DNA from: Thermoflexales bacterium | GTDB lineage: Bacteria; Chloroflexota; Anaerolineae; Fen-1058 | NCBI GenBank assembly: GCA_041738395.1 | Contig: JBGSPW010000025.1 | Coordinates: forward strand, 4,100 to 68,099 | DNA length: 64,000 nucleotides | Direction of reading: 5' to 3' | Shown: positions 1-64,000 of the stretch, in pieces | How the letters are laid out: each line of letters opens with the position of its first letter | Position numbering within the stretch: the stretch's first letter is position 1 | Notes under the pieces: generated by a model | The model's input: only the letters and a program-made list of their open reading frames with translations | Databases searched by the model: none | What the model was told of the DNA's origin: nothing | Translations under genes and position numbers: made by a program

Positions 1-2
1 TG

Positions 3-3000
3 CTGGAATTGATCCTGACCCGCCCCATTGAGCGGCAACTGGTCCAGGCCGCGCAAGGGCTGCGCTTTCTGGTACTAGATGAACTGCACACCTATCGCGG
101 ACGGCAAGGCGCGGATGTGGCTTTGCTGGTCAGGCGAGTGCGTGATGCATTGAATGCCCCGACGTTACAGTGCGTGGGCACCTCGGCGACGCTGTCTAGC
201 ATGGGCACTTTCGATGAGCAACGCGCAGACGTGGCCCGCGTGGCGAGCAATCTGTTCGGCGCGCCCGTCCTGCCGCCGAATGTGATCGGCGAGACGCTGC
301 GCCGCGCCACGACCGAACGTGATCTGAATGATCCCACGTATGTCACAGAACTTACGGCGCGCGTGATAGATTCTGATCGGCAGCCTCCGCTTAAATATGA
401 AGCGTTTATCCACGATCCGCTGTCGATCTGGTTGGAGAGTACGTTTGGGATTACCACCGAAACGGGCACGGGGCGGTTGGTGCGAGCGCAGCCCAGCAGC
501 ATCACGGGCAAGGAAGGCGCTGCCCTCAAACTGAGTACGCTCACGGGCGTGAGTGTCGAGCCATGCAGTCAAGTTATTGAAGCGGGTTTGATGGCTGGCT
601 ATCAATGTCACGATCCGCAGACGGGCTTCCCCGCCTTCGCCTTTCGCCTGCATCAATTCATCAGTCGCGGGGACACCGTCTACGCCTCGCTCGAGACCGA
701 GGAGACACGCCATCTCACCCTGTATCGACAACAATACGTTCCCGGCGATCGCAGCAAGGTCTTGCTCCCGTTGGCGTTTTGTCGTGAATGCGGTCAGGAA
801 TACTACAGCGTCCGAGTGGCAGAAGACAAAGCGAGCGGCGCACAACAATTCATCGCGCGTGATCTGACTGACCAGACACCCAGTGATGATGGTGAGCCAG
901 GGTTCCTGTATTTCAACACCGCTCATCCGTGGCCGAGTGATCCCGAAGACATCGCACAGCGTGTGCCCGATGATTGGCTGGAAGATCACAAGGGCGGGCA
1001 GCGGGTGCGCAGCGATCGTAAGAAATATTTACCGCAGCCCGTACGGGTAGGTTCTGATGGTAACGAATCGGAGCCTGGCCTGGCCGGCCACTATCTGAGC
1101 GCGCCGTTTCGCTTCTGTCTTCACTGCGGAGTCACGTATGGTGGTCGCCAGTATAACGATTTCGCCAAGTTATCCTCGCTGGCCTCGGAAGGCCGCAGTA
1201 CCGCCACAACGATCTTGAGCCTGGCGGCGATTCGCGGCTTGCAGAATGATCAAACGCTCAGGCCCGAAGCGCGCAAGATGTTAAGTTTCACCGATAACCG
1301 CCAGGATGCTTCCTTGCAGGCCGGCCACTTCAATGATTTCATCGAGATCGGACAATTGCGATCGGGGTTGCAACGAGCCGTCCAGCACGCCGGCGTCAAT
1401 GGCTTTTACCATGATCAACTGGCGCAGCAAGTCTTTGATGCCTTGAGTCTGCAACCGGAGGCTTACGCCGTCAATCCGCAGGTGCGCTATCAGGCGAAGA
1501 ACGAAGTGGATCGCGCCTTGCGCAATGTCTTGGGGTATCGCCTGTATCGCGATCTGAAACGCGGCTGGCGCATCACGTCGCCGAACCTTGAGCAATGCGG
1601 CCTGCTGGAGATTCACTATCCAGCGCTGGACGAGATCTGCCAGGACGAAACGCTGTGGTCGTCGCGCCAGGGTGTGCTTGCCACGGCCAGTCCGCAAACG
1701 CGGCTCAAGATTGCCAAGGTGCTGCTGGATTTCATGCGACGCGAATTGGCGATCAAGGTCGACTATCTCGACCAACGTTTCCAGGAGAGCATCCAGCAAC
1801 AGAGCAGCCAATTGCTGATTGCGCCGTGGGCCATCGACGAAAACGAGAAGATGGAATTTGCGGCGATCCTGTTTCCGCGTTCGCGCTCAGCGCAGGATTA
1901 TCAAGGCAACGTCTTCTTGTCGGCACGCGGCGGCTTCGGGCAATACCTGCGCCGACGCACGACGTTCACCGAACTTGCCGAACGACCCAGTCTGGCCGAT
2001 ACCGATACCGTCATCATCGATCTGTTGAGTGTGCTCAACATCGGCGGCCTGGTGCAAGAAGTTGAGCCGCCACGCGAACAGGGCGATGTGCCAGGTTATC
2101 AATTGCCGGCGTCGGCGATCGTGTGGCTGGCCGGTGATGGCACACGCGCTTTCCATGATCCGATCCGTGTGCCCAATGAGCCGGAAGGCGGCGGCCGGAC
2201 CAATCCGTTCTTTGTCAATTTCTATCAGCACCAGGCGAACCATCTGCAAGGCATGGCAGCGCGCGAACACACCGCGCAGGTTCCCTCCGAGGATCGGGAG
2301 GAGCGCGAGATTCTGTTCCGCGAAGGCAAATTGCCGATCTTGTATTGTTCGCCGACGATGGAATTGGGCATCGACATCAAAGACCTAAATGTCGTCAATT
2401 TGCGGAACATTCCACCGACGCCGGCGAACTATGCCCAGCGCAGCGGGCGCGCCGGGCGCAGCGGACAACCCGCGTTGGTCTTCTCGTACTGCGCGACCGG
2501 CAGTTCGCACGATCAATATTTCTTCAAACGGCCTGAGCGGATGGTAGCCGGAGCCGTGACGCCGCCGCGCCTCGACCTGACCAACGAAGATCTGGTGCGC
2601 GCTCACATTCATTCGATCTGGTTGGCCGAAAGCCACCTGAGCCTGGGCAAGTCCTTGAAAGATATTCTCGATGTGGCGGGCGATGATCCCACGTTGAAGT
2701 TGCAGGAGGGTGTCCGGGCCGACATCGAGGCCGAGGGGCCGCGGCAACGCGCGCGGGCGCGTGCCGAGCAAGTCATCGACACGTTCCGTGCCGATCTGCT
2801 CTCCTCGGGTTGGTATCACGACGGCTGGTTGGACGATGTTCTCACGCAGGTAGCCCGCCGCTTCGATCAGACGTGCGATCGCTGGCGAGGCTTGTATCGG
2901 TCGGCTTTAGCCCAGGCGCGGGTGCAGGACAAAATCATCCGCGACGCGACGCGCAGCGCCGACGACAAGAATCAAGCCTATCGGCTGCGCAGCGAGTCCG

Positions 3001-4577
3001 AAGAACAATTGCGCCTGTTGACCGACGTCGAGAATCTGGCGCAGTCGGATTTCTATAGTTACCGCTACTTCGCCAGCGAAGGCTTCCTGCCGGGTTACAA
3101 CTTCCCGCGCCTGCCGCTGTCGGCCTACATTCCCGGCCGGCGTACCAAGCAACGCGATGAGTTTCTGTCACGACCACGCTTCCTGGCGATCTCGGAATTC
3201 GGCCCGCGGGCGATTGTGTATCACGAAGGCTCGCGCTATCTCATCAACAAAGTGATCATGCCGGTCGATGGCGATGAACCGTTGATGCATCTGGCCAAAC
3301 GGTGTGAAGCCTGCGGCTATCTCCACCCGATCGCGACGGGCGACGGCCCCGATCGCTGCGAGCGCTGCGGGGCCATGCTCGAAGCGCCGCTGCGAGCGTT
3401 GTTCCGCCTGCAGAACGTCTCGACCAAACGCCGCGACAAGATCAACTCCGACGAAGAAGAACGCATGCGCATGGGCTATGAAATCATCACCGGCGTGCGC
3501 TTCATCGATCAAGGCGAGCGGCCTGCCTACCAGACGGCGACGCTGGAAAAAGACGGCGAGAGTTTGGTACGCTTGACTTACGGCCACGCGGCCACGTTGT
3601 GGCGCATCAACCTGGGCTGGAGTCGTCGGGCTAACAAGGAGCAGTATGGTTTTGTGCTCGATGTGGAGCGCGGTTACTGGGCCAAGAATGATCAACTCCC
3701 TGATGATGCCCAGGACGATCCGCTGTCGGCGCGGGTCAAACGCGTGATTCCCTACGTCGAAGACTCGCGCAATTGTTTGCTGTTCGAGCCGGTCGAGCCG
3801 CTGTCCAATGAAGAGATGGCATCGCTGCAGGCGGCGCTCAAGAGCGCGATTCAAGTGCAGTATCAACTGGAAGACAACGAATTGGCCGCTGAACCACTGC
3901 CCTCGCCGGATCAACGCCGCCAGATTCTGCTCTACGAATCGGCCGAAGGCGGCGCGGGCGTGTTACGGCGCTTAGTGGAAGACCCGCAGGCGTGGGCGCA
4001 GGTGGCGGCCGAAGCCTTACGCATCTGTCACTTCGATCCGGCCACCGGTGATGATCAGCGACGTGCGCCGCATTCGCGCGAAGACTGCGAGGCGGCGTGT
4101 TACGACTGCTTGATGAGTTACTATAACCAGCGCGAGCATCGCCTGCTCGATCGGCAGAAGATCCGCGACATCTTGTTGGAGTATGCGCAGGCGCAGGTGG
4201 TCACTTCACCGGTGGAAAAGACGCGCAGCGATCATTTGCAGGCGCTGATACGGCAGGCCGGTTCTGATCTGGAACGCCAATGGCTGAAGTATCTGGAAGA
4301 TCGTAAGTATCGCCTGCCCTCGAAGGCGCAAGTGTTCATTGCGGCGTGCCAAACTCGACCGGATTTTCTCTACGAAGCAGAACAGGTCGCCGTGTACATT
4401 GACGGGCCGCACCATGCTTACGCCGAACGGCACGCGCGCGATGTGAAACAGACTGAGGATATGATCGATCGCGGCTATACCGTGATTCGCTTTGGCCTAA
4501 CGGACGATTGGGAAAGCATCATCGCGCACTATCCCTACGTTTTCGGGACGGGATCGAGGATGGCGGCTCAGGCCTGA
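3..4577 (+). CDS. drmA: DISARM DrmA/DrmB-like fusion: SF2 DEAD/DEAH helicase + DUF1998 zinc domain + C-terminal DUF559/Vsr-like endonuclease fold; 5' end cut by window edge
   Basis: ORF 9..4577 stays open to the window start. Motif II DELHTYRG, GTSATL, helicase-C motifs (SPTMELGIDI, QRSGRAGRSG). DUF1998-type signatures (EGFLPGYNFPRLPL; CEACG..CERCG; CYDCLMSYYNQ). Tail VYIDGPHH..RD..GYTVIRF resembles DUF559. Confidence 0.75.
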   Translation: MELILTRPIERQLVQAAQGLRFLVLDELHTYRGRQGADVALLVRRVRDALNAPTLQCVGTSATLSSMGTFDEQRADVARVASNLFGAPVLPPNVIGETLRRATTERDLNDPTYVTELTARVIDSDRQPPLKYEAFIHDPLSIWLESTFGITTETGTGRLVRAQPSSITGKEGAALKLSTLTGVSVEPCSQVIEAGLMAGYQCHDPQTGFPAFAFRLHQFISRGDTVYASLETEETRHLTLYRQQYVPGDRSKVLLPLAFCRECGQEYYSVRVAEDKASGAQQFIARDLTDQTPSDDGEPGFLYFNTAHPWPSDPEDIAQRVPDDWLEDHKGGQRVRSDRKKYLPQPVRVGSDGNESEPGLAGHYLSAPFRFCLHCGVTYGGRQYNDFAKLSSLASEGRSTATTILSLAAIRGLQNDQTLRPEARKMLSFTDNRQDASLQAGHFNDFIEIGQLRSGLQRAVQHAGVNGFYHDQLAQQVFDALSLQPEAYAVNPQVRYQAKNEVDRALRNVLGYRLYRDLKRGWRITSPNLEQCGLLEIHYPALDEICQDETLWSSRQGVLATASPQTRLKIAKVLLDFMRRELAIKVDYLDQRFQESIQQQSSQLLIAPWAIDENEKMEFAAILFPRSRSAQDYQGNVFLSARGGFGQYLRRRTTFTELAERPSLADTDTVIIDLLSVLNIGGLVQEVEPPREQGDVPGYQLPASAIVWLAGDGTRAFHDPIRVPNEPEGGGRTNPFFVNFYQHQANHLQGMAAREHTAQVPSEDREEREILFREGKLPILYCSPTMELGIDIKDLNVVNLRNIPPTPANYAQRSGRAGRSGQPALVFSYCATGSSHDQYFFKRPERMVAGAVTPPRLDLTNEDLVRAHIHSIWLAESHLSLGKSLKDILDVAGDDPTLKLQEGVRADIEAEGPRQRARARAEQVIDTFRADLLSSGWYHDGWLDDVLTQVARRFDQTCDRWRGLYRSALAQARVQDKIIRDATRSADDKNQAYRLRSESEEQLRLLTDVENLAQSDFYSYRYFASEGFLPGYNFPRLPLSAYIPGRRTKQRDEFLSRPRFLAISEFGPRAIVYHEGSRYLINKVIMPVDGDEPLMHLAKRCEACGYLHPIATGDGPDRCERCGAMLEAPLRALFRLQNVSTKRRDKINSDEEERMRMGYEIITGVRFIDQGERPAYQTATLEKDGESLVRLTYGHAATLWRINLGWSRRANKEQYGFVLDVERGYWAKNDQLPDDAQDDPLSARVKRVIPYVEDSRNCLLFEPVEPLSNEEMASLQAALKSAIQVQYQLEDNELAAEPLPSPDQRRQILLYESAEGGAGVLRRLVEDPQAWAQVAAEALRICHFDPATGDDQRRAPHSREDCEAACYDCLMSYYNQREHRLLDRQKIRDILLEYAQAQVVTSPVEKTRSDHLQALIRQAGSDLERQWLKYLEDRKYRLPSKAQVFIAACQTRPDFLYEAEQVAVYIDGPHHAYAERHARDVKQTEDMIDRGYTVIRFGLTDDWESIIAHYPYVFGTGSRMAAQA

Positions 4578-4963
4578 CTTAGCCAGGTTTCAATCTCAGC
4601 CAGAATTTGGTTGAGGCTTGGCGGATCGGCGGGCGCGAGCCGGTCTGCGGGACCGAGGTGCTTGTGATGAAGATGCGTGACGATTTCAGGATGGTGCGGC
4701 GCATTGTCGTAGCGAAAGACGCGCTGCCCGTGGCGAAGATAGGTGTAGGCGTAACTCACACGGATAGGATAGCCTAATTCGGTACTCACGACTTCGTAGA
4801 GGTCGAGATACGAATCGTCCCAGAAAACGACGCGACAACGGATTAAGCCATTGTAGTCATCTGAGGCGAGACAGGTAAATGGCTCTTCGAGGCGACCGTT
4901 GGGAATACGCTTCGCGTGACGCAGGCCGCGCTCCAGGGTTTCAAAATAGGCGTCGACGTTCAT
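4568..4963 (-). CDS. DUF6516/TumE-like putative toxin (131 aa from internal Met)
   Basis: Motif YDNAPHHPEIVTHLHHKH as I recall for the DUF6516/TumE family. The start overlaps the stop of the upstream small gene (ATGA). Confidence 0.5.
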   Translation of the reverse strand: MNVDAYFETLERGLRHAKRIPNGRLEEPFTCLASDDYNGLIRCRVVFWDDSYLDLYEVVSTELGYPIRVSYAYTYLRHGQRVFRYDNAPHHPEIVTHLHHKHLGPADRLAPADPPSLNQILAEIETWLSQA

Positions 4964-5178
4964 ACCGAGGCAGACACGTTTTGCATGAACTGGCGAACCG
5001 GCAGTGAGGTGAGGTAGAGATGATACAAGCCGGCCCACAGCATCAGGTCGTCGTCATCGCCCAGTTCGCCGTCTTCGTAGCGGCGGTAGAATTCGATCGT
5101 GGAGTAGCCGTACTTGCGCTCGTATTCGCGCAAACGGTCCGACAGTTCGTCAAAGGTCAGGCGTTGTGATTTGACCAT
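4960..5178 (-). CDS. small partner protein of the DUF6516-like gene (putative antitoxin)
   Basis: 72-aa ORF with GGGAG-type SD, translationally coupled to 4568..4963. Shares the theme KYG(Y/M)..(E/Q)F..acidic run..W with 8451..8780. Confidence 0.45.
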   Translation of the reverse strand: MVKSQRLTFDELSDRLREYERKYGYSTIEFYRRYEDGELGDDDDLMLWAGLYHLYLTSLPVRQFMQNVSASV

Positions 5179-5254
5179 GGCTCTGCTCCCAATAGTCACT
5201 CGTTCTTAAGCAGATTATAGCACGGCCAGCGTCGTGTGCATGGAAGGGGAATCG

Positions 5255-8077
5255 ATGACGTTTGCAGTCGGGTCGCTAGTCAAAGCGCGCGGGCGCGAGT
5301 GGGTGGTGCTGCCGGAATCAGCGGACGAGATGCTGATCCTGCGGCCATTAGGTGGCACGGAAGATGAAGTGGCCGGCATCTATTTGCCGTTGGAGCGCGT
5401 CGAGTCGGCGCAATTTGATCTGCCTGATCCCACGCATCCGGGCGACTATCGTTCCAGCCGCTTGCTGCGCGATGCAGTGCGGCTCGGCTTCCGATCGAGC
5501 GCGGGGCCGTTTCGCTCGTTTGCGCGCATCGCGGTTGAGCCACGCCCATATCAACTGGTGCCGCTGCTGATGGCGCTGAAACTCGATCCGGTGCGGCTGC
5601 TGATCGCGGATGACGTGGGCATCGGCAAGACCATCGAGGCGGGCCTGATCGCGCGGGAATTGATCGATCGCGGCGAGGTGGAACGGCTGGCGGTGTTGTG
5701 CCCGCCGCAGTTAGCCGAGCAATGGCAGGTCGAGCTGCACGACAAATTCCATATCAACGCCGAACTGGTGCAGCCGGGCACGGCCACACGCCTTGAACGG
5801 AATTGCCGCGTGGGTCAATCGTTGTTCGATCTGTATCCGTTTGTGATTGTCTCGATGGATTTCATCAAGTCCGATCGGCGGCGCGATGAATTCCTGCGCA
5901 CCTGCCCGGAGCTGGTGATCATCGACGAGGCGCACACCTGCGCGTATGGCGGCGAAGGGCGCGGCGGGCGACATCAGCGGCATCATCTGGTGTCGGGCCT
6001 GGCTGCGAACCTCAAGCGGCATTTGATCCTGGTGACGGCCACACCGCACAGCGGCAATGAAGCCGCCTTTCGATCGCTGTTATCGTTGCTCAATCCCGAC
6101 TTTGCCGAACTGCCTGACGATATGACGGGCAAGGAAAACGAGCACCATCGGCGCAAGTTAGCGGCGCAGTTTGTGCAGCGCAAGCGCGGCGACATCCGGC
6201 GGTACATGGAGACGGATACGCCGTTCCCCACGCGCGACGGCGGCGACGTTGAGGAAACGTACAAACTGTCGGACGACTACAAGCGCCTGTTTGAACGCGT
6301 GTTGAAGTATGCGCGCGAGATCGTCAGCAATCCGGCCGATGGCAATCAACATCGGCAGCGGGTGCAGTGGTGGTCGGCGCTGGCCTTGCTGCGTTCGCTC
6401 GCGTCGAGTCCGGCAGCGGCCGCCGCGACATTGCGCACGCGCGCGGCGAGTGCGGACACCGATACGGTCGCTGAGGCGGATGAGATCGGGCGGCGCGGGG
6501 TGCTCGATATTGTCGACGACGAATCGGCCGAAGGGATCGATCTGCCACCGGGCGCGGACTACGAAGAGGGCGAAGACCAGAGCAATCGGCGGCGCTTGCT
6601 GCAGATGGCGCGCGAGGCCGAAGCCTTGCAGGGTGAGCAAGATGTGAAGTTGCAGAAGGCTATTGTCTTGATCAAAGGCTTGATCAAGGATGGGTATCAG
6701 CCGATCGTGTTTTGCCGCTTTATCCCCACGGCGGAGTATGTGGCCGAGGCGCTGCGCAAAGCCCTACCCAAAGGCGTCGAAGTGGCGGCGGTCACGGGGC
6801 TGTTGCCTCCCGAAGAGCGCGAGGCGCGCGTGATCGAATTGGGCCAGGCCGCGCAGCATGTGCTGGTGGCCACCGATTGTTTGAGTGAAGGCGTCAATCT
6901 GCAAGAGCATTTCAACGCGGTGCTGCACTATGACCTGTCGTGGAATCCGACCCGCCACGAACAACGCGAGGGCCGCGTCGATCGCTATGGGCAGCCCAGC
7001 CCGACGATCCGCGCCATCACCTACTACGGCGTGGACAACCAGATCGACGGCATCGTGCTGGATGTGCTGATCCGCAAGCATCGCACGATCCGCAATTCGC
7101 TGGGCATTTCTGTGCCGGTGCCGATCGATACCGATCAGGTGGTTGAAGCAATCTTCGAGGGCCTGTTGCTGCGCGAGAAATCTAGCGGCGCGCAGCAATT
7201 GCTGCCGGGGCTGGAAGAATATCTGCGCCCACAGAAGGAAGACCTCAATCGACGCTGGGATGCGTCGGCGGAGCGCGAGAAACGCTCGCGGACGATGTTT
7301 GCACAGGAGACGATCAAGGTTGAGGACGTGGCGCGCGAATTGAAAGCCACGCAGGCCGCGATCGGTTCCGGCGTGGATGTGGAGATGTTTGCGAAAGAGG
7401 CGTTCCAGGCACATGGCGCAATTGTCAGCAAAAAGCGCAACGCAACTGAATTTGATCTCGCTGAGATTCCGGTGGGGTTGGCCGAAGCCGTGGGGCGCAA
7501 GGGCAAGTTCGCGGCACGGTTTGAGTTGCCCGTGCAAGATGAGCAAGTGTATTTGAGCCGCACACACCCGATTGTGGAAGGATTGGCGACGTACGTGATG
7601 GACACCGCGCTCGATCCGATTGGCGAGGGCGTGGCACGGCGTTGCGGGGTGATCCGCACAAGCAAGGTGGAGAAACGCACAACACTATTGCTGGTCCGGT
7701 TCCGCTATCACATTCTGACGAAGCGCGGCGAGACTGAACAGGCGCTGCTGGCCGAAGATTGCCAACTGCTGGCCTTTGCCGGGTCGCCGCAAAACGCCCA
7801 GTGGCTGGATGGCTCAGTCGCCGAGGAGTTACTTTTAGCACAGCCTGACGCCAATGTGCATGCCGAGCAAGCACGCGACTTCTTGCAAAGGGTGCTGGAT
7901 GGCTTTGACGCGCTGCGCCCGCACTTGAATGAAGTGGCTGTGCAGCGCGGCGAGGAGCTGTTGGAACAGCATCGCCGCGTGCGGACGGCTGCGCGAGTGC
8001 AGGGTGTGAGTCAGCGCGTCGAGCCGCAATTACCGCCGGATGTGTTGGGTGTGTATGTGTATCTACCGAAAGGCTAG
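5255..8077 (+). CDS. drmD: SNF2-family helicase, DISARM DrmD-like
   Basis: Walker A DDVGIGKT, motif II IIDEAHTC, VTATPHSG, SNF2 C-terminal block LHYDLSWNPTRHEQREGRVDRYGQ. GGAAGGGG SD precedes the ATG at 5255. Confidence 0.7.
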   Translation: MTFAVGSLVKARGREWVVLPESADEMLILRPLGGTEDEVAGIYLPLERVESAQFDLPDPTHPGDYRSSRLLRDAVRLGFRSSAGPFRSFARIAVEPRPYQLVPLLMALKLDPVRLLIADDVGIGKTIEAGLIARELIDRGEVERLAVLCPPQLAEQWQVELHDKFHINAELVQPGTATRLERNCRVGQSLFDLYPFVIVSMDFIKSDRRRDEFLRTCPELVIIDEAHTCAYGGEGRGGRHQRHHLVSGLAANLKRHLILVTATPHSGNEAAFRSLLSLLNPDFAELPDDMTGKENEHHRRKLAAQFVQRKRGDIRRYMETDTPFPTRDGGDVEETYKLSDDYKRLFERVLKYAREIVSNPADGNQHRQRVQWWSALALLRSLASSPAAAAATLRTRAASADTDTVAEADEIGRRGVLDIVDDESAEGIDLPPGADYEEGEDQSNRRRLLQMAREAEALQGEQDVKLQKAIVLIKGLIKDGYQPIVFCRFIPTAEYVAEALRKALPKGVEVAAVTGLLPPEEREARVIELGQAAQHVLVATDCLSEGVNLQEHFNAVLHYDLSWNPTRHEQREGRVDRYGQPSPTIRAITYYGVDNQIDGIVLDVLIRKHRTIRNSLGISVPVPIDTDQVVEAIFEGLLLREKSSGAQQLLPGLEEYLRPQKEDLNRRWDASAEREKRSRTMFAQETIKVEDVARELKATQAAIGSGVDVEMFAKEAFQAHGAIVSKKRNATEFDLAEIPVGLAEAVGRKGKFAARFELPVQDEQVYLSRTHPIVEGLATYVMDTALDPIGEGVARRCGVIRTSKVEKRTTLLLVRFRYHILTKRGETEQALLAEDCQLLAFAGSPQNAQWLDGSVAEELLLAQPDANVHAEQARDFLQRVLDGFDALRPHLNEVAVQRGEELLEQHRRVRTAARVQGVSQRVEPQLPPDVLGVYVYLPKG

Positions 8078-8454
8078 CCGGCGAAGGTCGTCAAATAGTC
8101 GAGTACCAGCGGCAGATCGTGATCGGGATCGCCGTTGAGGGTGGAATCGCCGACAAGGCCGGTCGCCGCGTGAAAGTGATGAGGATGTGTTGTGAGGCCG
8201 GGGAAATGCTCTTTGTTGTCCCAGCGGAGTACGGGCTGATCGGCCTGAAACAACTGATAGGCGTAATCGACGTGGCGATCGTTATAATACAGGCGAACTT
8301 GCAGCACACCGCCGCGTGTCAGCTCGGCGCGGACCTTCAGTGCAAACTGTTGAGCGGAAAATTGCTGCGTTTCAAGGACATGCACGGCCTTGCATAATGG
8401 AGAGCCTTGCAGGGTGGTGATGACCAGATTGAGAACAGTAGCGGGCGTGGTCAT
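8074..8454 (-). CDS. DUF6516/TumE-like putative toxin, paralog of 4568..4963
   Basis: WDNKEHFPGLTTHPHHFH motif. 4-nt overlap with the upstream partner gene. Confidence 0.5.
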   Translation of the reverse strand: MTTPATVLNLVITTLQGSPLCKAVHVLETQQFSAQQFALKVRAELTRGGVLQVRLYYNDRHVDYAYQLFQADQPVLRWDNKEHFPGLTTHPHHFHAATGLVGDSTLNGDPDHDLPLVLDYLTTFAG

Positions 8455-8780
8455 GCGGCGACTTCGCCCTGCAGGCCGAGCCAGCTGGTCAGCATGTCAC
8501 GGGCGATGCGCCAGTCCTGGGCGTCTTCTTCTTCCAGCATGACGGCCTGATTGAGCGCGACATTCGGCGCAGCCGTCAGGGTGGCCGAGCGCGATTTGAG
8601 ATAGGCGTCGAACTGGTCGTAAGTCATGCCGTACTTGGTGCGCAGCCGGTCATCAACCGCGCGATAGCGCTCGATCTGGCGCAGCACGTAGTCTTGCGCC
8701 ATTTCCGCGACGGCTTTTTCGGTCGAGGGGAATAGCCCGCGCCGCACAAAGGGCTGGACGATATCGGTTACGGTGTGCAT
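8451..8780 (-). CDS. small partner protein (putative antitoxin), analog of 4960..5178
   Basis: 109-aa ORF coupled to 8074..8454. KYGMTYDQFDAY ... EEEDAQDW resembles the other partner protein. Confidence 0.45.
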   Translation of the reverse strand: MHTVTDIVQPFVRRGLFPSTEKAVAEMAQDYVLRQIERYRAVDDRLRTKYGMTYDQFDAYLKSRSATLTAAPNVALNQAVMLEEEDAQDWRIARDMLTSWLGLQGEVAA

Positions 8781-8875
8781 TTTGGCTCCCGTGATTGACG
8801 ATGTACGACTATCGTGATTATACCATTCGAGCAGACTGGCCTGATCATTTGATTATGGAGTTGTCGATTGACTAA

Positions 8876-8948
8876 CCATCGAACCACCTTCACGACCATT
8901 CGCACCGAGGGGGCGATATTGCCCGCCGATCTTCTTCAGCGCATCGCC
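8876..8948 (+). pseudogene. orphan copy of codons ~4-28 of the drmMI-like methyltransferase gene
   Basis: 73 nt match 19876..19948 with 4 mismatches, and the last ~45 nt are identical. Would encode HRTTFTTIRTEGAILPADLLQRIA, then diverges into stops. Confidence 0.85.
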
Positions 8949-8980
8949 TGCTACAGTGGTGTGAGCAGCATGCCGAGCGA

Positions 8981-9325
8981 GTGTATTGGGGAAACGGCGC
9001 TAAAGACGGGTCATTCAATGCCATGCTAGGCTGGGACAGTGAGCATGCCGTCAATGTCTTTGGCGTGTGGACCTACGGGACAGTTGAGGTCGGTTTTCAG
9101 TATGCCAAAGTGTACCCGCCTTTTGATCAGGAAGAGAAGCGGCGCGAGTGGCTGAAACGGCTGAAGGGTATAGACGACAAGGCACTTTCAGCAGATTCCC
9201 TCAATCGCCGTCCCAATTTTCCGTTAGCCGCCTTGGCTGATGAAAAGAAGTTCCAACAGTTTGTCGAAACAATGGAATGGGTGATCAAACAACTGCAAAC
9301 CGCGCGTGATGCGAATGCTGGATGA
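8981..9325 (+). CDS. hypothetical protein (GTG start; possibly a gene fragment)
   Basis: 114-aa ORF directly after the methyltransferase remnant. No motif recognised. Confidence 0.3.
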   Translation: MYWGNGAKDGSFNAMLGWDSEHAVNVFGVWTYGTVEVGFQYAKVYPPFDQEEKRREWLKRLKGIDDKALSADSLNRRPNFPLAALADEKKFQQFVETMEWVIKQLQTARDANAG

Positions 9326-9341
9326 ACTGAGGAGAACATTG

Positions 9342-12317
9342 ATGTCATCTCCGTCTTTTGACCAAGACAAAGAACTCGCCGAATTCTTCACCGACGTGGA
9401 GCACTTGCGCAACGCATTCAAGGATGCCGTCGCCGCACCGACGTTGGCGAAGCGGCTGTTTGTCATTCACGGCGTCGGGGGTGTAGGTAAGTCGTCGCTA
9501 CTGCGGATGTTTCGCCTGTACTGCAAGAGTGTGAATGTCCCCGTCGCGCTCGCCTCGGGCGATGAAGCCAAATCCGCCTTCGATATTCTGGCGCGCTGGA
9601 CAGCCGATCTGAAGGCAGACGGTGTAGCATGCCCATTATTCAGCAAGATGTACGACCATTATCGCGCTCTTCAAGCCAAGGTCGAGACTGAAGCGGGCAA
9701 GATTGCTGGGCAGGCAGTCAAAGGTGCGGCAAAGACCGTGATTGAGACAGCAGCAAGTACTGTTCCCGGCATTGGCCCATTGCTGGGAAAACTGGGCGGA
9801 ACAAGCGTCGAGGCACTGGCTGACATACTTTTGAGCCGCGGATTCAAGCGGCCAGATATCGACTTGCTTCTCGACCCGACCAAGAAGCTTACCGATGATT
9901 TCCTCGATGACATGAATAAAGCCGCAGACAAACAGCGTGTTGTGCTGATGCTTGATACATTTGAGCAAATGACCGCGCTTGAAGATTGGGCGCGTGATAT
10001 TGCGCAACGCTTGCCTTCCAATATGTTGTTCGTAATTGCAGGTCGCGCTTTGCCGAACTGGAGCCGAACATGGGATAGTTGGCAAAAGAACGCGTACGTT
10101 GAAGAACTGAAGCCGATGACCGAAGACGTGATGCGCGAGTTGATTCGGCGCTATTACGCGACGATGCGCGGCGGTGAACCGGACCCTATACAAGTTGAGG
10201 CGATTATCCATTTTGCACGCGGTTTACCGATGGTCGTGACAAGCGCGGTGCAGTTGTGGGTCAAGTATGGTGTTGAGGATTTTCAAGCGGTAAAGGTCGA
10301 AATTGTTGCCAATCTCGTGGACCGCTTGATGGAGGGTGTGCCAAGCACGTTGATACCTGCCCTCGAAGCAGCAGCGGTTGTGCGTTGGTTCGATCAACCA
10401 ATCTTGCGTGCGGTGATGCAGCAAGATGATTTGCGCGAAGCATACAATGAGTTGCGACGCTTCCCGTTTGTGCGCGTGCGCGTGGAAGGGCTGGCGCTGC
10501 ACGATGCCGTGCGTGAGATTATGGACGAGAACTTGCGCGTACAAGATTCCGAGCGTTATCGTGAACTGCATAAGCGCGCGGCGGTGTATTTTGAAAAACG
10601 GCTGGGGAACGCAGGGAGCGAAGAAACAAGCCGGCTAGAGATGGAACGTTTGTATCATCGGATCCATGCTGATGAAGTCACTGGCCTCACGTTGTTTCAG
10701 GAGATGGCGGAAAATCTGACGCGATATCGCCTTGTCAATCGCTTGCGGGCGGTAGTAGATGATGCATACACTTATACGCTGGAGTGCAACAAGAGTAAGC
10801 TGTGGCGAGACTACTATAACGCACGATCAGCAGAGCTTGAGCGACATCTCGAAAAAGCGGAGGCGATCTACGAATCTATCCTCAAGCCTGAACCTGGAGA
10901 AAAGCTTGAAGGCAGATTGGAAGGATACACACTATGCGATTTAGGTGGCTTGCTGACGAGGCCATCACGATTAAGTGGAGCGAGTGAACGAAAGAAAGCC
11001 CACGATGTGCTAGAGCGTGCCCAAAGATTAATTGCTCGTTCAGATCCTAAGTTACTCGTCGTGTTGGAAAACATGCAGGAGATCACCAAGATAGAAAGTA
11101 ATTGGCCACTGACAGATAAGCTGTTTGATGATCGCATTGAAATATGCCGGGAGAATCACCATGCATTTGAACTGATTTACGCGTTAATCGCTCGAATTTC
11201 TGTTTCCGAAAGGCGAGGCAATTGGAATGGCGTGCGTGAACAAGAATATGAAGCGAGTGTAGCACTTGAAGACATTGGGGCTCCGCTTTTCTTACAGTAT
11301 ACGCTCCTACACCGCAGTCTGTATTGGATGCGAACTGGCCGGTACCATGAAGCGGAAAACCGCAGACGTAAATGCCTTGAAATAGCAGGACAGTTGAATC
11401 TGGCGCGCGAGCCCGCTTTAAGCCTTAATTGGCTTGGTTATTTACAAGGAATCCAAGACAAACTTGAATCGGCAGCCACATTGCAGGAATGCAAAGAAAA
11501 GCTAGATGACGCACAAAGTGACTGGGTCACGACCGCATTTAACTGTAACAAAGGATATGTGAATCTGCGGCAAGGCCATTATTTCGATGCAGAGGAATCT
11601 TTGAGGCAAGGACTAGCAGGTAAGCAGAAGCTTGACCCAAAGGCGATCCCATTGATTCAGATATGGCTGGGAGAACTATGTGCATGCCAAGGGAAATGGA
11701 CAGAAGCTAACTCGCAGTATGAAGAAGCTCTCTGGCAGCGAATATCAGATAGCTATGATTTGCGCAGCACTGCCTTGACAGGTCTCATCTGCGTCAAGCA
11801 CGCACAAGGCGACTATACTGCTATCCCGCCACTACTCGCCGAAGCTGAGCAACTCGCCCAGCAGTACGAATATAACGATCATCTCGCCTCGTTGCGATTG
11901 ACGCAAGGGCATATCGCGTGGGAGGGCAATGCGCCGACGTGGGATAACGGTTTTGAGGCGACGCTGCACTTCTACCAACACTCGCTGATCTACGCTCTGC
12001 GCTACAACCGCTTTTTGCTGGACGAGGTGCTGTCAGGGCGACCGCAAGGATCACCCCTACGGCCGATTATTCCGCACTGTCTAGAACGCGGCGATGAGGG
12101 TCGGCAAATGCTGATCGCCTTGCGTGAATGGTGGCAGGCAGGCCTCAACGACATCGGCACACCGCGCCCGGATACGATTTCACCGATTCCTGAAGGCATT
12201 CCGTTGTTGGAAGCGGAACGTGTCGCGCGCGGCCGCGAGCCGGGTGATGGCTCGCCGCAAAAGAGTGTGATCGAGCAGATTGAGGCGGCGTTGGTGAAGT
12301 TAGGCGAGATTGCGTAA
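9342..12317 (+). CDS. P-loop STAND-like NTPase with C-terminal TPR array (paralog A1)
   Basis: Walker A VIHGVGGVGKSSLLRM, Walker B VVLMLDTFEQM, Gly-rich hydrophobic insert between them, long TPR-like helical C-terminus. GAGGAG SD precedes the ATG at 9342, and the N-terminus aligns with the paralog start MSS(P/S)SFDQDKELAEFF. Confidence 0.75.
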   Translation: MSSPSFDQDKELAEFFTDVEHLRNAFKDAVAAPTLAKRLFVIHGVGGVGKSSLLRMFRLYCKSVNVPVALASGDEAKSAFDILARWTADLKADGVACPLFSKMYDHYRALQAKVETEAGKIAGQAVKGAAKTVIETAASTVPGIGPLLGKLGGTSVEALADILLSRGFKRPDIDLLLDPTKKLTDDFLDDMNKAADKQRVVLMLDTFEQMTALEDWARDIAQRLPSNMLFVIAGRALPNWSRTWDSWQKNAYVEELKPMTEDVMRELIRRYYATMRGGEPDPIQVEAIIHFARGLPMVVTSAVQLWVKYGVEDFQAVKVEIVANLVDRLMEGVPSTLIPALEAAAVVRWFDQPILRAVMQQDDLREAYNELRRFPFVRVRVEGLALHDAVREIMDENLRVQDSERYRELHKRAAVYFEKRLGNAGSEETSRLEMERLYHRIHADEVTGLTLFQEMAENLTRYRLVNRLRAVVDDAYTYTLECNKSKLWRDYYNARSAELERHLEKAEAIYESILKPEPGEKLEGRLEGYTLCDLGGLLTRPSRLSGASERKKAHDVLERAQRLIARSDPKLLVVLENMQEITKIESNWPLTDKLFDDRIEICRENHHAFELIYALIARISVSERRGNWNGVREQEYEASVALEDIGAPLFLQYTLLHRSLYWMRTGRYHEAENRRRKCLEIAGQLNLAREPALSLNWLGYLQGIQDKLESAATLQECKEKLDDAQSDWVTTAFNCNKGYVNLRQGHYFDAEESLRQGLAGKQKLDPKAIPLIQIWLGELCACQGKWTEANSQYEEALWQRISDSYDLRSTALTGLICVKHAQGDYTAIPPLLAEAEQLAQQYEYNDHLASLRLTQGHIAWEGNAPTWDNGFEATLHFYQHSLIYALRYNRFLLDEVLSGRPQGSPLRPIIPHCLERGDEGRQMLIALREWWQAGLNDIGTPRPDTISPIPEGIPLLEAERVARGREPGDGSPQKSVIEQIEAALVKLGEIA

Positions 12318-12401
12318 CTTCAGTGTGATTCTGTATCCACTCACTACACGCTCTTCAACGCAATATACCGAACAAGCCGCTCAAAACTGAGGGAAACCTG
12401 A

Positions 12402-15400
12402 ATGTCATCTTCGTCCTTTGACCAAGACAAAGAACTGGCCGAATTCTTTACCGACGTTGAGCACTTGCGCGAAGCGTTCAAGAATGCCGTCGCCGCACCA
12501 ACGCTGACGAAGCGACTGTTTGTCATTCACGGTGTTGGCGGGGTGGGCAAGTCGTCGCTGTTGCGGATGTTTCGCCTGCACTGCAGGAGCGTGAATGTCC
12601 CCGTCGCGCTCGCCTCGGGCGATGAAGCGAAGTCTGCCTTCGACATTCTGGCGCGCTGGACGGCCGATTTGAAGGTGGACGGCGTGTCGTTTTCGGCGTT
12701 CAGCAAGACGTTCGCGCATTACCGCGAAATTCAAGCCAAAGTAGATGCACAGGCGAAGAAGGCGGGTGGACGCGCGGCGGATATTGGCGGCAAGGCCGCC
12801 TCGAAAACGGCGGAAGCGGCCGGCGGTGCACTGGCAGGAGCGGCCATCGGCTCGATGATTCCTGGCGTCGGTACAGCAATTGGTGGTGCCCTGGGCGGTG
12901 TGCTGGGTGGGATGGGTGCGGAGGCATTGACGGACTGGCTGCGCGGATTTCTCAAACAACCGGACATCGATTTGCTTCTTGACCCGGCGAAGAAACTCAC
13001 CGACGATTTCCTAAACGACATTACCAAAGTCGCGGATAAGCGGCGCAGCGTGCTGATGCTCGACACGTTTGAACAGATGACGGCGCTTGAAGATTGGACG
13101 CGTGACGTTGCACAACGCTTGCATCCCAATGTGTTGTTCGTGATTGCAGGACGTGCCCTGCCGAACTGGAGCCGGGCGTGGGATAGTTGGCAAAAGCGCG
13201 CGTACATTGAAGAACTCAAGCCGATGACCGAAGACGTGATGCGCGAGTTGATTCAACGCTACTACGCGACGATGCGCGGCGGTGAACCAGCCCCCGCACA
13301 GGTTGAGGCGATTATCCGTTTTGCCCGCGGCTTGCCGATGGTCGTGACGAGCGCGGTACAGTTGTGGGTCAAGTATGGGGTCGAAGATTTTCAATCGGTT
13401 AAAACCGAAATCGTCGCCAATCTGGTGGATCGCATGACGGAAGGCGTTCCAAGTGCGTTGCTTCCCGCGCTCGAAGCGGCAGCCATTGTGCGCTGGTTTG
13501 ATCAACCAATTTTGCGGGCGGTATTGCAGCAAGACGATGTGCGCGATGCGTATAACGAGTTGCGACGCTTCCCGTTTGTACGCGTGCGCGTGGAAGGGTT
13601 GGCGTTGCACGACGCCGTGCGTGAGATTATGGATGAGAACCTGTGCGCACAAGATTCCGAACGCCACCGAGAAATGCACGAGCGTGCCGCGACCTATTTT
13701 GAAAAGCGGCTGGAAAAGGCAACAGGCGAAGAGGCCGAGCGACTTGGATTGGAACGATTGTATCATCGCGTCCGCGCAGATGAAGTGACAGGTATCAAAT
13801 TGTTTCAGGAGACGGCAGAGGAATTGGTGCGATCTCGTCTGATCAGTCGATTGCGCGCGTTGTTGAATAATGTTCGAATCGATTTGCTTGAACAAGAAAA
13901 TAGTAAACTATGGGTTGAATACTACAGTGCTCGTTTGCTACACTTGGAAGCCCAACGCGCTGATGCAGAAAAAGCATACCAATCCATCTACGAAAATAAT
14001 AACGCTGAAACTCGCTTGCGTGCGTATGCACTCTGCGATTGGGGAAGCATTCTAGAGAGAACAGCTTGGTTATCGAAACCCGGCGGCACAGAGAAGGCAA
14101 CGAACGTCTTGGAAAGAGCATTGACCATCTTATCCAATGAGGATCCCAAGACGGTTTCAGCTCTTCTAAGTCTGTGTGGAGTATATACGAGACTAGGGGA
14201 CTACGAACACGCGATTTATTATGGCAAAAAGGCAATTGAGTTTTCAGAGATACGTCAAGATAGCTATGCGTTGATATTAGCCCTGGAATCACTGCGATGG
14301 ATATATGTACTTAGCGGGGACTGGCAAAGCATGTTAGCAAATCAAGCCGCTGGAGAAAAATTGCTCACCAGTCATGGAAAAAGTCCCTACCTACTTGCCA
14401 GAGTAATTGGATCCTTCACAATTGGCTGTTCATGGGCAGGAAACTACTCTGAAAGTGAACGGAGATCTATAATCGCTCTTGGGGCATTTGAGGAGCTAAG
14501 TGCTCCCGCTACACTTAGCTATCTAAGAGAGCTAGCATATGCAGAAGGAATGCAGGATAAGTATGAAAAGGCTGACGAAAATTTCGGCAAAGCTCTTCAG
14601 GTTGCCAATCTTCTTGGCTACCAAAGAGAAAAAGTAACCCTGAGTTTTTGGGGCAGAATCCTCATCAGACAAGGAGCAGTGGAAAAAGCCAGAAACTTGC
14701 TAATTGAGAGTTACAACTCGGGACAGGAGTTGAAAGACCCTGGCGTGATGATAGAATCTCTGAATTGGCTTGCAGAAGTAGCTGAGATCGCTCATGATTG
14801 GCTGGATGCAGAAACGCAATACAATCGGGCACTTGAATTGCGAAGGACTCGCCGCTACTACTTCGAATGCGGTGCCCTCACAGGCTTCGTTCGCGTCAAG
14901 CACGCGCAAGATGACTTTGCCGCTATCCCACCACTCCTCGCGGAAGCAGAGCAACTGGCCCAGCAGTATGAGTACAACGACCATCTCGCGTCATTGCGGC
15001 TCACACAAGGGCATATCGCTTGGGAAGGCAAGGCGCCGACCTGGGACAACGGCTTCGAGGCGGCGCTGCATCTCTATCAACACGCGCTGATCTATGCCCT
15101 GCGCTACAACCGCTTTTTGCTGGATGAGGTGCTGTCGGGGCGATCGCAAGGAACACCACTGCGACCGATTATTCCGCATTGTCTAAAACGCGGCGAAGAA
15201 GGACGACAAATGCTGATCGCGTTGCGCGATTGGTGGCAGGCAGGCGTCAACGACATCGGCACGCCGCGCCCGGACACGATTTCGCCGATTCCCGAAGGCA
15301 TTCCGTTGCTGGAGGCAGAACACATCGCACGCGAACGTGAGCCGGGAGATGGTTCGCCGCAAAAGAGTGTGATTGAGCAGATTGAAGTAGCGTTGGGTTA

Positions 15401-15413
15401 TTCGGTAATCTGA
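12402..15413 (+). CDS. P-loop STAND-like NTPase with C-terminal TPR array (paralog A2)
   Basis: Same Walker A/B as A1. Glycine-zipper-like insert GSMIPGVGTAIGGALGGVLGGMG. N-terminal ~470 aa and C-terminal ~190 aa are highly similar to A1, while the centre is divergent. Confidence 0.75.
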   Translation: MSSSSFDQDKELAEFFTDVEHLREAFKNAVAAPTLTKRLFVIHGVGGVGKSSLLRMFRLHCRSVNVPVALASGDEAKSAFDILARWTADLKVDGVSFSAFSKTFAHYREIQAKVDAQAKKAGGRAADIGGKAASKTAEAAGGALAGAAIGSMIPGVGTAIGGALGGVLGGMGAEALTDWLRGFLKQPDIDLLLDPAKKLTDDFLNDITKVADKRRSVLMLDTFEQMTALEDWTRDVAQRLHPNVLFVIAGRALPNWSRAWDSWQKRAYIEELKPMTEDVMRELIQRYYATMRGGEPAPAQVEAIIRFARGLPMVVTSAVQLWVKYGVEDFQSVKTEIVANLVDRMTEGVPSALLPALEAAAIVRWFDQPILRAVLQQDDVRDAYNELRRFPFVRVRVEGLALHDAVREIMDENLCAQDSERHREMHERAATYFEKRLEKATGEEAERLGLERLYHRVRADEVTGIKLFQETAEELVRSRLISRLRALLNNVRIDLLEQENSKLWVEYYSARLLHLEAQRADAEKAYQSIYENNNAETRLRAYALCDWGSILERTAWLSKPGGTEKATNVLERALTILSNEDPKTVSALLSLCGVYTRLGDYEHAIYYGKKAIEFSEIRQDSYALILALESLRWIYVLSGDWQSMLANQAAGEKLLTSHGKSPYLLARVIGSFTIGCSWAGNYSESERRSIIALGAFEELSAPATLSYLRELAYAEGMQDKYEKADENFGKALQVANLLGYQREKVTLSFWGRILIRQGAVEKARNLLIESYNSGQELKDPGVMIESLNWLAEVAEIAHDWLDAETQYNRALELRRTRRYYFECGALTGFVRVKHAQDDFAAIPPLLAEAEQLAQQYEYNDHLASLRLTQGHIAWEGKAPTWDNGFEAALHLYQHALIYALRYNRFLLDEVLSGRSQGTPLRPIIPHCLKRGEEGRQMLIALRDWWQAGVNDIGTPRPDTISPIPEGIPLLEAEHIAREREPGDGSPQKSVIEQIEVALGYSVI

Positions 15414-15471
15414 ACTGTGGTTGCCGTTCGATACGCGGACTTTTGCAAGTACCTTCCTACGAGACAGATAG

Positions 15472-18400
15472 ATGACTACTTTATTTGACGCCGTCATCCC
15501 AAACCTTGTTGCCGAAGCTCTGATCCGTGCGGGCGATCATCTGTTTGGTTCTGCTATTCGTAAAGCGCTTGGTCGCTCAGAAGAGATTCGCTTGAAAGCG
15601 AGCATTGGAAGAGCACTGCATGAACTTGCCTCGGATTATGCACAACTGGAGCGCGCCGAAGGCCCTGCCTATATTCTTGATTCAAGGTTCTTTGAGGACA
15701 AAGCTGCGCGCACTGAACTTCTCAAGGTCTACAGACCTGATTTTATTTCGCGAGATGTGCTCGTCGCTCGCTATATTGAATTATACGGCTATGAGGACTT
15801 GGATAAGTTTCAGCGCAATTTGTCAGATTTCCTCCGAAATCTACATGAGATCAATTGGGAATTGTTGCCTCCGGGTGATCAATTTCAAACATCTTTCTTG
15901 ACGCGAGAAATACGTCAGCTGAGCGAACGAGTCGATAGCCTAATCTCAAATAATCAGACTGCCCAGCCTGCTTCTCCAACCCCATCCGCTGAGACCGCAA
16001 AGCCATCCGACATTTACACATTCTCCCGAAAAAGGGAAGTGCCAGATGCCATACAAGACGCTTTGACCACACTCACGTTGGCGGTACAAGAATCTTGGGC
16101 ACAGCCTGTTCCCCTTTATCGCGAGCTCGTTGAAGAAGAAACACAGCGCGAAATTGAAAAAGCGCGGAGTTTCCTGAAGCAGGGTGATATCAAAAGAGGA
16201 CATAGAATACTCTCTCATATCGAACAATCGAGGTCTAAGGTTCTTGATGATCTGCCTGCTGCAATTCGTTTCGATCTATTCCGACTTCTCGGCGCAGTGT
16301 ATCTGGTGCAGGGCGACATAGAGACGGCTGAATCCTATTTAAGGCGATCTGAAGTGGTATCGCCTGATGATTCGCGCTTAAACACTAACTGGGCCCAATT
16401 GCATCTCTTGAAACGTGAGTTTTTAGAGGCTGAGCGACTTGGTATAGAGGCTGAGCGAAGTGGCACTAATCGAGCTCAATCTATCGAAGTTGTGATTCAG
16501 GCAATGCTAGCCCAAAAGAAAGCGGAGGCTGCTCTAGCGTGGCTGGGGGACATAGATGTTGCCGAAGATCTTGAACATATCTATGTGTGTTGGGGACAAG
16601 TCTATTTTGCACTCGGTGATTTAGATGGAGCGCAGGAATATTTAGATAAGTCACTTGAACTGAAGCGCAATTATGCACCTGCGGATGCATTTATGGGCGA
16701 CGTTAAACTCGCCAAGTTGTACGAGCGTATCCGCAATTTCGCAGTACTCGAACAGGCTGACGATCTTCTTGACCAGGAATTACTGCAATCAATTGTGGCG
16801 CACTACACCAGCGCAATTAAGTCTTATGAGCATGCAGGGCTACTCGTACAAACAGAGGTAATTCACGTCAATCTTGCAAATGCGTTAAATCTCTTACGCA
16901 GGCCTAAAGAAGCCCTCGTACACATCAAAAAAGGACTTCGAAATTCCCCTCCCGTGCCTGAACCATGGCTGATAGCAGCAAGAGTCGCTCGCGATAGCGG
17001 TCAGATTGAATTGGCGGAGCACTGGTGTACTGAAGCCGCAAAACGCGCGCCAGATATCCCAGAGCCTTACTTTCAGCTTGCCGAAATTCGCTTAAGCCAG
17101 TCCAATACACAAGGCGCGCTAAGTGCTCTCAATCAAGCAGAAGCGATGTGCAAATCAGATCGTCATAAGACTGAGTTGGCGCTATTTCGTGCTGATGTAT
17201 ATAGCCAATGTGGAGACAGTGCGGGAATCCGCCAGGCCCTCGACTCAGTTCCTGAGGCGGCCCGTGATTCCTCTGATGTGATGTTAGCAGAGGCCGGGTG
17301 GTCCCGTCGCGCAGGCGATACTGATGGAGCTCAAACCATTCTTCTTAAGGCTGCGGAGAAATTTCCTGAGAATGTGAGTGTAGCAGCGTCAGCTGGGCGC
17401 TTTTTGTTATACGACAAGCAAAATCCAAAGGACGCAGTTCCCTTCCTACAGAAATGGGTAAAGTCTGCCCCTAGTAAAGTTAGCTATTTCCATCTAGCCC
17501 AATCTTTCTTTGGTTTAGGACATTATCAAGAAGCGCTGCGAGTCATTAATGAAGCTCGCTTGGCAAAGTGTGCAGATGATTACTTGCGGCGAATTGAAGG
17601 CGGCGCACTGTTAGGGCGGAAACGTTATCGTGAAGCTGTTCAAGTACTTGAGACAGTACCAATTGATAAAAGAGACTTTTCAAGCTGGTGCAATCTTGGG
17701 GCGGCCTGGCGATTGTTAGGTGATCGCGATCGAGCAATCGACGCGTATGAGAATGCATCTCGTATCAATGAAAAGCAACCGGAACTGTTTTTGACTTTGG
17801 CGGAGTTGTACCTACAACTTGAAGACAATGAGAATGCATATCACTATGCCCAAGCGGCATTGAAACTGGGGGAAGACGATCCTGACATTCACATGGGTTT
17901 CTTCCATACTGTTTTTGCCGCACAGCGCGAACGTGAGGCACTCCAAGTTCTGATGGAAATACCGAAACGATTTCCAGAATACACGGGACTGTATGCAGCG
18001 GGGTTAGACGAAGTCCGCCGCGTCTTTTCCGAAGGACAAATTCGCTCTCAACAGGCACTCAGCGAATATTTGGCAGGCCGTCTGCCGTTTACGATACTCT
18101 CGCTTTTGCTGAACTTGGCTACTGTTGAGCTATGGTTCGGATTTAGGCACGATGGGTTGAAGCAGCTATACGCTTCCGGCACACTTGAAGAACAGAGATC
18201 CGAAAGGAGTTTACTATCCAGTAGTGAGGTCGTCGTTGATTACACTGCATTATTGACGTCGCACGCACTAAACCTGCTTGAAGTATTACCATCGATCTTT
18301 GACAAGATATATATCCCTTCCACTGTGAGTTGGGCGATCATGTCAGATCGGGCACGGCTAATCCACACCCAACGTGAGCGCCTGAAAAGGCTGAAGGAAT

Positions 18401-19863
18401 TAAAGGAGTTCATTGGGAAATATCCACGCGTGACAATTCACTCTGATTGGGTAACCCCACCCGAACAATTCTTCGCAAATGATGGCGATCGCGCTGAAGC
18501 ACTCGACATGCAAGATATGATCTTGGTGAAGGAGTTCAATGCTGTATACGTGTGCGACAACGAGGCGAACTTCGCAGCGTTTGCCCGCTTAGTAGAGAGC
18601 CCAAGCGTTGGCAGTTGGGATATTTTGGAAGTACTAATTCGTGACGAGCTGCTAACTGTCGAGGAACAAGCCAAGGCCGCGCGTTATATGGCAGAGAATC
18701 GCTTAGTGCGGATTTCCCCTGAATATTTCCTCTCTCATGAGGATGAACTGGTACTGAGCTGGCATAGTCTGACCTCCTTATTCGAATGCGAGCCAAGTTT
18801 GCTGCGTGTGATTGCTGCACATTTTCGCCGAGTACACATCAGTCCAAGCACATGGGCCTTATTAGACAAAGACGCATTGCGCAGCGAAGTCATTGAACTG
18901 GCCATACCGGCACTAACTGAAATTGAAAACGCCCTGAAAACTAACGAGAAGTATGAAATTGTCTCTTCCGAAGAATTTGCCGAGAGGAACCTTGATTCCG
19001 AAGCGCAATTCAATCTCGCAAATCAAGTTCTCGACGCTATTGGCGTAGCTAAAGAGAAAGGCGTACCGCTTTGGACAGACGACTTGGTAGCTCGACGATT
19101 GGCTGCTAACGACAGTGCGGGACCAGCAACTATCTGTTCACGCGCAGTCCTCGACAAGACCCAGATTGAGCAAATATTAACGCCGCAGGCTTACTGTGAA
19201 AAAGTCTTTTTCTTGCTTTCAAATCAATACGAGTTTACTAGTATCAACTCTCTATTAGTGTATTGGCTGCTCGAACAGCATGGATTTCAAGACAATTCGG
19301 AAATCCAGCTCGTCTTGACAAAGTTAAACGAAACGGCAAAGCAAATCGTAGCTAATACATCAGCGGGTGATAGTCTCAAAGAATTTGGGCTCCATTTGAA
19401 CGAAGGCCTACATTCTTATTGGTCGGTTTTATCTACGGCGATTGCTTTGCTCTGGCTGATACCCACAGAAGTAAAGCCCAACATACGCAATCAATGGGCT
19501 AAAATCCTACTAGAGCAAAGTATGGAAGTGCAAAGTATTTTCCCATCAATGGATATCGTGATGATGCTAATCATTACTTCATATATGGACATTGTCTCGC
19601 GTCACAATCTTGATGCAGCACGTAAATATTACTCATTTGCTTGGACCTATTGCTGGCTTCGTGGTCTAGAGGAAGAATTCTATGACGGCCTGCTTACGAT
19701 GGTCCGTGCGTTTGAACAAGTAGATGTACCTGATGATTATCGAAGATCGTTTATTGCAGAGTTGCTACATTCGGTGAAAGGAAGGATTGCACCTGCGAAG
19801 ATCGCGCGATATATTATCCAGACCCACCCAGACTGGCTAACTACATCACCCAAAGATTCCTAA
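15472..19863 (+). CDS. 1463-aa TPR-repeat protein with unknown N-terminal domain and possible PIN-like C-terminal region
   Basis: Multiple TPR-like repeats (LGAVYLVQGDIETAESYLRRS etc.). C-terminal half has VVVDYTALL, YVCDNEA and PLWTDDLVARRLA, reminiscent of PIN acidic motifs. The stop TAA lies 1 nt before the drmMI ATG. Confidence 0.6.
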   Translation: MTTLFDAVIPNLVAEALIRAGDHLFGSAIRKALGRSEEIRLKASIGRALHELASDYAQLERAEGPAYILDSRFFEDKAARTELLKVYRPDFISRDVLVARYIELYGYEDLDKFQRNLSDFLRNLHEINWELLPPGDQFQTSFLTREIRQLSERVDSLISNNQTAQPASPTPSAETAKPSDIYTFSRKREVPDAIQDALTTLTLAVQESWAQPVPLYRELVEEETQREIEKARSFLKQGDIKRGHRILSHIEQSRSKVLDDLPAAIRFDLFRLLGAVYLVQGDIETAESYLRRSEVVSPDDSRLNTNWAQLHLLKREFLEAERLGIEAERSGTNRAQSIEVVIQAMLAQKKAEAALAWLGDIDVAEDLEHIYVCWGQVYFALGDLDGAQEYLDKSLELKRNYAPADAFMGDVKLAKLYERIRNFAVLEQADDLLDQELLQSIVAHYTSAIKSYEHAGLLVQTEVIHVNLANALNLLRRPKEALVHIKKGLRNSPPVPEPWLIAARVARDSGQIELAEHWCTEAAKRAPDIPEPYFQLAEIRLSQSNTQGALSALNQAEAMCKSDRHKTELALFRADVYSQCGDSAGIRQALDSVPEAARDSSDVMLAEAGWSRRAGDTDGAQTILLKAAEKFPENVSVAASAGRFLLYDKQNPKDAVPFLQKWVKSAPSKVSYFHLAQSFFGLGHYQEALRVINEARLAKCADDYLRRIEGGALLGRKRYREAVQVLETVPIDKRDFSSWCNLGAAWRLLGDRDRAIDAYENASRINEKQPELFLTLAELYLQLEDNENAYHYAQAALKLGEDDPDIHMGFFHTVFAAQREREALQVLMEIPKRFPEYTGLYAAGLDEVRRVFSEGQIRSQQALSEYLAGRLPFTILSLLLNLATVELWFGFRHDGLKQLYASGTLEEQRSERSLLSSSEVVVDYTALLTSHALNLLEVLPSIFDKIYIPSTVSWAIMSDRARLIHTQRERLKRLKELKEFIGKYPRVTIHSDWVTPPEQFFANDGDRAEALDMQDMILVKEFNAVYVCDNEANFAAFARLVESPSVGSWDILEVLIRDELLTVEEQAKAARYMAENRLVRISPEYFLSHEDELVLSWHSLTSLFECEPSLLRVIAAHFRRVHISPSTWALLDKDALRSEVIELAIPALTEIENALKTNEKYEIVSSEEFAERNLDSEAQFNLANQVLDAIGVAKEKGVPLWTDDLVARRLAANDSAGPATICSRAVLDKTQIEQILTPQAYCEKVFFLLSNQYEFTSINSLLVYWLLEQHGFQDNSEIQLVLTKLNETAKQIVANTSAGDSLKEFGLHLNEGLHSYWSVLSTAIALLWLIPTEVKPNIRNQWAKILLEQSMEVQSIFPSMDIVMMLIITSYMDIVSRHNLDAARKYYSFAWTYCWLRGLEEEFYDGLLTMVRAFEQVDVPDDYRRSFIAELLHSVKGRIAPAKIARYIIQTHPDWLTTSPKDS

Positions 19864-19864
19864 T

Positions 19865-22800
19865 ATGCCCACCCACCATCGATCCACCTTCACCACCATC
19901 CGTACCGAGGGGGCGATATTGCCCGCCGATCTTCTTCAGCGCATCGCCGAGGGGGATGCGACGCTGGGCGGGTTAACGCCGGAGGCGTATCACCTGGCGG
20001 CGGGCGAGAAGATTAACGAAGCTATCAACCGCGCGTGGAATCGTTGTCTGGGCGCGTGGGCGACGTTCCAATCGGCGGCGGCAAAGTTGCCGGAGAATGA
20101 TCTGGGTACGTCGATCACGCGCGAGCGCTGGCTGCTGCCACTGTTTCAGGAGTTGGGTTATGGCCGCCTCGTGCCTGCCAAGGCGATCGAGATTGCTGAA
20201 GGGGCGGGGTCACCCCGCCCGTACCCGATTTCGCACGGCTGGCAGAACACGCCGATCCATCTGGTGGGGCTGCAGGTCGATCTGGATCGGCGGACGCCGG
20301 GCGTGGCCGGGGCGTCGCGCAGCAGTCCGCATAGTCTGGTGCAGGAACTGCTGAATCGATCGAGCGAGCACCAATGGGGGATCGTGTCGAACGGGCTGCG
20401 GCTGCGCGTGCTGCGCGATAACGCGCGGTTGACGCGGCAGGCTTACGTGGAGTTCGATCTGCAGGCGATGATGGACGGGGAGGTGTACGCGGATTTCGCG
20501 CTGTTGTGGTTGGTGGGGCATCAATCGAGAGTGGAAGTTGGCCCCCCCTCTGTCCCCCCCGTCTTCGACAGGGGGGAGGAACGAGGACGCATCGACAGGC
20601 GAGAAGAATGCTGGCTTGAAAAGTGGATGAAGGCGGCGCAGGATCAGGGGACGCGGGCGCTCGATCAACTGCGCGGCGGTGTGGAGGCGGCGATTACGGC
20701 GCTGGGGACAGGCTTTATCGCGCCGACGAGCAATCGGGCGTTGAGGGAGAAGTTGCAATCGGGGTCATTGAGCGCGCAGGAGTTTTATCGGCAGTTGCAG
20801 CGCATGGTGTATCGATTGATCTTTTTGTTCACGGCCGAGGAGCGTGGCTTGCTGCTCGATCCCAAGGCCGCTGCGAGCGCGCAGGATCGCTATACGCGGT
20901 ATTACTCGATCGGGCGGCTGCGACGCCTGGCGGAACGCCGCAGCGGGACGCGACATGTCGATCTGTATCACGGCCTGCGGCTGGTGATGGATCATCTGGG
21001 CGGCGATGGGTGTCCTGAATTGGCGCTGCCGGCGCTGGGCAGTGATTTGTTCAACAACGAGTTCATCCGCGATCTGGAGGGTTGCGAGATCGCCAATCGG
21101 GCGGTGTTGGACGCGATCCGCGCGCTGGCTTTTATCCAGAGCAAGGGCGTGCGGCGGTTGATCGATTACAAGAACCTCGGCTCGCAGGAATGGGGCAGCG
21201 TGTATACGTCGCTGCTGGAACTGCATCCGATGTTGAATTTGGGCGCGGGCACGTTCGAGTTGCAGTCGGCGGCGGGCAATGAACGCAAGACGACGGGCTC
21301 GTATTACACCGAACCGGGGCTGGTGAATGAATTGGTCGAGAGCGCGCTGGAGCCGGTGATCGCCGATCGGTTGAGCCGCGCCCGTACGCGCGAAGAAAAA
21401 GAACGCGCGCTGTTGTCGATCAGGGTGCTCGATTCCGCGAGCGGCAGCGGTCACATGCTGCTGGCGGCCGGGCATCGACTGGCGCGCCATCTGGCGATCA
21501 TCCGATCGGGCGACGAGGAACCGTCGCCGGAAGCAATGCGTAAAGCGCTGCGGGATGTGATCGGCCACTGCCTGTACGGCGTGGACAGCAATCCGATGGC
21601 GGTGGAGTTGTGCAAGGTGAACCTGTGGATGGAGGCGCTGGAGCCGGGCAAGCCGCTGTCGTTTCTCGATCATCACATCAAGTGCGGCAACAGTTTGATC
21701 GGCGCGACGCCGGCGCTGCTGGCCGGGGGCATCCCCGATGAGGCCTTCACGCCGATCGCGGGCGACGACAAGGCGGTGTGCAGCGCGTTCAAGAAGAAGA
21801 ACAAGCAGGAACGCTCGGGCCAGCGCAGTCTGTTCGACGCGGCGCTGCAACCGTGGGAGCGCGTGGGCGACATCGCGGCGAGCCTGCTGCAGGTGGACGA
21901 ACTGGCCGACGATACGATCGAGGGCGTGCGCCGTAAGCAGGCGCGGTATGCGGAGGTGGTGCGATCGAGCGGCTACGAATACGGCCGCCTGTGGGCCGAT
22001 AGTTGGTGCGCGGCTTTTGTGTGGAAGAAGACGAAAGAGTTTCCATACCCGATTACGGAGGAGGTGTTCCGCCGCATCGAGCACAACCCGTTCGACCTCG
22101 CGCCGTGGATGCGGGAAGAGATCGAGCGACTGGCGGGGCAGTATCAGTTCTTTCATTGGCATTTGGAGTTTCCAGAAATATTTGGCCCCCTTCCCGGCCT
22201 TTCCCCGTCGGAAAAAGCGCCGACAGGGGAAGGAGCAGGCGGGTTTGATGTGTTGTTGAGCAATCCGCCGTGGGAAAAAATCAAACTTCAAGAAGAAGAG
22301 TTCTTCGCGGCGCGTGATCCGCGGATTGCGACTGCACCGAATACGGCCGCACGCCAGAGACTGATCGCTGTGTTATCAAAGACAAATCCTGCACTAGCGC
22401 TTGAACTATCCGAAGCGAAACGTGCTACCGAAGGCGTAAGCAAGTTCGTTCGATTAAGCGAGCGCTACCCATTGACAGGCATTGGCGATGTAAATACATA
22501 TGCGCTGTTTGCAGAGCTTGATCGCAGTTTGATTGCATCGAATGGCCGCACTGGCATCATCTTGCCAACAGGCATTGTCACGGATGACACTACCAAAGAT
22601 TTCTTTGGTGACGTGATGGCGAATCAAGCCTTGGTAAAGTTGATTGGCTTTGAAAACGAGTCATTCATCTTTCCAAATGTTCATCATTCATTTAAGTTCT
22701 GTGCTGTCACAATAACCGGTCAACAATCAAGGCTCGAACGTGCAGACTTCGTTTTCTTTTGCCGTCACTTCGAGAATGTCAAACAAGCGGAGCGACATTT

Positions 22801-23899
22801 TGAATTGTCGCGTGAAGACCTTGTTCTGCTGAATCCCAATACTCGCACATGCCCAATTTTTCGGACTCGCGTCGACTCTGAATTGACCAAGAAGATATAT
22901 CGTCGTGTGCCGGTATTGGTGAATGACCATTCAGATGCTAATCCTTGGAGCCTAACACTCCTGCGATTATTCGACATGTCGAACGACAGTGGTTTATTCG
23001 CTTCAGAGTCACAAAATGGCTATGTTCCGCTTTATGAAGCAAAGCTTATTCACCAGTTTGATCACCGATATGCTACCTATGAAGGTGCGCTGCAGGCGAA
23101 TTTGAACTCGGGCATACTGCCACAGGCATCCTACAAGCAGAAGCAAGATGCCAATTTCTCAGCCTTGCCTCGATACTGGGTACCAATTAATGAAGTTGAA
23201 ACGAGACTAAAGACGTGGCGGCATTCTTGGTTGCTAGGATTTCGTCGAATAACAAGCAGCGTGGTTGAACACACCATGATAGCCTGCCTGTTTCCGAGAG
23301 TGGGAGCAAGCGATGTCTTGCCAGTGTGTCTTTCTGATGGCGTGGAGATTACACTGCTATCTTGCTTGCTGGCAAACTTTAACTCAGTCTGTTTCGACTA
23401 TGTGGCACGCCAAAAAGTTGGTGGCACCCATATGGATTTCCATTACCTAAAGCAACTCCCTGCCCTGCCGCCGTCGGCCTACACGGCGGCGGACATCGAC
23501 TACATCGCGCCGCGGGTGCTGGAGTTGGTCTACACCGCGTGGGATTTGAAGCCGTTCGCGGAGGACATGGGCTATCACGGCGAACCGTTCAAGTGGGATA
23601 CGGATCGCCGCGCGCAATTGCGGGCGGAACTCGACGCGTATTATGCGCGGCTGTACGGGTTAAGTCGGGATGAACTGCGGTACGTGCTCGATCCACAGGA
23701 GGTGTATGGTTCGGACTTTCCGGGGGAGACGTTCCGCGTGCTGAAGGAGAAGGAGATGAAAGCGTACGGGGAGTTTCGGACGAGGAGACTCGTGCTGGAG
23801 AAGTGGGATGTAGGTGAACACCTTCAATTGGTTTTATTAGCAACGGATGGCAAAGATAGTAAAGGCATGACTGAAGATTCGCCATTGCGTTCAATTTAG
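19865..23899 (+). CDS. drmMI: large Eco57I/type IIG-like N6-adenine DNA methyltransferase, DISARM DrmMI-like
   Basis: Motif I VLDSASGSGHML, YGVDSNPMAVELCKVNLW, motif IV LLSNPPWEKIK. 1344 aa. Lies next to helicase/DUF1998 and SNF2 genes. Confidence 0.7.
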   Translation: MPTHHRSTFTTIRTEGAILPADLLQRIAEGDATLGGLTPEAYHLAAGEKINEAINRAWNRCLGAWATFQSAAAKLPENDLGTSITRERWLLPLFQELGYGRLVPAKAIEIAEGAGSPRPYPISHGWQNTPIHLVGLQVDLDRRTPGVAGASRSSPHSLVQELLNRSSEHQWGIVSNGLRLRVLRDNARLTRQAYVEFDLQAMMDGEVYADFALLWLVGHQSRVEVGPPSVPPVFDRGEERGRIDRREECWLEKWMKAAQDQGTRALDQLRGGVEAAITALGTGFIAPTSNRALREKLQSGSLSAQEFYRQLQRMVYRLIFLFTAEERGLLLDPKAAASAQDRYTRYYSIGRLRRLAERRSGTRHVDLYHGLRLVMDHLGGDGCPELALPALGSDLFNNEFIRDLEGCEIANRAVLDAIRALAFIQSKGVRRLIDYKNLGSQEWGSVYTSLLELHPMLNLGAGTFELQSAAGNERKTTGSYYTEPGLVNELVESALEPVIADRLSRARTREEKERALLSIRVLDSASGSGHMLLAAGHRLARHLAIIRSGDEEPSPEAMRKALRDVIGHCLYGVDSNPMAVELCKVNLWMEALEPGKPLSFLDHHIKCGNSLIGATPALLAGGIPDEAFTPIAGDDKAVCSAFKKKNKQERSGQRSLFDAALQPWERVGDIAASLLQVDELADDTIEGVRRKQARYAEVVRSSGYEYGRLWADSWCAAFVWKKTKEFPYPITEEVFRRIEHNPFDLAPWMREEIERLAGQYQFFHWHLEFPEIFGPLPGLSPSEKAPTGEGAGGFDVLLSNPPWEKIKLQEEEFFAARDPRIATAPNTAARQRLIAVLSKTNPALALELSEAKRATEGVSKFVRLSERYPLTGIGDVNTYALFAELDRSLIASNGRTGIILPTGIVTDDTTKDFFGDVMANQALVKLIGFENESFIFPNVHHSFKFCAVTITGQQSRLERADFVFFCRHFENVKQAERHFELSREDLVLLNPNTRTCPIFRTRVDSELTKKIYRRVPVLVNDHSDANPWSLTLLRLFDMSNDSGLFASESQNGYVPLYEAKLIHQFDHRYATYEGALQANLNSGILPQASYKQKQDANFSALPRYWVPINEVETRLKTWRHSWLLGFRRITSSVVEHTMIACLFPRVGASDVLPVCLSDGVEITLLSCLLANFNSVCFDYVARQKVGGTHMDFHYLKQLPALPPSAYTAADIDYIAPRVLELVYTAWDLKPFAEDMGYHGEPFKWDTDRRAQLRAELDAYYARLYGLSRDELRYVLDPQEVYGSDFPGETFRVLKEKEMKAYGEFRTRRLVLEKWDVGEHLQLVLLATDGKDSKGMTEDSPLRSI

Positions 23900-23961
23900 T
23901 ATAGTGGCACTTACGTTTGAGCGCACTTTTCACTGCGGGGAGAACAATTAGGAGCATTAAC

Positions 23962-25518
23962 ATGTTTTCTGCACTGCGCAATCTGTATCGTAGTCGCAAA
24001 CGATGTCTAAAACTGCTGATAGTTTTGGCTTCCATATTTGCTTTCCTTCAACCTCACGTCATCAACGCACAGATTCTTCCAATCCTGCTGACACAAATGA
24101 ATCAGGCAATTCAAGAATGGCCGCAACCTGGTCGGACCGGGCAAAGACTAGCGGCTACTTCTGAACTAATTTTGCCGCCACTTACGCCGCGCTGGACCGT
24201 CACTTTTCCTAGTGGTGGATTGACAGATTATGGGCCAATCACTATCGCAGTCCACGACAAGATCTTTGTCGTTCTTCGTAGTGGTGATTCGACTCGGAGC
24301 CTGGTAGCGCTAGATGCTGAAACAGGTAGTGAGGTATGGTCAAAAGGGTTCGTCGACAATCGAAGTTTTGACTATGTGGGCTACGACGAAACCACGGATC
24401 GACTGTATGCCTCAACTGCGACCGATGTCTTTGTGTTTAATCCGGAGACCGGCAATATCCTTAACCAGTATCCGGTCCCGGTATGGTGTGGTTGGACACG
24501 CTTTGCGATTGTGGACGGCAATCTGTACTTAGTTGCCTGTGCTCGACTCTCGCGCATCGATGAAAACGGCAATGTACTCTGGACTAATACAGATCCCTAT
24601 TTCCCAAATGGCGGCTTCGGTACGCCAACCGTATATGACGGCATAGTCTACGTAGGCTCGAATAGTTGGACGATTCAAGCGATTGATGCCAATACCGGGC
24701 AGATGATCTGGCAAGCGCCTACGAATGGCGGACCTTATACTGCGCCAATCGCCGCTGATGGTCTAATTATGGTTGGTTGCCAAGGACAAGGATCAGGTAG
24801 TCAGACTGTACTTGCATGGGATGCACATACCGGGCAGCCCAAATGGGGAGTAGTCACTGGATATGGTGGAACGATAGATACACCTATGAGTTATTACGAT
24901 GGTGTGTTGTACTTTGGCTCCGCCGATCAAACAGTATATGCAATTGATACGCGGGCGCCGAGGATGCTGTGGGCGACTGAGACACCGAGCGATATTGCAA
25001 GCCCCGTCGTCTACATGGGAGGACTCGTATATGCAATATCGGGTGGGACCCTAAGGGCGTTTGATTCACAAACTGGCGAGGCCGTTTATGAGCAAAATGT
25101 AGATGGCTGGGGTAACCTCGTGCCATACAAAGGTATGCTGATCATGTCTCGTCGAGATTGGCTACAATCTCTTGACTCCCATCCTGGTATTCGACTGAAA
25201 GTTAATCCACCTTTTCAGATTGCAATACCAGGTGAACAGACGCGATTATATCTTGACCTTCAGTCAACCTACAATTTCACGGAGACTTTGCAAATCTCGA
25301 GCAGCAACACCCCGGATGGTATCTCAATTGACATTGCACCGCTAGCAGGCGTTGGCTCTCAGAGGATAACGACAACGGTGACACTTTCACCTACGATCTC
25401 TACCTCTGGTTTCATTAGCCTAACTTTTACAGCTAGTTCGACTTCAACATTGCAGATGACAACGGCTGTGCTCTTCGTTGCAAAGTCTCGTATCTTCCTG
25501 CCATGGATCACGAAGTAA
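23962..25518 (+). CDS. secreted/lipid-anchored PQQ-like (BamB-type) beta-propeller repeat protein
   Basis: N-terminal hydrophobic signal CLKLLIVLASIFAFLQP. Repeated DG.(V/L)Y(V/F)GS...(Y/L)A(I/W)D..TG...W blades. AGGAG SD precedes the ATG at 23962. Low-GC segment. Confidence 0.65.
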   Translation: MFSALRNLYRSRKRCLKLLIVLASIFAFLQPHVINAQILPILLTQMNQAIQEWPQPGRTGQRLAATSELILPPLTPRWTVTFPSGGLTDYGPITIAVHDKIFVVLRSGDSTRSLVALDAETGSEVWSKGFVDNRSFDYVGYDETTDRLYASTATDVFVFNPETGNILNQYPVPVWCGWTRFAIVDGNLYLVACARLSRIDENGNVLWTNTDPYFPNGGFGTPTVYDGIVYVGSNSWTIQAIDANTGQMIWQAPTNGGPYTAPIAADGLIMVGCQGQGSGSQTVLAWDAHTGQPKWGVVTGYGGTIDTPMSYYDGVLYFGSADQTVYAIDTRAPRMLWATETPSDIASPVVYMGGLVYAISGGTLRAFDSQTGEAVYEQNVDGWGNLVPYKGMLIMSRRDWLQSLDSHPGIRLKVNPPFQIAIPGEQTRLYLDLQSTYNFTETLQISSSNTPDGISIDIAPLAGVGSQRITTTVTLSPTISTSGFISLTFTASSTSTLQMTTAVLFVAKSRIFLPWITK

Positions 25519-25584
25519 TGGAACTTTGCCCAGATTTGATCCCGGTAACGCCGTGGCAGGCCGTCCACGAGATGTTGACCCACG

Positions 25585-25736
25585 ACGTGCTCGATCCGCA
25601 GGAGGTGTATGGCTCGGACTTTCCGGGGGAGACGTTCCGCGTGCTGACGAAGTCCCCATCTTTTGGGGGAAGGAGAAGGAGTTGAAGGCGTACGGGGAGT
25701 TTCGGACGAGGAGATTGGTGTTGGAGAAGTGGGATG
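25585..25736 (+). pseudogene. orphan copy 2 of the drmMI 3' end, interrupted by a 22-nt hairpin insert
   Basis: Matches 23686..23810 (VLDPQEVYGSDFPGETFRVL / KE(M/L)KAYGEFRTRRLVLEKWD) with extra cgaagtccccatcttttggggg at 25648..25669. Confidence 0.85.
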
Positions 25737-25822
25737 AGATGGACGGATGAAGGATGAGGGATGAAGGATGAAGCGGATGGCGGGACGACTTGTAGCACAG
25801 CAGCGAGATAAGTGAGGCAGAG

Positions 25823-27922
25823 ATGACGGATCAACCTCAAAGGCAACAGCCTGAACCCGAGAATTCGGTCGCCAATGTCAGCGGTGGGGTAAACATTGAG
25901 GCCAATCGTGATGTCAATACCGGTGGCGATGCGGTGGGGCGGGATAAGATCGTTCACATCGAGCACTACCATGAAGGTGGTGAAGCGGTTCCGAACAAGC
26001 CGAAGGTCTATCACAATCTGCCGCAGCCAGATTACACGCGCTTCGTTGGGCGCGCGGAGGAGTTGGCCTGGTTACGTGAACGTCTGTCGCCTGAGGATCA
26101 GGCCTGGCAGATTGCCATCACTGGTATCGGAGGAGTTGGGAAGAGTGCGTTGGCGCAGGCAACGGCTCATTTCTATTTTAAGCAATACGACGAATTGCCT
26201 GTGGACGAACGCTTTGAAGCCATTGTGTGGGTTTCTGCAAAGGAAGAGGTTCTTACGGCTGAGGGTAGAGAAGATGCTTCCTTACCCGGTACGATTTTGC
26301 GGACGTTGGAAGACATCTACATTGCAATTGCCCAAACGATGGAACGTGAGGACATCACACTGGCCACGGCACACAATCAATTCGATCTCGTATTGAAAGC
26401 ATTGCGCAAGAACCGCACCTTGCTTGTCATTGACAATTTCGAGAGCGTAAACGACCGTCGCGTTAAGGCTTTCCTGCGCAATTTACCCACACCCACCAAA
26501 GCATTAATCACCTCGCGTGAGTGGCTAGATGTTGTTAACACGTTGGAACTAAAGCGCTTGCCAGATAACGAGGCCGGCAAATTGATTGTGGGAGAAGTAG
26601 CGGGGTGGCATTTGGCCTTGAAGGGGCCTCAACAGCAAATGCTGCACGACTTGACGTCAGGCCTTCCTCTGGCAATCAGACTTAGCATTGCACGATTGGC
26701 AAGTGGCGAGAGGTTTGAGGCGGTAGTCCATTGGCTGAACGATGCTACGGGCGATGTGCCAGAGTACTGTGTGCAAGGACAGGTCGATTTAGCCAACCGA
26801 CGTGATCCTAACACTTTGCCCCTACTACTAGCCTGTTCACTATTTGACCGAACAGCGGGCGGCTCTCGCGACGCACTCCGACAGATCACCAATCTTTCAG
26901 TGTTGGACTGCGACGAAAGCCTCGCCAGATTGCAGCGCCTCTTTCTGCTCAACCGAAATGACGACGATCGTTTTTGGGAGTTGCCTATCACGCAAAGATA
27001 CGCTCACGCACAGTTTGCGAAAGTAGATAGTGACCAACTTGTAGAGCGTTGGATCGCCTGGCTATTAAACTTCGCCGCTACATATGGCCTCGACTTGGAG
27101 CTGCATGTTGAGCAGGCACATCTATTAGCTCCAGAATATCCCAATGCGCGCAGCGCCATTAGCTGGTGCTACGAGCACCAAAGATGGGAAACTCTATTGC
27201 AACTGGCAGAATGTATATGGTATTTCCCCTTCCTCACTTGTCTGTACATCGATTTGCAGGAAATCTTGGACGCTGCTGTTGAATCTGCAAAGATTCTAGG
27301 AGCTAAGCAGGAGGAAGGTCGATGGGAATGTCGGCTCGGGCGGTTGGATTGGGTCCGGGGACAGGGCGACGATGTTGTGGTGCCACATCTTGACAGAGCC
27401 GAAGAGATGGCACGTCAATTCCACGATATGGCTGAGTTGGGCCGTGTTTTGCACTTTCGTTCGGCCCTGTTGCGCCGTCAAGGAAAATTGCCAGAGGCTA
27501 TTCAGCTAGCTCAAGCCATGTTTGAAATCGGCAAACAAATTCAAGACGTGGAATTGAAGGTGTTTGCAGCGCATCGATTGTCGGCATTTGCCTGCGAGCA
27601 GAAACGTTTCGAAGAAGCCCTGTGTTTGCTAGCCGATGCTGAGGAATGGGCGCGAGAAGGCCATTGGTCACGAGGATTAGCGTGGACTTTGTATCATCGC
27701 GGCAACACCCTAATTCAGCAGGAAGCGTTTGAAGATGCTGAGCCCTCGCTCGTACAGAGCCTGGAGATGGCAATTTCATGGGGCGAGCGGCGCTTGATAG
27801 CCTACAACAAACATTGCCTGGCTAAAGTCTACTGTGCGGCCAATAGAACTGGGATGGCCTCCCGAGCGGCGGCGGAGGCGCAAGATTTGTTTGAACGATT
27901 GGGAATTGACCAATCTTCATAA
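25823..27922 (+). CDS. NB-ARC-type STAND NTPase with C-terminal TPR repeats
   Basis: P-loop ITGIGGVGKSALA, Walker B TLLVIDNFESV, RNBS-B-like KALITSREW, GLPLAIRL motif. TPR-like C-terminus. G/N/V-rich N-terminal 45 aa. Confidence 0.75.
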   Translation: MTDQPQRQQPEPENSVANVSGGVNIEANRDVNTGGDAVGRDKIVHIEHYHEGGEAVPNKPKVYHNLPQPDYTRFVGRAEELAWLRERLSPEDQAWQIAITGIGGVGKSALAQATAHFYFKQYDELPVDERFEAIVWVSAKEEVLTAEGREDASLPGTILRTLEDIYIAIAQTMEREDITLATAHNQFDLVLKALRKNRTLLVIDNFESVNDRRVKAFLRNLPTPTKALITSREWLDVVNTLELKRLPDNEAGKLIVGEVAGWHLALKGPQQQMLHDLTSGLPLAIRLSIARLASGERFEAVVHWLNDATGDVPEYCVQGQVDLANRRDPNTLPLLLACSLFDRTAGGSRDALRQITNLSVLDCDESLARLQRLFLLNRNDDDRFWELPITQRYAHAQFAKVDSDQLVERWIAWLLNFAATYGLDLELHVEQAHLLAPEYPNARSAISWCYEHQRWETLLQLAECIWYFPFLTCLYIDLQEILDAAVESAKILGAKQEEGRWECRLGRLDWVRGQGDDVVVPHLDRAEEMARQFHDMAELGRVLHFRSALLRRQGKLPEAIQLAQAMFEIGKQIQDVELKVFAAHRLSAFACEQKRFEEALCLLADAEEWAREGHWSRGLAWTLYHRGNTLIQQEAFEDAEPSLVQSLEMAISWGERRLIAYNKHCLAKVYCAANRTGMASRAAAEAQDLFERLGIDQSS

Positions 27923-27932
27923 ATGTCGTCAA

Positions 27933-28123
27933 GCGGGATGAACGCGGTACGTGCTCGATCCGCAGGAAGTGTATGGCTCGGATTTTCCGGGGGAGACGTT
28001 CCGCGTGCTGACGAAGTCCCCGTCTTTCGCCCAGCGCGTCCCCGGCACATAGTGCTCCCTTCGGCAGGGTGTGGGGGAATGGAGAAGGAGTTGAAGGCGT
28101 ACGGGGAGTTTGGGGCGCGGTAG
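27933..28123 (+). pseudogene. orphan copy 3 of the drmMI 3' end, interrupted by a 66-nt insert
   Basis: gcgggatgaacgcggtacgtgctcgatccgcagga... matches 23665.. onward. Insert at 28012..28077. Homology is lost after ggggagttt (about 28110). Confidence 0.85.
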
Positions 28124-28177
28124 CAAAATACGACGGGCAGAATATCTACTCGCCGTACAACAAGGCTACATCGAGAA

Positions 28178-28378
28178 CTACTTGCCGTTGGCGCGTTTCT
28201 TTGAAGAGGCCATTTTGCGTCGACGCGACGTGGAGGGCTGAGGCTTAGGCAAGCCAATTGCGCCCTCAAAGACCGAAGAATCGTACACGTTCTCGGCGAT
28301 CATGCGACGGCGTGTTTGTGCATTGCGCAAGTAGCGATTGGTATGAACCAGTGATAGCATGAAGCAATTATAGCGCAT
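28178..28378 (-). CDS. hypothetical small basic protein (uncertain)
   Basis: 66-aa ORF divergent from 28511..28735 across a palindromic operator-like region. Confidence 0.3.
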   Translation of the reverse strand: MRYNCFMLSLVHTNRYLRNAQTRRRMIAENVYDSSVFEGAIGLPKPQPSTSRRRKMASSKKRANGK

Positions 28379-28401
28379 CGGGCTTTCAAACGCAGGCTGG
28401 G

Positions 28402-28454
28402 AACGTGATCATGATCGTGTTAAAGATGATCACTGGCATTGCCATGATCACGTT
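28402..28454. promoter_or_regulatory. operator-like cluster of three ATGATCAC boxes, including the 12-bp inverted repeat AACGTGATCATG / CATGATCACGTT
   Basis: Seen directly. Boxes at about 28405, 28426 and 28444, between divergent small ORFs. Confidence 0.5.
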
Positions 28455-28510
28455 TAGGGTGGTAGAGCTTCAATGGATGCAGTATTTTGCGATGGAACTG
28501 AGAAAATCTC

Positions 28511-28735
28511 ATGACCAAAAAGAAGACGACTAAGGCAACCTGGGCTGACGTTCGAGCGCGGTGCGGACTCGACGAAGCGACCATTCAGATGGCCCAGCGA
28601 TTAGGAATGAGTCCGCGAACTGTGTTGGCCAATCAGGCCAGCACTCGGCAAGAGCGATGGAAGGCACCCACGGCCGACTGGATTCAGGATCTGTATCGAA
28701 AGAGATTCGGGGATGCGAAACTGGGCGAGGGATAA
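28511..28735 (+). CDS. hypothetical 74-aa protein (possible small DNA-binding regulator)
   Basis: The only plus-strand ORF at the element boundary, downstream of the palindromic boxes. No motif recognised. Confidence 0.4.
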   Translation: MTKKKTTKATWADVRARCGLDEATIQMAQRLGMSPRTVLANQASTRQERWKAPTADWIQDLYRKRFGDAKLGEG

Positions 28736-28831
28736 CGCGGCCCGCCCGTACCGCCCACAAAGATTATGGCCTGTTTCCACGTACGCGCCAAAATACAGCG
28801 AGGGGGAAGCATCTGCTTCCCCCTCGTCTGA

Positions 28832-31372
28832 TCAAAACAACGTCAACTGTTTATCCGACATCGCCACCTTCCGAACTGGCAACCTGCGTGGCACAGGCAT
28901 CAGCTGCTCTCGCACTGCGGCCAACTCAGCGAGCGTCTTCAACTGCGGACTCGCCAGCGTGGGCGATCCAAGCGGCGACGGCGTCACCGCCGGCCTATTC
29001 CCGATCGAGAAGATGCCCTCGGCGCGACCGATGTTGAGCTTGCCCATCGCTTTGCGCACGAGATCGCTCAGCAGATCGCCATCCTCGAGTTCATCGACCA
29101 ACGCGCCGCCCACGGCATCACCATAGAAGAGCTGCGCGGCCAGCATCTTGTGGCCGAGCAAGTCCAGCGCGCTTTCTTCGAGCGTGTCCTGATACACGGG
29201 GAAGAACAACTTCACTCGCTTGGGCGCCCCCGGCCGATATAGCCGACGCATGAACTGCCAAAGCACATAGAGGCTCCACTCAAACTCGAAGAGAATCGCT
29301 GTGTTGAACATGGTCAGGTTGAGGCCAACCTCAACCAAACGCGCATTGGTCAGCAACACGTCAAACTCGTGCGCGTGGTTCTTGATCCACGTGGCCCGTT
29401 TGGCCGGAGCCAACGAGGGACGCAGGATGCCGGCGCGCAGTCCGGAGACTTCCAACGCTTGCACGAGACGCGGTTGGATATCGCGTGTTCCGGTCTGACG
29501 CACGCCGATCAAAGTTTTGTATCCTTGATCGCGTTCGATCAGACACTGATGTGCCGTCCACATTTCTTTCGGCAGCCATTCACCTGGGCCGACGATTGGC
29601 GGTAGCGTCAGCACCGATTCTTCGCGCCGCACGGCAAAGCGACCGCGGCCGGAGACACGCGGGTGAAAGATCACATGCTCACCCCGGAACATCGCATCAG
29701 GCCGATTCAGCGCCGTGTTGAGCCAGACGCTGATCGCGCCTTTGCCATCCTCTTCCTGTTTCCGCGCCATCGCCCAGCGGAACAAGCCTTCCGCTTCATC
29801 GGGCTGTCCGTCGGCTTGCTTCATTTGCGCCTGCATGGCATCTGTCAGATCCAGACGCACGATCTCTTCCGAATAGTCGGGAAGCGGCAGCCCCACATCG
29901 TTCAGGCTGCTGAAGGTGCAATATTTCAAGCCGATACCCGCGATGGCCGGCGAGATGCCCGGCATCTCCGACACGGAGAGATATTCACGCGTGCCGGTGT
30001 AGGCGCCGTCTTCGGGAATCGCTTTCGGGTCCTCAACGTAGAACGTATTTTTGAGCAGGCCATACTTCTCGACCCAGCGGCGTTCATCACTGTAGCCGAA
30101 CTCACGACGCACTTCACCCGACAGGCGATGCAGTAGCCAAAAGATTGACGTACTGTACCCGCCGAACAACGTCCCAGTTAAACCGACCGTATAGCGACAG
30201 GCGTTGTTGAGCACCGTCAACGCCCAACCCACACCGGTGCCTTTCGCCTTACATTTGTGCAACTCATCAACGCCTAGCGCTCCGAAGAACTTCTTAACTC
30301 GTTTGGCGACCGAAGCGGCCGGCATGCGTCGCAAATCACTCACCTCAAACAGTGGCGCACCGCACACATAGCGCTCGCCATGTTCATCGGTGACGAGTGC
30401 GACGTGCTTCCCGCGTTCTTCGTCCCACACGCGGCGCGGCTGCGGAGCCTGACAGTAGCGGCGGTGTAAGCCCACCCACTCAACGGCTTGACCGGGTGTG
30501 ATGATTTTGTCCGCTAACGGAGAACCATCTTCATCATCGTATTCTTCCACGACCACAGCGCCACACGTGGGGCAAGCACAGACCTCAACGCTCCGCGTTT
30601 GAAGTCGATTGTGCTCATCCCGATACTTCTGATGCACGTGGCGCGTCACCATCGCCGGGACGCGGCCCGATCCGAGTTTCGCCGTCTCATAGGAGACGAT
30701 CGCAAAACTCTTTTCCGGCAGCGCGCCGCTGCGATAATCGGCGACAAACTGTAACAGCGAGTAGCGATTGATCATCTCCCGCGCATGTTCTTCTTCGCGG
30801 GGCAGATCGAGGCCCAGCCACAGATAGCCGCCGATGCGCGCATCGAGTAGATTCGTGTTCTGCGCGTGTGGCCGCCGGCGCGGGGGATTCTTCCATGCCG
30901 CTGTCAGCGTAAAGCGCAACGGGATCAACGCCTGTTTGATCCGCAGACCAAAGCGTGCGCGGAGATCCTTGTCTTTGATGCGGCGCGTGATCTGCCGCAA
31001 CTTATCCATGAACTCGTCAGGTGCTAACCCTTCAAATTCATCGTCGCGCAGATATTCATCCGCAGCCTTGAGCTCCAGCAGGAACTGCTGATGCTCTTCC
31101 TCAGTTTGTGACTGCGTTCGACTGACGTGGCTAAAGAACTGTTGACGCAACCACGCGCCCACTTTCACCGGCTTTGGTGCGGGCTTCGCCCCGATTGTGA
31201 TGACCTTGCTGGCTGCACCGGGAATCACTTCCGCAATCTCTTTGGGCCAGTTCTCAACCCCGGTCACCACACCCGGACCCACGATCAACGCAGGATAAGC
31301 CGTGGCTTGCCGACCGCGACGAGATTGCGCCACGCGCATGTATTCGACGATCGCCAGGAAGATGGTGCTTTT
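28832..31372 (-). CDS. exon 2 of methyltransferase-helicase fusion gene: SF2/SNF2-like helicase part
   Basis: The in-frame peptide upstream of the annotated Met reads KSTIFLAIVEY with no RBS or start. It joins exon 1 (..AEMGSG) to form Walker A GSGKST. Motif II VDELHKCK. C-terminal helicase block LLTNARLVEVGLNLT..RRLYRPG. Confidence 0.8.
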   Translation of the reverse strand, partial: KSTIFLAIVEYMRVAQSRRGRQATAYPALIVGPGVVTGVENWPKEIAEVIPGAASKVITIGAKPAPKPVKVGAWLRQQFFSHVSRTQSQTEEEHQQFLLELKAADEYLRDDEFEGLAPDEFMDKLRQITRRIKDKDLRARFGLRIKQALIPLRFTLTAAWKNPPRRRPHAQNTNLLDARIGGYLWLGLDLPREEEHAREMINRYSLLQFVADYRSGALPEKSFAIVSYETAKLGSGRVPAMVTRHVHQKYRDEHNRLQTRSVEVCACPTCGAVVVEEYDDEDGSPLADKIITPGQAVEWVGLHRRYCQAPQPRRVWDEERGKHVALVTDEHGERYVCGAPLFEVSDLRRMPAASVAKRVKKFFGALGVDELHKCKAKGTGVGWALTVLNNACRYTVGLTGTLFGGYSTSIFWLLHRLSGEVRREFGYSDERRWVEKYGLLKNTFYVEDPKAIPEDGAYTGTREYLSVSEMPGISPAIAGIGLKYCTFSSLNDVGLPLPDYSEEIVRLDLTDAMQAQMKQADGQPDEAEGLFRWAMARKQEEDGKGAISVWLNTALNRPDAMFRGEHVIFHPRVSGRGRFAVRREESVLTLPPIVGPGEWLPKEMWTAHQCLIERDQGYKTLIGVRQTGTRDIQPRLVQALEVSGLRAGILRPSLAPAKRATWIKNHAHEFDVLLTNARLVEVGLNLTMFNTAILFEFEWSLYVLWQFMRRLYRPGAPKRVKLFFPVYQDTLEESALDLLGHKMLAAQLFYGDAVGGALVDELEDGDLLSDLVRKAMGKLNIGRAEGIFSIGNRPAVTPSPLGSPTLASPQLKTLAELAAVREQLMPVPRRLPVRKVAMSDKQLTLF

Positions 31373-32269
31373 GTTATAGTCGGTCAGGGCGCATCTCCTA
31401 GCCTTTCGACTAGGGTGGATTCCCTTTTCCGCTACTGCCGAACCGTGCGTGACACTTTCGCGTCACACGGCTCTAGGCATGGGCGGGGTTATTCCCCCGT
31501 GCATCACGTAGACTTCAACTCGATAGCTGTTCGTTGGTATCGTCTATCGGTATTTGCCCTCGCTTGTGCATAAAGCATCTGCTGTATCCTCGACACTTCA
31601 CGGTCTACGTCGGTCATAGACTGCTCCTTGTTTCAAGGGGCTATCGTGTTGAAGGCTTCCATCGATGCTGTTCCCATGCTGGACACCCTTCGCCTTGAAG
31701 TGGGAGTTACCCCACTGCCTTTGACTACTACGGTGTCCTCCGCCCCCAGATTGCCACGTCAGACGCAACTATCCCAGCCCTAACACGGAGGGCGGGTCAA
31801 TCTGGGTTCCCACGTTCATCGCGTATGTCTCTACCTGGACTTAGACTCTGTCTATACGCCGGCGGTTCTATCCGGTCGATTACACCTCTGTATCGACCGG
31901 CCATGCACTTCCCATCGGGTGAAGGTAAGTGCAAGCCTCTCATCAAGCGGTGCGCTGAGAGATAACCGCGTTCCCCAACCATTCCTAACATTTAGCGGTC
32001 GGGTTAATGGTAACGACGCCTCGACGACAGTTCGTCATCCTAGTCATATCCAGGCACGGCTGGCAGCCTCATCGCATGTTAGGATACTGCGACTCTGCTT
32101 ACTGTTGTCCCTAGAGCTTCACACCGGTTGTTGTTCCTGGTCCCCAGCATGTCTAGGTAGCCGTGTGCCCCTGTGAGGTCAGGGGCCAGTGGATTCGTCG
32201 ATGCTCTGGCGAATCCGCCGCAGTTGTAGTCTGCGGCTAACTCATCATACGCCACGCTTCGTGGCACAC
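31373..32269 (-). mobile_element. ORF-less group II intron (about 897 nt)
   Basis: 5' end GUGUG (GUGYG consensus) directly after the GSG codons. Domain V at about 31440..31473: GAGCCGUGUGACGC-GAAA-GUGUCACGCACGGUUC, with AGC triad, AC bulge and GAAA loop. 3' end ..CUAUAAC (AY). Removal restores the frame and the Walker A motif. Confidence 0.85.
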
Positions 32270-33769
32270 GCCACTGCCCATTTCCGCGGTTATTACTCCC
32301 GCGCCATAGCGCAGGCACAGACGGCCGAGCGCGATCGCCAGGTGTTTCTGAAACTCGGTCAGCCCGGTTTCCTCGCGGCCCGGCAGTCGACGACCTTGCG
32401 ATAGATCATCGAACACGGCCCACTCCCACGGTTCTGGCTTCATGTCATACTGTGGCACGTTGCGCGCCTGCACGATCTCGGCGAGCTGTTCAACGTAGCT
32501 ATCCAGTAAGCCTTTGATCGTTTCGACGTGAGACGTGATGTTCAATTCGCCCTGCGCATCGAGTGTCGCCAGAGCCGTTTCAAACTGCTGTTTGACCTCG
32601 ACTTTGGTCAGGTGCTCTTTGCCATCGTCGCGCTTGGTCGGATCGTCGTCAGGATCGTGCACAACCGTCTTGCTCGTCTTGCGCACATTGCCTTTGATCA
32701 GCAACGGCTGCTGATCGGGTGTCCGCACCAGATTCGTGCCGAGCAGTCCACCGTTGAGCTGCATGGCGATGTGCCCTTTCTTGGGCGTCATCGCCGGTTC
32801 GATCACGGGTGGCGTCGTCGGCGGAATCAGATCGAGCCAGTCACGGCTTTGTTCCAGGTGCGCGATGGAATCCTGCGCCACCCGCAGCCGATCTTCGTCC
32901 GTGACCGGAACAAACTGAAAACGAAACGCGCCGCGCGGGCCGCGCAACGGACTAGCCGGGATGGCATATTCTCCATGACTCGCCGCTAACTCAGGCAGAT
33001 CGCCGTAGACCGGCTGACGCACTTTCTTTTTCGCCTGCCCCGCGCTTCTCAGCGGGGTCGGCTGGCCGTCCGCTGTTAGTTCGCCTTCAACTTCGACTTC
33101 GATCTGCTGGTAGTCGACAACGATCTTCGCTTCGGCCCAGGCCTGCACGGCGCGTAGACCGTCGCCGCTGGCCGGGGTGTAAGTCTTGCGCCGCACACCG
33201 AAGATCACAATTTGCTTGAACGTGTCGTAGTCATCACCAGCCAACTTGAAGCAGCGCAAATCGTCATACCAGCCGGCGAGATGCCGCGCCACTTTTTCAT
33301 TGATCCGTTGATGAGGAATGATGTACACCAGCACACCCCCTGGCATGAGGCGCGGGGTTGTGTCGAGCAGAAAAGTTTCTTCCAGACGCTTACCACCGCC
33401 CGTCATCCCTTCACCATCATAGGGTGGATTGAGCAGCACGAACGAGAAGGTCTCATCCGCCAACACCGCATACTCATAAGCCGTGTTGAGCACATGATCC
33501 AACGCACGTGCGGCGTCTGTGGCCCGCACATCCGACAACTCGATGCCGTAGGTTTCAGCCGGGCCATGCGCAGCCGCGATCGCGGCCAACGCCTCGCCCT
33601 TACCACAGCACGGATCGAGATAGCGGCGCAGGCCGACTTCGATCGAGAGGACCAGCCATGTGAGAATGATCATCAGGCTGGTCGTGGGCGTGGGATAATG
33701 CCCCAACTTACTTTGTCCCTCCAAGCGCATAGTGCGCCTCCTTTCTTCCCGCCCGGAGACGCACCTCAC
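32270..33769 (-). CDS. exon 1 of methyltransferase-helicase fusion gene: N6-adenine DNA methyltransferase part
   Basis: Motif I YLDPCCGKGEAL, motif IV FVLLNPPYDGEG. The ORF track extends 10 codons (VCHEAWRMMS) into the intron before a stop. Confidence 0.8.
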
Positions 33770-33826
33770 CCCGTAGGGGAGAAAAGCGCGTCCCCTGGTA
33801 GGGTGTATTCAATACCGTTTGTTCGG

Positions 33827-34048
33827 CTACACGTTGACCGGCGTCAACGATCCATCGGCAGCACGTAACTCAAAATGCAGCAGTTGCGCTGGCACGTCAG
33901 GAAAGTGCGATCGCATGTAGCCGGCCATATACGTCAGGCTGAACATCGTCGTGCTCGTGAAGGTGATCGCCGTGACGCGCTCCCGATACTGGCCGTAAGC
34001 GCTATACGCGCGATAGCACCAGTTGATCAACTCCATCACGTTGTCCAT
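33827..34048 (-). CDS. hypothetical protein (73 aa)
   Basis: The internal Met start overlaps the upstream stop (TGATG). Confidence 0.45.
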   Translation of the reverse strand: MDNVMELINWCYRAYSAYGQYRERVTAITFTSTTMFSLTYMAGYMRSHFPDVPAQLLHFELRAADGSLTPVNV

Positions 34049-34758
34049 CACACCTCCACCGAGCGCCGCGTGTTGAACACGCTCGCGCTGCCCACGGCGA
34101 TAGCCGCCGTCTGCTGAGTGCCGTCCAAAGTGATCTGCCCCGACTTGACCCCGGCCGCGATGATCTCGCGCCACGGTGCCGGATCGATCAAATAGCCTTG
34201 CGGCGAATTGCCGCCCGTCAGCAGCGGACGCGCATAACCTTGCGCTGCGGCTTCGGCCAGCAGATAGTCGCCCCAGCCGATTTGAATCGGATACGGCGAG
34301 CCTTGCTCGAGCATCGCCGCCAGCGCCGTGCTGGCTGGCAGACCGGGCCAGTCCAGCGCGATGAACGGCTGCGTATAGTCTTCCACCCGGCTGGCCTCCG
34401 GCGCGATCAACCGCAAATGCTTCGGTCGAGCACGCCCGGCCAGGCTGGGCGCATCCGCCGCCAACCGCCGATAGCGCCGGCGCAGGCCGCGCGCCAGGTA
34501 GGTCGGCATATGAGCGTCATAGTCGGCGAGGCGCACGTCCGAACTGCCGCCGTTCACGAGGGTCGCCCAGATCGCGTTCAGTACCTTGGGATGATTGGGC
34601 GCGAGGTCGAGCCAGACGATCACATTCTCACGTTCATCATTCGGCACCGGCTGCTGTTTCTGCTGCGCCTCCTGTAAGGCCTTCTCATCAGCAAAACGCG
34701 CGATCGCGAAACCGCACGCCAGGACGCTGAGGCTGTCGTTGGAAATGCGGATGCTCAT
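34048..34758 (-). CDS. hypothetical protein (236 aa)
   Basis: ATGA overlap with the upstream gene. No motif recognised. Confidence 0.55.
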   Translation of the reverse strand: MSIRISNDSLSVLACGFAIARFADEKALQEAQQKQQPVPNDERENVIVWLDLAPNHPKVLNAIWATLVNGGSSDVRLADYDAHMPTYLARGLRRRYRRLAADAPSLAGRARPKHLRLIAPEASRVEDYTQPFIALDWPGLPASTALAAMLEQGSPYPIQIGWGDYLLAEAAAQGYARPLLTGGNSPQGYLIDPAPWREIIAAGVKSGQITLDGTQQTAAIAVGSASVFNTRRSVEV

Positions 34759-35231
34759 GGCGTCACCTCGACGACTGGCCTGGCAAGTTTCTGCGCCGCT
34801 TCGATAAAGCGTTGCGCCCGAAGATTCGGCGCCCAGACTTCATTGAGGAAGTGCATGACTTCGCGCTTGGACTGCGGCGCGAAAAGCATCTGCCCATCCT
34901 CTCGATACACGGTGACCTGCGTGTAGCCCGCCACCTGTGACAACTCGATGGGCCACCCATCGTCTCTGATCTCCACTTCGGGATCGGGAACCAGATCGCC
35001 CGCCTGCTCGAAGTAGTGGGCGACGCTGATACGCCGGTTCTCACCGGCGATGGGCGAATCCCACGCCTCAATGCTGAGAGGCAGGTAGGGTAGATTCTCG
35101 ATTCGCAGGCTGACGTGTGGACCCCGTTGGGCAAACCGATCATGTTGACCGGCAGCCGCGACAATCTCAAAAATCAGATTGGCAAAACGTGTTTTCATAG
35201 CGTATTCCTTTCTTGCCCACGCGGGGCACAT
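34755..35231 (-). CDS. hypothetical protein (start 35231 or 35198)
   Basis: GGAGAAAACACCATG at 35231. Alternative AAAGGAA-ATG at 35198. Confidence 0.55.
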   Translation of the reverse strand: MCPAWARKEYAMKTRFANLIFEIVAAAGQHDRFAQRGPHVSLRIENLPYLPLSIEAWDSPIAGENRRISVAHYFEQAGDLVPDPEVEIRDDGWPIELSQVAGYTQVTVYREDGQMLFAPQSKREVMHFLNEVWAPNLRAQRFIEAAQKLARPVVEVTP

Positions 35232-35345
35232 GGTGTTTTCTCCGATCAGCACAGACACTGGCCGGACATGGAACAATCCCCATCCTCTGGTGGGATGGTG
35301 CCAATCCCAGCACTTGAGGACAACTGGAATTGTCGGGGACTACGA

Positions 35346-35463
35346 GGTAGATACAGGGTGAGGCACGTGGTGAGCAGCAGAGGAACAACCGCGCTGCTCA
35401 AGGTAGATGCAGACTCAATACTCATCAAAGAGGATGAGCAATGAGAACGAAAGAATGAAGGGG
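35346..35463 (-). repeat. structured intergenic element, copy A
   Basis: GGTAGATACAGGGTGAGGCACGTGGTGA box + hairpin GAGCAGC/GCTGCTC + GGTAGATGCAG box + hairpin CTCATC/GATGAG. Homologous to 47111.., 49021.. and 57899... Confidence 0.8.
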
Positions 35464-35546
35464 ATAAGAGCAGCTGGCGAAGAAGATAACTCCTTCGCCA
35501 GAGAAACAACATTCAGCAACCGTCACGCTCGGGCCACCGGTCGGAT

Positions 35547-36719
35547 TCAGATGGACAGAGGCATCTGAGTCACGCTCGGCGCCAGAACCTTGCACCGGTT
35601 CAGGATGGTTTCGGCAATACCGCGAAACTCGCTGTGCCGGATCACGGTGGCTTTGAGATGATACGTCGCGCCAATCTCCAGTTGCGGATCGGCCGACGCA
35701 AACCACGCGGCCCGATTGCCACTTGCCGGATCGACGAACTTATACAGCACCGTGACGCCCTCCGGTTTCGGGATCTCGGTGCGATTAAGCACCAGCAGCG
35801 TCACGGTCAAGCGCTCGCTGACCTGGCCGAAATGGCGGCTCGGTCGATCGGTCAACTGCCGTTCGACTGCGCGTTGCGCCGCTGACTGATGCGCCTGCAA
35901 CAACGACGCAGCCAGACCGGTCTCGCCATAGGTGATCGTGTCTTGTTGCGCGATCTCGTGCAGGCGTCGCTCGTAATCACTGAGATCACGTTCTTCCTGC
36001 GCAAGTTGTCGCGCCCACGCGATGGCCGCTTGAGCCGTTTCCCTGGAAACTACATCGGGCGTCACATCGTGTACCGCGAACAGCGCATCGAGCGCCAGTT
36101 CGGAGGTGGGCGGCTTGCCGGTCGTCTCCGCTTGTTTGCGGCTGACCCAGCCGTGCAGCGCGATCACGCGGGCAACTTGCGCCAGATACTTATCGAGCCG
36201 GTACGCATAGCGATCGGCGCTGAAGACATCGATCTCATAGCCCTGGGCCTGCCGCGTCGCAGCATCCGCGGCGATCAGGCGGTCGGCATACTGCACGGTC
36301 GCCGGGCCAGTCGCGCCCAGCACCGCCGCGACACAGCCTCGACCGATTTGGAGACAGGCGCCTGTGAGCAAGTTGCGCAGCACCAGCAGATCGCTGGCGT
36401 GAGCGGCGCAATGTCCGCAGGCGGGTGGCGCATGTAGAAACCGTTCCGGCACGCCGCAATCGGGAACCGCGTTGACCTGCACCTGACCGCGCGCCTCGAA
36501 CTGCAGCGCAGCGATCACCGCCCAACCATTCACCTCCGGGCGATCGCCTTTCAGTTCGACGGTCACCTGATCAGTGATGACGCCCTGAGCACTCTCACTG
36601 GTGGTGCGTTTCACGGCCAGCAACGAGAACAGGCGATTCACCGCAACGGCTTGCTGGATCAGAGCGCCGACTTTTGCTTCCAGCGCGGGCAGCGCTGCAT
36701 GGCAGATGATGTATTGCAT
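35547..36719 (-). CDS. hypothetical protein (390 aa)
   Basis: AAGGAGG SD precedes the ATG at 36719. Cys/His cluster CGVPERFLHAPPACGHC. Confidence 0.6.
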   Translation of the reverse strand: MQYIICHAALPALEAKVGALIQQAVAVNRLFSLLAVKRTTSESAQGVITDQVTVELKGDRPEVNGWAVIAALQFEARGQVQVNAVPDCGVPERFLHAPPACGHCAAHASDLLVLRNLLTGACLQIGRGCVAAVLGATGPATVQYADRLIAADAATRQAQGYEIDVFSADRYAYRLDKYLAQVARVIALHGWVSRKQAETTGKPPTSELALDALFAVHDVTPDVVSRETAQAAIAWARQLAQEERDLSDYERRLHEIAQQDTITYGETGLAASLLQAHQSAAQRAVERQLTDRPSRHFGQVSERLTVTLLVLNRTEIPKPEGVTVLYKFVDPASGNRAAWFASADPQLEIGATYHLKATVIRHSEFRGIAETILNRCKVLAPSVTQMPLSI

Positions 36720-36789
36720 AGAAACCTCCTTGGTCCAATCTCCCCTCCAGCGCAACTTTGCACGCCGGAGGGGAGACTGTGGTGTTTCG

Positions 36790-37140
36790 CTATTCCTCTT
36801 CCGCGACGAGATACCAGACCGGCCGAGACTTACCCCGCCGGCGTGGCCGCCAGACTTCGTGTTCGACGCCACGGCGGCGAATGACCCCGTAGAATCGGGA
36901 CTCGGTCAGTCGCAACTGCCGTACCGTACACGTGAACCAACACGTCGTAATCTGGATCGTTTGGGCGGATAGGTGTGAGACGCACGTCTGATGGATCGTC
37001 GGGGTGCTGCCCCGGCGCTCATCAGCAGCGGCTTCTTTCTTGGCATCGCCCCGATCAAGGTAGATGAGCGAACGCCACTGCGGAGATTCGGTCAGAGTCA
37101 CGTAGTAGGCGGGAACGCCCATGAGGACGTTGGCTGCCAT
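36790..37140 (-). CDS. hypothetical protein (116 aa)
   Basis: Starts 1 nt after the stop of the upstream 1215-aa gene. Confidence 0.45.
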   Translation of the reverse strand: MAANVLMGVPAYYVTLTESPQWRSLIYLDRGDAKKEAAADERRGSTPTIHQTCVSHLSAQTIQITTCWFTCTVRQLRLTESRFYGVIRRRGVEHEVWRPRRRGKSRPVWYLVAEEE

Positions 37141-37141
37141 G

Positions 37142-40100
37142 TTACGCCCCGACCGACGCTGGTACGCGCCAGGTGATGTCACGCCCGTAGATCGGCGTCT
37201 TGAACTCGCCGCGCCCGTCGCTCCGGCGGCACGTCAACTGCTTACCCCCGGTGACCTTGACGATCGCCGCCGCGATCCACTGCGGCGTCCGATCGCCGAC
37301 ATCCACTTCGATGATTTCGGGGATGTCAGCCGGCAGACCGGTGGGGCGTTTGATCGGTTTGGCGGGTTGAGCCGTAACCGACTGAATCGGTAACGGTTTC
37401 ACCTCTTCAGGCTCGGCAGGCGTTTCCGTGGAAACACCCACCGGCCCGCCGCCTCGTCGTGTCCTGCTACGCGTGGGCGACGCGCTAAGCGACGGCGGAC
37501 ACGGGCCAACAGACACTGCGGATGCCTCCGAGGTGGGCCATGCGCCGACGATCTCGTCGGGGGTGAAAGTCCGTCCAGTCTTCGCTTCATGTAGCCAAAC
37601 GGACCACCACTCGTTAAAGTCGTTCCAACTGATCGGCGTGCCGCGCACCGTACGCCCGTCATCAAGCCGCACGGCCACATCGCCAACATACTTCACCGGC
37701 CACGTCTTCTTGTTCTTCGCCACTTCTTTGACCAGCGCCGCTGCCAGGTCTCTGGCAACGACGATCGCGGCATTGACCGGATCACCGTATCGCTGCACAT
37801 CAGCGAATTTGGCGAAGTGACTGTGAAAGCCGGTGGTGCTGATGGTCGGCCCGCGGAAGTCATATCCCAGGCTCCCGTGATCAAAGCCGATGCTGTCACT
37901 CCCGTCATACTCGGCCACGACGATCGCGCCATCGAGGTAAAACTCAAACTTATCCCGCTTGTGCCAGACTGCCGGGTAATCCACCCGAGGTTCCGGCGCA
38001 GGCTGCTTTTTCTCGCGCTTGGATTTGGTGGGCTTCGCCAAAGTGGGCGCGACACTTGCCACCGTAGGCGGCGTGACCGGTTCGCTCTCGTCAGCCGCTG
38101 ATGGGGCGGGATACTGCGCCGCCAGATCAGGATAGTCGGCCAGCACCTCAGCCGGCACCGGCTTGGATTCAGCCAGCGCGACCTGCACCAGTGTTTTCCG
38201 CAGGTCGGTGAGCCAGACGATCGCATCGGAAGATATCTTGGCCGATACCGACTCGTTGTCGTTGCTCGCTTGCACATCACGAGCATGGGCCAGGATGAGG
38301 TCCAATAACATCCGGCCCTGTGTACCGTTCGATATCGGACGCTGCGTGGCCATGAACTCCGGGCGCGTCATCTGCCACGGCTCTTTGCCTTGAGCCGCTT
38401 GAGCAGCTGCAGCAAAGTCGCGTTCGATGTGCGTGGTGTCCACGTGCAGCGTCGTGATCGAGAAACGCGGGGCTTGCGCTTCATATTCCGCGATCCAGTG
38501 TTCGAGCGTGTCCTTGACCTGTGCGGTGTCGTAGGGGAAGGTTCCCCGCTCAATCTGCACAGTGGTCCAGCCCAGACCGTTGCTCAACCGATTCATCGAT
38601 CCGCCGGCATCCCAGTTGACGGTGTAGTCTTCCGTCACACTGCGAAACGTCCCAAACCCCATATGCTCAGGGTTAGGGATGTGATGAATCGTCGGCAGCC
38701 CGAGATCTTCGTCGGCGATGAGCACCGGCGCGCCGCGGCTGACGATCTCCAGCAGTTCACGCAGCACGGTCGCGTTCCAGGCCGAGTCACGCGGTTGCAA
38801 CACGAGGCGCGTTTCCACGCTCCAGGCTTGCAGGTGCTCGCGCACTGCAGTCAGCGCCTCGAACAGCGTCGCGCCTTGCACATAGCCCGTGTCATCACCT
38901 TGTGTGATGGGGGTCAGTGGCAGCGGTGCATATTCACCGGCGTCTTGCGCACTCGGCACACGGGTCGCGTAACACACGGTCCACGGCAGTCCATGCTCGC
39001 CTTTCGGCTGCATGATCGTCAGATGATCGTTGCCCCATGCCTCGTAAGCCGTGCTGGTCGAGTGCTGAAGAATCTGAGTCGGATGAGCGGCGTACCACTG
39101 CCGTAGTTGACCCGGCAATTCCGCTCGCGGGCGATTATCGTCAGCGCTCAACCGTGGCCAGGGCGCGATACTTTGCGCTTTCTGTGCGGCGCGCACTTGC
39201 CGCCAACCGGCGGCGGCCTGCGGTGAAGTTTCCTCGATCGCGGCAGCCCAGGCGGTGAAAGCGTCGTCCGTCATATCCAGCGGGTCCGTATTGGCGATGC
39301 CAAAGTTCGGCACACTGAACGTCTCACCACGTTCGGCGGGCGAGACGCTCTGCGCGTCCCACAGCCCCACCAGGTCAGCGGATGAAACAAAGCATTTCCA
39401 CCCGTCGTGACGCCGAGTCACTTCGACGGCGCAACCACTGCCCGGAACTACGCGCACGACATCGGCCTCCACGCGATGATTCAGTTCGCGGTAGACGATG
39501 TGATCGCCCAGCTGCAAGTGTGTGGCGAAGTACGTCACCCAGTTCTCCAAAATGTCGTCCATTTTGAGGGTAACGACCCGCGCCTCGCGCCGCAACCAGA
39601 TGCGCCATTCCTGATCGTGATCGTTCCAGGAGATCGGATACCCGCGCACAACCTGCTCGTCGACTTGCACCGCCACGTCGCCGGCATACTTCACCGGCCA
39701 GGCACGTTGATTGTTTACGCGCTGCTTCTGCCAGGCGGCGACAAGACTGTGCGCTTCGCGTTGCGCCAGAGCATAGAGATCTTCCGCTGGCTCACGCGCC
39801 GCGAAGCGGGTGATATAGCCGGTCGCACTGACGGTCGGACCGTGAAAATTGAAGCACACATCGGGGCCGATCTGCCGCTTCGGATCGTAATCAACCCGCA
39901 CCAGGTCGCCATCCACTTCGATTCCGAAAGTCCGTACCGTTTGCTCTTCTTCGGCTTCATCCAGTTCAGGATCGGGTGTAGAGGGTGTGGCATTCTGCAG
40001 TTTGTAGACTTCATGATCTTCCGGTTTGGTCTCTTTCGGTTTGGCCTGCAACTCGTTCACTAAAGCGCCGTCTTTCGTCACGCCCAACACATACAGGGTC

Positions 40101-40789
40101 GTGGCGATATTGGTCAGCGGCTTAAACGTGTCTGGCGGCAGATCGAATTCATTGATGAGCATGAAGCGCGTCCGCAGAGTCACATTCGCCTTCGGGCGTT
40201 CCTTCTGCATATACCCGCGCGGCAGAATCGCCACAACGCGCGTGTTGCTTTTTGACAGATCGGCAATGCGCGTCATGAAATCCAGCGTCGCATCACTGCT
40301 CCCAAAAACTTTGCCGTACGGTGGATTCACGATCACGGCGTCAAACGCCGGCGGCCGAAAGCCGTCGGTGAAGTCCGCGTAGTGAATACGATCGTCGCCC
40401 CAGATCGCTTGCGCGATCGGAATGACGGCGTTGCTATATTCCACCGGGATCGGGATGCCACCGCGTTGTTCGACCGCCCAGCTCAGGGAGCCAAAGCCGC
40501 AGCCCGGATCGAGTACGACCATACCGGACGTGATATTCAGCGCCTCAGCCGCCCGATCGGCCACCGGCGCCGGCGTCGGAAAGAACCCCGACCACGGTGT
40601 GCCGCGCTTGAAACGTTCCAGATACAGCGCGGTCGCCAATTCCAGCGGCGTGCCGCTGAAGTCGATCTCCGGATGTGACCCGATCTTGATCAGAGTCTGC
40701 ACGGCCAACAGGATATCTTTCTCCGGCGTCCACGCATTCATGCACTTCTTAGCCCAGTAGGCCAGAGAATATTTCTTCGTCTTGGACAT
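37142..40789 (-). CDS. orphan N6-adenine DNA methyltransferase with long C-terminal extension containing an internal ~135-aa duplication
   Basis: Motif I VVLDPGCGFGSL, motif IV AVIVNPPYGKVFG. Repeats at about 39514..39928 and 37538..37951 (..WPVKY(A/V)GDVAV..VRG(Y/T)PISWND..). Confidence 0.75.
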   Translation of the reverse strand: MSKTKKYSLAYWAKKCMNAWTPEKDILLAVQTLIKIGSHPEIDFSGTPLELATALYLERFKRGTPWSGFFPTPAPVADRAAEALNITSGMVVLDPGCGFGSLSWAVEQRGGIPIPVEYSNAVIPIAQAIWGDDRIHYADFTDGFRPPAFDAVIVNPPYGKVFGSSDATLDFMTRIADLSKSNTRVVAILPRGYMQKERPKANVTLRTRFMLINEFDLPPDTFKPLTNIATTLYVLGVTKDGALVNELQAKPKETKPEDHEVYKLQNATPSTPDPELDEAEEEQTVRTFGIEVDGDLVRVDYDPKRQIGPDVCFNFHGPTVSATGYITRFAAREPAEDLYALAQREAHSLVAAWQKQRVNNQRAWPVKYAGDVAVQVDEQVVRGYPISWNDHDQEWRIWLRREARVVTLKMDDILENWVTYFATHLQLGDHIVYRELNHRVEADVVRVVPGSGCAVEVTRRHDGWKCFVSSADLVGLWDAQSVSPAERGETFSVPNFGIANTDPLDMTDDAFTAWAAAIEETSPQAAAGWRQVRAAQKAQSIAPWPRLSADDNRPRAELPGQLRQWYAAHPTQILQHSTSTAYEAWGNDHLTIMQPKGEHGLPWTVCYATRVPSAQDAGEYAPLPLTPITQGDDTGYVQGATLFEALTAVREHLQAWSVETRLVLQPRDSAWNATVLRELLEIVSRGAPVLIADEDLGLPTIHHIPNPEHMGFGTFRSVTEDYTVNWDAGGSMNRLSNGLGWTTVQIERGTFPYDTAQVKDTLEHWIAEYEAQAPRFSITTLHVDTTHIERDFAAAAQAAQGKEPWQMTRPEFMATQRPISNGTQGRMLLDLILAHARDVQASNDNESVSAKISSDAIVWLTDLRKTLVQVALAESKPVPAEVLADYPDLAAQYPAPSAADESEPVTPPTVASVAPTLAKPTKSKREKKQPAPEPRVDYPAVWHKRDKFEFYLDGAIVVAEYDGSDSIGFDHGSLGYDFRGPTISTTGFHSHFAKFADVQRYGDPVNAAIVVARDLAAALVKEVAKNKKTWPVKYVGDVAVRLDDGRTVRGTPISWNDFNEWWSVWLHEAKTGRTFTPDEIVGAWPTSEASAVSVGPCPPSLSASPTRSRTRRGGGPVGVSTETPAEPEEVKPLPIQSVTAQPAKPIKRPTGLPADIPEIIEVDVGDRTPQWIAAAIVKVTGGKQLTCRRSDGRGEFKTPIYGRDITWRVPASVGA

Positions 40790-40807
40790 AGCGCCTCCTT
40801 CAAAACG

Positions 40808-40841
40808 TCACGGGCGCTGATGATGGGATCAGCGCCCGTGA
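40808..40841 (-). terminator. perfect 13-bp hairpin followed by CGTTTTG, immediately upstream of the RBS of the 1215-aa gene
   Basis: TCACGGGCGCTGAT..ATCAGCGCCCGTGA, read directly from the sequence. Confidence 0.55.
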
Positions 40842-40878
40842 CAGACATGGTGTTGAGGTTTGATTGATCGGACCAGCG

Positions 40879-42444
40879 TCACACAATCGCCGCAATCGCA
40901 CCGTGCAACTTCTGGCGTTCTTGCAGCAGATCATCGACGTGGATGATGGGATCGGCGAAGACCTGTGCGGCATAATTCTCGGCGCCCACCGACACCAACG
41001 CGATCTTGACCGGGTCAGTCTGACGCAAGCCAGTGAGGATTTCAAGAAACGCCTCGCTCGGCTTGCCGAATAGCCCATCGGTGATCACAAGGATGTCGGC
41101 TCGCTGCTGATCATCGTTGACCATCTGCACCACTTCACACGCCTGGGTCAGCGGCTCATACAACTCCGTGCCGCCGTTATAGAAGTGCGCCAAGTGCTCG
41201 GCCAGTGACTGCGCGTCGGCCTCACCGGCATACCACACGTCAAACTGATCGCGGCCGCTGAACGGAATGCTGTAGAACGGGCGGTTATCCCGCCGTGCGA
41301 TTTCCAGCAAGGCCCATTCCAGCGCCACGGCCAGCGCATGCGGCGCACCGGCCATCGAGCCGGATTCGTCGCGCACGATGATCAGGGGACCGCGTCCTTG
41401 CTTTTCCTGGCCACCATATTCCCGATGACGGATCGCGCCATCGAGCGCGCGGCGCTGCCAGTCGGCCTCGAGCGTCTCATCACCCGACAACAACGCGGCC
41501 CATTCCGAGCCGACCATGTGTTCAGGTTGTAAGGCGCGCGTTTTGTAGCCGACCAGTTCCGTATGTGAGCGAGGCGAGTTGCGCCAGGCGGCGCGCACCA
41601 GACTCCGCGCCCAGCCGAGCAAGTCGGCCAGGTCTTTCAGATTCGGATTCTGCCGCAGGGTCTGCATCGCCAGGTGGGCTGTTTCCGGGGAAACATGCGC
41701 CGGATCGCCGCCTGCCGCCAGAGAAAACCCGGCCGCAAACGTGCTGGCTTCTTCCGCCTGCTCACGTGCGCTGGCCGCCGCTTTGTTCAGGGCGGACGCG
41801 ACTTGCGCGGCCTGTTGATTCAGGCTGGCTTCAAATCCCGCCTGCGCCTGTGCGGCTTGACCTTGCGCCGTCTGCGCTTCCGCCTGCAAGCCAGCGATCT
41901 GATCTTGCAGATCGGCGGCCTGCTGCACAACGTCATCAGGCAGCTCCGCCTCCGCGTAGCGTTCTCTGAGCGCCTCGAGCAAACCGCTCAGAGATTCAGC
42001 CTCACCCTGGCGTTGTTCCGCCTGGTGTTGGGCCTGTGCCTGAGCGTGCGCCTGCTCTTTCATTTCTTCCGGCAGGGCCGCCAACGTTTCTTCCACGAAG
42101 GCTTGCGATCCGACACCGGCGGCGATTTGATCACCGACCGTCGTCTCGCGCAGGCGCTGCCATTCCGGCGTCGCCATGCCGCGTTGCAACAGATCGGCCA
42201 ACGGTTCGAGACCGCGCTCAAGTGGATCGGACAGACGGGGTGCGGATTTGTAAAGACTCAGGAACGCATCCTGCACGGGATGGCCGCAGAATTCGTCAGC
42301 GGCTTCGTCGTCAACTTTCGTCAGCGTTGGAATCGTCGTGTACGCTGCCGCCCAGTCTTCCAGATCAAAACGATCCGCGTCTAGCGCACTGTGGATCGCT
42401 TGACGCCAGAGCGGTGTGTTGCGGACAGGCTTGCCCGCTGCCAT
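40879..42444 (-). CDS. vWA-domain protein (partner of MoxR-like ATPase)
   Basis: MIDAS-type IIVRDESGSMAG ... LVITDG. Coiled-coil, Q/A-rich N-terminal half. TAATG overlap with the upstream ATPase gene. Confidence 0.75.
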   Translation of the reverse strand: MAAGKPVRNTPLWRQAIHSALDADRFDLEDWAAAYTTIPTLTKVDDEAADEFCGHPVQDAFLSLYKSAPRLSDPLERGLEPLADLLQRGMATPEWQRLRETTVGDQIAAGVGSQAFVEETLAALPEEMKEQAHAQAQAQHQAEQRQGEAESLSGLLEALRERYAEAELPDDVVQQAADLQDQIAGLQAEAQTAQGQAAQAQAGFEASLNQQAAQVASALNKAAASAREQAEEASTFAAGFSLAAGGDPAHVSPETAHLAMQTLRQNPNLKDLADLLGWARSLVRAAWRNSPRSHTELVGYKTRALQPEHMVGSEWAALLSGDETLEADWQRRALDGAIRHREYGGQEKQGRGPLIIVRDESGSMAGAPHALAVALEWALLEIARRDNRPFYSIPFSGRDQFDVWYAGEADAQSLAEHLAHFYNGGTELYEPLTQACEVVQMVNDDQQRADILVITDGLFGKPSEAFLEILTGLRQTDPVKIALVSVGAENYAAQVFADPIIHVDDLLQERQKLHGAIAAIV

Positions 42445-43664
42445 TACGCACCTCCGCTCGACATCAGGTCGAGGATCTGGTTGACAATGGCATTGGCCTC
42501 GTTCGCAACCGCCGTAAGCCGCGCTGCATACGCCCGGGCATCGGGTGACGCCGCGAGTTTCTGCGCCCGCGCGACCAGCTTGCGAGCCTTCCCGGCGATC
42601 TCGGCGCGTTCCTGCAACTTCGCGCCTTGCAGCCCGCCGGCCTTGACTTTGAGATCAGCCAACAGCGCCTCGCAGTCCAGCACATCGCTGGCGGCCGGAT
42701 CGGTCAGCGCGAGCACCGTGTTGCGGATGCTCGTTTCCTCGTCCGGCTCGCTCCACAACGTCCAGCGCGCGACGCCCAGATGACGCGGCGCCGGCGCTTC
42801 ATCGTACAGCAGCGCGTAGGCCATCGCCAGTTTGAGCGTCTTCTTCCAGCGGCGATCGCTGATGCGCCCGACGCCGATCTGCCGCCACAGTTCCACCACT
42901 TTCTCGGTCACTTCGGGCGGCGGATTCAACGCCAGCGCTTCCGCCGCCTGCCCGATCGTGCGCAGGTCAGTGGCCGTCAACACCGGCGTCACCGGATTCG
43001 CTGTGCTCGTGCCAACCGAGGTCAGCAGCGCGCGAAAGTCGTCGGGGTCGTGGACGTAGTCCAGGCTCACCCGCACCAAGAAACGATCGTAGGCGGCGCG
43101 CAGGGCCTTATCGTCCGGCACTTCGTTCGACGCGGCGACCGCCGAGATCAACGGGATCGGCAGATCATCGTCGCCATCCGTCACCAGGCGCTCTTCCAGA
43201 CCATCGAGCAGCATGTTTGCCACTTGCGGCGAGGCCTTCCAGACCTCATCGAGGAAAGCGATCTCCGACGTAGCAAACTTGCTCCACTTGCGCCGCCATT
43301 CACCGTTGCGCACGGCGGCCGGATCGAGCGGGCCGACAATGTCTTCCCGCGTGATGTCCGGATTGAGGACGATGCGGAAAAACTTGCCGCCGATCCCGCT
43401 GGCAAAGCTGCGCAGCAACGACGACTTGGCCGTGCCCGGAGGGCCGTACACAAAGACGTGCTCGTTGGCCGCCAGCGCGACCGCCACGGCCTCGGCCATT
43501 TCGGCGCGGGCCACGAACTGCGCTGCGACCTGATCGCGCAGTCCACGCAGGGCAGCAGTGGTCGCCGACAAGGGCGATCCTGCTACAAGTGCCGCCCAGG
43601 CCAGTGGGCCGGGTATCGTCCTCGGCTCATCCATCACGTCGACTTCAGTCTTCTTCTTAGCCAT
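42444..43664 (-). CDS. MoxR-like AAA+ ATPase
   Basis: Walker A VYGPPGTAKSSL, Walker B IAFLDEVWKASP. GGAGG SD precedes the ATG at 43664. Confidence 0.75.
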   Translation of the reverse strand: MAKKKTEVDVMDEPRTIPGPLAWAALVAGSPLSATTAALRGLRDQVAAQFVARAEMAEAVAVALAANEHVFVYGPPGTAKSSLLRSFASGIGGKFFRIVLNPDITREDIVGPLDPAAVRNGEWRRKWSKFATSEIAFLDEVWKASPQVANMLLDGLEERLVTDGDDDLPIPLISAVAASNEVPDDKALRAAYDRFLVRVSLDYVHDPDDFRALLTSVGTSTANPVTPVLTATDLRTIGQAAEALALNPPPEVTEKVVELWRQIGVGRISDRRWKKTLKLAMAYALLYDEAPAPRHLGVARWTLWSEPDEETSIRNTVLALTDPAASDVLDCEALLADLKVKAGGLQGAKLQERAEIAGKARKLVARAQKLAASPDARAYAARLTAVANEANAIVNQILDLMSSGGA

Positions 43665-43671
43665 AGAGTCC

Positions 43672-43720
43672 TCCAGAAAGCCGGCCCGCTGAGTGAATCT
43701 CAACTGGCCGGCGCATCGTG
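43672..43720 (-). repeat. 48-nt stem-loop repeat, copy 1, immediately upstream of the MoxR RBS
   Basis: Near identical to 44055..44102. Stem GCCGGCC/GGCCGGC followed by TTTCT. Confidence 0.7.
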
Positions 43721-43767
43721 TGAATGTTGATCGAGCGGTTTACGTTTCGAGATGCAGCAACACAAGA

Positions 43768-44046
43768 TCAAGCCGTGAGTGCGTCCACGTCTTCCAGCGT
43801 TTCGTCGGCGTGCAACAATACGATCGTGTTATCTTCCGACGCTGGCTCCAGGATGCGATCACGCACTCGCAAGAGCAGAGTGCCGTCCTCCGTCAGATCG
43901 ATGTTGATGGTCTTGCCGGCCATCCCATTATGATCAAGGACGTTGAGTTGAATGCCATCTTCCGCCGTGATAAGTTCCAGCGCGGCTTCCGCTTTCAGGT
44001 ATGGCACGGCCAACGGAATCGTCATGCCATTGATGGTGAATTGCAT
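43768..44046 (-). CDS. hypothetical protein (92 aa)
   Basis: ORF from MQFTINGM. The upstream extension in the ORF track is encoded by the hairpin repeat. Confidence 0.45.
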   Translation of the reverse strand: MQFTINGMTIPLAVPYLKAEAALELITAEDGIQLNVLDHNGMAGKTINIDLTEDGTLLLRVRDRILEPASEDNTIVLLHADETLEDVDALTA

Positions 44047-44054
44047 CGTGGCCG

Positions 44055-44102
44055 CCAGAAAGCCGGCCTGCTGAGTGAATCTCAACCGGCCGGCGCATGG
44101 TG
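44055..44102 (-). repeat. 48-nt stem-loop repeat, copy 2
   Basis: ccagaaagccggcctgctgagtgaatctcaaccggccggcgcatggtg, versus copy 1. Confidence 0.7.
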
Positions 44103-44245
44103 CTTGATGAAGATGGTCGATTCAATCTCATTTGGACCGCGTCAAGGCATCTACAAAACTCCCACATCACGCCTACATCACGCCCACCTCCGCAGGGGTG
44201 ATTACAAACTGCAACCACCCCCTCTCAGCGAGATCGACTGACTGC

Positions 44246-44683
44246 TTAGTCCACAGCGTAATTGAGCTGGGCAAAAACTTGCTCCAGTTCGATCGCTCGC
44301 TTGCGCAGTTGCCGGAGCGAGGTTACCTTTTCGCGGCGGGTTACGACGCGGCGCCAGCGATCCTGATCGTTCTCTTGCTGCCAGACCACGATCGTGCTTT
44401 CCGGCCAGTGGATTTCGATCTTCACAGGCCCTGAGCCAAGTCGCTCGGCAGATTCCAAGTTCGCCACCCAGTTGACCAGTTGCAACTCGACATGAACTTG
44501 CCGCAACGCCCGCGGCCCAGCCTTCCTCAGATCGACTGGTACCAGGCGATACACACCGGGGATCAAGCCGGTCGCACCGCTTTCCAGCGCTACTTCAGCA
44601 AAGCGTTGCGCGATTTCCGGCGCGGACGATGTGACGTTCCCGCCGACGACCTCACCATTGCTTTTGACAACCACGTATTTCAT
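44246..44683 (-). CDS. hypothetical protein (145 aa)
   Basis: Clean ORF co-oriented with its neighbours. Confidence 0.5.
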   Translation of the reverse strand: MKYVVVKSNGEVVGGNVTSSAPEIAQRFAEVALESGATGLIPGVYRLVPVDLRKAGPRALRQVHVELQLVNWVANLESAERLGSGPVKIEIHWPESTIVVWQQENDQDRWRRVVTRREKVTSLRQLRKRAIELEQVFAQLNYAVD

Positions 44684-44738
44684 GGTTGGCCTCCTGGGCT
44701 GATTTTTTCATCTGTCGCCAAACTAGATCGATAGCATC

Positions 44739-45722
44739 TCACACCACCAACCTCAAGGCCTTTGACACAGCGCCCTCGGCCATGTTCAGCATGTCGGCGA
44801 TGGTCGTTAGATCATCATCCAGGCTCTGTTGATACGCCCGAACCGCCGCCTGAATCAGCAGCAGATCGTTCGTCGCACCTTCGGCGATGCGATCGGCCTG
44901 ACGGCCCGACACGTGTCCGTGCAACAGCGGTTCGATCTTGTCAGACAGATCGGCGAGGCGCTTCTTGAATTCATCCGTCGCGCTCTCGATGATCTCTTCC
45001 TTCAAGTTTTCCGCTTCTTCACCGTGCAGCCGCACGACGTTGCAGGACGGGCGCAGTTTGCCCACCTGCCACATCGCCAGACCACGGATATAGGCGCGCA
45101 GCGCTTGCAGCTGCGGCTCGGCCCCGTCGTGACAGGGCACGAAGTACACGCCCCCCGTGCCGCGCAGACCCACCCGGTGCAGTTGTTCCAGCAATTTCCG
45201 CACGCCTTCGCGCACGTCATTGCCGTCGGCGTGATGGAGATAGTGGCGATACTTGTCCTCGATCTCCGTCACCACACCTTGCACGTTGCCGTTAGTCCAA
45301 CCATCTCGATCGTAAACAAACGTGCTGTCGGCGCGCTGCGCGTGACAGTCAAACTCCAACACGGCGACGGTCTGCAACGAGAGCTGCTTCCCGTGCTCGC
45401 TCGACGTTGGAATCGACGCTTCCCGCACCAGATGCCGCCGCAGCAACGGCGCACTGTCTGAGACGCGGCGCGTCAGCAGACGAACCACCGGCGGCACGCC
45501 ATACTGCAGGAAGACTTGATCGATCAGATGACTCGGCGGCTCCAACTTCAAACCGCGCTGACCGCCGACATTGGTCGCCTTCTCCCACGCATGACGCGCT
45601 GAAGCAGGGTTGGGCACACAATCGCTCGGCAGCCCGACGCGGCTGGCCAGTTGCAGCAAGTCGCTATACGCTGCCGATACATCCGGCACCGTCCACCAGG
45701 TCAAGAAACCCATCTCATTCAT
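44739..45722 (-). CDS. hypothetical protein (327 aa)
   Basis: Clean ORF. No motif recognised. Confidence 0.55.
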   Translation of the reverse strand: MNEMGFLTWWTVPDVSAAYSDLLQLASRVGLPSDCVPNPASARHAWEKATNVGGQRGLKLEPPSHLIDQVFLQYGVPPVVRLLTRRVSDSAPLLRRHLVREASIPTSSEHGKQLSLQTVAVLEFDCHAQRADSTFVYDRDGWTNGNVQGVVTEIEDKYRHYLHHADGNDVREGVRKLLEQLHRVGLRGTGGVYFVPCHDGAEPQLQALRAYIRGLAMWQVGKLRPSCNVVRLHGEEAENLKEEIIESATDEFKKRLADLSDKIEPLLHGHVSGRQADRIAEGATNDLLLIQAAVRAYQQSLDDDLTTIADMLNMAEGAVSKALRLVV

Positions 45723-45752
45723 GCTGACCTCCTGTCCATTGTGTGGCGTGAG

Positions 45753-46307
45753 TTACACGCCCTCGGGCGGGAGGTATTCCCAGCCCTCGAATTTGCCGTC
45801 TTGCAACGGCCCATAGATCAATCGGCCATAGTCACGGACATATTGCATGACCCAGTCCAGCGTAAGTTCCTTCGGCAGCCGGTAGCGCTTTTGCAGCGTC
45901 GGCCAGGGCACACCGATCTGGCTGAGATCATGCAACACGGTCAGCAGAAAATGCTCGTTGCCGGCCGGCATCTGGGGCACTTTCACTTCGTGGATCACGG
46001 CATCGGCCTGATCCGCGACCGGGGTGACACACCGCACGTTGGCCAACACGAGCCGGAGTTCGCCCACGCCGATCGGGGTGGTAGGCGGTGCGGCGACGGG
46101 CTGACCGCGCGCGGCGATTTGCCCGGACTGTACTGTGCGGATGTGCTTGCACGGTTGCCGGTTCCGCAGAAACGGCCAACAGCTGCAAATCAACTGGCCT
46201 TCCTGCGTGAGCGAGACCGTGTAGTAGGCCGAGGGATCGGACTCCGAAGGCACGTCCCACTGCTGCTCATAGCGCTTGGCATTGGACTTAGTCGTTGTCT
46301 TCCGCAT
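45753..46307 (-). CDS. SWIM zinc-finger protein
   Basis: CSCWPFLRNRQPCKHI fits the SWIM pattern CxCx(n)CxH. Confidence 0.65.
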   Translation of the reverse strand: MRKTTTKSNAKRYEQQWDVPSESDPSAYYTVSLTQEGQLICSCWPFLRNRQPCKHIRTVQSGQIAARGQPVAAPPTTPIGVGELRLVLANVRCVTPVADQADAVIHEVKVPQMPAGNEHFLLTVLHDLSQIGVPWPTLQKRYRLPKELTLDWVMQYVRDYGRLIYGPLQDGKFEGWEYLPPEGV

Positions 46308-46316
46308 GGCAACCTC

Positions 46317-47009
46317 CTAACTAAAACCTAAGCCCCGCTCTTTCAGCGAGACCCAGCGGGCTTGCCCGATCACAAGGTGATCGAGCACCTCGATATCGAG
46401 CAGTTGACCGGCACTGATCATGCCGCGCGTAACGCTCACGTCTTCGGGGCTGGGCTCCGGATCGCCTGATGGGTGATTGTGGAAAACAATCACCGCCGGG
46501 GCGTTACGCCGGATCGCTTCACGAAACACCTCGCCATTCCGCACGATGGACGAGTGGACGTTGCCGCGATAGATCGTGTCGATAGCCAGAATGCGGTTAC
46601 GCGTATCCAACGACATCACGCGCAACTCTTCCTGTTCCAACACGCCCATTTCGCCTAACAGCAGATCAGCGGCATCGCTCGGCGCGCGAATCTGCCGGCG
46701 TTCGGCGCCGCTACCCAGGTGAGCGCGGCGGCCCAACTCAATGGCGGCTTGCAACGCCGCCACCCGGTTCGGTCCCAGACCTTTGATGATGCCCAGATCC
46801 GCGACCGGCGCACGACACAGATCGTCGATGGTCGGATAGGTGGCCAGCACGCGCAAAGCCGTATCGGCGTCGCCAAGGACGGCGCCCAGCAGTTCGACCA
46901 GGGCCACATTCTTCGCGCCGGATTGTGTGACGCGCGTGGCCGGGGTCTCTCGTAACACGCGCAGCGAGGGCTGCGCCGACGGCAAGTTGCCGAATTGCAG
47001 TTGTCCCAT
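46317..47009 (-). CDS. radC: RadC-family JAB/MPN domain protein
   Basis: HhH-like N-terminus, JAMM motif VFHNHPSGDPEPSPED. GGAGG SD. Confidence 0.85.
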   Translation of the reverse strand: MGQLQFGNLPSAQPSLRVLRETPATRVTQSGAKNVALVELLGAVLGDADTALRVLATYPTIDDLCRAPVADLGIIKGLGPNRVAALQAAIELGRRAHLGSGAERRQIRAPSDAADLLLGEMGVLEQEELRVMSLDTRNRILAIDTIYRGNVHSSIVRNGEVFREAIRRNAPAVIVFHNHPSGDPEPSPEDVSVTRGMISAGQLLDIEVLDHLVIGQARWVSLKERGLGFS

Positions 47010-47110
47010 AGGTCCTCCTGTTCAGTGACATGGTGTTTTGTTGGTCGATGACGATCGGGATCGTCGGCATGGTGTTGGTCGAAAAGTGGAACGATTTCGA
47101 CCGCAACAGA

Positions 47111-47215
47111 GGTAGATACAGGGTGAGGCACGTGGTGAGCATCAGAGGAACAACCGCGCTGCTCGAGGTAGAGAAAAGACTCCAGCCCATTCAAAAAGAA
47201 TGAGCCATGAGACAA
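47111..47215 (-). repeat. structured intergenic element, copy B
   Basis: Same CACGTG box. Hairpins GAGCATC/GCTGCTC and CATTC/GAATG. Confidence 0.8.
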
Positions 47216-47339
47216 CTGGTTAAGAAAGATTGACCGATGGTCAGAAGTTGACCCGCACTCCGGGGCCAGGCTGGCTTTACCACGTTACCAGCCTGGCCCG
47301 CTCAAAGGCTAAAGGAGTTTTTACGGAACTCATTCGACC

Positions 47340-47480
47340 TTACCCGCGGTGACAATACGTACTCATCCGATCGTTGATCGGCTGCTGCTGCGCGGCGCGG
47401 CTGAATCCGATCAGCCAGGCAACCGCGCCTGTCACCAGCAGGCCTCCACCAAGGACTAAAGCGATTAACTCGACACCCAT
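47340..47480 (-). CDS. 46-aa single-TM peptide (below the ORF-track cutoff)
   Basis: Hand translation gives MGVELIALVLGGGLLVTGAVAWLIGF... AAAGGAG SD. Confidence 0.4.
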   Translation of the reverse strand: MGVELIALVLGGGLLVTGAVAWLIGFSRAAQQQPINDRMSTYCHRG

Positions 47481-47494
47481 GCTGCTCCTTTCTA

Positions 47495-47553
47495 TCTGAA
47501 AAGTTGAACCTACCTCCCTGTGTCAATAGCGCGCATTGACACAGGGAGGTAGG
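47495..47553 (-). terminator. rho-independent terminator (19-bp perfect stem + TTCAACTTTTCAG)
   Basis: CCTACCTCCCTGTGTCAAT / ATTGACACAGGGAGGTAGG. A second 12-bp hairpin lies at about 47601..47641. Confidence 0.65.
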
Positions 47554-47648
47554 CTCAACCAGTAGACAAACAAGAGCATGAGTTGCCGGACAGACGCTTG
47601 TGCCACAACCCGTCGGTGTTGTTTGTACCAACGGGTTGTGGCATTCAG

Positions 47649-47885
47649 CTAGTGCATGCGCCGACGCCATTCACCAGGTCGCGCGGGGATAGCCGTCTGC
47701 TCGAAGAAGACGACCAACTTTTCCGCGCGTCCGGCGCCGAACGTCTGCGCCATCATGTGTTGCATCGTCGCCGGTGAAGCGGGGTGTTCCCACTTGAACA
47801 CGTGGAACCACTCTCGTTCCGCGGGCGACAAGGTCGCCAGGGACAGCGCGGCAGGCTGATCCAGCTGTTGGCCCGTGTCCGCCAT
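47649..47885 (-). CDS. hypothetical protein (78 aa)
   Basis: Internal Met chosen to avoid overlap with 47963..48244. Confidence 0.35.
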   Translation of the reverse strand: MADTGQQLDQPAALSLATLSPAEREWFHVFKWEHPASPATMQHMMAQTFGAGRAEKLVVFFEQTAIPARPGEWRRRMH

Positions 47886-47962
47886 CGCCCTAGCGCGTCG
47901 CCCGCGTGTAGCGCGGGACACGACGATGCGGCGGACCGCTGGGCGCCGTGGAAACAACGCCG

Positions 47963-48244
47963 TCAACGAGAGCATGATCGCCCCCGTCGTCGTCGCGGTA
48001 CGCACGGCCGGTAGGCCTGCGGCGCAGGCGGCACGCGACTTTGAATCGTCAGGCGGAAGGGGCCTAGGCTGATCTGCCAGCGGCCTTCCCGCTTGACGAT
48101 GTCACTCAACCGCCGGGCTGCGAAAACGGCCGCCAGCACACTGATCAACGTGACGCCCAGCATCGCCAGCGGATGCTCGCCGTGCAACGCCTGCTCGGCC
48201 GCAACCCCACTGGCAAAGACCACGAACGTATACAGAATCAACAT
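47963..48244 (-). CDS. hypothetical membrane protein (93 aa)
   Basis: GGAGAAAACACCATG start context. Two hydrophobic helices. Confidence 0.5.
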   Translation of the reverse strand: MLILYTFVVFASGVAAEQALHGEHPLAMLGVTLISVLAAVFAARRLSDIVKREGRWQISLGPFRLTIQSRVPPAPQAYRPCVPRRRRGRSCSR

Positions 48245-48254
48245 GGTGTTTTCT

Positions 48255-48293
48255 CCCAAATACGCGGAGGCTCACATGACTGTGAGCCTCCGC
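48255..48293 (-). terminator. hairpin GCGGAGGCTCACA/TGTGAGCCTCCGC followed by GTATTTGG
   Basis: Read directly. Lies downstream of the 57-aa gene. Confidence 0.5.
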
Positions 48294-48328
48294 GTCCATT
48301 GTGATATTCAGTTGTCAGGTCGAATCAA

Positions 48329-48502
48329 CTAGCTGCGCTGTGCCTTGCGCGCGAACGACTTGCGCGTCAGACCGCGTTCGCTGTGGCGCGTGGCGATCGG
48401 TTCATCGACCACGCGGACCGTCTTATTCAGGCGGCGCTCAGCGGCGGTATACGGCGACAGGCGATTGCGGCGAGACTTCAGGGTGTTATCAATAGGTGAC
48501 AT
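48329..48502 (-). CDS. 57-aa basic protein (below the ORF-track cutoff)
   Basis: Hand translation gives MSPIDNTLKSRRNRLSPYTAAERRLNKTVRVV... GGAGAAAACACCATG start context. Confidence 0.4.
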   Translation of the reverse strand: MSPIDNTLKSRRNRLSPYTAAERRLNKTVRVVDEPIATRHSERGLTRKSFARKAQRS

Positions 48503-48563
48503 GGTGTTTTCTCCTAAGCATGGTGTGATAAGCCAGGCCGTCTCACGGCGGCCTGATCAGTTC

Positions 48564-48872
48564 TTACTGCTGATCAGCATATTGCAACAAGCTATCCCAC
48601 ACCGGATCATCCGCGGCGGGTTCAGCGAGATCGGTCGGCAGCGCCGCACGGTGCAGTAACGATCCACCTGGCGCGGAACCACGCGGCGCGCGATTCTGCA
48701 GGGCCTCGTACTGCGCCTGCAATACCGCAGTACGCAACGGCTGTTCGGCCTGCTGCGTCTTCATGAGACGCAGCCGCCAACCCTCAGCCTTCAGGCGCGG
48801 CCACAGCAGGAGGGCCTGAATGACGACCACCAACACGAAGAGGACGATCAACAACGGCAATACTTGGGACAT
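48564..48872 (-). CDS. hypothetical single-TM protein (102 aa)
   Basis: GGAGAACACACCATG start context. N-terminal TM LPLLIVLFVLVVVIQALLLW. Confidence 0.5.
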   Translation of the reverse strand: MSQVLPLLIVLFVLVVVIQALLLWPRLKAEGWRLRLMKTQQAEQPLRTAVLQAQYEALQNRAPRGSAPGGSLLHRAALPTDLAEPAADDPVWDSLLQYADQQ

Positions 48873-49020
48873 GGTGTGTTCTCCTGGAACATGGTATTGA
48901 GTGACGGCAAACGGCCGCCGCGCACTGCATCGAGAGCATGGTGTTGACTGCGGTGATCGCTTGACCACCGGACATGGCGCGGACGGCAGGCGGGGAGGCG
49001 CTGCCGACCAAACAACCAGA

Positions 49021-49203
49021 GGTCGATTCAGAGTGAGGCACGTGAGGTCACTTGAAAAAGTGACGAGGTGGATACAAACCGAGAGGTGGATACAGGGTGA
49101 AGCACGTGAGGGTCAATGTGAAACACAAGACCCAGGTAGAGAAAAAACTCAATGCTCATCAAAAAATGAGCAAAGAGAACGAGAATAAAGAAAGAGGAAA
49201 AGG
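49021..49203 (-). repeat. structured intergenic element, copy C (box duplicated)
   Basis: Two (G)AGTGA(G/A)GCACGTGAGG boxes. Hairpins GTCACTT/AAGTGAC and GCTCAT/ATGAGC. Confidence 0.75.
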
Positions 49204-49404
49204 GAACTACACCAGGGGACTGTCTGGCCCCTGGTGTAGTCAAACTGCGAGACGGCTAGTTCGGCGAGATGACTACAGAATTCATGCGGTCAGCTTCGCC
49301 CGACGGCACTGGCGTAGCCGCACTGGCAACACTCCCAGTATGCAAACGTCCTGTCTGTGTTGTAGACCGGACGCATTTCATGGTGAGCTTGATCGTGTTC
49401 CATC

Positions 49405-49671
49405 TCAAACTCTTTGACGGGCTGCAGCTTGTCGGACTTGATTCGCTGCTGCCCGGTGACATGCCAGATCGAGCCAGTCGCTCGTCTCCAACTGGAGCGC
49501 CTGATGATAGACCTCCCATTCAGGCAACTTGAGGTTGAGCGCGCGGACTTGTGGCAGCGGCACACCCTCGTGGGCGATGACGCGATCGGCGAGTACCGCA
49601 TAGTTGTGGCGCGTGATGGACAATCCATTCGCCTCTTTCAAAACGGCCGCTTGAATTTCCGCGAGGGTCAT
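49405..49671 (-). CDS. hypothetical protein (88 aa)
   Basis: Starts 6 nt after the upstream stop. The 3' end is uncertain (see the rejected note on 49290..49628). Confidence 0.4.
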   Translation of the reverse strand: MTLAEIQAAVLKEANGLSITRHNYAVLADRVIAHEGVPLPQVRALNLKLPEWEVYHQALQLETSDWLDLACHRAAANQVRQAAARQRV

Positions 49672-49677
49672 GATGCC

Positions 49678-50490
49678 CTAGCCTTCGGGCAGACCCGTGA
49701 CCAACGCGCAGGCCGGCGCGATCGTCACGACCGTCGCGTCACCGGCGCATTTCACAGTGTTCTGATCCCACAACATGGCCCGCACGTCGCCGTCCAGTAA
49801 TTCCACGCGCGTTACGGCGAGTTCATTGTCCGGGTCCATCACGCCCGGCGTCTGACCGGGTTCGGGGATAACAATCTCCACGTGCTCGCTCAAGAAGATG
49901 AGCACCTCTTGAGTCCCGACCGAATCCTCGCTGCCGTCATGCAGCGTAAAGCGGAAAGAGGTCGGCGTGGACGCAGTAGCGGTGGGCCAGGCGGTGGCGT
50001 ACGGCGCTAACACAGCCCGCGCGGCAATCACCCTCTGCCGGGCAATATCCGGATCAGTCCGCGGGTGATCGACGGTCTGGCAGAGAGCGTCCTGCGCCAT
50101 CTCCAACAGGCCTTCAGTGCGGCGCACGGCGTCCGCTAAACCCCAGGCCGGCGGCAAGCTGATGATCCCGAAGCGGGCGCGTAGCGCTTCCGCATCGGCC
50201 TCTGTCACTTTGCGCCAACCCAGCATCAGACACTGGTGCATCACGCCGCTGATCTCGACCACATCGCCCGTGCTCAACGAGCGGATGGATTGCCAGCCGG
50301 GGCGCTCCTCATCATTCAGCTGGGCGAAGATCAACTCCGGATTACTCAACTGTCCCGCCTCGCCATCAACCAGCGCGACCGCGCCGAAATCGTCCGGCGT
50401 GAACGGCCCGTCGAACATCTGATCGCGGCTGAGGCAAAACGGATCACGAGTTTTGTAGTACACGCGAATGGGCTGAGGCACGGCGTTCAT
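49678..50490 (-). CDS. hypothetical protein (270 aa)
   Basis: ATGA overlap with the upstream gene. Confidence 0.55.
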   Translation of the reverse strand: MNAVPQPIRVYYKTRDPFCLSRDQMFDGPFTPDDFGAVALVDGEAGQLSNPELIFAQLNDEERPGWQSIRSLSTGDVVEISGVMHQCLMLGWRKVTEADAEALRARFGIISLPPAWGLADAVRRTEGLLEMAQDALCQTVDHPRTDPDIARQRVIAARAVLAPYATAWPTATASTPTSFRFTLHDGSEDSVGTQEVLIFLSEHVEIVIPEPGQTPGVMDPDNELAVTRVELLDGDVRAMLWDQNTVKCAGDATVVTIAPACALVTGLPEG

Positions 50491-51113
50491 GCGCCCTCCT
50501 GATCAGGAGCGACCGGCGCATCGAGCGCGTCTTCTTCAGCACCCTCTTCGGTCGCATGCACGTAGAACTTGTAACCGCAATCGAGGCAGGTGTGCGACTG
50601 AAGCACTGCGCCGCAGCCGCTGCACTTATCAGCGGCTGCTGTGAACTCCGTCCGTGCGCCGCACTGCGGGCACGTCGGAGGCTGATCAGTCATGAAGTAG
50701 TGGTTGTCTTCTTCCGCTCCGTTGAGCGGCCGCCCTTCGTCATCGAGATCAGGCAACTCCGTCACGCACTCGACCACTTCGGCATACACTTTGCCGTTGG
50801 AGCCCAGCAGCAGTTTGACGCTGTTCTCCCAGGCATAGGTACGGTCGAACTCGCCGACTTCGAGGAAGCCACCGTCCGGTTTCCGGCCGGGCATCGGCGC
50901 GAAAGTGACCACCTCATGCCACGGGAAGTCGCGAATCGCGGCCACCGCTTTCTCCAATACCGCCGCGTCCTGATGTAGATTGTGTTGGCGCAGCAGCGCT
51001 CCGATCGACGGCGCGCGCAAATCCTGAATCGCGTACAGAGCGACCATGGCTTGCAGGACATTCTGTAACTGGGGCAAGGCGTTCGCTTCGATTTTCTGAG
51101 AATCATTAGGCAT
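50487..51113 (-). CDS. hypothetical protein with C-terminal zinc ribbons
   Basis: CPQCG...CSGCG...CLDCG Cys pairs. Confidence 0.55.
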   Translation of the reverse strand: MPNDSQKIEANALPQLQNVLQAMVALYAIQDLRAPSIGALLRQHNLHQDAAVLEKAVAAIRDFPWHEVVTFAPMPGRKPDGGFLEVGEFDRTYAWENSVKLLLGSNGKVYAEVVECVTELPDLDDEGRPLNGAEEDNHYFMTDQPPTCPQCGARTEFTAAADKCSGCGAVLQSHTCLDCGYKFYVHATEEGAEEDALDAPVAPDQEGA

Positions 51114-51181
51114 CGTGTCCTCCTGTATGAGAACGACAAACGCCGGGGGATCGGACCCTCAGCGTTTGTCGCACCTGGTGT

Positions 51182-51439
51182 CTACTTCTTTTTCCGTTGC
51201 CTGGTCGGAGGCTTTTCAGTCGCCGTACATGGCGCGAACGGATGTTGGCGCTGGAACTTCTGGAGCGCTCCTTTGGTCGTGCGCGCGGTCGGACCTGCGA
51301 GGTCGCAGTGTTGGCAGACCGCCTTGTGCAAGCGGCACCAAAGTTCGTTATCGGCATCCCATTCCTCGCCGGCCTCTACCGTCACGAGCGAATGACCGTT
51401 GTGCAACATCACGTCAGGCTTGGCGTTAGGCTTTGGCAT
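51182..51439 (-). CDS. hypothetical protein (85 aa)
   Basis: The internal Met start overlaps the end of 51426..51806. Confidence 0.4.
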   Translation of the reverse strand: MPKPNAKPDVMLHNGHSLVTVEAGEEWDADNELWCRLHKAVCQHCDLAGPTARTTKGALQKFQRQHPFAPCTATEKPPTRQRKKK

Positions 51440-51806
51440 GGCGACCACCCTGTTTCCAGTTCTGCCACGCCAGGTAGGCCTCGTGAAAGGCTGCATCCGT
51501 GGTTTTCCATACACCGCGTTGGATGTCCCTTTGCACTTCGCGATAGGCCAGCCAGGCGCGCACCATCTCCGCTTTCGGATGGCGGCCCGGCACCTGGTGC
51601 GGTTGCAATTCGCCGCAGGCTTGATCGAGCGTGTTCCACACCCGTTGCGGGATCGGCTTGCCGGTGACACACAGCGTAAGCCAGCGATCGAGCGCCTGCG
51701 CGATCGGATCGAGCGACGTCCCCGCCGACTTAGAGACGGTCGTTGGGGACCGGCGGCTCCGGCGAGCGATAGAGGAGCGAGTGACAGAGGACGAGCGGCG
51801 CTTCAT
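51426..51806 (-). CDS. hypothetical protein (126 aa)
   Basis: 4-nt overlap with the upstream gene. Confidence 0.45.
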   Translation of the reverse strand: MKRRSSSVTRSSIARRSRRSPTTVSKSAGTSLDPIAQALDRWLTLCVTGKPIPQRVWNTLDQACGELQPHQVPGRHPKAEMVRAWLAYREVQRDIQRGVWKTTDAAFHEAYLAWQNWKQGGRHAKA

Positions 51807-52234
51807 GCGTCCACCTCTTCCTCGTCGTCATCTTCCGTTTCCTCTTCCTCAGCGGCTCCCACGCATTTCGCACAGCGCCCATCATCTTCTGCCGCGCAAT
51901 CGGCGCACAGCACCGCGCCGCAGTCGGGGCAGGTTTGCGAACAGTCCACGCCACTGGTGTAGCAGTTGTCGCAACAGTCATCGCCGCCTGCTTCTTCCAA
52001 GGCCTCGTCAAACTCGTCGGTGTCTTCGTCGTCGATATCTTCGCTGCCGAGACTTTGGATATCCGCTAGCGTATCGCGCATTTCTTGCGCGGCGTTGTAG
52101 ATGGCCGACGACAGATCGGAACCGCCCGCCACCAGGTGCTCCACGGTGTCGACCAGTTCACCCAGAATTCCGCCGTCCGTTGGGCCGAAATCGGTTTCGA
52201 TCAAGCGCTTAAATTCTTCAAAAGTCAGCGTCAT
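51803..52234 (-). CDS. highly acidic 143-aa protein with Cys-rich zinc-ribbon-like core
   Basis: 45 D/E versus about 5 K/R by hand count. CCDNC..C..C..CPDCG..C..C..C..C. AGGAGG SD. Confidence 0.6.
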   Translation of the reverse strand: MTLTFEEFKRLIETDFGPTDGGILGELVDTVEHLVAGGSDLSSAIYNAAQEMRDTLADIQSLGSEDIDDEDTDEFDEALEEAGGDDCCDNCYTSGVDCSQTCPDCGAVLCADCAAEDDGRCAKCVGAAEEEETEDDDEEEVDA

Positions 52235-52257
52235 AGTGACACCTCCTGAGCGCATGG

Positions 52258-54033
52258 CTAGGCAGCGGCTTGTTTTTCGATGAACGACGCCAGCCGCTTC
52301 TGCTCCGTCTCGTACTTCTTCATCGCGGCCGCCAGCTGCTGCTTCAAGCGCGGCAATTGACCATCGAGCGCGGCGCCAACTTTGAGATCGCGGGAGACAG
52401 CGGACAGTTTGCGATCGGCCGCGTGCAGGGCTTCCAACACAGTCCGCGCCGCCATTTCGCGCTGTTGCGCGTCCTGGAGACTGCGCGACCCGTATTTCAG
52501 GATGTCGGACTGCCACGTGTCGTCGATGGCGGACACGTCTGCCGACCATTCGCCATACTCTTCTTGGCAGTAGTCGCACAACTGTCCTACATCCTCGTCG
52601 GCAATCTTCAGCAGCCAGCCACGGAAAACGTCGGCATACTCACCGAACGTCTTCAGCATCTGGGAGGCCGGTCCAGCCAGCACGACGAGAGGTTGATCGT
52701 TATCAACACTCAGGCCGCCCGCGCTCTTCAGATAAAACGGCAGGTCTTCGCCGCGCCAGGTGATGCGCTTGGCCGTGGCGACCAGGTTCCCACTCCGCTG
52801 CTTTTCGCCACAGACTTCCACGGCTTCATACCGACCCGCCTTCAATTCTTCCTCAGTCGCGTAACGCAGCCCCAGCGTGCGCTGGGTCTGCAACAACCAG
52901 GTCATGATGGTGTCGGCATCGGCGCGATCGATGACCAGCGCCTGGTCGCGGCGCGAGAGCACGTCATATCCAGGTCCCCCGAATTCCAGGGTGGGATACG
53001 TGCCCGGTCCATCGTCACTGTTTTCCCACTGCACCTGATACCCGGCGTAATCTTCAGCGTGCAGCCGCGACCACCCGAGTAACTCGCGCATGACGCGGCG
53101 CACATCTTCAATGCCGATATAGCGGTTGAGGCCCCTGATCTCCGTCACGCTGTCGGGCAGCCGGTCAACGTAAGCCTTGATCAGCCCCAACGCATGATCA
53201 CAGAGTGCCTGAGCGATAATCTGACACGCCGCCTTGAGATGCACGTCCACCTGCAGATCGTTCCGATCGGGCAGTTTGGGCGTTACCCCACAGGCCGGAT
53301 CAACAAACCAGGTGAACTGCGGATAGTTATCATAGATGCTCCGCAGGCAGACGGGCTGTTTCTGAAAGGCCGTATTCAATTCATCGGCGAAAGCATTGGA
53401 TTTCAGATCGCGCCATTCCCAAACCGCGGTGTTCGTGCGCGGCTTCTGGTAGTCGCCCTGGTTGAAGTACACCCGGCCAACCGGCGTGTTGATCATGAGC
53501 TCATGCTGGACCAGCGCCGGGTCGATGATCTCGCCGTCGAACGTCACCTTGAACGGGTAGAAGGCCCGCGCCTGCCGAATCTCGTCTTTCAGATCGGCGT
53601 GCTGCTCTTTGAGATAGAGCGTCAGGCTAAAGCCAACCGCCGGTTCGGCGTCAAACACTTTGGCGGAAGCCAGTTCTTTGGCGGCGCATTTCCATTCAGC
53701 GCGCCAGTCAGCAGAGCGAGCGATCACGCGTTCGATCAACTTGCCATTCAGCACGGAGATAAAGCCCATGCCGGCCGCCTCGACGACCTGGGTTTCATCC
53801 CAGTCGCTGCGGCCAATGCACATGAGCGCTTCCACATCCGGGCAGCCACGCCCGTTGTCCGTGATGGTCAGGATTGTTTGCGTCGCATCGAGCGTGACCT
53901 GCACTTCGGTCGCGCCGGCGCGATGCGCGTTCTGGAAAACTTCGCGCAACGTCGCCAGCCAGCCGCCGAAGAAGCGGGGAACTTCATGGATGAAGCGTTC
54001 GGCGATACTGGGTTTCACCATTCGATGGGTCAT
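52258..54033 (-). CDS. GHKL-superfamily ATPase (HATPase_c-like N-terminus)
   Basis: N-box-like EVFQNAHRAGA and G1 box ITDNGRGC. Confidence 0.6.
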   Translation of the reverse strand: MTHRMVKPSIAERFIHEVPRFFGGWLATLREVFQNAHRAGATEVQVTLDATQTILTITDNGRGCPDVEALMCIGRSDWDETQVVEAAGMGFISVLNGKLIERVIARSADWRAEWKCAAKELASAKVFDAEPAVGFSLTLYLKEQHADLKDEIRQARAFYPFKVTFDGEIIDPALVQHELMINTPVGRVYFNQGDYQKPRTNTAVWEWRDLKSNAFADELNTAFQKQPVCLRSIYDNYPQFTWFVDPACGVTPKLPDRNDLQVDVHLKAACQIIAQALCDHALGLIKAYVDRLPDSVTEIRGLNRYIGIEDVRRVMRELLGWSRLHAEDYAGYQVQWENSDDGPGTYPTLEFGGPGYDVLSRRDQALVIDRADADTIMTWLLQTQRTLGLRYATEEELKAGRYEAVEVCGEKQRSGNLVATAKRITWRGEDLPFYLKSAGGLSVDNDQPLVVLAGPASQMLKTFGEYADVFRGWLLKIADEDVGQLCDYCQEEYGEWSADVSAIDDTWQSDILKYGSRSLQDAQQREMAARTVLEALHAADRKLSAVSRDLKVGAALDGQLPRLKQQLAAAMKKYETEQKRLASFIEKQAAA

Positions 54034-54380
54034 AGGGTTTCTCCTTTTGCGCTGAGCCGCTGGCCAGCGCCATGATGTTTTTGCGGCCGTTCGCTATCGT
54101 CGTTCAGTTGAGCGATGACGGCGAGAACCGCCTGACGGTTTTCGGTCAGGATGCGATCGAATTCTTCCGGCCTCAGATCGAAGGGGTAGATCGGTTTGTA
54201 GTCTCGCGTGAAATCAGGCAGCGAGACGTAATGGTAGGCGTTACGGCCCCGCCATTTTGTTTCAAACACTCCGATATTTGCCGAGTGATCGTCGCACGAC
54301 TGCACGACTATTTCAGCGCCCGCGACCTGAATGACGCAACCTTCATAGAAACACCCCATGTCACACCTGGGGTGATCCAT
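54030..54380 (-). CDS. hypothetical protein (start 54380 or 54359)
   Basis: 4-nt overlap with the GHKL gene start. Confidence 0.45.
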   Translation of the reverse strand: MDHPRCDMGCFYEGCVIQVAGAEIVVQSCDDHSANIGVFETKWRGRNAYHYVSLPDFTRDYKPIYPFDLRPEEFDRILTENRQAVLAVIAQLNDDSERPQKHHGAGQRLSAKGETL

Positions 54381-54633
54381 ACTTGGCGATCACCGCAGCG
54401 CGCCAGTGCGTGAGCAATGCCATCACCGTATCCACATCACCGGTGAGTTCCGCCAGCGGCGCAGTAACTAACGCCGCCGACCAGCTCTGCGCCAGCACCC
54501 GGGCCGCCTCGAAAGCCGCCCATGAAGTCAAGTCGGCATCGCGGATGATGATCGGATCGCCGTCTTGAGCGGAGAGGTGCAACAGATCATTCGCGCTTGG
54601 CATAGCGGATTTAACGGTTGTCCGATCGCTCAT
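54361..54633 (-). CDS. hypothetical protein (90 aa)
   Basis: ATGA overlap with the upstream stop. Confidence 0.45.
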   Translation of the reverse strand: MSDRTTVKSAMPSANDLLHLSAQDGDPIIIRDADLTSWAAFEAARVLAQSWSAALVTAPLAELTGDVDTVMALLTHWRAAVIAKYGSPQV

Positions 54634-56051
54634 GGCTGGCGCTCGGGCGGTAACGGCTTGCCGCACTCGTCGCAAATCTCACCGCAGTCACGCCACTGAC
54701 CTTCCGTGTGCGTGACGGTCTCGTGATCGCACGAGCAGAACAGGCCGTCCACCTCCCAGACCTCATACCGACGGCCACCGTGGTGGTGTTCGTACACATG
54801 CGAAAAGGTGCTGTTGGCTTCTGCGGCAGCGGCGCACGCGTTGATCGCGTCCAGCAGGTTGTCAAACTCACCTGCTGGACCATCGTCCACACTGTAGGAG
54901 CCTTTGATCTCGGCGAGTTGCTCAGCGGACATATCCTCATAGGCGATGGAGACCCAGACCCAGGCCGCGACATACAATCCGGCATCTTCGCCGCGGCTAA
55001 ACACTGCTCCGTCGTCAATCTCGACACTGCCTTCGTGCTCGTACTGAGCACGTGCCGCTGCAATGATCTGCGCGCGGTTGACTTCATCGGGATCAGGTGT
55101 TGGCGTGGGTTTGCTTACCTTGGTGAGTAAGGCGTTCAGCGCATCCTGAGCATCACGGATATACGCCAGCAGATCGCTTTTCTTGTTGGCAGGATTCCAG
55201 GCCAGACAATCCAGCACATGGCATACATCGTCCGGGGTGATCGCGTCACCCTCATGAGTGTCTTCGTCCTCCATGTCCTCCTTGTTGTCAGAGACCGTGC
55301 TGCGCGTATGTTTCCGTGGAACGACCCCAACGCGACGCGCTGTCCCGCAGAGGGGAAACTCCCCGAGCGGGATCTGTTTCTTAGAAAACACCGCCGTGAA
55401 CTCTGCACCGTGCCCGCCGAGAAACCCTTCCCGATCGGCGAAGACCGCCGTCGTGCGATCCTCGTCCAGCCAGATCACCGGCCGGTCCGGCAAGCCACGC
55501 CACGTGGCCTGCGCCGTCTCGTATGCTGCACCGATCACCAGGTACGCCTGGCACGTGACAAACGCATCATCAACCACGATTAGCGGAGTGTCGGGATGCA
55601 ACGCGTTCCAGGCCGCGACCAGGCTCAGTGGGTCATGTCCGCCGGCATAGGCCGGATAGACCCTGAGACCGTCGGACGGCCTGGCTTGCGCCAGAAGCGC
55701 GTCGCGCTCGGCCTCGGCTTCAACTCGCAGCTGGTGTGGCGTCTGACCGTCGCGCCGCTGCACCGTCAGGATCAGGGGGCCGATACAGCGCTCCCAGCCA
55801 GGCGGGATTTGTTCCGTCAGCGGCGGCGCGATAAGCTCCATCTCCACGTAGTTGCGCCCTTGCTTTTCAAGGAACCACGCGGCCAGGAGTGCGGCCATGC
55901 TGCGCACGAAGGTTTCGCGCTTGCGTTTGGCCCGCATTTCGAGCGTGGCCTTACCAGATTCAACGTGCAGATCGACCGTTCCGAATTTCTTCATTTCACG
56001 CGACATCCGCGTGAAATGATGCTCCGCCAGCCTCCGGTAACCACGCTTCAT
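54630..56051 (-). CDS. hypothetical protein (473 aa) with C-terminal Cys cluster
   Basis: ATGA overlap with the upstream stop. The middle region is similar to 57209..57751. Confidence 0.55.
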   Translation of the reverse strand: MKRGYRRLAEHHFTRMSREMKKFGTVDLHVESGKATLEMRAKRKRETFVRSMAALLAAWFLEKQGRNYVEMELIAPPLTEQIPPGWERCIGPLILTVQRRDGQTPHQLRVEAEAERDALLAQARPSDGLRVYPAYAGGHDPLSLVAAWNALHPDTPLIVVDDAFVTCQAYLVIGAAYETAQATWRGLPDRPVIWLDEDRTTAVFADREGFLGGHGAEFTAVFSKKQIPLGEFPLCGTARRVGVVPRKHTRSTVSDNKEDMEDEDTHEGDAITPDDVCHVLDCLAWNPANKKSDLLAYIRDAQDALNALLTKVSKPTPTPDPDEVNRAQIIAAARAQYEHEGSVEIDDGAVFSRGEDAGLYVAAWVWVSIAYEDMSAEQLAEIKGSYSVDDGPAGEFDNLLDAINACAAAAEANSTFSHVYEHHHGGRRYEVWEVDGLFCSCDHETVTHTEGQWRDCGEICDECGKPLPPERQP

Positions 56052-56419
56052 GACGTCACCGCCACTGCCGACAAAGCCAGCATATCGGTCACAAGGCTGA
56101 AAGCGGCGGCTACTTCTTCGTCGCTCGACGGCGTTTCCAACAACTGCACTGTCTCGATCGTGCCCAGCGCAGCCTGAATCTCTTCCCGCAACGCGCGATC
56201 GATGTGACTCGATTCGGCGTCCATGGCCAGTGTTTCTGCCAAGACCGACCACGCCGTCACCGGCAGGATGATCGCCACCTTATCGGGATCGATCAGGCGT
56301 GCCGTGTCTTCCACCGCCGCCTTGAAACGATCAAATCCCGCGGGCGCGATCTTGACGAAGAAGCGCCCGAGATAGGCGTCATCGATCAACGTTCGACACA
56401 CTTGCAACAAATTGCTCAT
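56048..56419 (-). CDS. hypothetical protein (123 aa)
   Basis: AAAGGAGG SD precedes the ATG at 56419. Confidence 0.5.
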   Translation of the reverse strand: MSNLLQVCRTLIDDAYLGRFFVKIAPAGFDRFKAAVEDTARLIDPDKVAIILPVTAWSVLAETLAMDAESSHIDRALREEIQAALGTIETVQLLETPSSDEEVAAAFSLVTDMLALSAVAVTS

Positions 56420-56487
56420 AGAGTCCTCCTTTTGTCCGCCCCATTCGGACGAACACATCGTGATTCGCGCGGTCTGCGCGAACTCTT

Positions 56488-56946
56488 TCAAAACAACGCC
56501 AGTTGGCCGTGCTTGCCGCCCAGATGGGCCGCGTGCTCGGCCAGCCAGTCAGCCACCTCATCAGGTGACCACATCCGCACCACGCCGCGATCTTCGAGCC
56601 GCCGGAACAACATCACTAGCAGGGCCATCGCCGACGTGAACGCCAGGGCTTCCTCATCTTCGGGATATTCGGCTGTCATGATCATTTTTTCGTAATCTTG
56701 ATCAACCTCGTGCAACCGATCCAGAATAGCGTCGAGCGTCTCGTCTTGCGACAGCAGACAGACAAACCGATCAGCGTACTCCTCGGCCAGTTCCATCAGC
56801 CTGATGTTGCGCAACACGCACCACGTCTGTTCGTATTCCCGGCTCAGGTCGTCAGGTTCAACAGCCTGGCCCCGTGGGAGCGTGTCAACGAGCTGCCGAT
56901 AGATGCCTTCCAGTAGGGAGGCACTATCAAGCAGATTGCTAAACAT
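56488..56946 (-). CDS. hypothetical acidic protein (152 aa)
   Basis: The start overlaps the end of the upstream gene by 8 nt. Confidence 0.45.
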   Translation of the reverse strand: MFSNLLDSASLLEGIYRQLVDTLPRGQAVEPDDLSREYEQTWCVLRNIRLMELAEEYADRFVCLLSQDETLDAILDRLHEVDQDYEKMIMTAEYPEDEEALAFTSAMALLVMLFRRLEDRGVVRMWSPDEVADWLAEHAAHLGGKHGQLALF

Positions 56947-57157
56947 CGCCGGCCTCACTTGGCAACACAGTCAGCAACGTGTCGCCGCGCTTGCTGCCCG
57001 TTCCCCAGCTGCCCAAGCGAATCGCATAGCGCTCGTCGAGCGGATAGGTCGGGTCACGGTAGATCTTTTCCACTGTCTCGCCGTGGTAGGTGACTGCCGG
57101 CCGTTGTTCGGCGGGCAGTGCCAGATACGCGGCAATGGTCATCGTCGTTATGGGCAT
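56939..57157 (-). CDS. hypothetical protein (72 aa)
   Basis: AGGAGG SD precedes the ATG at 57157. Confidence 0.45.
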   Translation of the reverse strand: MPITTMTIAAYLALPAEQRPAVTYHGETVEKIYRDPTYPLDERYAIRLGSWGTGSKRGDTLLTVLPSEAGDV

Positions 57158-57208
57158 AGCCACCTCCTGAAAAACTTCGTAACCGACCACGAGATCGATG
57201 ACGAAGCG

Positions 57209-57751
57209 CTACTGGCCAGTCGTAATCGCTGGGACTGGCAACGGCTCCTCAACGAGATAAGCGCCCCGCTGGAGCCGATCGAGCAGCACACGCAAGTCAT
57301 GGAGCTCAGACTGATACGCGTACGCTTCACCTTCGCCGGCATCGACGACCGACGAAGCGTCATCAAGCGCGCTCAGCACTCCAGTCAGTTTCTCGACCAG
57401 TGCCTGGCGGGACAGGGTGCCATACACCACGCGCAACAGATCTTCCAGCGTGAGGCTGGTCTGGCTCATGAAGCCGCTGATCGCGCCATAAACCTCTGGG
57501 CCACCATCCGCCCAAATGACAGGTAGATCAGGCCAGGGCTTCGCGCTGGCGCGCCGGTCGGCAAACACCTCGTCCGCCAGATCAGCCGACGCGCCAACAA
57601 CGAGATAGACTTGCGCACCCTGCGGCCTGGCCGCGATGATCAACGGGTGCTCGGGGTGCAACTGCCCCCACGCATGGACAAACTCGGCCAGCGCTTCGTC
57701 CGGCTGGTCAGCCTCGACATTGATGGGATAGAAAACCAACGGTCTCTTCAT
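57209..57751 (-). CDS. hypothetical protein (180 aa)
   Basis: AAAGGAG SD. First gene after repeat copy D. Confidence 0.55.
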   Translation of the reverse strand: MKRPLVFYPINVEADQPDEALAEFVHAWGQLHPEHPLIIAARPQGAQVYLVVGASADLADEVFADRRASAKPWPDLPVIWADGGPEVYGAISGFMSQTSLTLEDLLRVVYGTLSRQALVEKLTGVLSALDDASSVVDAGEGEAYAYQSELHDLRVLLDRLQRGAYLVEEPLPVPAITTGQ

Positions 57752-57898
57752 AGGGCTCCTTTCCTGCTCGCTTACGCGAGCGCATCGTTATTTTTCGGCA
57801 AGAGCACAGGGCGCCAGAAACAGCATGGCGCGCATCGTGAGGTGGATCGACATGGTGCCGGCCAGTGGCAAAGAACCGCTGACCGTCGGAAACGACGA

Positions 57899-58003
57899 GA
57901 TAGATACAGGGTGAGGCACGTGGTGAGCATCGAGGATGCTCAAGGTAGATGCAGACTCAATACTCATCAAAGAGGATGAACAATGAGAACGAAAGAATGA
58001 AGG
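57899..58003 (-). repeat. structured intergenic element, copy D
   Basis: Nearly identical to copy A, except hairpin 1 is GAGCATC-gag-GATGCTC (compensated, short loop). Confidence 0.8.
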
Positions 58004-58091
58004 GCGACGGCCAGTGCGCTGTTTCCACAGAAACACCCGCCGGGCGTCAGCCACCGCGCAGCGGTTATCCCGTGACCAATGAAGAGATTGG

Positions 58092-58335
58092 CCTACCGCA
58101 CGAATGAGGTGCGGTAGGTTCCAAAGTCAGTGGCGCTGCCACAGCGCGCCCTCCGCGGGATACCTCCAGGGAGGTTGATCTGAAGTTGATCCAGATCAAC
58201 AATTCTGGAAAAAGATCAACTTTGCAAGGTTGCGCGGGGCATTCTGCAAGGTTCTGCCGCCCATTTTGCAACAGCGTGCCCATTTTGCGGCCTCGGCGTC
58301 CTGTTTTGCGGCGTTCCGGGGCTTGCTTTTCGGCA
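58092..58335. promoter_or_regulatory. non-coding cis-site cluster: hairpin, four GTTGATC/GATCAAC boxes, short direct repeats (candidate parS / origin / oriT)
   Basis: CCTACCGCAC..GTGCGGTAGG hairpin. GTTGATC x2 then GATCAAC x2 at 58174..58220. tgcaaggtt x2, cccattttgc x2 and ttttgcgg x2 at 58220..58335. Confidence 0.5.
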
Positions 58336-58384
58336 GGTCCGTCCGTCACGACGGGAGGTCATCCCGCCACCTCACCTGTATCCA

Positions 58385-58909
58385 TCACGCCCCCGCATCG
58401 CTCAGCGAGTCGGGATACAGCTCCTCGAACGTCGGTTCGCGCTTCAACAAGCGAACCAGCAAATCGCGTTCAGCCTGCCACTTCTTCTCCAGCCGGCGCA
58501 CTTCGACCCGTGGACGCTCGCCGTCCGCCGTGAGGCTTTCCGGCGACAGGTGGTTTTCCACAACTCGGAACAACAAGAGAATCTCCTCAGTCATGAGTTC
58601 TGGAGGCCTGCCCAGGGTCACTTCCGTCACACCCTCATCGGTGATGATCTGCACCAGCACCGCGCGGTAGTGACGCAGGTGGGCTTTCAAGTAGGCCAGC
58701 GTGTAGTTCGGATCAATTCCGAACAACGCCGCAATCCAAAAGTTCAACGCGACCTCTCGCCCAAAGATGAAGGGTTCGTCCACGGCGATTGCTTCGGGGC
58801 GAGCCACGTCGACGGCCGCTGCGATGATTTTCTTGACCGCAAAGATGCTGCCCATTTCCCAGAGATTAGGCTGGTAGGCAGTCGAGATTTTGACGTGCAA
58901 GATATGCAT
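58385..58909 (-). CDS. hypothetical protein (174 aa)
   Basis: AAGGAGG SD precedes the ATG at 58909. Confidence 0.55.
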   Translation of the reverse strand: MHILHVKISTAYQPNLWEMGSIFAVKKIIAAAVDVARPEAIAVDEPFIFGREVALNFWIAALFGIDPNYTLAYLKAHLRHYRAVLVQIITDEGVTEVTLGRPPELMTEEILLLFRVVENHLSPESLTADGERPRVEVRRLEKKWQAERDLLVRLLKREPTFEELYPDSLSDAGA

Positions 58910-58939
58910 AGTAACCTCCTTGAACATGGTGTGTTCATA

Positions 58940-58976
58940 CGCAAAAGCCCTACCGCATCAAAACGATGCGGTAGGG
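58940..58976 (-). terminator. rho-independent terminator (12-bp stem CCCTACCGCATC/GATGCGGTAGGG + CTTTTG)
   Basis: Read directly. Downstream of the HTH / small-TM gene pair. Confidence 0.6.
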
Positions 58977-58993
58977 TTGATCGTTGATTCGTC

Positions 58994-59122
58994 TTACTGC
59001 CCAATCGGCAACAACAAGCCGCGGGCGGCGCACCACACCAGCAACACCACCAGACTGATGAGCGCGCAACCGCAGGACAGGCGCTGCCGTTCTTTCTGAT
59101 GCTTCAAAGGAAAACGGCTCAT
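58994..59122 (-). CDS. 42-aa membrane peptide (below the ORF-track cutoff)
   Basis: TGATG overlap with the HTH gene stop. Hydrophobic core LISLVVLLVWCAA. Confidence 0.35.
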   Translation of the reverse strand: MSRFPLKHQKERQRLSCGCALISLVVLLVWCAARGLLLPIGQ

Positions 59123-59328
59123 CACTCGCCTGCGTCTTCGACTGCTTCGCCGCCGCTTTCCGCGCGCGGAGCCACGCGGTGATGAATGAGCATTTGATCC
59201 AGATCCTGCGGATCGACCCGAATGACATCGCCGATGCGCACAGCCGGCAGAATACCGCTTTCGATCCAACGCAGGACCGTGCGCTTGGAGACACTCATGC
59301 GGCGTGCGACCTCGGCCAGGCTCAGCAT
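59122..59328 (-). CDS. excisionase/MerR-type helix-turn-helix DNA-binding protein
   Basis: LSLAEVARRMSVSKRTVLRWIESGILPAVRIG..IRV is typical of the excisionase-family HTH. Confidence 0.7.
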   Translation of the reverse strand: MLSLAEVARRMSVSKRTVLRWIESGILPAVRIGDVIRVDPQDLDQMLIHHRVAPRAESGGEAVEDAGE

Positions 59329-59354
59329 CGCCGGTGGTGCATTGAAGGATGTAT

Positions 59355-61160
59355 TTATTTCTTCACCTCTTTCTTCGTAACCTTCTTCGCGGTCGGCTTC
59401 GCCGATTTCTTCGCCGTCGCTTTGCTCGACTGGCCGGGCTTGACCTGCGCGCGACATTCGTCCGAGCATGTCACCGTGCCGTTCGCGGCCGTCTGCCAGC
59501 CCTCTTCTTCATCACGCTTGGTGATATGATCCAGGCTGGTGAATTCACCACACACCCAGCAATTCGCTTCGGTGTGATGAAGCGGCGGCTTGTTCCACCC
59601 CGTCGGCAATTTAAGACCCAGTTCTTCGGCCAGTTCCTCGACCTTCGCCTCGACGTGATCCCAGATGTAGATCTGCTTCGGCTCGTAGTGGCTGCACTTC
59701 TCATTCAGCAGACTGAGCAGAATCAACCGACGGCGCAAATCTTCGGCGTTTTTGTCAGACACCGTTTCGGCCGTCTTTTCTATGGCCTTGATCACGTCTT
59801 CGATTTCCACCCAATGCCCGTTCGGGCGCACCCGGCTGCACACAAACTCGCTCAGATACGCGAGCGTGGCGCCGCTGGCCGTTAACTGCCCGGCCAGAAT
59901 CTCAGCCGTGTGCACGCCCAGCCAGGACACGTCAGCTTTGGCCTTGCGCGCCAACGCGCGTTCGGCTCGATTTTCGTCTCGCTGCTTTTCCTCAGCGGCC
60001 TGGCGTTTCGCTTTTTGTTCCGGCGATTCATCGGCCGGCGGTGCAGGCTGTGGGTCTTTGGCGCGACTGGTCAGCAGTTTCTCGATGTCACTGGCGGTTG
60101 AGGCCAGCGTGACCACCGTCGACTTGAGCAGTTCTTTATCCTGCCAGCCCGTATGCCACCCGGCAGGCAGCGGCACGATCCGCAAATGCTCCGGACGTGG
60201 CTTCGCCTTCAACCAGGTCGTGATGCGCGGCGCCGTCGAATATTCAATTTTGAACGGCGTCACCTTTTCATCCGGCCCGGCCAGCGGAATCTTGAGCGCG
60301 TGCGAGACACGCTGCAATTCTTCCTGCACGAACCACCAGCCTTTCGCCTCGTGACAAGTCTTGTCAGAGCAATACCAGGTTTGGCCGATACGCATCGAGC
60401 ACGGACAGCCTTCACAGGCGCGCACTTCGACGCCGCCTGTAGTCTGGCCAGCAGTGACGGTCGTCGGCGCTGCCGGCCACTGGGCACTCCACCCATATTG
60501 AATCTGGATGGCATTGTGATTGATGGCCTGCTCAACGATTCGATCCACATGATCGGGATCGGCCGCGATCTCTTTGGCCGCTGTCATGACGGCCGCTGGT
60601 TTGATCCTGGCCAGGGGCACCAGCCGCCGGGCCGTGCCCTGCGAAATTTGGTTTTGCCCTTCACCGATCATATCCAACACCTCAGTCGGCAAGGCCAGCA
60701 GCCGCTTGAGATTAGCGACCGTCGTACGCGCCTTGCCCACCCGCTGCGCAATCTGCTCGTCGCTATACCCATACTTCGTGGACAGCGCTTGATAGGCGCG
60801 CGCTTCTTCGGCGGCGCTCAGGTTCTCACGCTGCACGTTTTCGATCAGCGCGATTTCGGCCCGGGCACGATCATCCACCTGCCGTCTCACGATGGCAGGA
60901 ATAACTTCCAACCCGGCCAGCTGGGCGGCGCGCCAGCGGCGCTCACCGGCCAGTAGGACGAAATGATCGGTGCTGCCATTGGGCGTGACCACCACCGGTT
61001 GAATCAGGCTATGCTCACGAATCGAGTCAGCCAGTTCCTGCAGCGCCACTTCATCAAACTCAGTGCGCGGCTGATCGGGATTGGGCGAGATCGCTTTCAC
61101 GGGGATCTCCCACAATTCGGGTTGATTTTGCTCCATCAAGGGCTCATTAGTTTTAGTCAT
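59355..61160 (-). CDS. ParB/Spo0J-like nuclease-domain protein with long C-terminal extension (the N-terminus may extend, see findings)
   Basis: ISPNPDQPR, LIQPVVV, LLAGERRWRAAQLAG, plus HTH region. AGGAGG SD precedes the ATG at 61160. The ORF stays open upstream to 61517. Confidence 0.75.
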   Translation of the reverse strand: MTKTNEPLMEQNQPELWEIPVKAISPNPDQPRTEFDEVALQELADSIREHSLIQPVVVTPNGSTDHFVLLAGERRWRAAQLAGLEVIPAIVRRQVDDRARAEIALIENVQRENLSAAEEARAYQALSTKYGYSDEQIAQRVGKARTTVANLKRLLALPTEVLDMIGEGQNQISQGTARRLVPLARIKPAAVMTAAKEIAADPDHVDRIVEQAINHNAIQIQYGWSAQWPAAPTTVTAGQTTGGVEVRACEGCPCSMRIGQTWYCSDKTCHEAKGWWFVQEELQRVSHALKIPLAGPDEKVTPFKIEYSTAPRITTWLKAKPRPEHLRIVPLPAGWHTGWQDKELLKSTVVTLASTASDIEKLLTSRAKDPQPAPPADESPEQKAKRQAAEEKQRDENRAERALARKAKADVSWLGVHTAEILAGQLTASGATLAYLSEFVCSRVRPNGHWVEIEDVIKAIEKTAETVSDKNAEDLRRRLILLSLLNEKCSHYEPKQIYIWDHVEAKVEELAEELGLKLPTGWNKPPLHHTEANCWVCGEFTSLDHITKRDEEEGWQTAANGTVTCSDECRAQVKPGQSSKATAKKSAKPTAKKVTKKEVKK

Positions 61161-61589
61161 CGTGACCTCCTGTACAGGGTGTTCGTTTTCTTCGTTCCTA
61201 TCTTCATCGGGGACGAGGCCTCGCACACGCGCAATGGCAGTGCGTATGCGACGGGCCAGTGCCGGGTCATCACGCGCAACATGTTCGATCACGCGCTCGA
61301 GACTGCTCTCGCCGAGATGCAGCAAGCCGTCAAGGCCGTTATCTACCCAGCGGGTGTACCAGCGGCAGAGTGAATCCTCGCTGACGTGCAACGCCGCGAC
61401 GCTCTGCGTTTCTTCACGTGGTTTGCCGGCGGCATACCACAGGATGAACTGCGCGCGTTGCCCATGCCCAACGCTCCACAGGAGCGTTGGTGGGCCGCTG
61501 GGCGTGCCGATTTGAAATTACGCGGCTGCGCAGCAATTCTTCCTAAGATACGCACCTCGTCTGGATCGGGCACGCTACGCGTATCCCGC

Positions 61590-62096
61590 TCATTCCACGG
61601 GATCGGCAACAGGTTTGGCTGGCTCATCTTCGGCCTCTAGCATGGTGTGATATTTCCGGCCTGTCTGGCGGGGCGTCTTCCGCGCGCCGCCTTCGATCTT
61701 CTCGCGCAGCCACCGACGAAATCGCCGCAGCTCTTCAGCTTGCTGGCGATTCAGTTCGATCGGTTGCGATAGGCCGATGGCTTCCAGCGCGGATTGCCCG
61801 TCAGTCAAAAACCAACGCGGCAAAACGCGCTCGCCCAGGTGCAGCATGATGTCGGCCCAATCACGATCGAGGGGAGCCTCCAGACTGACGCACGAAAGAT
61901 AGCCCAGGGCTTCTTCTTCGGAAGCCAGTGGGCGTTCCTCCTGATCCTTGAGGCCGCGCATGACTTGCGTCCAGCGGATCACGGACATATGCTCGACCAG
62001 CCGGAGCGGGAAGTCCCAACTGTTTAGATGTGGCGAGATGAGGGGGCCGCTGAGATAACGCATTTCCGAATTGGTCAGAAATCCAGTCGAGGGCAT
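61590..62096 (-). CDS. hypothetical protein (168 aa)
   Basis: AAAGGAG SD precedes the ATG at 62096. Confidence 0.5.
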   Translation of the reverse strand: MPSTGFLTNSEMRYLSGPLISPHLNSWDFPLRLVEHMSVIRWTQVMRGLKDQEERPLASEEEALGYLSCVSLEAPLDRDWADIMLHLGERVLPRWFLTDGQSALEAIGLSQPIELNRQQAEELRRFRRWLREKIEGGARKTPRQTGRKYHTMLEAEDEPAKPVADPVE

Positions 62097-62170
62097 GGCA
62101 TACTCCTTTCCCACTTTGCAGTGTGCAGAGTCAATCAATCGGGAGCTGGACGGCCAGCTCCCGATTCGCC

Positions 62171-62425
62171 TCAGAAGATATTTCTCTGGTTGCGATCGGC
62201 CTTGATCGGCGTGAGGTAGAACACCTCGCCTTCTTCCGGGCAATCGTCGGCCTGCACGATACGAACACGCCCGAAATGGCGCCAATCGACAACCAGGCCG
62301 GAGTCAAGTGCAGCGTTCAGCATCTCGGAGATGCCGTCACGTTGTTCGTCTTCACTCCAGTTGGCGGCCACCGCAACTTCCAATTTGACGATGCGAACCC
62401 TCTGGTGAGGCTGCACAGCAAACAT
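62171..62425 (-). CDS. hypothetical protein (84 aa)
   Basis: Starts 2 nt after the upstream stop. Confidence 0.45.
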   Translation of the reverse strand: MFAVQPHQRVRIVKLEVAVAANWSEDEQRDGISEMLNAALDSGLVVDWRHFGRVRIVQADDCPEEGEVFYLTPIKADRNQRNIF

Positions 62426-62427
62426 GG

Positions 62428-62943
62428 CTAAGCGCCCGCCGCGTAAGTCAGCGGATGTTCAGCCAGAAACGCAGCGCGCGCCTCCGAAGAGACAAACGCC
62501 GTGCGGACTTCCGCATGATAGGCGGCGGCGTCTGGCGGCAAACTCGTCAACCACTTTTCCCGCGCCGCCCGCAAGCGGGTGACGCGATACTGGAAGTAGT
62601 GCGTGCTGTTGCTGAGGCACTCCCAACGGCCATCCACAACGCGTGTGTGATCGTTACAGATCGGGCACGGCCCCGTGGTGTACTTGAGGGCGCTGCCATC
62701 CGGCGCCGGCGGCCCGCCCGCTTTGAGATAAACCTTGACGGCGTGCTTACCGCGGCAATTGGTCGCACCGCAATTGCAGGTGCGATCCTTCAAGACCAGG
62801 TGAAAACGCGGCGTGCGACGCGGGCCAAGATCGACTTGATACCCGCCGGTGATCAACATGATGATTGGATAGTGCGGCGGTAACGCTACGGGCGGCCAGA
62901 CCGTCCGTCCAGTGGACTTCGTCGGTGTCAGTATCTGGAGCAT
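62428..62943 (-). CDS. Cys/His-rich (SWIM-like) zinc-finger protein
   Basis: CNCGATNCRGKH and CPICN..C motifs. AGGAGG SD precedes the ATG at 62943. Confidence 0.5.
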   Translation of the reverse strand: MLQILTPTKSTGRTVWPPVALPPHYPIIMLITGGYQVDLGPRRTPRFHLVLKDRTCNCGATNCRGKHAVKVYLKAGGPPAPDGSALKYTTGPCPICNDHTRVVDGRWECLSNSTHYFQYRVTRLRAAREKWLTSLPPDAAAYHAEVRTAFVSSEARAAFLAEHPLTYAAGA

Positions 62944-63055
62944 AGGAACCTCCTGAACATCGTAGTGAAACGGCAAAAGCCGGAGTTAAACCACCTCCGG
63001 CTTTCGGGTACATAGTGCGAATCAGATGTTGGCGTTCTAGTCCAAGACAGATCGT

Positions 63056-63451
63056 CTAGAACGGAATTTCATCCACGCTGCCAACCGGCGCATCGTCGTC
63101 GGACTTGCCGCCGTTGCCATTGCCGTTACCATCGGCCAACAGCGTGAGCGAGTCGGCCCACAACGTCGTCCAGTATTTCTTCTGGCCGTGCTCATCTTCG
63201 CGGCTCGTCGTCTTCAACTTGCCTTCGATGAGCACGCCCTTACCCTTCTTGAGATACTGCACGAGTTTGTCTACGCCTTCGCCCATTTTGGCGACGTTGA
63301 ACCACTCGGTGTGAATGTTGTCGCCATGGCCGGTCGAGACCGCCAGTGAGAACATCAACATTGCCTTACCGGACTGCGTGGTCTTGAGTTCTGCGTCCTT
63401 GCCCAAGTTGCCCAGCACGATGATGCGTTGATAACCATTCTTTTGACCCAT
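63056..63451 (-). CDS. ssb: single-stranded DNA-binding protein
   Basis: OB-fold N-terminus IIVLGNLGKDAELK, Gly-rich linker, acidic tip DEIPF. Confidence 0.9.
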   Translation of the reverse strand: MGQKNGYQRIIVLGNLGKDAELKTTQSGKAMLMFSLAVSTGHGDNIHTEWFNVAKMGEGVDKLVQYLKKGKGVLIEGKLKTTSREDEHGQKKYWTTLWADSLTLLADGNGNGNGGKSDDDAPVGSVDEIPF

Positions 63452-63538
63452 AGGGTGCCTCCTCGTTGAGTAGATGTTGATGATCGAGCTAACCCGAAGG
63501 GTCGCCTCGATCGCCAGATACCTATTCGCTAAACGTCG

Positions 63539-63994
63539 TTAAGCCGCGACCGCAGCCGGCTGATGCTTGAGCTGCGTGTACCAGGCCTTGAGCGACACCG
63601 CGCTGGCCGGCGGCAGTCCGTGATTCTGCTCCACAAAGAGATCGTAGACTCTGCGGGTGTCCGGATTGTCAGGTGCGGTGGTGAAGTCGCAATACATCTT
63701 CTTCCACACGCGCAACGCATTGGGCGAGGCCGGGGTGACTTGATAGACCTGCCGATATTCTGCAAAGGTCTCGCGCTCGACTTTGTTCAACGAGAGCGGT
63801 GTGTCGTCACCGTAAAACAGCGACTGCACCTTCTCCGCGACTTCAGTCGCGTCACGTGTGGCAGCGCTGGAGGCGACCAGATCGCCGTCGTCGCGGCCTA
63901 ACGCGCGTTTGCCTTTTTCGAGGGCATCCGGCGCAACCGGGCGCAGGCGCTTGAATTCGTTGTCGAAGTACCCTTTCACCACCGCCGCTTCCAT
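63539..63994 (-). CDS. hypothetical protein (reading frame remains open to the window end)
   Basis: 151-aa ORF. No motif recognised. Confidence 0.45.
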   Translation of the reverse strand: MEAAVVKGYFDNEFKRLRPVAPDALEKGKRALGRDDGDLVASSAATRDATEVAEKVQSLFYGDDTPLSLNKVERETFAEYRQVYQVTPASPNALRVWKKMYCDFTTAPDNPDTRRVYDLFVEQNHGLPPASAVSLKAWYTQLKHQPAAVAA

Positions 63995-64000
63995 CTCTTT

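Follow-up and report, generated by a model that had tools for sequence, protein, structure and literature searches.

A stranded methyltransferase gene start beside 11 kb of foreign cargo at a recurrent hotspot of an ARMADA type I-like defence operon

How did a short copy of a methyltransferase gene start come to lie 11 kb upstream of the intact gene, inside a defence operon? We analysed this locus in a stretch of 64,000 nucleotides from a Thermoflexales bacterium (the window, meaning the whole stretch that was analysed). The features that bear on the question are as follows.

3-4577, + strand: 3' part of a YprA-family helicase gene (ArmC-like), whose complete ORF of 1732 aa spans C220:3478-8676
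5234-8077, + strand: SNF2 helicase gene (ArmA/BrxHII/DrmD-like), left conserved flank of the hotspot
8074-8780, - strand: antisense TumE-like toxin gene and small partner (8074-8454 and 8451-8780), a small separate occupant of the junction
8857-8870, + strand: retained translation signals of the displaced methyltransferase start, as read from the sequence (GGAG at 8857-8860, 7 nt, TTG at 8868)
8868-8948, + strand: orphan methyltransferase head, 27 codons, MTNHRTTFTTIRTEGAILPADLLQRIA; repeat core 8875-8948
8948|8949, no strand: putative illegitimate junction, precise to ~3 nt, where the methyltransferase head runs, out of frame, into an internal part of another gene
8949-19864, + strand: whole inserted block, GC 0.506 (flanks 0.60, methyltransferase 5' part 0.632)
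8949-9325, + strand: 3' remnant of a gene of a ~375-392-aa PD-(D/E)XK-like family, ~125 codons, starting LLQWCEQHAERVYWGNG
9306-12317, + strand: STAND NTPase 1 (AAA_16 and TPR), cargo, 1003 aa, tandem paralogue of STAND NTPase 2
12402-15413, + strand: STAND NTPase 2, cargo, 1003 aa
15472-19863, + strand: TPR protein with a PIN-TPR-GreABC domain (TPR-PIN), cargo, 1463 aa
19865-23899, + strand: live N6-adenine methyltransferase gene (ArmB/PglX/DrmMI-like), 1344 aa, carrying the second repeat copy, 19875-19948

The first-pass annotation had reported direct repeats with four mismatches and an identical stretch of about 45 nt at the end. We found the same, except that its start at 8876 is one base short. 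The repeats cover 8875-8948 and 19875-19948 (74 nt, 70 of them identical, or 94.6%) with a start-to-start spacing of 11,000 bp. All four mismatches fall within the first 29 nt, a clustering with P = (29/74)^4, or ~0.02, if positions are uniform, and the final 45 nt match perfectly. The downstream copy begins at the second base of codon 4 of the live methyltransferase ORF and finishes with codon 28, which agrees with the earlier assignment to codons 4-28, and the upstream copy indeed runs into a stop, TAG at 9027-9029, after 27 unrelated codons in the same frame. A search of the whole 7.18-Mb genome found only these two copies of the head, and the computed chance expectation for a 74-mer pair with at most four mismatches in 64 kb is ~1e-27. 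Together these results rule out a chance origin of the repeat. The exact 11,000-bp spacing looks like a coincidence; 11,000 mod 3 is 2, and the figure has no mechanistic meaning.

The upstream copy is a stranded earlier start of the methyltransferase gene. Its TTG at 8868 corresponds in position to the ATG with which the orthologue in G001, a genome of the same genus, begins (MTNHRTTF versus MPTHRTTF). The ORF that it opens has 53 codons and is dead. Both the GGAG and TTG of the orphan and the truncated state of the ORF at 8981-9325 had been overlooked in the first-pass annotation. The divergence of the two copies (94.6% identity) is close to that of species-level orthologues in the genus, for which the figure between the window and G002, an independent same-genus assembly, is 93%. 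When the four mismatches were polarised with G001 and G002, three were synonymous and one was not, too small a number to tell allelic divergence apart from decay. Between 7900 and 20100, a scan for promoters and terminators returned nothing exceeding shuffled expectation.

The operon had been annotated as DISARM, with drmD and drmMI as the flanking genes, and this naming proved loose. The SNF2 protein scored 315.2 bits against the NCBIfam DrmD model (NF038317), below its cut-off of 610. DISARM class 1 has separate DrmA, DrmB (DUF1998) and DrmC proteins, whereas here a single 1732-aa protein combines the helicase with DUF1998 and has a Vsr-like end, and no PLD domain (DrmC) was found in any ORF examined. 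The domains of the YprA-family helicase are DEAD/Helicase_C, MZB/DUF1998 and a C-terminal DUF559 (Vsr-like). The full-length 1732-aa protein was scanned against NCBIfam, and Pfam was run on the 1524-aa part in the window, where Helicase_C and MZB (PF09369, 43.9 bits against a cut-off of 24.2) were recognized and DUF559 was borderline (E = 4.7e-4, 20.4 bits against a cut-off of 20.6). The PADLOC matches of the helicase were DruE, DpdJ and DrmA.

ARMADA stands for DISARM-related Antiviral Defense Array, and the core of its type I (bioRxiv 10.1101/2025.09.15.676423) consists of a YprA-family helicase with DUF1998 and a Vsr-type nuclease, a BrxHII-like SNF2 protein and a PglX-like methyltransferase. 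ARMADA II has been tested in E. coli (PMC13463889). The window operon has the same core genes in the same order, 3-4577, 5234-8077 and 19865-23899, all on the + strand, and its helicase combines the DExH, DUF1998/MZB and C-terminal Vsr-type nuclease parts, the nuclease match being borderline. The same core order without cargo occurs at three related loci (L033, L036 and L041). Matched on the described genes and their order, the core system thus appears to fit ARMADA type I better than DISARM.

We then asked how often the SNF2 and methyltransferase genes are separated. As the first-pass annotation had proposed, we looked for empty loci in relatives, and these are the norm: 37 of 71 related loci have an SNF2-to-methyltransferase gap of at most 40 bp. 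The gap is 41-200 bp in 8 loci, 201-1000 bp in 15 and more than 1 kb in 11. A paralogous locus in the same genome (contig C30) is also empty, with a gap of 51 bp. The occupants of the junction are diverse, co-oriented and mostly defence-type genes, among them STANDs, an ABC-3C system, DUF3800, a GTPase, a Schlafen-domain protein, a DUF4011 helicase-REase and second methyltransferases. These results show that the SNF2|methyltransferase junction is a recurrent intra-operon cargo hotspot, occupied in about half of the 71 loci and in many phyla. In a term search of the ARMADA type I preprint, intra-operon accessory genes or hotspots were not mentioned and "cargo" referred only to whole systems on mobile elements (bioRxiv 10.1101/2025.09.15.676423), whereas here 34 of the 71 loci have a gap of more than 40 bp, reaching 6.3 kb in the sample and 11.8 kb in the window. 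Searching the literature by terms for operon-embedded defence systems gave nothing useful. The TumE-type pair at 8074-8780 lies beyond the repeats and is not part of the repeat-bounded block; it had no match at this junction among 79 relatives and was rejected as a common resident.

Comparisons within the genus show turnover of cargo between conserved flanks. In G001, SNF2 (88% identity) and the 5' part of the methyltransferase (89%) are conserved, and the junction holds one STAND gene without TPR-PIN and without an orphan. In G002 (PMCF01000107), the right junction, with the TPR-PIN stop at the methyltransferase start, is also present, and identity rises from 50-60% along the TPR-PIN gene to 91-95% from the methyltransferase start, with a breakpoint in similarity at ~19830-19870. 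Since STAND genes occupy the G001 site without an orphan, the orphan reflects one particular recombination and not the first arrival of STAND genes. Most occupied loci are likewise without any orphan.

The 11-kb block between the repeats is foreign cargo. The first-pass annotation had placed an inserted STAND/TPR block between the SNF2 and methyltransferase genes, and the empty sites, the GC content (50.6% against 60%) and the unlinked STAND homologues support it: 64 homologues of STAND NTPase 1 were found in metagenome contigs at 29-62% identity, and none adjoins ARMADA genes. No recombinase or transposase was found within 8949-19864, and the window's cargo has no SNF2-tail or methyltransferase-tail remnant, which would have marked a stacked second locus. 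A search for the TPR-PIN protein in 400 genomes of the class, of low sensitivity with 2 candidates scored per genome, returned only the protein itself, and the exact junction 39-mer had no match in metagenome contigs. No donor or second copy of the window cargo was found in those 400 genomes (for TPR-PIN) or in the metagenome contigs. At the right end, the TAA stop of TPR-PIN (19861-19863) lies one base ahead of the methyltransferase ATG (19865). Since the last cargo gene meets the methyltransferase start on the same strand, the core genes and the cargo are probably expressed together.

The left junction is different, as the join at 8948|8949 shortens both partners. The methyltransferase head is cut after its codon 27, the counterpart of codon 28 in the live gene, and the sequence that follows is the last third of a ~380-aa nuclease-like gene, broken at about residue 260. 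This gene belongs to a family with 1044 matches, of which the closest relatives have 375-392 aa, and family residues ~256-390 align to the window frame from 8948-8951. The only candidate start of the remnant (ORF 8981-9325) is a GTG at 8981, with none upstream, and an exact-protein look-up of this 114-aa ORF gave no recorded match. Since the ORF is the end of a gene without a start of its own, the block has no native left end. Thus, the "clean cargo boundary" of the first-pass annotation holds in that the breakpoint is precise, but that breakpoint splits a cargo gene. That both partners are shortened suggests that two versions of this locus were joined illegitimately, and speaks against an att site or a target-site duplication. 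A full-length member of the ~380-aa family occupies the same SNF2|methyltransferase junction in another locus (L106), so the donor was plausibly another allele of this locus.

Equivalent orphans were found at two other Chloroflexota loci, both from independent assemblies. L061 has methyltransferase codons 1-40, complete with ATG, that run in frame into a second, orphaned copy of the SNF2 end (the final 26 codons, 94.6% identical in nucleotides to the tail of the resident gene); downstream come a NACHT-TPR gene and, after it, the live methyltransferase. The fused ORF of 66 codons extends from the stop of the upstream gene to 7 nt short of the ATG of the next. In L095, the orphan head has ~35 codons and is decayed. 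The orphan end-points are therefore codons 28 (window), ~35 and 40, each adjoining unrelated sequence. An orphan SNF2 tail is present in L051. Among the 79 loci, head-bearing copies are either complete genes or have at most 40 codons, with no intermediates. The orphan is thus a real and recurrent, but fairly ordinary, recombination scar.

Complete methyltransferase genes can also be stacked. Tandem full-length copies occur in L049, L050, L060 and L070, and cyanobacterial relatives are among the carriers of complete tandem genes. The two copies in L050 are only 59% identical and are therefore stacked alleles, not in-situ duplicates. These tandem genes speak against a one-step displacement and make a two-step route plausible. 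The methyltransferase gene also has an array at its 3' end, where 3'-tail remnants at both loci of this genome and in G001 share a private insertion. It follows that those remnants, at least, travel with cassettes.

How, then, was the start stranded? We give about an even chance to a homology-anchored illegitimate recombination, or displacement, in which DNA from another version of the locus was spliced in. The incoming piece would have carried the 3' part of the ~380-aa gene, the two STAND NTPase genes, the TPR-PIN gene and a methyltransferase start, so that the live copy of the head would derive from the donor. On the right side, homologous recombination would have taken place within the methyltransferase gene; on the left side, the incoming end would have been joined illegitimately to the resident methyltransferase just past codon 27 of the resident head. 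Such an event would place the 11-kb cargo inside the operon on the same strand and leave the resident start and ribosome-binding site behind as the dead ORF. Since the two heads share a frame, RecA-type recombination through the 45 identical nucleotides is predicted to remove the cargo cleanly and to restore the methyltransferase, read from the orphan TTG.

In keeping with displacement, the orphan duplicates one end of the neighbouring conserved anchor gene and points the same way, and the far-side joint is non-homologous and runs through coding sequence (codon 28 | residue ~260). Indirect hints that the donor may have been an allele of the locus come from the ~380-aa member in L106 and from L061, where the donor fragment begins in the SNF2 tail. 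Of the two mechanisms offered by the first-pass annotation, exchange with a homologous locus carrying the cassette is the better fit; duplication of the gene's 5' end as a target duplication is not favoured, since the copies have diverged like orthologues of different species. Some observations sit less easily with a single displacement step. The 5' 1.5 kb of the live methyltransferase is 89-92% identical to G001 and G002, which is ordinary for the genus, so the donor would need to be closely related, unless it is the live head that is resident. A perfect match over the last 45 nt with all mismatches upstream is not predicted by a simple join and needs a later gene conversion or crossover. The orphan ends are too clustered for random joints ((45/1340)^3, ~4e-5), and selection or a second trimming step is needed.

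The two-step route, which we consider possible but rather unlikely, holds that a second complete methyltransferase was gained with the cargo and that a later internal deletion left only the head of the first. The intermediate would have had the order SNF2, toxin pair, first methyltransferase, further sequence, 380-aa gene, STAND, STAND, TPR-PIN and second methyltransferase, with a deletion from codon 29 of the first methyltransferase through the first ~260 codons of the 380-aa gene. The tandem full-length genes, such as the 59% identical pair of L050, show that stacking occurs; a deletion would truncate both partners at the junction, and heads that are either complete or at most 40 codons long fit deletion with selection against partial enzymes. 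Yet the route takes two events where one is enough, cargo between two complete methyltransferases was seen in no relative, the methyltransferase-tail or SNF2-tail remnant is absent from the cargo, and the fusion of head and SNF2 tail in L061 would demand a whole second system in tandem. A Campbell-type gain, in which circular or repeat-flanked cargo with a short head integrated through 45-74 nt of head homology, would also be recombinase-free and could pop out again. The perfect 45 nt at the repeat 3' end, the shared frame that lets excision restore an intact gene, and the 3'-tail remnants that travel with cassettes at both loci and in G001 agree with it. We nevertheless regard it as improbable: it explains the spread of the junction between head and truncated gene but not its origin, 45-74 nt is near the lower length limit of RecA-dependent exchange, and the searches of the 400 genomes and the metagenome contigs turned up no other case of this cargo with heads. 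The retention of GGAG-N7-TTG in the orphan, the bridging 66-codon ORF of L061 and the fact that the heads are always short and always include the start raise the idea that the head was kept for a function, as a leader, ribosome-binding site and start that drives or couples cargo translation, or as a small regulatory peptide. This is very unlikely, as the window orphan ORF is out of frame with the remnant and ends 48 nt past the only candidate start of the remnant, the L095 copy has decayed, the scan for promoters and terminators gave no information and most occupied loci have no orphan.

An assembly artefact, a metagenomic mis-join through the shared 45-mer with the 11,000-bp spacing as its symptom, was also weighed. 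The genome is a metagenome-assembled genome of 269 contigs with 6.6% estimated contamination, and the exact junction search of metagenome contigs found nothing. However, a mis-join through the 45-mer would lead into the methyltransferase body and not into a truncated 380-aa gene, and the junction of head and remnant must therefore lie on a real molecule. The right junction recurs in G002 and equivalent orphans occur in the assemblies of L061 and L095, the genome has two head copies only and no contig with an alternative allele, a 45-nt exact repeat is shorter than the k-mers of most assemblers, and the spacing carries no mechanistic sense, all of which makes an artefact highly improbable. Least credible of all is a site-specific integration or transposition with the repeats as att sites or a target-site duplication. 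A tyrosine recombinase gene does lie ~1.5 kb upstream of the operon (C220:718-1962) and another at the end of the C30 island, both typed as generic Phage_integrase family, but the C220 gene lies beyond the repeats, about 7 kb to the left. Target-site duplications are identical and short, at about 14 bp or less, and come with terminal inverted repeats, whereas the repeats here are 74 nt long and 95% identical and no inverted repeats bound the block. The lack of a recombinase or transposase in the insert, the broken gene at its left end and the variable orphan ends (28, ~35 and 40) beside unrelated neighbours led us to reject an att site or a transposon target-site duplication, and most occupied loci are without an orphan. 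An integron cassette array, with an IntI integrase, an attI site and attC sites around each cassette, is not supported either, as the boundary repeats are only copies of methyltransferase gene ends and the one inverted repeat in 30 kb lies elsewhere.

Gene-end repeats are known from integrative elements that restore the gene end into which they insert, such as e14 in icd and islands in tRNA genes. As in those elements, a direct repeat of a gene end flanks the insert here and one copy is a dead fragment. Their repeats, however, are att sites and the elements encode an integrase and have native ends, while the window insert has no integrase and a broken left end. For rhs, Jackson et al. (2009) reportedly described "C-terminal displacement", and Poole et al. 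(2011) are said to have described orphan cdiA-CT/cdiI modules. Homology-facilitated illegitimate recombination has reportedly also been studied in E. coli conjugation. Kirchberger et al. (2017, PMC5361080) accounted for the effector-immunity arrays of the V. cholerae type VI secretion system (T6SS) by homology-facilitated illegitimate recombination, a process seen in transformation experiments (de Vries & Wackernagel 2002; Prudhomme et al. 2002; Meier & Wackernagel 2003, as cited in PMC5361080). Like the displacement proposed for the window, the experimental events have one homologous anchor and one non-homologous joint, trap foreign DNA beside the anchor and split genes at the joint. They differ in that they are laboratory events in which recipient DNA beyond the anchor is usually deleted, whereas the window joint lies 28 codons inside the anchor and gave a short duplication.

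The displacement proposed here would be the 5' counterpart of the process described at the 3' ends of rhs, cdiA and T6SS effector genes. In both cases, a conserved gene serves as the homologous anchor, DNA of another allele brings new genes, the array grows on the anchor-gene side, and the old gene end is shifted off and persists as an orphan with homology for later recombination. Unlike the 3' toxin tips of those arrays, the piece displaced here is the 5' start of an enzyme gene, ~27-40 codons with the ribosome-binding site; the new material consists of whole unrelated defence genes and not of alternative protein ends; and the methyltransferase gene also has a 3' array, so that both of its ends are landing sites.

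The single scar is ordinary, and its value lies in the pattern that it exposes. At 8948|8949 it gives a base-precise breakpoint for the entry of an 11-kb STAND/TPR-PIN block into a defence operon. Mining of the SNF2|methyltransferase junction offers a route to new defence genes, and systems of this kind should be annotated as a core plus embedded cargo. The locus also suggests a testable idea, namely that defence islands may expand when alleles of a resident system recombine, without dedicated mobile-element machinery; deletion alleles read from the orphan's start would then be expected at low frequency. A wider reading, which we put forward as doubtful, is that the first ~30-40 and the last ~45-60 codons of the methyltransferase gene are recombinase-free landing pads at which defence genes are stacked, swapped and shed by host recombination. 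If this is true, a surrogate gene end would accompany every cargo block as it moves, the stranded head with its ribosome-binding site and start would be a built-in "undo" that gives back an intact methyltransferase through the 45-74-nt repeats, and both ends of one gene would support an integron-like cassette economy without an integrase across phyla.

The start of the methyltransferase gene in this operon is present twice, once in the live gene and once as a dead upstream copy, referred to here as the orphan. The genes of the region are as follows, the first in coordinates of contig C220 (JBGSPW010000025.1), on which the window spans 4100-68099, and the others in those of the window.

C220:3478-8676, plus strand: YprA-family helicase, 1732 aa, with DEAD/Helicase_C, MZB/DUF1998 and a C-terminal Vsr-like DUF559
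5234-8077, plus strand: SNF2 helicase
8074-8780, minus strand: TumE-like toxin pair, antisense
8981-9325, plus strand: ORF of 114 aa, directly 3' of the orphan
Inside the cargo block (8949-19864), plus strand: two paralogous STAND NTPases, 1003 aa each
Inside the cargo block, last gene, plus strand: TPR protein, 1463 aa, with a PIN-TPR-GreABC domain
19865-23899, plus strand: N6-adenine methyltransferase

The first-pass annotation had described a 73-bp copy of the drmMI 5' end 11,000 bp upstream of the gene, and we recovered it in place as a 74-nt direct repeat with 4 mismatches (8875-8948 and 19875-19948, 11,000 bp apart). All four mismatches fall within the first 29 nt, and the 45 nt at the 3' end are free of them. 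A search of the whole 7.18-Mb genome (269 contigs) found only these two copies. The downstream copy represents codons 4-28 of the 1344-aa methyltransferase gene. The orphan keeps GGAG at 8857-8860, followed by 7 bases and a TTG at 8868 in frame with the repeat copy, and this TTG corresponds by homology to the start ATG of the orthologue in the same-genus genome G001 (orphan MTNHRTTFTTIRTEG..., G001 MPTHRTTFTTIRTEG...). The repeat homology ends at the orphan's 27th codon, the counterpart of codon 28 in the live gene, after which 27 unrelated codons follow in frame before a TAG at 9027-9029, in line with the earlier statement that stops follow the first copy. We conclude that a former gene start (8868-8948) is stranded here together with its translation signals. 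The exact 11,000-bp spacing, already regarded as a probable coincidence, is best taken as one and carries no mechanistic meaning. The clustering of mismatches may come from later gene conversion; no simple model accounts for it.

On the plus strand, the gene order is YprA-family helicase, SNF2 helicase, cargo block and methyltransferase. The assignment of these genes to canonical DISARM was rejected, since the SNF2 protein scored 315 bits against the NCBIfam DrmD model (cut-off, 610), the DrmA and DrmB parts are fused in one protein, and none of the ORFs examined is a PLD protein. In the published ARMADA type I, a YprA homologue is followed by a BrxHII-like helicase and a PglX-like methylase, and the helicase bears a Vsr-type nuclease at its C-terminus (bioRxiv 10.1101/2025.09.15.676423; PMC13463889). 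The core operon fits this description.

A second TumE-like gene (4568-5038, minus strand) is placed, in antisense, between the helicase gene and the SNF2 gene and shares 43% identity over the HxHH motif region with the one at 8074-8454 (minus strand), so that antisense toxin-type modules occupy both junctions inside the operon. A tyrosine recombinase gene (C220:718-1962, minus strand) is located ~1.5 kb upstream of the helicase gene, and another is found at 17969-19048 of L042, the paralogous ARMADA locus on contig C30 of the same genome; such genes lie at the outer edge of both ARMADA islands. The right half of the window carries ParB, RadC, a DUF6094 methyltransferase and DUF6908 and resembles an integrative mobile element. 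The entire ARMADA operon may therefore be element-borne.

We then analyzed the left boundary of the cargo block. The frame of the 114-aa ORF is open back to 8876, and its first ATG, GTG or TTG is the GTG at 8981. When the frame from 8951 was searched against 1.84 billion representative proteins, 1044 matches were obtained, the closest of which are 375-392 aa long, have 42-45% identity, and align with their residues ~256-390 from the first residue of the query. The conserved motif LLxW....rV.WG.G...GSF begins at 8948-8953. The ORF is therefore an incomplete gene, the last third of a member of this ~380-aa family. Neither the window nor the rest of the genome contains the family's N-terminal two-thirds, which resembles a PD-(D/E)XK nuclease. 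The methyltransferase start thus runs at 8948|8949 into the final third of a different gene, in another frame, and the truncation of both partners points to an illegitimate joint. A full-length family member (8817-9965) is present at the same SNF2|methyltransferase junction in L106, a locus of an Anaerolineaceae MAG, which suggests a different allele of this locus as the partner molecule. With both genes broken at 8948|8949, we rejected a native-ended cassette as well as an att site and a target-site duplication.

At the right end, one base separates the TPR-PIN stop from the methyltransferase ATG. The cargo block has a GC content of 50.6%, lower than that of the flanks (60%) and of the methyltransferase 5' part (63%), and the switch on the right is sharp. 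Homologues of the STAND gene were found in 64 metagenome loci (29-62% identity), none of which adjoins ARMADA genes. The STAND gene is therefore free-standing cargo, not a core component.

For comparison among relatives, 79 loci from many phyla were fetched (80 were kept out of >575 matching loci), and the methyltransferase N-termini were aligned (alignment A1). The gap from the SNF2 stop to the methyltransferase start was counted in the 71 loci with SNF2 visible.

Gap between the SNF2 and methyltransferase genes
40 bp or less: 37/71 loci
41-200 bp: 8/71 loci
201-1000 bp: 15/71 loci
Over 1 kb: 11/71 loci

Empty loci, in which the SNF2 gene abuts the methyltransferase gene and which the first-pass annotation had proposed to look for, were thus found in more than half of these. 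The junction is also empty at the paralogous C30 locus and in the loci of two further genomes (G024 and G036). The occupants of filled junctions are co-oriented with the operon and diverse, and second methyltransferases are likewise among them.

Occupants of the junction in related loci
Other STAND NTPases: L061, L080
ABC-3C system: L115
DUF3800: L069
GTPase: L075
Schlafen-AlbA_2 protein: L095
DUF4011 helicase-REase and PDDEXK_4 protein: G011
Transglutaminase-like protein: L070

The window's block is an insertion between the SNF2 and methyltransferase genes. The earlier observation of the repeat was confirmed, and its interpretation was supported only in part: empty sites and foreign GC content agree with insertion of the STAND/TPR block, but the left boundary is clean only in its precision, since 8948|8949 cuts a gene.

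Within the genus, G001 shares 88% nucleotide identity with the window in SNF2 and 89% in the methyltransferase 5' part. Its junction holds a single STAND gene (80%), without the TPR-PIN gene, the toxin pair or the orphan. In a second genome, G002, the TPR-PIN gene is 50-60% identical to the window's at the nucleotide level, and identity climbs to 91-95% within ~50 nt of the methyltransferase start. Across the genus, the flanks are thus conserved and the cargo turns over. Stops and frameshifts are numerous in the SNF2, STAND and methyltransferase genes of G001 (L039/L040; 20-contig assembly), with 10 TGA and 1 TAG codons in the 5' part of the methyltransferase; these genes are either pseudogenes or contain long-read indel errors.

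For each related locus, the methyltransferase head and the SNF2 tail of that locus served as queries. In L061, from an Anaerolineales MAG, the order is SNF2, a 1003-aa STAND gene, an orphan head, an SNF2-tail copy, a NACHT-TPR gene and the live methyltransferase. The orphan head comprises codons 1-40 with its own ATG, and the second SNF2 tail, the last 26 codons, is fused to it in frame and has 94.6% nucleotide identity to the resident tail. Such a fusion is what would remain if two alleles carrying different cargo had undergone a non-homologous crossover. The resulting chimeric ORF of 66 codons (6691-6885 of L061, from DAIUCC010000001.1) extends from the stop codon of the STAND gene upstream to 7 nt short of the following gene's ATG. 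A decayed orphan of ~35 codons lies among the cargo genes of L095, and L051 has an orphan SNF2 tail. Every orphan sits at a former methyltransferase start, just past older cargo, indicating that new cargo joins on the methyltransferase-facing side. Orphan lengths are narrow (about 28, 35 and 40 codons out of 1340), and no head-containing fragments of intermediate length were seen among the loci searched. Such a narrow range is left unexplained by every simple model; it suggests either that longer truncated enzymes are selected against or that the mechanism is biased. Two complete tandem methyltransferases are present in four ARMADA-like cyanobacterial loci (L049, L050, L060 and L070), with 67% identity over ~790 residues in L060 and 59% in L050, where this low identity marks them as stacked alleles. 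In L070, a DDE transposase splits the second copy.

The orphan is best read as a product of homology-anchored displacement. In this reading, the incoming DNA, derived from another ARMADA allele, would recombine homologously within the methyltransferase gene, and its far end would be joined illegitimately ~28 codons into the resident gene, leaving the resident start stranded. The incoming DNA would comprise the 3' part of the 380-aa gene, the STAND genes, the TPR-PIN gene and a methyltransferase start. The same mechanism has been put forward to explain the arrays of orphans at rhs, cdiA and T6SS effector loci (PMC5361080), and here it would act at the 5' end of the gene. On the other hand, a second methyltransferase and its cargo may have been stacked, with later deletion of most of the first gene. 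This is plausible, as complete tandem methyltransferases occur in relatives, but it requires two events, and the intermediate state was not seen among the relatives' loci.

Campbell-type insertion through 45-74 nt of homology could spread the block, but would leave the origin of the broken-gene joint unaccounted for. An assembly mis-join through the shared 45-mer would fit the exact search for the orphan|remnant junction in metagenome contigs, which gave no matches. However, with such a mis-join the orphan would continue into the body of the methyltransferase gene instead of the remnant gene; G002 reproduces the right junction, and independent assemblies contain equivalent orphans, all of which argues against it.

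The 3' end of the methyltransferase gene behaves likewise. Its last ~130 nt (23682-23810) recur after each of two downstream genes (25585-25736 and 27949-28120), with four further copies on C30 (61455-61556, 64048-64230, 64528-64756 and 72319-72478), one after an NB-ARC gene in G001 and four in the downstream part of L061. The downstream cargo genes bearing tail repeats encode a PQQ beta-propeller protein and an NB-ARC/TPR STAND protein. A private insertion of 21-68 nt after GTGCTGA, with a small covarying hairpin (CCCCA/TGGGG and CCCTC/GAGGG), is common to three tail copies, two of them in the window and the third on C30. Since the C30 remnants are 88-94% identical in amino acids to the window's methyltransferase tail while the two methyltransferases share only 39% overall, tail remnants seem to move together with cassettes. 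In the C30 island, a NACHT-HEAT-TPR STAND gene (7861-12276 of L042) and a SecA-like ATPase gene that follows it (12225-15227 of L042; 1000 aa, fused to an M23 peptidase domain), an unusual pairing, form cargo between two such remnants. The methyltransferase gene is itself a mosaic: its GC content is 0.63 as far as about 22200, drops to 0.48 over 22201-23460 and returns to 0.62 in the conserved tail, and the G002 gene is 91-95% identical to about 21345 only and unrelated beyond, suggesting a swapped target-recognition part.

Because the cargo shares the operon's orientation, is tightly packed, and is coupled stop-to-start with the methyltransferase, it is probably expressed together with the operon. 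Both heads share a frame relative to the repeat, so recombination within it would delete exactly 11,000 bp and restore an intact methyltransferase on the orphan's GGAG-TTG start. The cargo would thus be removable with the core system unharmed. As a recombination scar, the orphan belongs to a known kind, seen here in a new instance at the 5' end of a gene within a defence operon, and its chief worth is that it exposes a widespread cargo hotspot within ARMADA type I operons.

Follow-up and report, generated by a model that had tools for sequence, protein, structure and literature searches.

ARMADA, the DISARM-related Antiviral Defense Array, has a type I that is defined by a YprA-like helicase, an SNF2 helicase, and a PglX-like methylase, with the YprA protein stated to be closest to DruE (bioRxiv 10.1101/2025.09.15.676423), and a type II that has been validated in E. 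coli (PMC13463889). Kaur, Iyer, Burroughs & Aravind 2021 defined the TPR-GreA/B-C-PIN (TGP) defence family, whose PIN domain is catalogued as PF20698 and whose genes are reported to be mostly stand-alone, with a predicted mechanism given in the same work (PMC8195603). TGP proteins are described as reading hijacked RNA polymerase via their GreA/B-C domain, and validation exists for one member, Agp, which belongs to the abortive-infection system Bab/Agp (bioRxiv 10.1101/2024.11.07.622273).

The present study compared with these systems a locus within the window, by which we mean the whole 64,000-nt stretch of DNA that was analysed. Two STAND NTPase genes, A (9342-12317, + strand, 991 aa) and B (12402-15413, + strand, 1003 aa), and a long gene, here called gene C (15472-19863, + strand, 1463 aa), precede the gene for a PglX/DrmMI-like, ArmB-like N6-adenine methyltransferase (19865-23899, + strand), and the successive gaps measure exactly 84, 58, and 1 nt. 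A sequence-only reading had proposed A, B, and gene C as a defence module coupled to the methylase. It survives in part: all coordinates and domain calls were confirmed, the three genes are of defence type, share one direction, and are probably co-transcribed, gene C carries nuclease domains, and its coupling to the methylase holds, but neither a conserved trio nor an undescribed gene C was borne out. A, B, and gene C are genuine genes, but together they do not amount to a self-contained new system, and nothing here is a categorically new kind of system. We favour, with moderate confidence, a composite locus consisting of an ARMADA type I variant, a fast-evolving TPR-double-PIN fourth gene, and add-on STAND sensors.

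The backbone begins with a YprA-like, ArmC-like DExH helicase (9-4577, + strand) whose N-terminus is cut off by the window edge; a full-length homologue in the related locus L007 has 1729 aa. Pfam assigns it DEAD, Helicase_C, and MZB (MZB/DUF1998), followed by a C-terminal DUF559 (Vsr-like) region that scores 20.4 bits, just under the cut-off of 20.6, and matches NCBIfam vsr at E = 0.0078. In related loci, the first gene is 74-95% identical to this one, whose best PADLOC match is DruE (1e-66), with DrmA at 1e-9. The SNF2 helicase that follows (5234-8077, + strand; Pfam SNF2-rel_dom and Helicase_C; DrmD/BrxHII/ArmA-like) is 85-96% identical in related loci and matches the PADLOC models DrmD at 2.6e-82, BrxHI/BrxHII at 1.8e-62, and one DpdE model at 5.9e-271; its score against NCBIfam DISARM_DrmD is 315 bits, with a cut-off of 610. 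For the methylase (Pfam Eco57I and N6_Mtase), the PADLOC match to DrmMI (7.5e-62, 207 bits) is stronger than those to PglX.

Judged from sequence, ARMADA type I is a better description of these flanking genes than classical DISARM, because the gene order of a YprA-like helicase (DUF1998, with a borderline Vsr-like C-terminus), a BrxHII-like SNF2 helicase, and a PglX-like methylase matches the published definition (bioRxiv 10.1101/2025.09.15.676423) and because the YprA homologue is closest to DruE. The module had been described as nested in DISARM, and a helicase/methylase operon is indeed present that resembles DISARM class 1 (Ofir et al. 2018) in having a DrmD-like SNF2 helicase, a large DrmMI-like N6-adenine methylase, and a DUF1998-associated helicase. 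Here, however, one YprA-type protein combines the helicase with DUF1998, whereas DISARM splits DrmA and DrmB, the SNF2 helicase stays under the NCBIfam DrmD cut-off, and neither DrmB nor the PLD nuclease (DrmC) was matched among the eight ORF products scanned (positions 9-27922). The classical DISARM label was set aside on these grounds, together with a DrmA match of only 1e-9, and ARMADA type I was preferred. Nor was a Dpd label adopted: one DpdE model reaches 900 bits on the SNF2 helicase, yet no Dpd modification component was found among the scanned ORF products, and the YprA homologue gives only weak DpdJ/DpdF-type helicase matches. The very strong PADLOC match to DpdE counts against our composite ARMADA type I explanation. 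The locus also departs from ARMADA type I in that a TPR-double-PIN gene is inserted immediately ahead of the methylase and that TA modules and STAND genes occupy a cargo slot on the stretch from the SNF2 gene to the methylase, neither of which is mentioned in the main text of the ARMADA paper (bioRxiv 10.1101/2025.09.15.676423), and an ArmD-type UvrD/RelE gene is absent here.

Gene C scores 44 bits for PF20698, above the Pfam threshold of 27.8, and the same domain is present in 39 of its 44 nearest relatives. The sequence-only reading had taken gene C for an undescribed giant protein with PIN-like motifs in a combination without a name; the nuclease domains are there, but they belong to a family that Pfam already recognises and assigns to TGP. 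Gene C opens with an N-terminal domain (15472-16041, + strand, aa 1-190) that is conserved within its clade and forms a separate 178-aa ORF in locus L005; as had been noted, it is of no recognised type, the first ~200 aa returning neither a Pfam match at E <= 10 nor a PADLOC match. In TGP proteins this end can hold an effector or effector-associated domain such as EAD10, TIR, or SIR2, and a relative, P0145, carries SIR2_2. A TPR array follows (16159-18006, + strand, aa ~230-845), matched by >15 TPR Pfam families over aa ~235-842, and then an HTH-like linker, PF24407, which is matched weakly at the position expected for TGP.

Beyond the linker lie PIN-like domain 1 (18220-18726, + strand, aa ~917-1085; PF20698 profile positions 1-66, E = 4e-4), in which D923, D959, D1015, and D1029 are invariant in the clade and which forms an alpha/beta unit in the AF2 model, and PIN-like domain 2 (18739-19281, + strand, aa ~1090-1270; PF20698 profile positions 15-137, E = 6.6e-9), in which WTDD at 1201-1204 is invariant and D1203 and D1204 are kept in at least 90% of the 44 relatives. 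The protein ends in an all-helical domain (19294-19860, + strand, aa ~1275-1463; AF2 helices 427-602 of the modelled fragment) that has no Pfam match. Gene C appears to carry two tandem PIN-like domains, since there are two separate PF20698 matches with matching AF2 secondary-structure patterns; an HHalign comparison of the two domains using 5-sequence profiles gave a probability of 0.3%. Foldseek found nothing significant in the PDB for the 614-aa gene C model (best E 0.03, glutamate racemases), probably because this C-terminal query has several domains, and a word-indexed search with the same half returned one protein.

The domain that gives TGP proteins the middle of their name was sought in gene C by several routes. 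Pfam gave no PF01272 match, and the AF2 model of aa 850-1463 holds no beta-rich domain. In canonical TGP proteins, ~100 aa separate the Gre domain (753-826 in P0147, 785-854 in P0154) from the linker that follows it; in gene C, TPRs fill the equivalent position, leaving no room between the TPRs and the linker. For four of the five clade members, an HMM made from 11 canonical Gre segments returned no match at E <= 10, and for the fifth (P0128) it gave a chance-level E = 1.4. We conclude that gene C lost, or never had, the GreA/B-C domain.

On its sequence, gene C is a GreA/B-C-less relative of TGP proteins and a variant of a known TPR-PIN defence family. It shares with TGP a long TPR array followed by the family-specific PIN (PF20698), a variable N-terminal module, and fast evolution, but it differs in the missing GreA/B-C signal, in its tandem PIN-like domains and extra helical C-terminal domain, in an N-terminal 190 aa that match no known effector or EAD, and in standing in an operon with a methylase rather than alone. 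It differs likewise from Bab/Agp, an amyloid-signalling pair in which a small Bell-domain gene beside the TGP gene has an amyloid motif in common with the TGP N-terminus, as no Bell/Bab-like gene adjoins it, the 58-nt and 1-nt gaps being too small for an ORF, and as its N-terminus is a conserved domain of ~190 aa and not a short motif.

A gene C homologue stands directly upstream of the methylase in all five independent lineages (the window, L001, L004, L007, and L005/L012), with SNF2 and YprA genes upstream wherever the contig extends. At the nucleotide level, five of six loci and four of five lineages retain the junction '...AAAGATTCC TAA N ATG'. The coupling of gene C to the methylase, which had been suggested from the single nucleotide between the stop codon and the ATG, is real and conserved. 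The clade is tiny, its five independent lineages all coming from Anaerolineae metagenome contigs, and the conserved adjacency could partly reflect shared descent of one island; one of these lineages (L005 and L012) is decayed, with gene C split and the methylase shortened to ~500 aa.

Between the SNF2 gene and gene C lies what is, on balance, probably a variable cargo slot, holding a toxin-antitoxin pair, a gene remnant, and the two STAND genes. The pair (8074-8780, - strand) comprises a TumE-like toxin (8074-8454; Pfam TumE E = 1e-12) and an upstream partner ORF (8451-8780) that is 81% identical to an ORF of L001, and it is cargo in this slot; another TumE-family toxin gene (4568-5038, - strand; Pfam TumE E = 1.4e-18) sits between the two helicase genes, and L004 has the same gene at this position. 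An orphan 74-nt copy of methylase codons 4-28 (8875-8948, + strand), 95% identical to 19875-19948 and with sharp boundaries, is one arm of a direct repeat bracketing an 11-kb block that contains A, B, and gene C. It adjoins the remaining 3' third (8939-9325, + strand) of a gene that L001 and L015 retain intact (387/392 aa); by tblastn the remnant is 76% identical to the C-terminus of L001 7890-9053 and 45% identical to L015 8766-9944, and blastn takes the match out to 8939. The stretch 8875-9325 is a rearrangement scar. Further downstream, the methylase 3'-end segment (23682-23810, + strand) has decayed copies at 25585-25736 and 27949-28120.

Both STAND proteins carry AAA_16 in Pfam, with TPR_MalT in A and TPR_12 in B, and both have Walker A GVGGVGKS at aa 44-51, preceded by ~43 aa. 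For A, a GTG at 9306 is an alternative start, but the A/B repeat begins 17 nt before each of the two start codons, which supports the ATG at 9342. Residues that are invariant in the family include G44/G46/G47/G49/K50/S51 and D221/E224. AF2 models B (pLDDT 82.3) as an NTPase joined to a helical/winged-helix part and a TPR solenoid that is helical throughout, and the best PDB fold match by Foldseek is the STAND-TPR protein 6mfv; the model holds no enzymatic effector domain, and with the Pfam results this bears out the earlier observation that the STANDs have no recognisable fused enzymatic effector. B has a glycine-zipper-like insert between Walker A and Walker B (12762-12941, + strand, aa 121-180) that is conserved in the family and degenerate, though Gly-rich, in A. 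Residues 139-169 of the B insert match Pfam Gly-zipper_Omp (0.0023) and PADLOC LeoB (5e-5), and the insert has an AF2 pLDDT <50 and a peak hydropathy of 1.44.

A and B are 61% identical overall. Their chassis is conserved (~85% nt identity), whereas their central TPR segments are unrelated (16-34% aa identity). The hypervariable segments (A: 10782-11771, + strand, aa ~481-810, GC 0.47; B: 13872-14867, + strand, aa ~491-822, GC 0.45) are sharply set off from their surroundings, with that of A only 12-34% identical in amino acids to the copies in B, L007, and L015 against 76-94% for the flanks, and mean pairwise identity over 66 family members is 28.7% in the central segment versus 73% in the flanks. 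The two genes had been called paralogues, suggesting a duplication. A recent tandem duplication was rejected, as their conserved parts are no closer to each other than to other metagenome copies and their central parts are unrelated, and the chassis tree also rules it out by placing them in two different lineages, A with P0026 and P0042 and B in a clade with the L007 and L015 copies. With Avs/AVAST STANDs and the MalT-clade STAND-TPR fold (6mfv), A and B share a P-loop STAND NTPase, helical/winged-helix modules, and a TPR sensor, and the hypervariability of that sensor is as expected for an immune receptor of the Avs/NLR-like kind. They differ from Avs/AVAST in lacking a fused N- or C-terminal enzymatic effector and in having the conserved glycine-zipper-like insert and a conserved ~180-aa C-terminal cap after the variable segment, and no PADLOC Avs model matched either protein.

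Our composite reading builds on the gene content, synteny, domain calls, and divergence pattern observed above, and from here on each functional step is one that we infer. By analogy with the tested ARMADA II, the backbone would mark self DNA by methylation, and unmodified invading DNA would be attacked directly. In a small Anaerolineae lineage, this ARMADA type I backbone may have gained gene C as a fourth, operon-integrated gene supplying a TPR-guided PIN nuclease arm, in a role that might be comparable to that of the RelE-RNase-bearing ArmD of ARMADA II, and the fast divergence of gene C may reflect direct contact with phage factors. The STANDs would be autonomous NLR-like sensors of different specificities, in a family that apparently combines a conserved chassis with a central TPR segment that is hypervariable and swappable, and their output may come from the conserved glycine-zipper insert or else from a partner in trans.

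Two linked possibilities go further, and we hold them only tentatively, as rather doubtful: that gene C is an obligatory fourth subunit of ARMADA type I, and that the STANDs are a new class of Chloroflexota receptor. Under the first, methylation-based DNA restriction would be coupled to a TPR-guided double-PIN nuclease in a previously undescribed ARMADA type I subtype, with synthesis of gene C tied to that of the methylase via termination-reinitiation. Under the second, abundant receptors of ~1000 aa would exchange their specificity segment by recombination between the NTPase chassis and the C-terminal cap, and the effector would be an internal glycine-zipper hairpin entering the membrane upon oligomerisation.

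Plain clustering in a defence island, in which ARMADA-like genes, an autonomous TGP-like gene C, and two autonomous STANDs share the locus with no functional link, we judge unlikely. It would suit the mostly stand-alone habit of TGP genes (PMC8195603), as well as the stand-alone setting of a relative, P0135, and the mixed defence island around P0129, and cargo has turned over frequently at this locus, as its rearrangement scars and repeated methylase-end fragments show, with a low-GC mosaic marking the inserted parts. Against such clustering, every member of the gene C clade that was found stands directly upstream of the methylase, and the TAA-N-ATG junction has persisted at the nucleotide level despite a gene C that is only 40-45% identical between loci, where neighbouring genes are 74-96% identical. 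Moreover, a scan of the gaps between A, B, gene C, and the methylase found no promoter-like or terminator-like site, the promoter and terminator scans showing no enrichment over shuffled sequence.

A split system nested in the methylation system is the other improbable account: a STAND sensor would bind a phage protein and oligomerise, and gene C, as a separate PIN effector, would then have its nuclease switched on. The absence of an enzymatic effector domain from the STANDs is in keeping with this, as is the placement of a STAND next to gene C on the same strand, 58-70 nt away, in the window, L007, and L005, with the L015 STAND in the same slot at a contig end. The STANDs closest to B (L007 and L015) share its slot and form one clade with it on a conserved chassis, a placement that would allow a functional tie to gene C, and a more distant TPR-PIN relative, P0133, adjoins a trypsin-STAND-WD40 gene. 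However, L001 and L004 have gene C, SNF2, and methylase genes and no STAND at all; content is a single STAND in L007 and L015, a truncated fragment in L005, and a doubled set in the window. The STAND family has >443 clusters, against about five gene C lineages, all four of the more distant STAND homologues examined lie outside such operons in unrelated contexts, and A and B fall in separate chassis lineages. The trio that the sequence-only reading had treated as a unit is not conserved as one, gene C occurring without STANDs and STANDs without gene C; the STAND genes are optional in gene C operons, and A and B are separable sensors from a large Chloroflexota family. A homotypic adaptor (EAD/Death-like) common to gene C and the STAND termini was rejected on current evidence, as HHalign gave a probability <2% for all pairs of the gene C N- and C-domains with the STAND N-terminus, insert, NTPase, and C-cap.

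On the composite reading, a Gre-less double-PIN gene C in an ARMADA-type operon would demonstrate that RNA-polymerase sensing is dispensable for the TPR-PIN module to work and that methylation-based systems can take this module up as an accessory nuclease. Its parallel with the RNase-bearing ArmD of ARMADA II would offer a concrete handle on how helicase/methylase systems, which are poorly understood, execute defence. The STAND family, for its part, would represent a bacterial NLR-like receptor whose hypervariable sensor has sharp boundaries and resembles a cassette, and may serve as a model for the diversification of specificity.

Gene A and gene B, which encode the two STAND NTPase-TPR proteins (991 and 1003 aa), gene C, which encodes a 1463-aa TPR-PIN protein, and the methylase gene behind them are four co-directional long ORFs in the six-frame ORF list of the window, all on the + strand (A, 9342-12317; B, 12402-15413; gene C, 15472-19863; methylase, 19865-23899); the list bore out the gaps of 84 nt (A/B), 58 nt (B/gene C), and 1 nt (gene C/methylase) given in an earlier sequence-only reading. 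The first possible start of A is a GTG at 9306; a DNA repeat shared by A and B begins 17 nt before both ATGs (9325, 12385) and includes a GAGG motif, which supports 9342 as the start. No terminator-like site was found in any of the gaps among the four genes and promoter-like sites were not enriched relative to shuffled sequence, so the layout is compatible with, though no proof of, co-transcription.

The flanking backbone comprises a fused helicase-DUF1998 protein (YprA-like) with a putative DUF559/Vsr-like tail, whose top PADLOC matches are to DruE and not DrmA, a SNF2 helicase matching the DrmD, BrxHII, and DpdE models, and an Eco57I/N6_Mtase methylase with DrmMI matches. The backbone had been read as DISARM, an assignment we abandoned given this fusion, the failure to find either a separate DrmB gene or a PLD gene among the eight ORF products scanned from 9 to 27922, and a gene order of ARMADA type I, namely a YprA homologue, a BrxHII-like helicase, and a PglX-like methylase (bioRxiv 10.1101/2025.09.15.676423). 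According to the same work, the YprA homologues of ARMADA and Druantia are alike. ARMADA II, whose fourth component ArmD has a RelE-like RNase domain, is experimentally validated and works without growth arrest. With the type I gene order and a DruE-like YprA homologue, the backbone is best placed, on architecture and order, as a probable member of this recently described class; neither TPR-PIN nor STAND inserts appear in the main text of the ARMADA paper. The N-terminal ~780 aa of the methylase (GC 0.63) are highly conserved among the window, L007 (17457-22064), and L001 (14610-20012), and its C-terminal half (GC 0.50) varies in sequence and length (proteins of 1344, 1535, and 1800 aa in the window, L007, and L001), consistent with a swapped target-recognition part.

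The combination of A, B, and gene C had not been recognised as a named system. With 44 bits, gene C clears the Pfam cut-off of 27.8 for PF20698 ("PIN domain associated with the TPR-GreAB-C-PIN system"), which confirms the PIN-like acidic motifs noticed in its C-terminal half and puts it in the known TPR-GreA/B-C-PIN (TGP) defence family. TGP proteins consist of a variable N-terminal effector/EAD, TPRs, a GreA/B-C domain, and a PIN domain, and are predicted to dock on hijacked RNA polymerase and cut transcripts, with the effector as a back-up that they trigger (Kaur et al. 2021, PMC8195603); one member, Agp, together with the amyloid-controlled Bab, provides abortive infection against T5 (Ibarlosa et al., bioRxiv 10.1101/2024.11.07.622273). 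At E <= 1e-3, an exhaustive HMMER run with aa 850-1463 as query recovered no more than 164 cluster representatives; among the best 44 of these, PF20698 was present in 39 and GreA_GreB was detectable in six. Canonical members run Gre (e.g., P0147, 753-826), HTH-like linker PF24407, and PIN, whereas gene C has many TPR Pfam families over aa ~235-842, a linker-like stretch from ~848 with a weak PF24407 match, two PIN-like domains, and no GreA/B-C domain. A custom HMM made from 11 canonical Gre segments had no significant match either within the gene C clade or among the closest relatives of that clade (top match P0128, E = 1.4, at chance level), and the AlphaFold2 (AF2) model of aa 850-1463 (pLDDT 89.7, pTM 0.86) contains no beta-rich domain, showing instead two successive alpha/beta units that are alike in their order of strands and helices and, behind them, an all-helical domain. 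The first unit aligns to PF20698 positions 1-66 (aa 921-969, E = 4e-4) and the second to positions 15-137 (aa 1110-1212, E = 6.6e-9). D923, D959, D1015, D1029, D1203, and D1204 are invariant within the gene C clade, the last two being kept in at least 90% of the 44 relatives. Foldseek against the PDB with this whole multi-domain model returned nothing significant. The end domains set gene C further apart from TGP: neither the C-terminal helical domain nor the N-terminal ~190 aa, already described as an N-domain (~170 aa) of unknown type, has a Pfam match. Gene C is a new variant of the TGP family.

Walker A reads GVGGVGKS (aa 44-51) and Walker B reads LDTFE in both A and B, and the residues of both motifs do not vary across an alignment of 66 family members. 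In Pfam the two proteins match AAA_16 plus TPR_MalT or TPR_12; neither PADLOC nor NCBIfam gave a named family. In the AF2 model of B (pLDDT 82.3; closest PDB fold the STAND-TPR protein 6mfv), the NTPase is followed by a helical/winged-helix part and then by TPRs that form one unbroken solenoid to the C-terminus, with no extra enzymatic domain. The description of both proteins as effector-less therefore stands, with the caveat of a Gly-rich, glycine-zipper-like insert between Walker A and Walker B (B aa ~121-180, ...AAGGALAGAAIGSMIPGVGTAIGGALGGVLGGMGA...), which is kept across the 66-member alignment and degenerate in A. In B it matches Gly-zipper_Omp (E = 0.0023) and a segment of PADLOC LeoB (E = 5e-5), has AF2 confidence below 50, and peaks in hydropathy at 1.44; that it enters membranes is speculation.

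Identity between A and B is 61% overall but changes abruptly along the proteins, being 76-92% (~76-89% in nucleotides) over the N-terminal ~450 aa and the C-terminal ~180 aa vs 16-34% (31-51% in nucleotides, near random) over the central ~330 aa. All pairs that can be formed from A, B, the L007 copy, and the L015 copy show this pattern, and for the 66 members pairwise identity averages 73% in the flanks vs 28.7% in the central part; GC is also lower in the variable segments (0.45-0.47 vs 0.54-0.59). In a tree built from the conserved flanks only, B clusters with the L007 and L015 copies and A with P0026 and P0042, so that of the earlier "two paralogous" NTPases the shared family and the tandem placement survive and a recent duplication is ruled out: they are two different family members. 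They belong to an unnamed family with an ordinary STAND-TPR fold and an unusually clean, cassette-like variable segment. The family comprises more than 443 clusters (55-68% identity). Of the four more distant members whose contexts were inspected, two have housekeeping genes around them (L008, L018), one adjoins a mobile-element-like block (L010), and one a BsoBI-type R-M pair (L017). A third STAND gene of the window (25823-27922, 699 aa, NB-ARC/nSTAND1 plus TPR) has a G/N/D-rich N-terminal ~70 aa ("NVSGGVNIEANRDVNTGGDAVGRDKI") that recalls bacterial amyloid-signalling (BASS) motifs; no obvious partner Bell-domain ORF was found near it.

The gene C clade is rare. Beyond the copy in the window, the protein search gave three homologues and a fragment; no more copies were found in 185,579 species genomes, and JGI metagenomes gave the same contigs only. 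Counting L005 and L012 (94% identical) as one, there are five independent lineages (window, L001, L004, L007, and L005/L012), whose gene orders we took from a tblastn synteny table and called genes. L004 reads YprA-like helicase, TumE TA, SNF2, gene C, methylase; L001 reads YprA, SNF2, a 387-aa gene, small genes, gene C, methylase; L007 reads YprA, SNF2, one STAND, gene C, methylase; and L005/L012 is decayed, with a STAND C-terminal fragment, a split gene C, and a methylase shortened to ~500 aa. L015 reads YprA, SNF2, a 392-aa gene, and a STAND up to the contig end. The three genes had been proposed as a single module with the STANDs as sensors and gene C as the separate effector, which we consider unlikely. 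In its favour, a STAND gene neighbours gene C in three to four loci and the B-type STANDs group as a clade; against it, some gene C lineages have STAND genes and others do not, STANDs likewise occur without gene C, and no adaptor domain common to the two was found. Pure clustering of gene C and the methylase, with no functional link, is disfavoured by the conserved junction, as the methylase lies directly 3' of gene C in 5/5 lineages and "AAAGATTCC TAA N ATG CCCACC" is kept at the nucleotide level in five of six loci. Gene C itself is only 40-45% identical across loci vs 74-96% for its neighbours. Distant TPR-double-PIN relatives occur in three kinds of context: P0133 adjoins a trypsin-STAND-WD40 gene, P0135 is stand-alone, and P0129, in a mixed defence island (L020), is followed after 48 nt by a DUF1156 methylase, which makes it a second instance of a TPR-PIN gene directly ahead of a defence methylase; the island also holds SNF2-NOV_C helicase, WD40, TPR-CHAT, ATPase_2/DUF234, AAA_16, and DUF499 proteins.

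An orphan 74-nt copy (95%) of methylase codons 4-28 at 8875-8948 abuts the 3' third (8939-9325) of a gene that is intact in L001 (7890-9053) and L015 (8766-9944) and whose 387/392-aa product gives a weak NucS_C / PD-(D/E)XK hint (E = 0.0035). This copy and the methylase 5' end itself form a direct repeat that encloses the 11-kb A-B-gene C block, and 8875-9325 reads as the scar of a deletion or recombination between two ARMADA-like arrangements. A methylase 3'-end piece (~130 nt, 23682-23810) recurs twice downstream in decayed form (25585-25736 and 27949-28120; 96% alike, 81-89% against the live gene, with small insertions), and these copies bracket each of the third STAND gene and a PQQ/BamB-like beta-propeller gene (23917-25518, between methylase and third STAND, signal-peptide-like N-terminus), suggesting that sequence has repeatedly been inserted or replaced at this end of the methylase gene. 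The PQQ/BamB-like gene has low GC (0.49) and is odd cargo for a defence locus. Similar extra methylase-end copies (21529-21585, 21948-22015) lie around small cargo genes in L001. The GC mosaic (gene C 0.46-0.49, STAND middles 0.45-0.47, methylase C-terminal half 0.50, backbone ~0.60) fits repeated exchange of "sensor" parts. TumE-family toxin modules lie between YprA and SNF2 (4568-5038 (-), conserved in L004) and after SNF2 (8074-8780 (-)). Further downstream, the region with genes at 28832-33769 (-), 42444-43703 (-), 44739-45722 (-), and 59355-61391 (-) has the look of a mobile element or an extensive defence island. It holds a helicase and DUF6094 methyltransferase, like the block beside the L010 STAND homologue, along with a DUF6744 protein, a ParB-like protein, and a bpMoxR ATPase of the kind found in MoxR-vWA-beta-propeller ternary systems. 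The 64,000-nt window has no tRNA genes.

The best-supported reading of the locus is a composite of an ARMADA-I-type backbone; gene C as a lineage-specific, operon-integrated, fast-evolving, Gre-less TPR-double-PIN component; and a cargo slot between the SNF2 gene and gene C, here occupied by a TA pair, a gene remnant, and two STAND sensors that differ in specificity. In such a composite, self DNA would be marked by methylation, unmodified DNA would undergo helicase-nuclease attack, the PIN nuclease arm may play a role comparable to that of the ArmD RNase, and binding of a phage protein would lead the STANDs to oligomerise. For specialists, the link between TGP and ARMADA and the mosaic of the STAND family are worth following up, if not startling.

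Follow-up and report, generated by a model that had tools for sequence, protein, structure and literature searches.

An array of methylase 3′-end relics and defence-type cargo as a probable record of repeated, recombination-driven displacement of a gene end

The window analysed, meaning the whole stretch of 64,000 nucleotides, carries on its plus strand two helicase genes and an N6-adenine methylase gene interspersed with other genes and displaced pieces of the methylase, followed by a long region on the minus strand. Its features are:

9..4577, plus strand: YprA-family helicase, ArmC-like (Pfam Helicase_C, MZB, DUF559; DUF1998/MZB), N-terminus cut by the window start
5234..8077, plus strand: SNF2/BrxHII-like helicase, ArmA/DrmD-like (Pfam SNF2-rel_dom, Helicase_C; PADLOC DpdE/DrmD)
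8862..8948, plus strand: methylase 5′-end relic covering the first ~27 codons, displaced 11 kb upstream of the gene
8949..19864, plus strand: upstream low-GC cargo (GC 0.47-0.53; Pfam, paralogy), comprising the next three entries
8981..9325, plus strand: 3′ fragment of a 387-aa gene
9306..12317 and 12402..15413, plus strand: two paralogous AAA_16-TPR STAND genes
15472..19863, plus strand: TPR-PIN gene (Pfam)
19865..23899, plus strand: N6-adenine methylase, ArmB-like (Pfam Eco57I/N6_Mtase; best PADLOC match DrmMI, 7.5e-62)
22400..23400, plus strand: low-GC variable segment inside the methylase (composition profile, GC 0.41-0.50; flanks host-like, 0.60-0.70)
23665..23810, plus strand: repeat copy 1, the functional intact methylase 3′ end, terminal sequence …ETFRVLKEKEMKAYGEFRTRRLVLEKWD
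23811..23899, plus strand: read-through tail of 29 codons without homologue, left junction of cassette 1
23962..25518, plus strand: cassette 1 cargo, PQQ/BamB-like beta-propeller (Pfam PQQ_2, 3.9e-26) with an N-terminal hydrophobic segment
25585..25750, plus strand: repeat copy 2, relic 3′ end with the ancestral natural stop at 25750 (…LEKWDEMDG*)
25751..25822, plus strand: native 3′ UTR, purine-rich, with the GTAGCACAGCAGCGAGA motif, contiguous with the NB-ARC gene
25823..27922, plus strand: cassette 2 cargo, NB-ARC/TPR STAND NTPase (Pfam NB-ARC, TPR_12, nSTAND1)
27933..28120, plus strand: repeat copy 3, relic, right side truncated at 28120
28121..64000, minus strand: conjugative-element-like region of ~36 kb (Pfam helicase, DUF6094 methylase, MoxR-vWA, DUF6744, RadC, ParB, SSB) with host-like GC

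The methylase and the SNF2 helicase match components of DISARM in PADLOC, namely the DrmMI-type N6-adenine methylase and DrmD (2.6e-82, with DpdE scoring higher), and the methylase had initially been named drmMI. Class 1 DISARM (drmD, drmMI, drmA, drmB, drmC) was rejected, as separate DrmA and DrmB (DUF1998) proteins are absent and helicase and MZB/DUF1998 form one open reading frame, the best PADLOC matches of which are DruE models (1e-66) versus 1e-9 for DrmA; a PLD domain, as expected for the DrmC nuclease, was found in none of the window ORFs tested. The available passages of the reports on ARMADA (10.1101/2025.09.15.676423; PMC13463889) describe for type I a YprA-like helicase that carries DUF1998 and a Vsr-type domain, a BrxHII-like SNF2 helicase and a PglX-like methylase, and the same order is found here (9-4577, 5234-8077 and 19865-23899) and in the relatives, while at this locus extra genes sit between armA and armB and after armB; relic arrays or cargo at methylase ends are not mentioned in those passages. 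The DUF559 (Vsr-like) match on the YprA homologue (residues 1414-1495) is weak (E = 4.7e-4, 20.4 bits against a cutoff of 20.6 bits). Judged by its architecture, the host system is thus better described as ARMADA type I-like and its methylase as ArmB-like.

Three direct copies of the last ~145 nt of the methylase are present, with the propeller and the NB-ARC/TPR genes between them, so that the coordinates and domains of the first-pass annotation were confirmed. The 64 kb contain a 25-nt core, CCGGGGGAGACGTTCCGCGTGCTGA, in exactly three places, and no match to it arose in 100 shuffles; neither a fourth copy elsewhere in the window, including from 28.1 kb onward, nor an inverted repeat of the methylase gene was found. 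Copy 1 belongs to the 3′ end of ORF 19865-23899 (1344 aa), and copy 2 is similar to it over 25585-25736 and then continues to its stop at 25750. Copies 2 and 3 are 96% identical to each other and each is 81% identical, in register, to copy 1. They share an insertion point, after GTGCTGA, at which copy 3 holds the long form of a palindromic insertion (~68 nt, about 28012-28080) and copy 2 a 23-nt remnant of it (about 25648-25670); because the insertion breaks the reading frame, both copies are non-coding relics. Differences between the copies consist of A/G and T/C transitions plus indels and are not adenine-specific, and a reverse transcriptase domain was found in none of the window ORFs tested, by which a diversity-generating retroelement was rejected. 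Repeats of ~150 nt are able to confuse short-read assemblers, but expansion of the repeat or a chimeric join during assembly, the caveat attached to the initial description, has a negligible probability, as the copies are 81-96% identical and not the same in their indels, the independent short-read Logan unitig SRR28170473_518417 matches window positions 25673-28013 without a difference (100%) and terminates within copies 2 and 3, and the same architecture recurs in five distinct related assemblies.

The junctions of the methylase with its surroundings can be traced by comparison with relatives. Related proteins match residues 1-1315, and conserved homology stops at 23809; the methylases of relatives terminate 4-6 codons after WD. 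Within the gene, similarity to the nucleotide sequences of L084 and L085 is lost at 22611/23082 and regained at 23355/23452, around the low-GC segment, which is probably the target-recognition region. At the other end of the gene the 5′ relic (8875-8948) is 95% identical over 74 nt to 19875-19948 and is fused to the fragment of the unrelated 387-aa gene at a GCGCxxCGCC microhomology matching in 8 of 10 nt. Homologues of the TPR-PIN gene are situated directly 5′ of the methylase in L088 and L091, and the nearest homologues of the PQQ propeller are only 43-45% identical. A UTR bearing GTAGCACAGCAGCGAGA is also kept after relics in L084 and L085, and copy 2, the UTR and the 5′ end of the NB-ARC gene form a unit retained at L084 8022-8466 and 14230-14678. 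The 28121..64000 region has no homologue in any related locus. This minus-strand region, first proposed as a third cargo, is at most a candidate member of the array, since no further repeat bounds it within the window.

Relics of the methylase 3′ repeat were found between unrelated cargo in each of the five distinct close relatives for which DNA was available, four in L084, at least five in L085, two in L086, two in L088-90 and one or two in L091 (=L083), and in every locus it is the methylase that precedes the first cassette. Cargo differs completely between genomes and includes across these arrays DRT UG13 (UG13a), AbiU, PifA and STAND NTPases, whereas the flanking genes are conserved at 91-95% amino acid identity to the closest relatives (SNF2 helicase, 91-95% to L085, L088 and L091; YprA homologue, 94% to L091). 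Comparison of related genomes therefore bears out the proposal in the first-pass annotation of a recombination hotspot at the methylase 3′ end that has received one acquisition after another.

Examples of integrative elements that accrete at a gene's 3′ end are phage 21/e14 in icd and tycheposons. Tandem accretion of small site-specific elements of this kind, CIME-like or tycheposon-like, with an attP that mimics the methylase 3′ end, repeats that represent attL, hybrid att and attR sites and a lost integrase replaced in trans, would explain why co-oriented, gene-sized cargo is set apart by directly repeated 3′ gene ends. Like such elements, including the ssrA-targeting islands of Dehalococcoides, a precedent within the Chloroflexi (PMC3146451), the array displays 3′-end direct repeats between acquisitions and leaves the gene intact with a complete first copy. 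Conservation of the repeats above neutral expectation, the overlap of every copy in a short stretch around GAGATGAAGGCG and the location of the far end of the downstream 36-kb element beyond the DNA examined also fit accretion. Crossover in those elements, on the other hand, takes place at a fixed core, their repeats are usually short (16-20 nt) or exact, and at least one integrase is encoded. The left boundaries of the present repeats are spread over about 140 nt, and on the right the repeats end at no fewer than three different points. Of the four indel markers within the repeat (L, M, H and R), the pairs L/H, L/M and H/R each show every one of the four possible combinations; exchanges have therefore taken place at several points along the repeat, with crossovers in three intervals or more and not at one core. 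Integrase (tyrosine or serine recombinase), resolvase or transposase domains were detected neither in the ORFs of the window that were tested (from 28 to 64 kb every ORF of 200 aa or more, and the plus-strand genes) nor in the related loci, with the exception of one IS21 istA/istB pair in L084, and the P0004 and L088 arrays finish in housekeeping genes without an integrase. Relics are, moreover, contiguous with the gene downstream of them. The att-like elements mobilised in trans that had been suggested initially are consequently not supported, and accretion is regarded as rather unlikely.

Integron arrays share with the locus the compact layout of one gene plus a ~150-nt repeat, uniform orientation and growth at a fixed anchor, and the closest homologue of the PQQ cargo sits in a genuine attC-type array on another contig (L092). 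If the repeats were attC sites, whose folded single strands are the substrate of an IntI-type integrase encoded at another locus, they would be expected to fold; as single-stranded DNA, however, neither strand of the repeats beats shuffled sequence (z -1.1 to +0.7). Together with the lack of R″/R′ boxes, the plain homology of the repeats to coding sequence, the absence of intI beside the array in any locus and the imprecise boundaries, this largely refutes an integron-like origin, which is considered highly improbable.

The relatives also preserve displaced or replaced gene ends. In L086, a relic and the next ORF (15184-16167) align colinearly with the L088 methylase (1800 aa) over its residues 1496-1795, at 59-62% identity and with in-frame stops; the two together are a decayed and displaced former methylase C-terminus, a whole domain that would not be expected of an att site. 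In L083/L091, the 3′ half of the methylase is replaced by a foreign allele and a 93-aa ORF, and the old-type relic remains behind. At fourfold sites, methylase ends are 0.85-0.89 identical versus 0.66-0.72 for the adjacent SNF2 gene, and relics are 92-96% identical across genomes where neutral sites are ~30% diverged; the excess identity points to recent exchange.

From this comparative evidence, namely the arrays, the variable boundaries, the reassorted markers, the linkage of relics to downstream genes, the displaced C-terminus, the L083/L091 replacement, the recent exchange, the microhomology junction and the finding of no recombinase in the window ORFs tested and the related loci, the array is probably, with considerable room for doubt, a fossil record of repeated 3′-end (C-terminal) displacement at the methylase, driven by homologous recombination after initial, rare illegitimate joins. 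What enters from a related strain would be DNA made up of the 3′ part of a methylase, a foreign gene and a methylase-end relic. RecA-type homologous recombination, a dependence we infer, would place the left crossover in the conserved methylase body or 3′ end and the right crossover between the donor relic and the functional 3′ end of the recipient. New cargo would thereby come to lie beside the methylase, while the old gene end, its 3′ UTR and the following DNA would be shifted downstream as a non-coding relic. Relics would then serve as portable homology arms by which cassettes can be gained, lost through relic-relic deletion or moved between genomes without a dedicated recombinase, and the first junction of each cargo would have arisen from rare illegitimate, microhomology-mediated joining. 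Read in this order, the PQQ gene would be the newest acquisition and the NB-ARC gene an older one, and the cargo may be co-transcribed from the methylase promoter.

Several observations sit less comfortably with displacement. Left ends of relics all lie in the last ~260 nt of the 3.9-kb gene and mostly 0-150 nt past the preceding stop, a placement tidier than random illegitimate joining predicts, which suggests some targeting or selection at work. Relics conserved beyond neutral sites could be functional recombination sites, and a recombinase outside the window and loci examined may act in trans. Four of the six loci (the window counted) have the same palindromic insertion at one and the same place in their relics, and it folds strongly in L088 (-22.9 kcal/mol, z = -4.5). 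Such features would be expected of a two-arm landing pad under selection, in which relics and insertion are kept as recombination or transcription signals and defence genes are captured adaptively, not as passive debris, and the known single-gene defences DRT UG13a, AbiU and PifA among the cargo fit this. In the window, however, the palindrome is decayed (z = -0.4 for copy 3; a 5-bp stem retained in copy 2), no promoter or terminator signal exceeded chance, and horizontal exchange in the recent past and gene conversion by the functional copy could explain the conservation equally well; the landing pad is judged distinctly improbable. A bolder extension, which is likewise unlikely, holds that methylase 3′ end and relics form a selected, recombinase-independent gene-capture platform, a 'homologous-recombination integron', that stockpiles single-gene anti-phage systems under the methylase operon and lets related strains swap them as cassettes, with the relic and perhaps the palindromic insertion as recombination or expression signal, or with an undiscovered recombinase recognising the site. 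If true, it would represent a general and previously unrecognised way of building defence islands around ARMADA-, DISARM- or BREX-type methylases.

Most explanations of how defence islands are assembled use integrases, transposons or hotspots flanked by core genes. Under displacement, the locus would offer another route, in which the methylase end and its relics act as homology arms that stack whole defence genes in ordered arrays and in which the relics give a readable order of acquisition. It follows as a prediction that related strains can swap cassettes by RecA alone, and the methylase-end relic might serve as a sequence signature for finding uncharacterised defence genes near ARMADA, DISARM or BREX-type methylases.

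The closest analogy is provided by the orphan cdiA-CT/cdiI and rhs-CT arrays, which represent C-terminal displacement of polymorphic toxins (Poole et al. 2011, PMC3150448). Both there and here, a full-length gene is followed by ordered fragments that keep varying lengths of the conserved 3′ region, each with a variable module that is traded between genomes, what stands alone as an orphan in one strain is the terminus of the intact gene elsewhere (L086 versus L088 and the old-type relic of L083/L091), and recombination at a conserved stretch without dedicated recombinase is the proposed driver. The anchor is a secreted toxin in those arrays and a defence DNA methylase here; the modules are in-frame toxin tips with immunity genes there and mostly complete, independent genes here (STAND NTPases, DRT, AbiU, PifA, propeller), with relics that usually include the native stop codon and 3′ UTR and with the same phenomenon at the 5′ end of the anchor gene. 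Within the methylase family itself, shufflons achieve programmed inversions in DrmMI-like, PglX and Eco57I-type methylases (PMC9881135), so that in both cases partial copies beside a methylase diversify the locus. Shufflons comprise inverted copies of the variable region with an adjacent invertase, whereas at the present locus direct copies of the conserved C-terminal ~50 codons bracket foreign genes.

A direct-repeat search of 22-30 kb recovered three copies of the methylase 3' end, as the first-pass annotation had claimed, and a 25-nt core has just these three exact matches within the 64 kb, against none in 100 shuffles.

Copies of the methylase 3' end in the window
~23665-23810, + strand: copy 1, uninterrupted coding sequence within ORF 19865-23899 (…DPQEVYGSDFPGETFRVLKEKEMKAYGEFRTRRLVLEKWD)
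25585-25736, + strand: copy 2, relic with a 23-nt interruption, running on to a short natural end (…LEKWDEMDG*)
27933-28120, + strand: copy 3, relic with a ~68-nt interruption

Copies 2 and 3 share 96% identity over their left parts but match copy 1 at only ~81% in register. Both are interrupted at a common point after GTGCTGA, by 23 nt and ~68 nt respectively, and are non-coding relics. Copy 1 diverges directly past GGGATG into a low-GC tail of 29 codons; as proteins of this methylase subtype normally end 4-6 codons past WD, the tail marks an insertion junction. An independent Logan unitig (run SRR28170473) reproduces 25673-28013 with zero mismatches and ends within copies 2 and 3; the repeats are therefore real and not an assembly artefact. 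ORF domains bear out the intervening cargo, a PQQ/BamB-like propeller and an NB-ARC/TPR STAND NTPase; PADLOC gave no match for either protein, and they are labelled as defence genes because of domain type only. No tRNA or tmRNA target was found in the window, a plus-strand promoter and terminator scan of the array gave nothing exceeding chance, and no Rfam family matched in 23-29 kb, even at E = 1.

Methylases of 43-59% identity (80 genome loci) all match the query only to residue 1315, which corresponds to the last base of copy 1. Closer methylases, 66-79% identical in a protein search, lie on the contigs L084, L085, L086, L088-90 (one group) and L091, and on P0004 (74% identical), which is known from its gene table alone. 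The YprA and SNF2 neighbours of the closest relatives (L085, L088, L091) share 91-95% protein identity with those of the window. In every one of these contigs with DNA available the repeat lies between unrelated genes, and the cargo differs from array to array, so that the proposed hotspot with successive acquisitions was right and the phenomenon is more general than the window sequence alone could show.

Relic arrays of close relatives
L084: 4 relics; 175-aa protein, DRT UG13a reverse transcriptase, IS21-disrupted NB-ARC gene with TPR protein, 241-aa protein, NB-ARC
L085: at least 5 relics; Ymh-like protein, 350-aa protein, AbiU, NAGPA with SH3, PifA, 157-aa protein
L086: 2 relics; 388-aa protein, then a former C-terminal extension of the methylase, decayed
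L088: 2 relics; 326-aa and 114-aa proteins
L091: 1-2 relics; 93-aa protein

The PADLOC scores of the relatives' defence cargo are 3e-86 (DRT UG13a), 2e-33 (AbiU) and 6e-75 (PifA). A metagenome DNA scan with the 25-nt core found one matching contig, L083, identical to L091, in which a methylase 3' half of a different subfamily and the 93-aa ORF are followed by a relic with the 23-nt insertion of copy 2. Independent relics of own-type 3' ends are also present in four distant family members (43-59% identical, different phyla), where they bracket small genes whose products include unknowns, a DUF3368 protein and one with pentapeptide repeats; a 1-kb insertion splits one of these relics. The phenomenon thus recurs across phyla and is universal only in the window's clade of close relatives.

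Relics in distant family members
L001: 17616-17770, 18825-18965
L005: 13002-13259, 13925-14182
L019: 7963-8094
L038: 13886-14026, 14634-14729

Past the conserved WD/YD motif some alleles continue in frame into a C-terminal extension, which in L088 (10001-15403) is an unknown domain of 233 aa and in L038 (10004-14608) a Peptidase_S24-like domain, so that displaced material can be fused to the methylase protein. Residues 1496-1795 of the L088 methylase, a stretch which spans a 230-aa C-terminal extension, have a colinear counterpart in the relic and next ORF of L086; this counterpart, which contains in-frame stops, is a former methylase C-terminus that has been displaced. The 5' end of the methylase behaves in the same way: its first ~27 codons (19865-19948) are duplicated 11 kb upstream at 8862-8948 with 95% identity over 74 nt, and join the inner part of a 387-aa gene, of which L088 has an intact version (3281-4444), at an 8-of-10-nt microhomology, GCGCxxCGCC, a scar of illegitimate recombination.

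The closest analogue of the array is C-terminal displacement at Rhs/CdiA loci (PMC3150448). Orphan fragments there have kept more or less of the conserved region, each at the start of a variable module, and what is an orphan in one strain forms the terminus of the full-length gene in a second strain. What differs from these known systems is that the anchor is a defence methylase, that the cargo consists of entire independent genes, including several single-gene defences already known, and that a matching 5' relic is present. Tandem att arrays of integrative elements, the mechanism initially proposed, look similar, but the array departs from them in boundaries, core and integrase, and that mechanism is not supported. 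Relic left ends are spread over ~140 nt in the window and related loci, and right ends lie just past GGGATG, past the purine-rich UTR or past the GTAGCACRGCAGCGARA motif. Copies and genomes have four indel markers in common.

Indel markers of the repeat
8-nt insertion close to the relic left end
5-6-nt insertion preceding GGGAGACG
palindromic insertion following GCTGA
7-8-nt insertion following TACGGGGA

For three marker pairs all four combinations are present, so exchanges must take place at several positions within the repeat; homologous recombination or gene conversion behaves in this way, a single crossover core does not. Save for one IS21 interrupting a cassette, no integrase or transposase was found in the window array or the related loci, and in P0004 and L088 the array leads into housekeeping genes. 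A unit of relic, UTR and the first 210 nt of the NB-ARC gene has been kept three times (window copy 2; L084 8022-8466 and 14230-14678), and relics are linked to what lies downstream of them. Fourfold-degenerate sites are 0.85-0.89 identical in conserved methylase parts (0.85-0.86 for window 19865-22300 compared with L085, L088 and L091) versus 0.66-0.72 in the SNF2 gene (5234-8077), and relics are 92-96% identical between genomes. The higher identity of the methylase at these sites indicates a more recent exchange than that of its operon partners; exchange, or else homogenisation, of methylase and relic DNA is of later date than that of the sequence around it.

The palindromic insertion, of ~62-68 nt, occupies one fixed relic site; the long form occurs in L088 and window copy 3, and elsewhere it is cut down to 23-24 nt.

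Sites of the palindromic insertion
window: 28012-28080, 25648-25670
L088: 17388-17455
L084: 5974, 14294
L091: 14546

It folds strongly only in L088 (-22.9 kcal/mol, z = -4.5). A dispersed MITE was rejected, since no copies were found outside relics in the window and 93 loci; the insertion is best read as one old event in a single relic, later copied along with cassettes.

Other systems which rearrange gene ends fit less well. An integron array was rejected as attC and IntI tests failed, neither strand of the repeats beating shuffled sequence in attC-like folding. Methylase shufflons combine inverted copies with an invertase (PMC9881135); the repeat search brought up no gene-end copy in inverted orientation, and an inversion system was rejected. 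A DGR was likewise rejected, copy differences not being adenine-specific and no RT domain occurring among the window ORFs tested.

The minus-strand region from 28.1 kb, which encodes ParB, SSB, RadC, a DUF6094 methylase, a helicase and MoxR-vWA, had been counted as a further array member. This is not supported. No homologues of 28.1-36 kb that could set its boundaries were found in related loci, and no integrase was found in those of its ORFs that reach 200 aa or more. The source contig measures 69,482 bp in all, and the further 1.27 kb obtained beyond the window holds no fourth repeat. The same region harbours an intergenic repeat family (GAGGTAGATACAGGGTGAGGCACGTG…; 35337-35462, 47102-47197, 49012-49108, 57890-58004), up to 99% identical over 68 nt and perhaps a regulatory element common to these sites; one copy is where a Logan unitig breaks off.

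In the model proposed here, new DNA would join the methylase locus by homologous recombination, with a first crossover inside the conserved methylase and a second where a relic on the donor DNA pairs with the functional 3' end of the recipient, whereby the former gene end, its UTR and its neighbour would be pushed downstream. Relics would thereafter serve as portable stretches of homology through which cassettes are gained, lost and exchanged. The first junction of each cargo would be a rare illegitimate join. The PQQ cassette would then be the latest acquisition of the window, and the NB-ARC gene would formerly have stood directly behind the methylase. The model does not explain why relic left ends cluster in the final ~260 nt of the methylase gene, nor why they lie very near the preceding stop codon; conservation of the relics may or may not reflect function.

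The methylase belongs to a core trio of genes.

Core defence genes
9-4577, + strand: YprA-type helicase, DUF1998/MZB plus a weak Vsr-like match
5234-8077, + strand: SNF2 helicase, core-system gene
19865-23899, + strand: Eco57I/N6 methylase, DrmMI being the best PADLOC model

Judged from sequence, the trio would fit ARMADA type I (defined in bioRxiv 10.1101/2025.09.15.676423) better than class 1 DISARM, because helicase and DUF1998 are fused, the score is DruE-like, a PLD gene is absent and the gene order agrees; the searched passages of the ARMADA papers do not mention relic arrays. GC content is a mosaic: the host-like level is ~0.60, and the stretches 9-20 kb and 23.8-28 kb fall to about 0.47-0.53. 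Within the methylase it is 0.60-0.70 apart from an internal 1-kb block (22.4-23.4 kb) at 0.41-0.50, probably a swapped target-recognition domain, which may have arrived together with the PQQ cassette. Nucleotide homology to L084 and L085 is lost over the same block (22400-23400).

The interval between the SNF2 helicase and the methylase holds two tandem AAA_16-TPR STAND paralogues (9306-12317 and 12402-15413), which are 61% identical as proteins and reach 83-87% at the nucleotide level over stretches of 300 nt. Behind them comes a TPR-PIN gene (15472-19863); in L088 and L091 its homologues immediately precede the methylase. The nearest homologue of the PQQ cargo (45%) is found on a separate contig, L092, where imperfect-palindrome repeats of ~100-118 nt (1561-1677, 2162-2257, 3060-3177), which look like genuine integron attC sites, stand between small ORFs and a TIR gene. 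Minus-strand pairs of small genes are wedged among the ARMADA genes at 4568-5199 and 8080-8780, the former 93-99% identical to a TumE-family toxin-antitoxin-like pair of L091.
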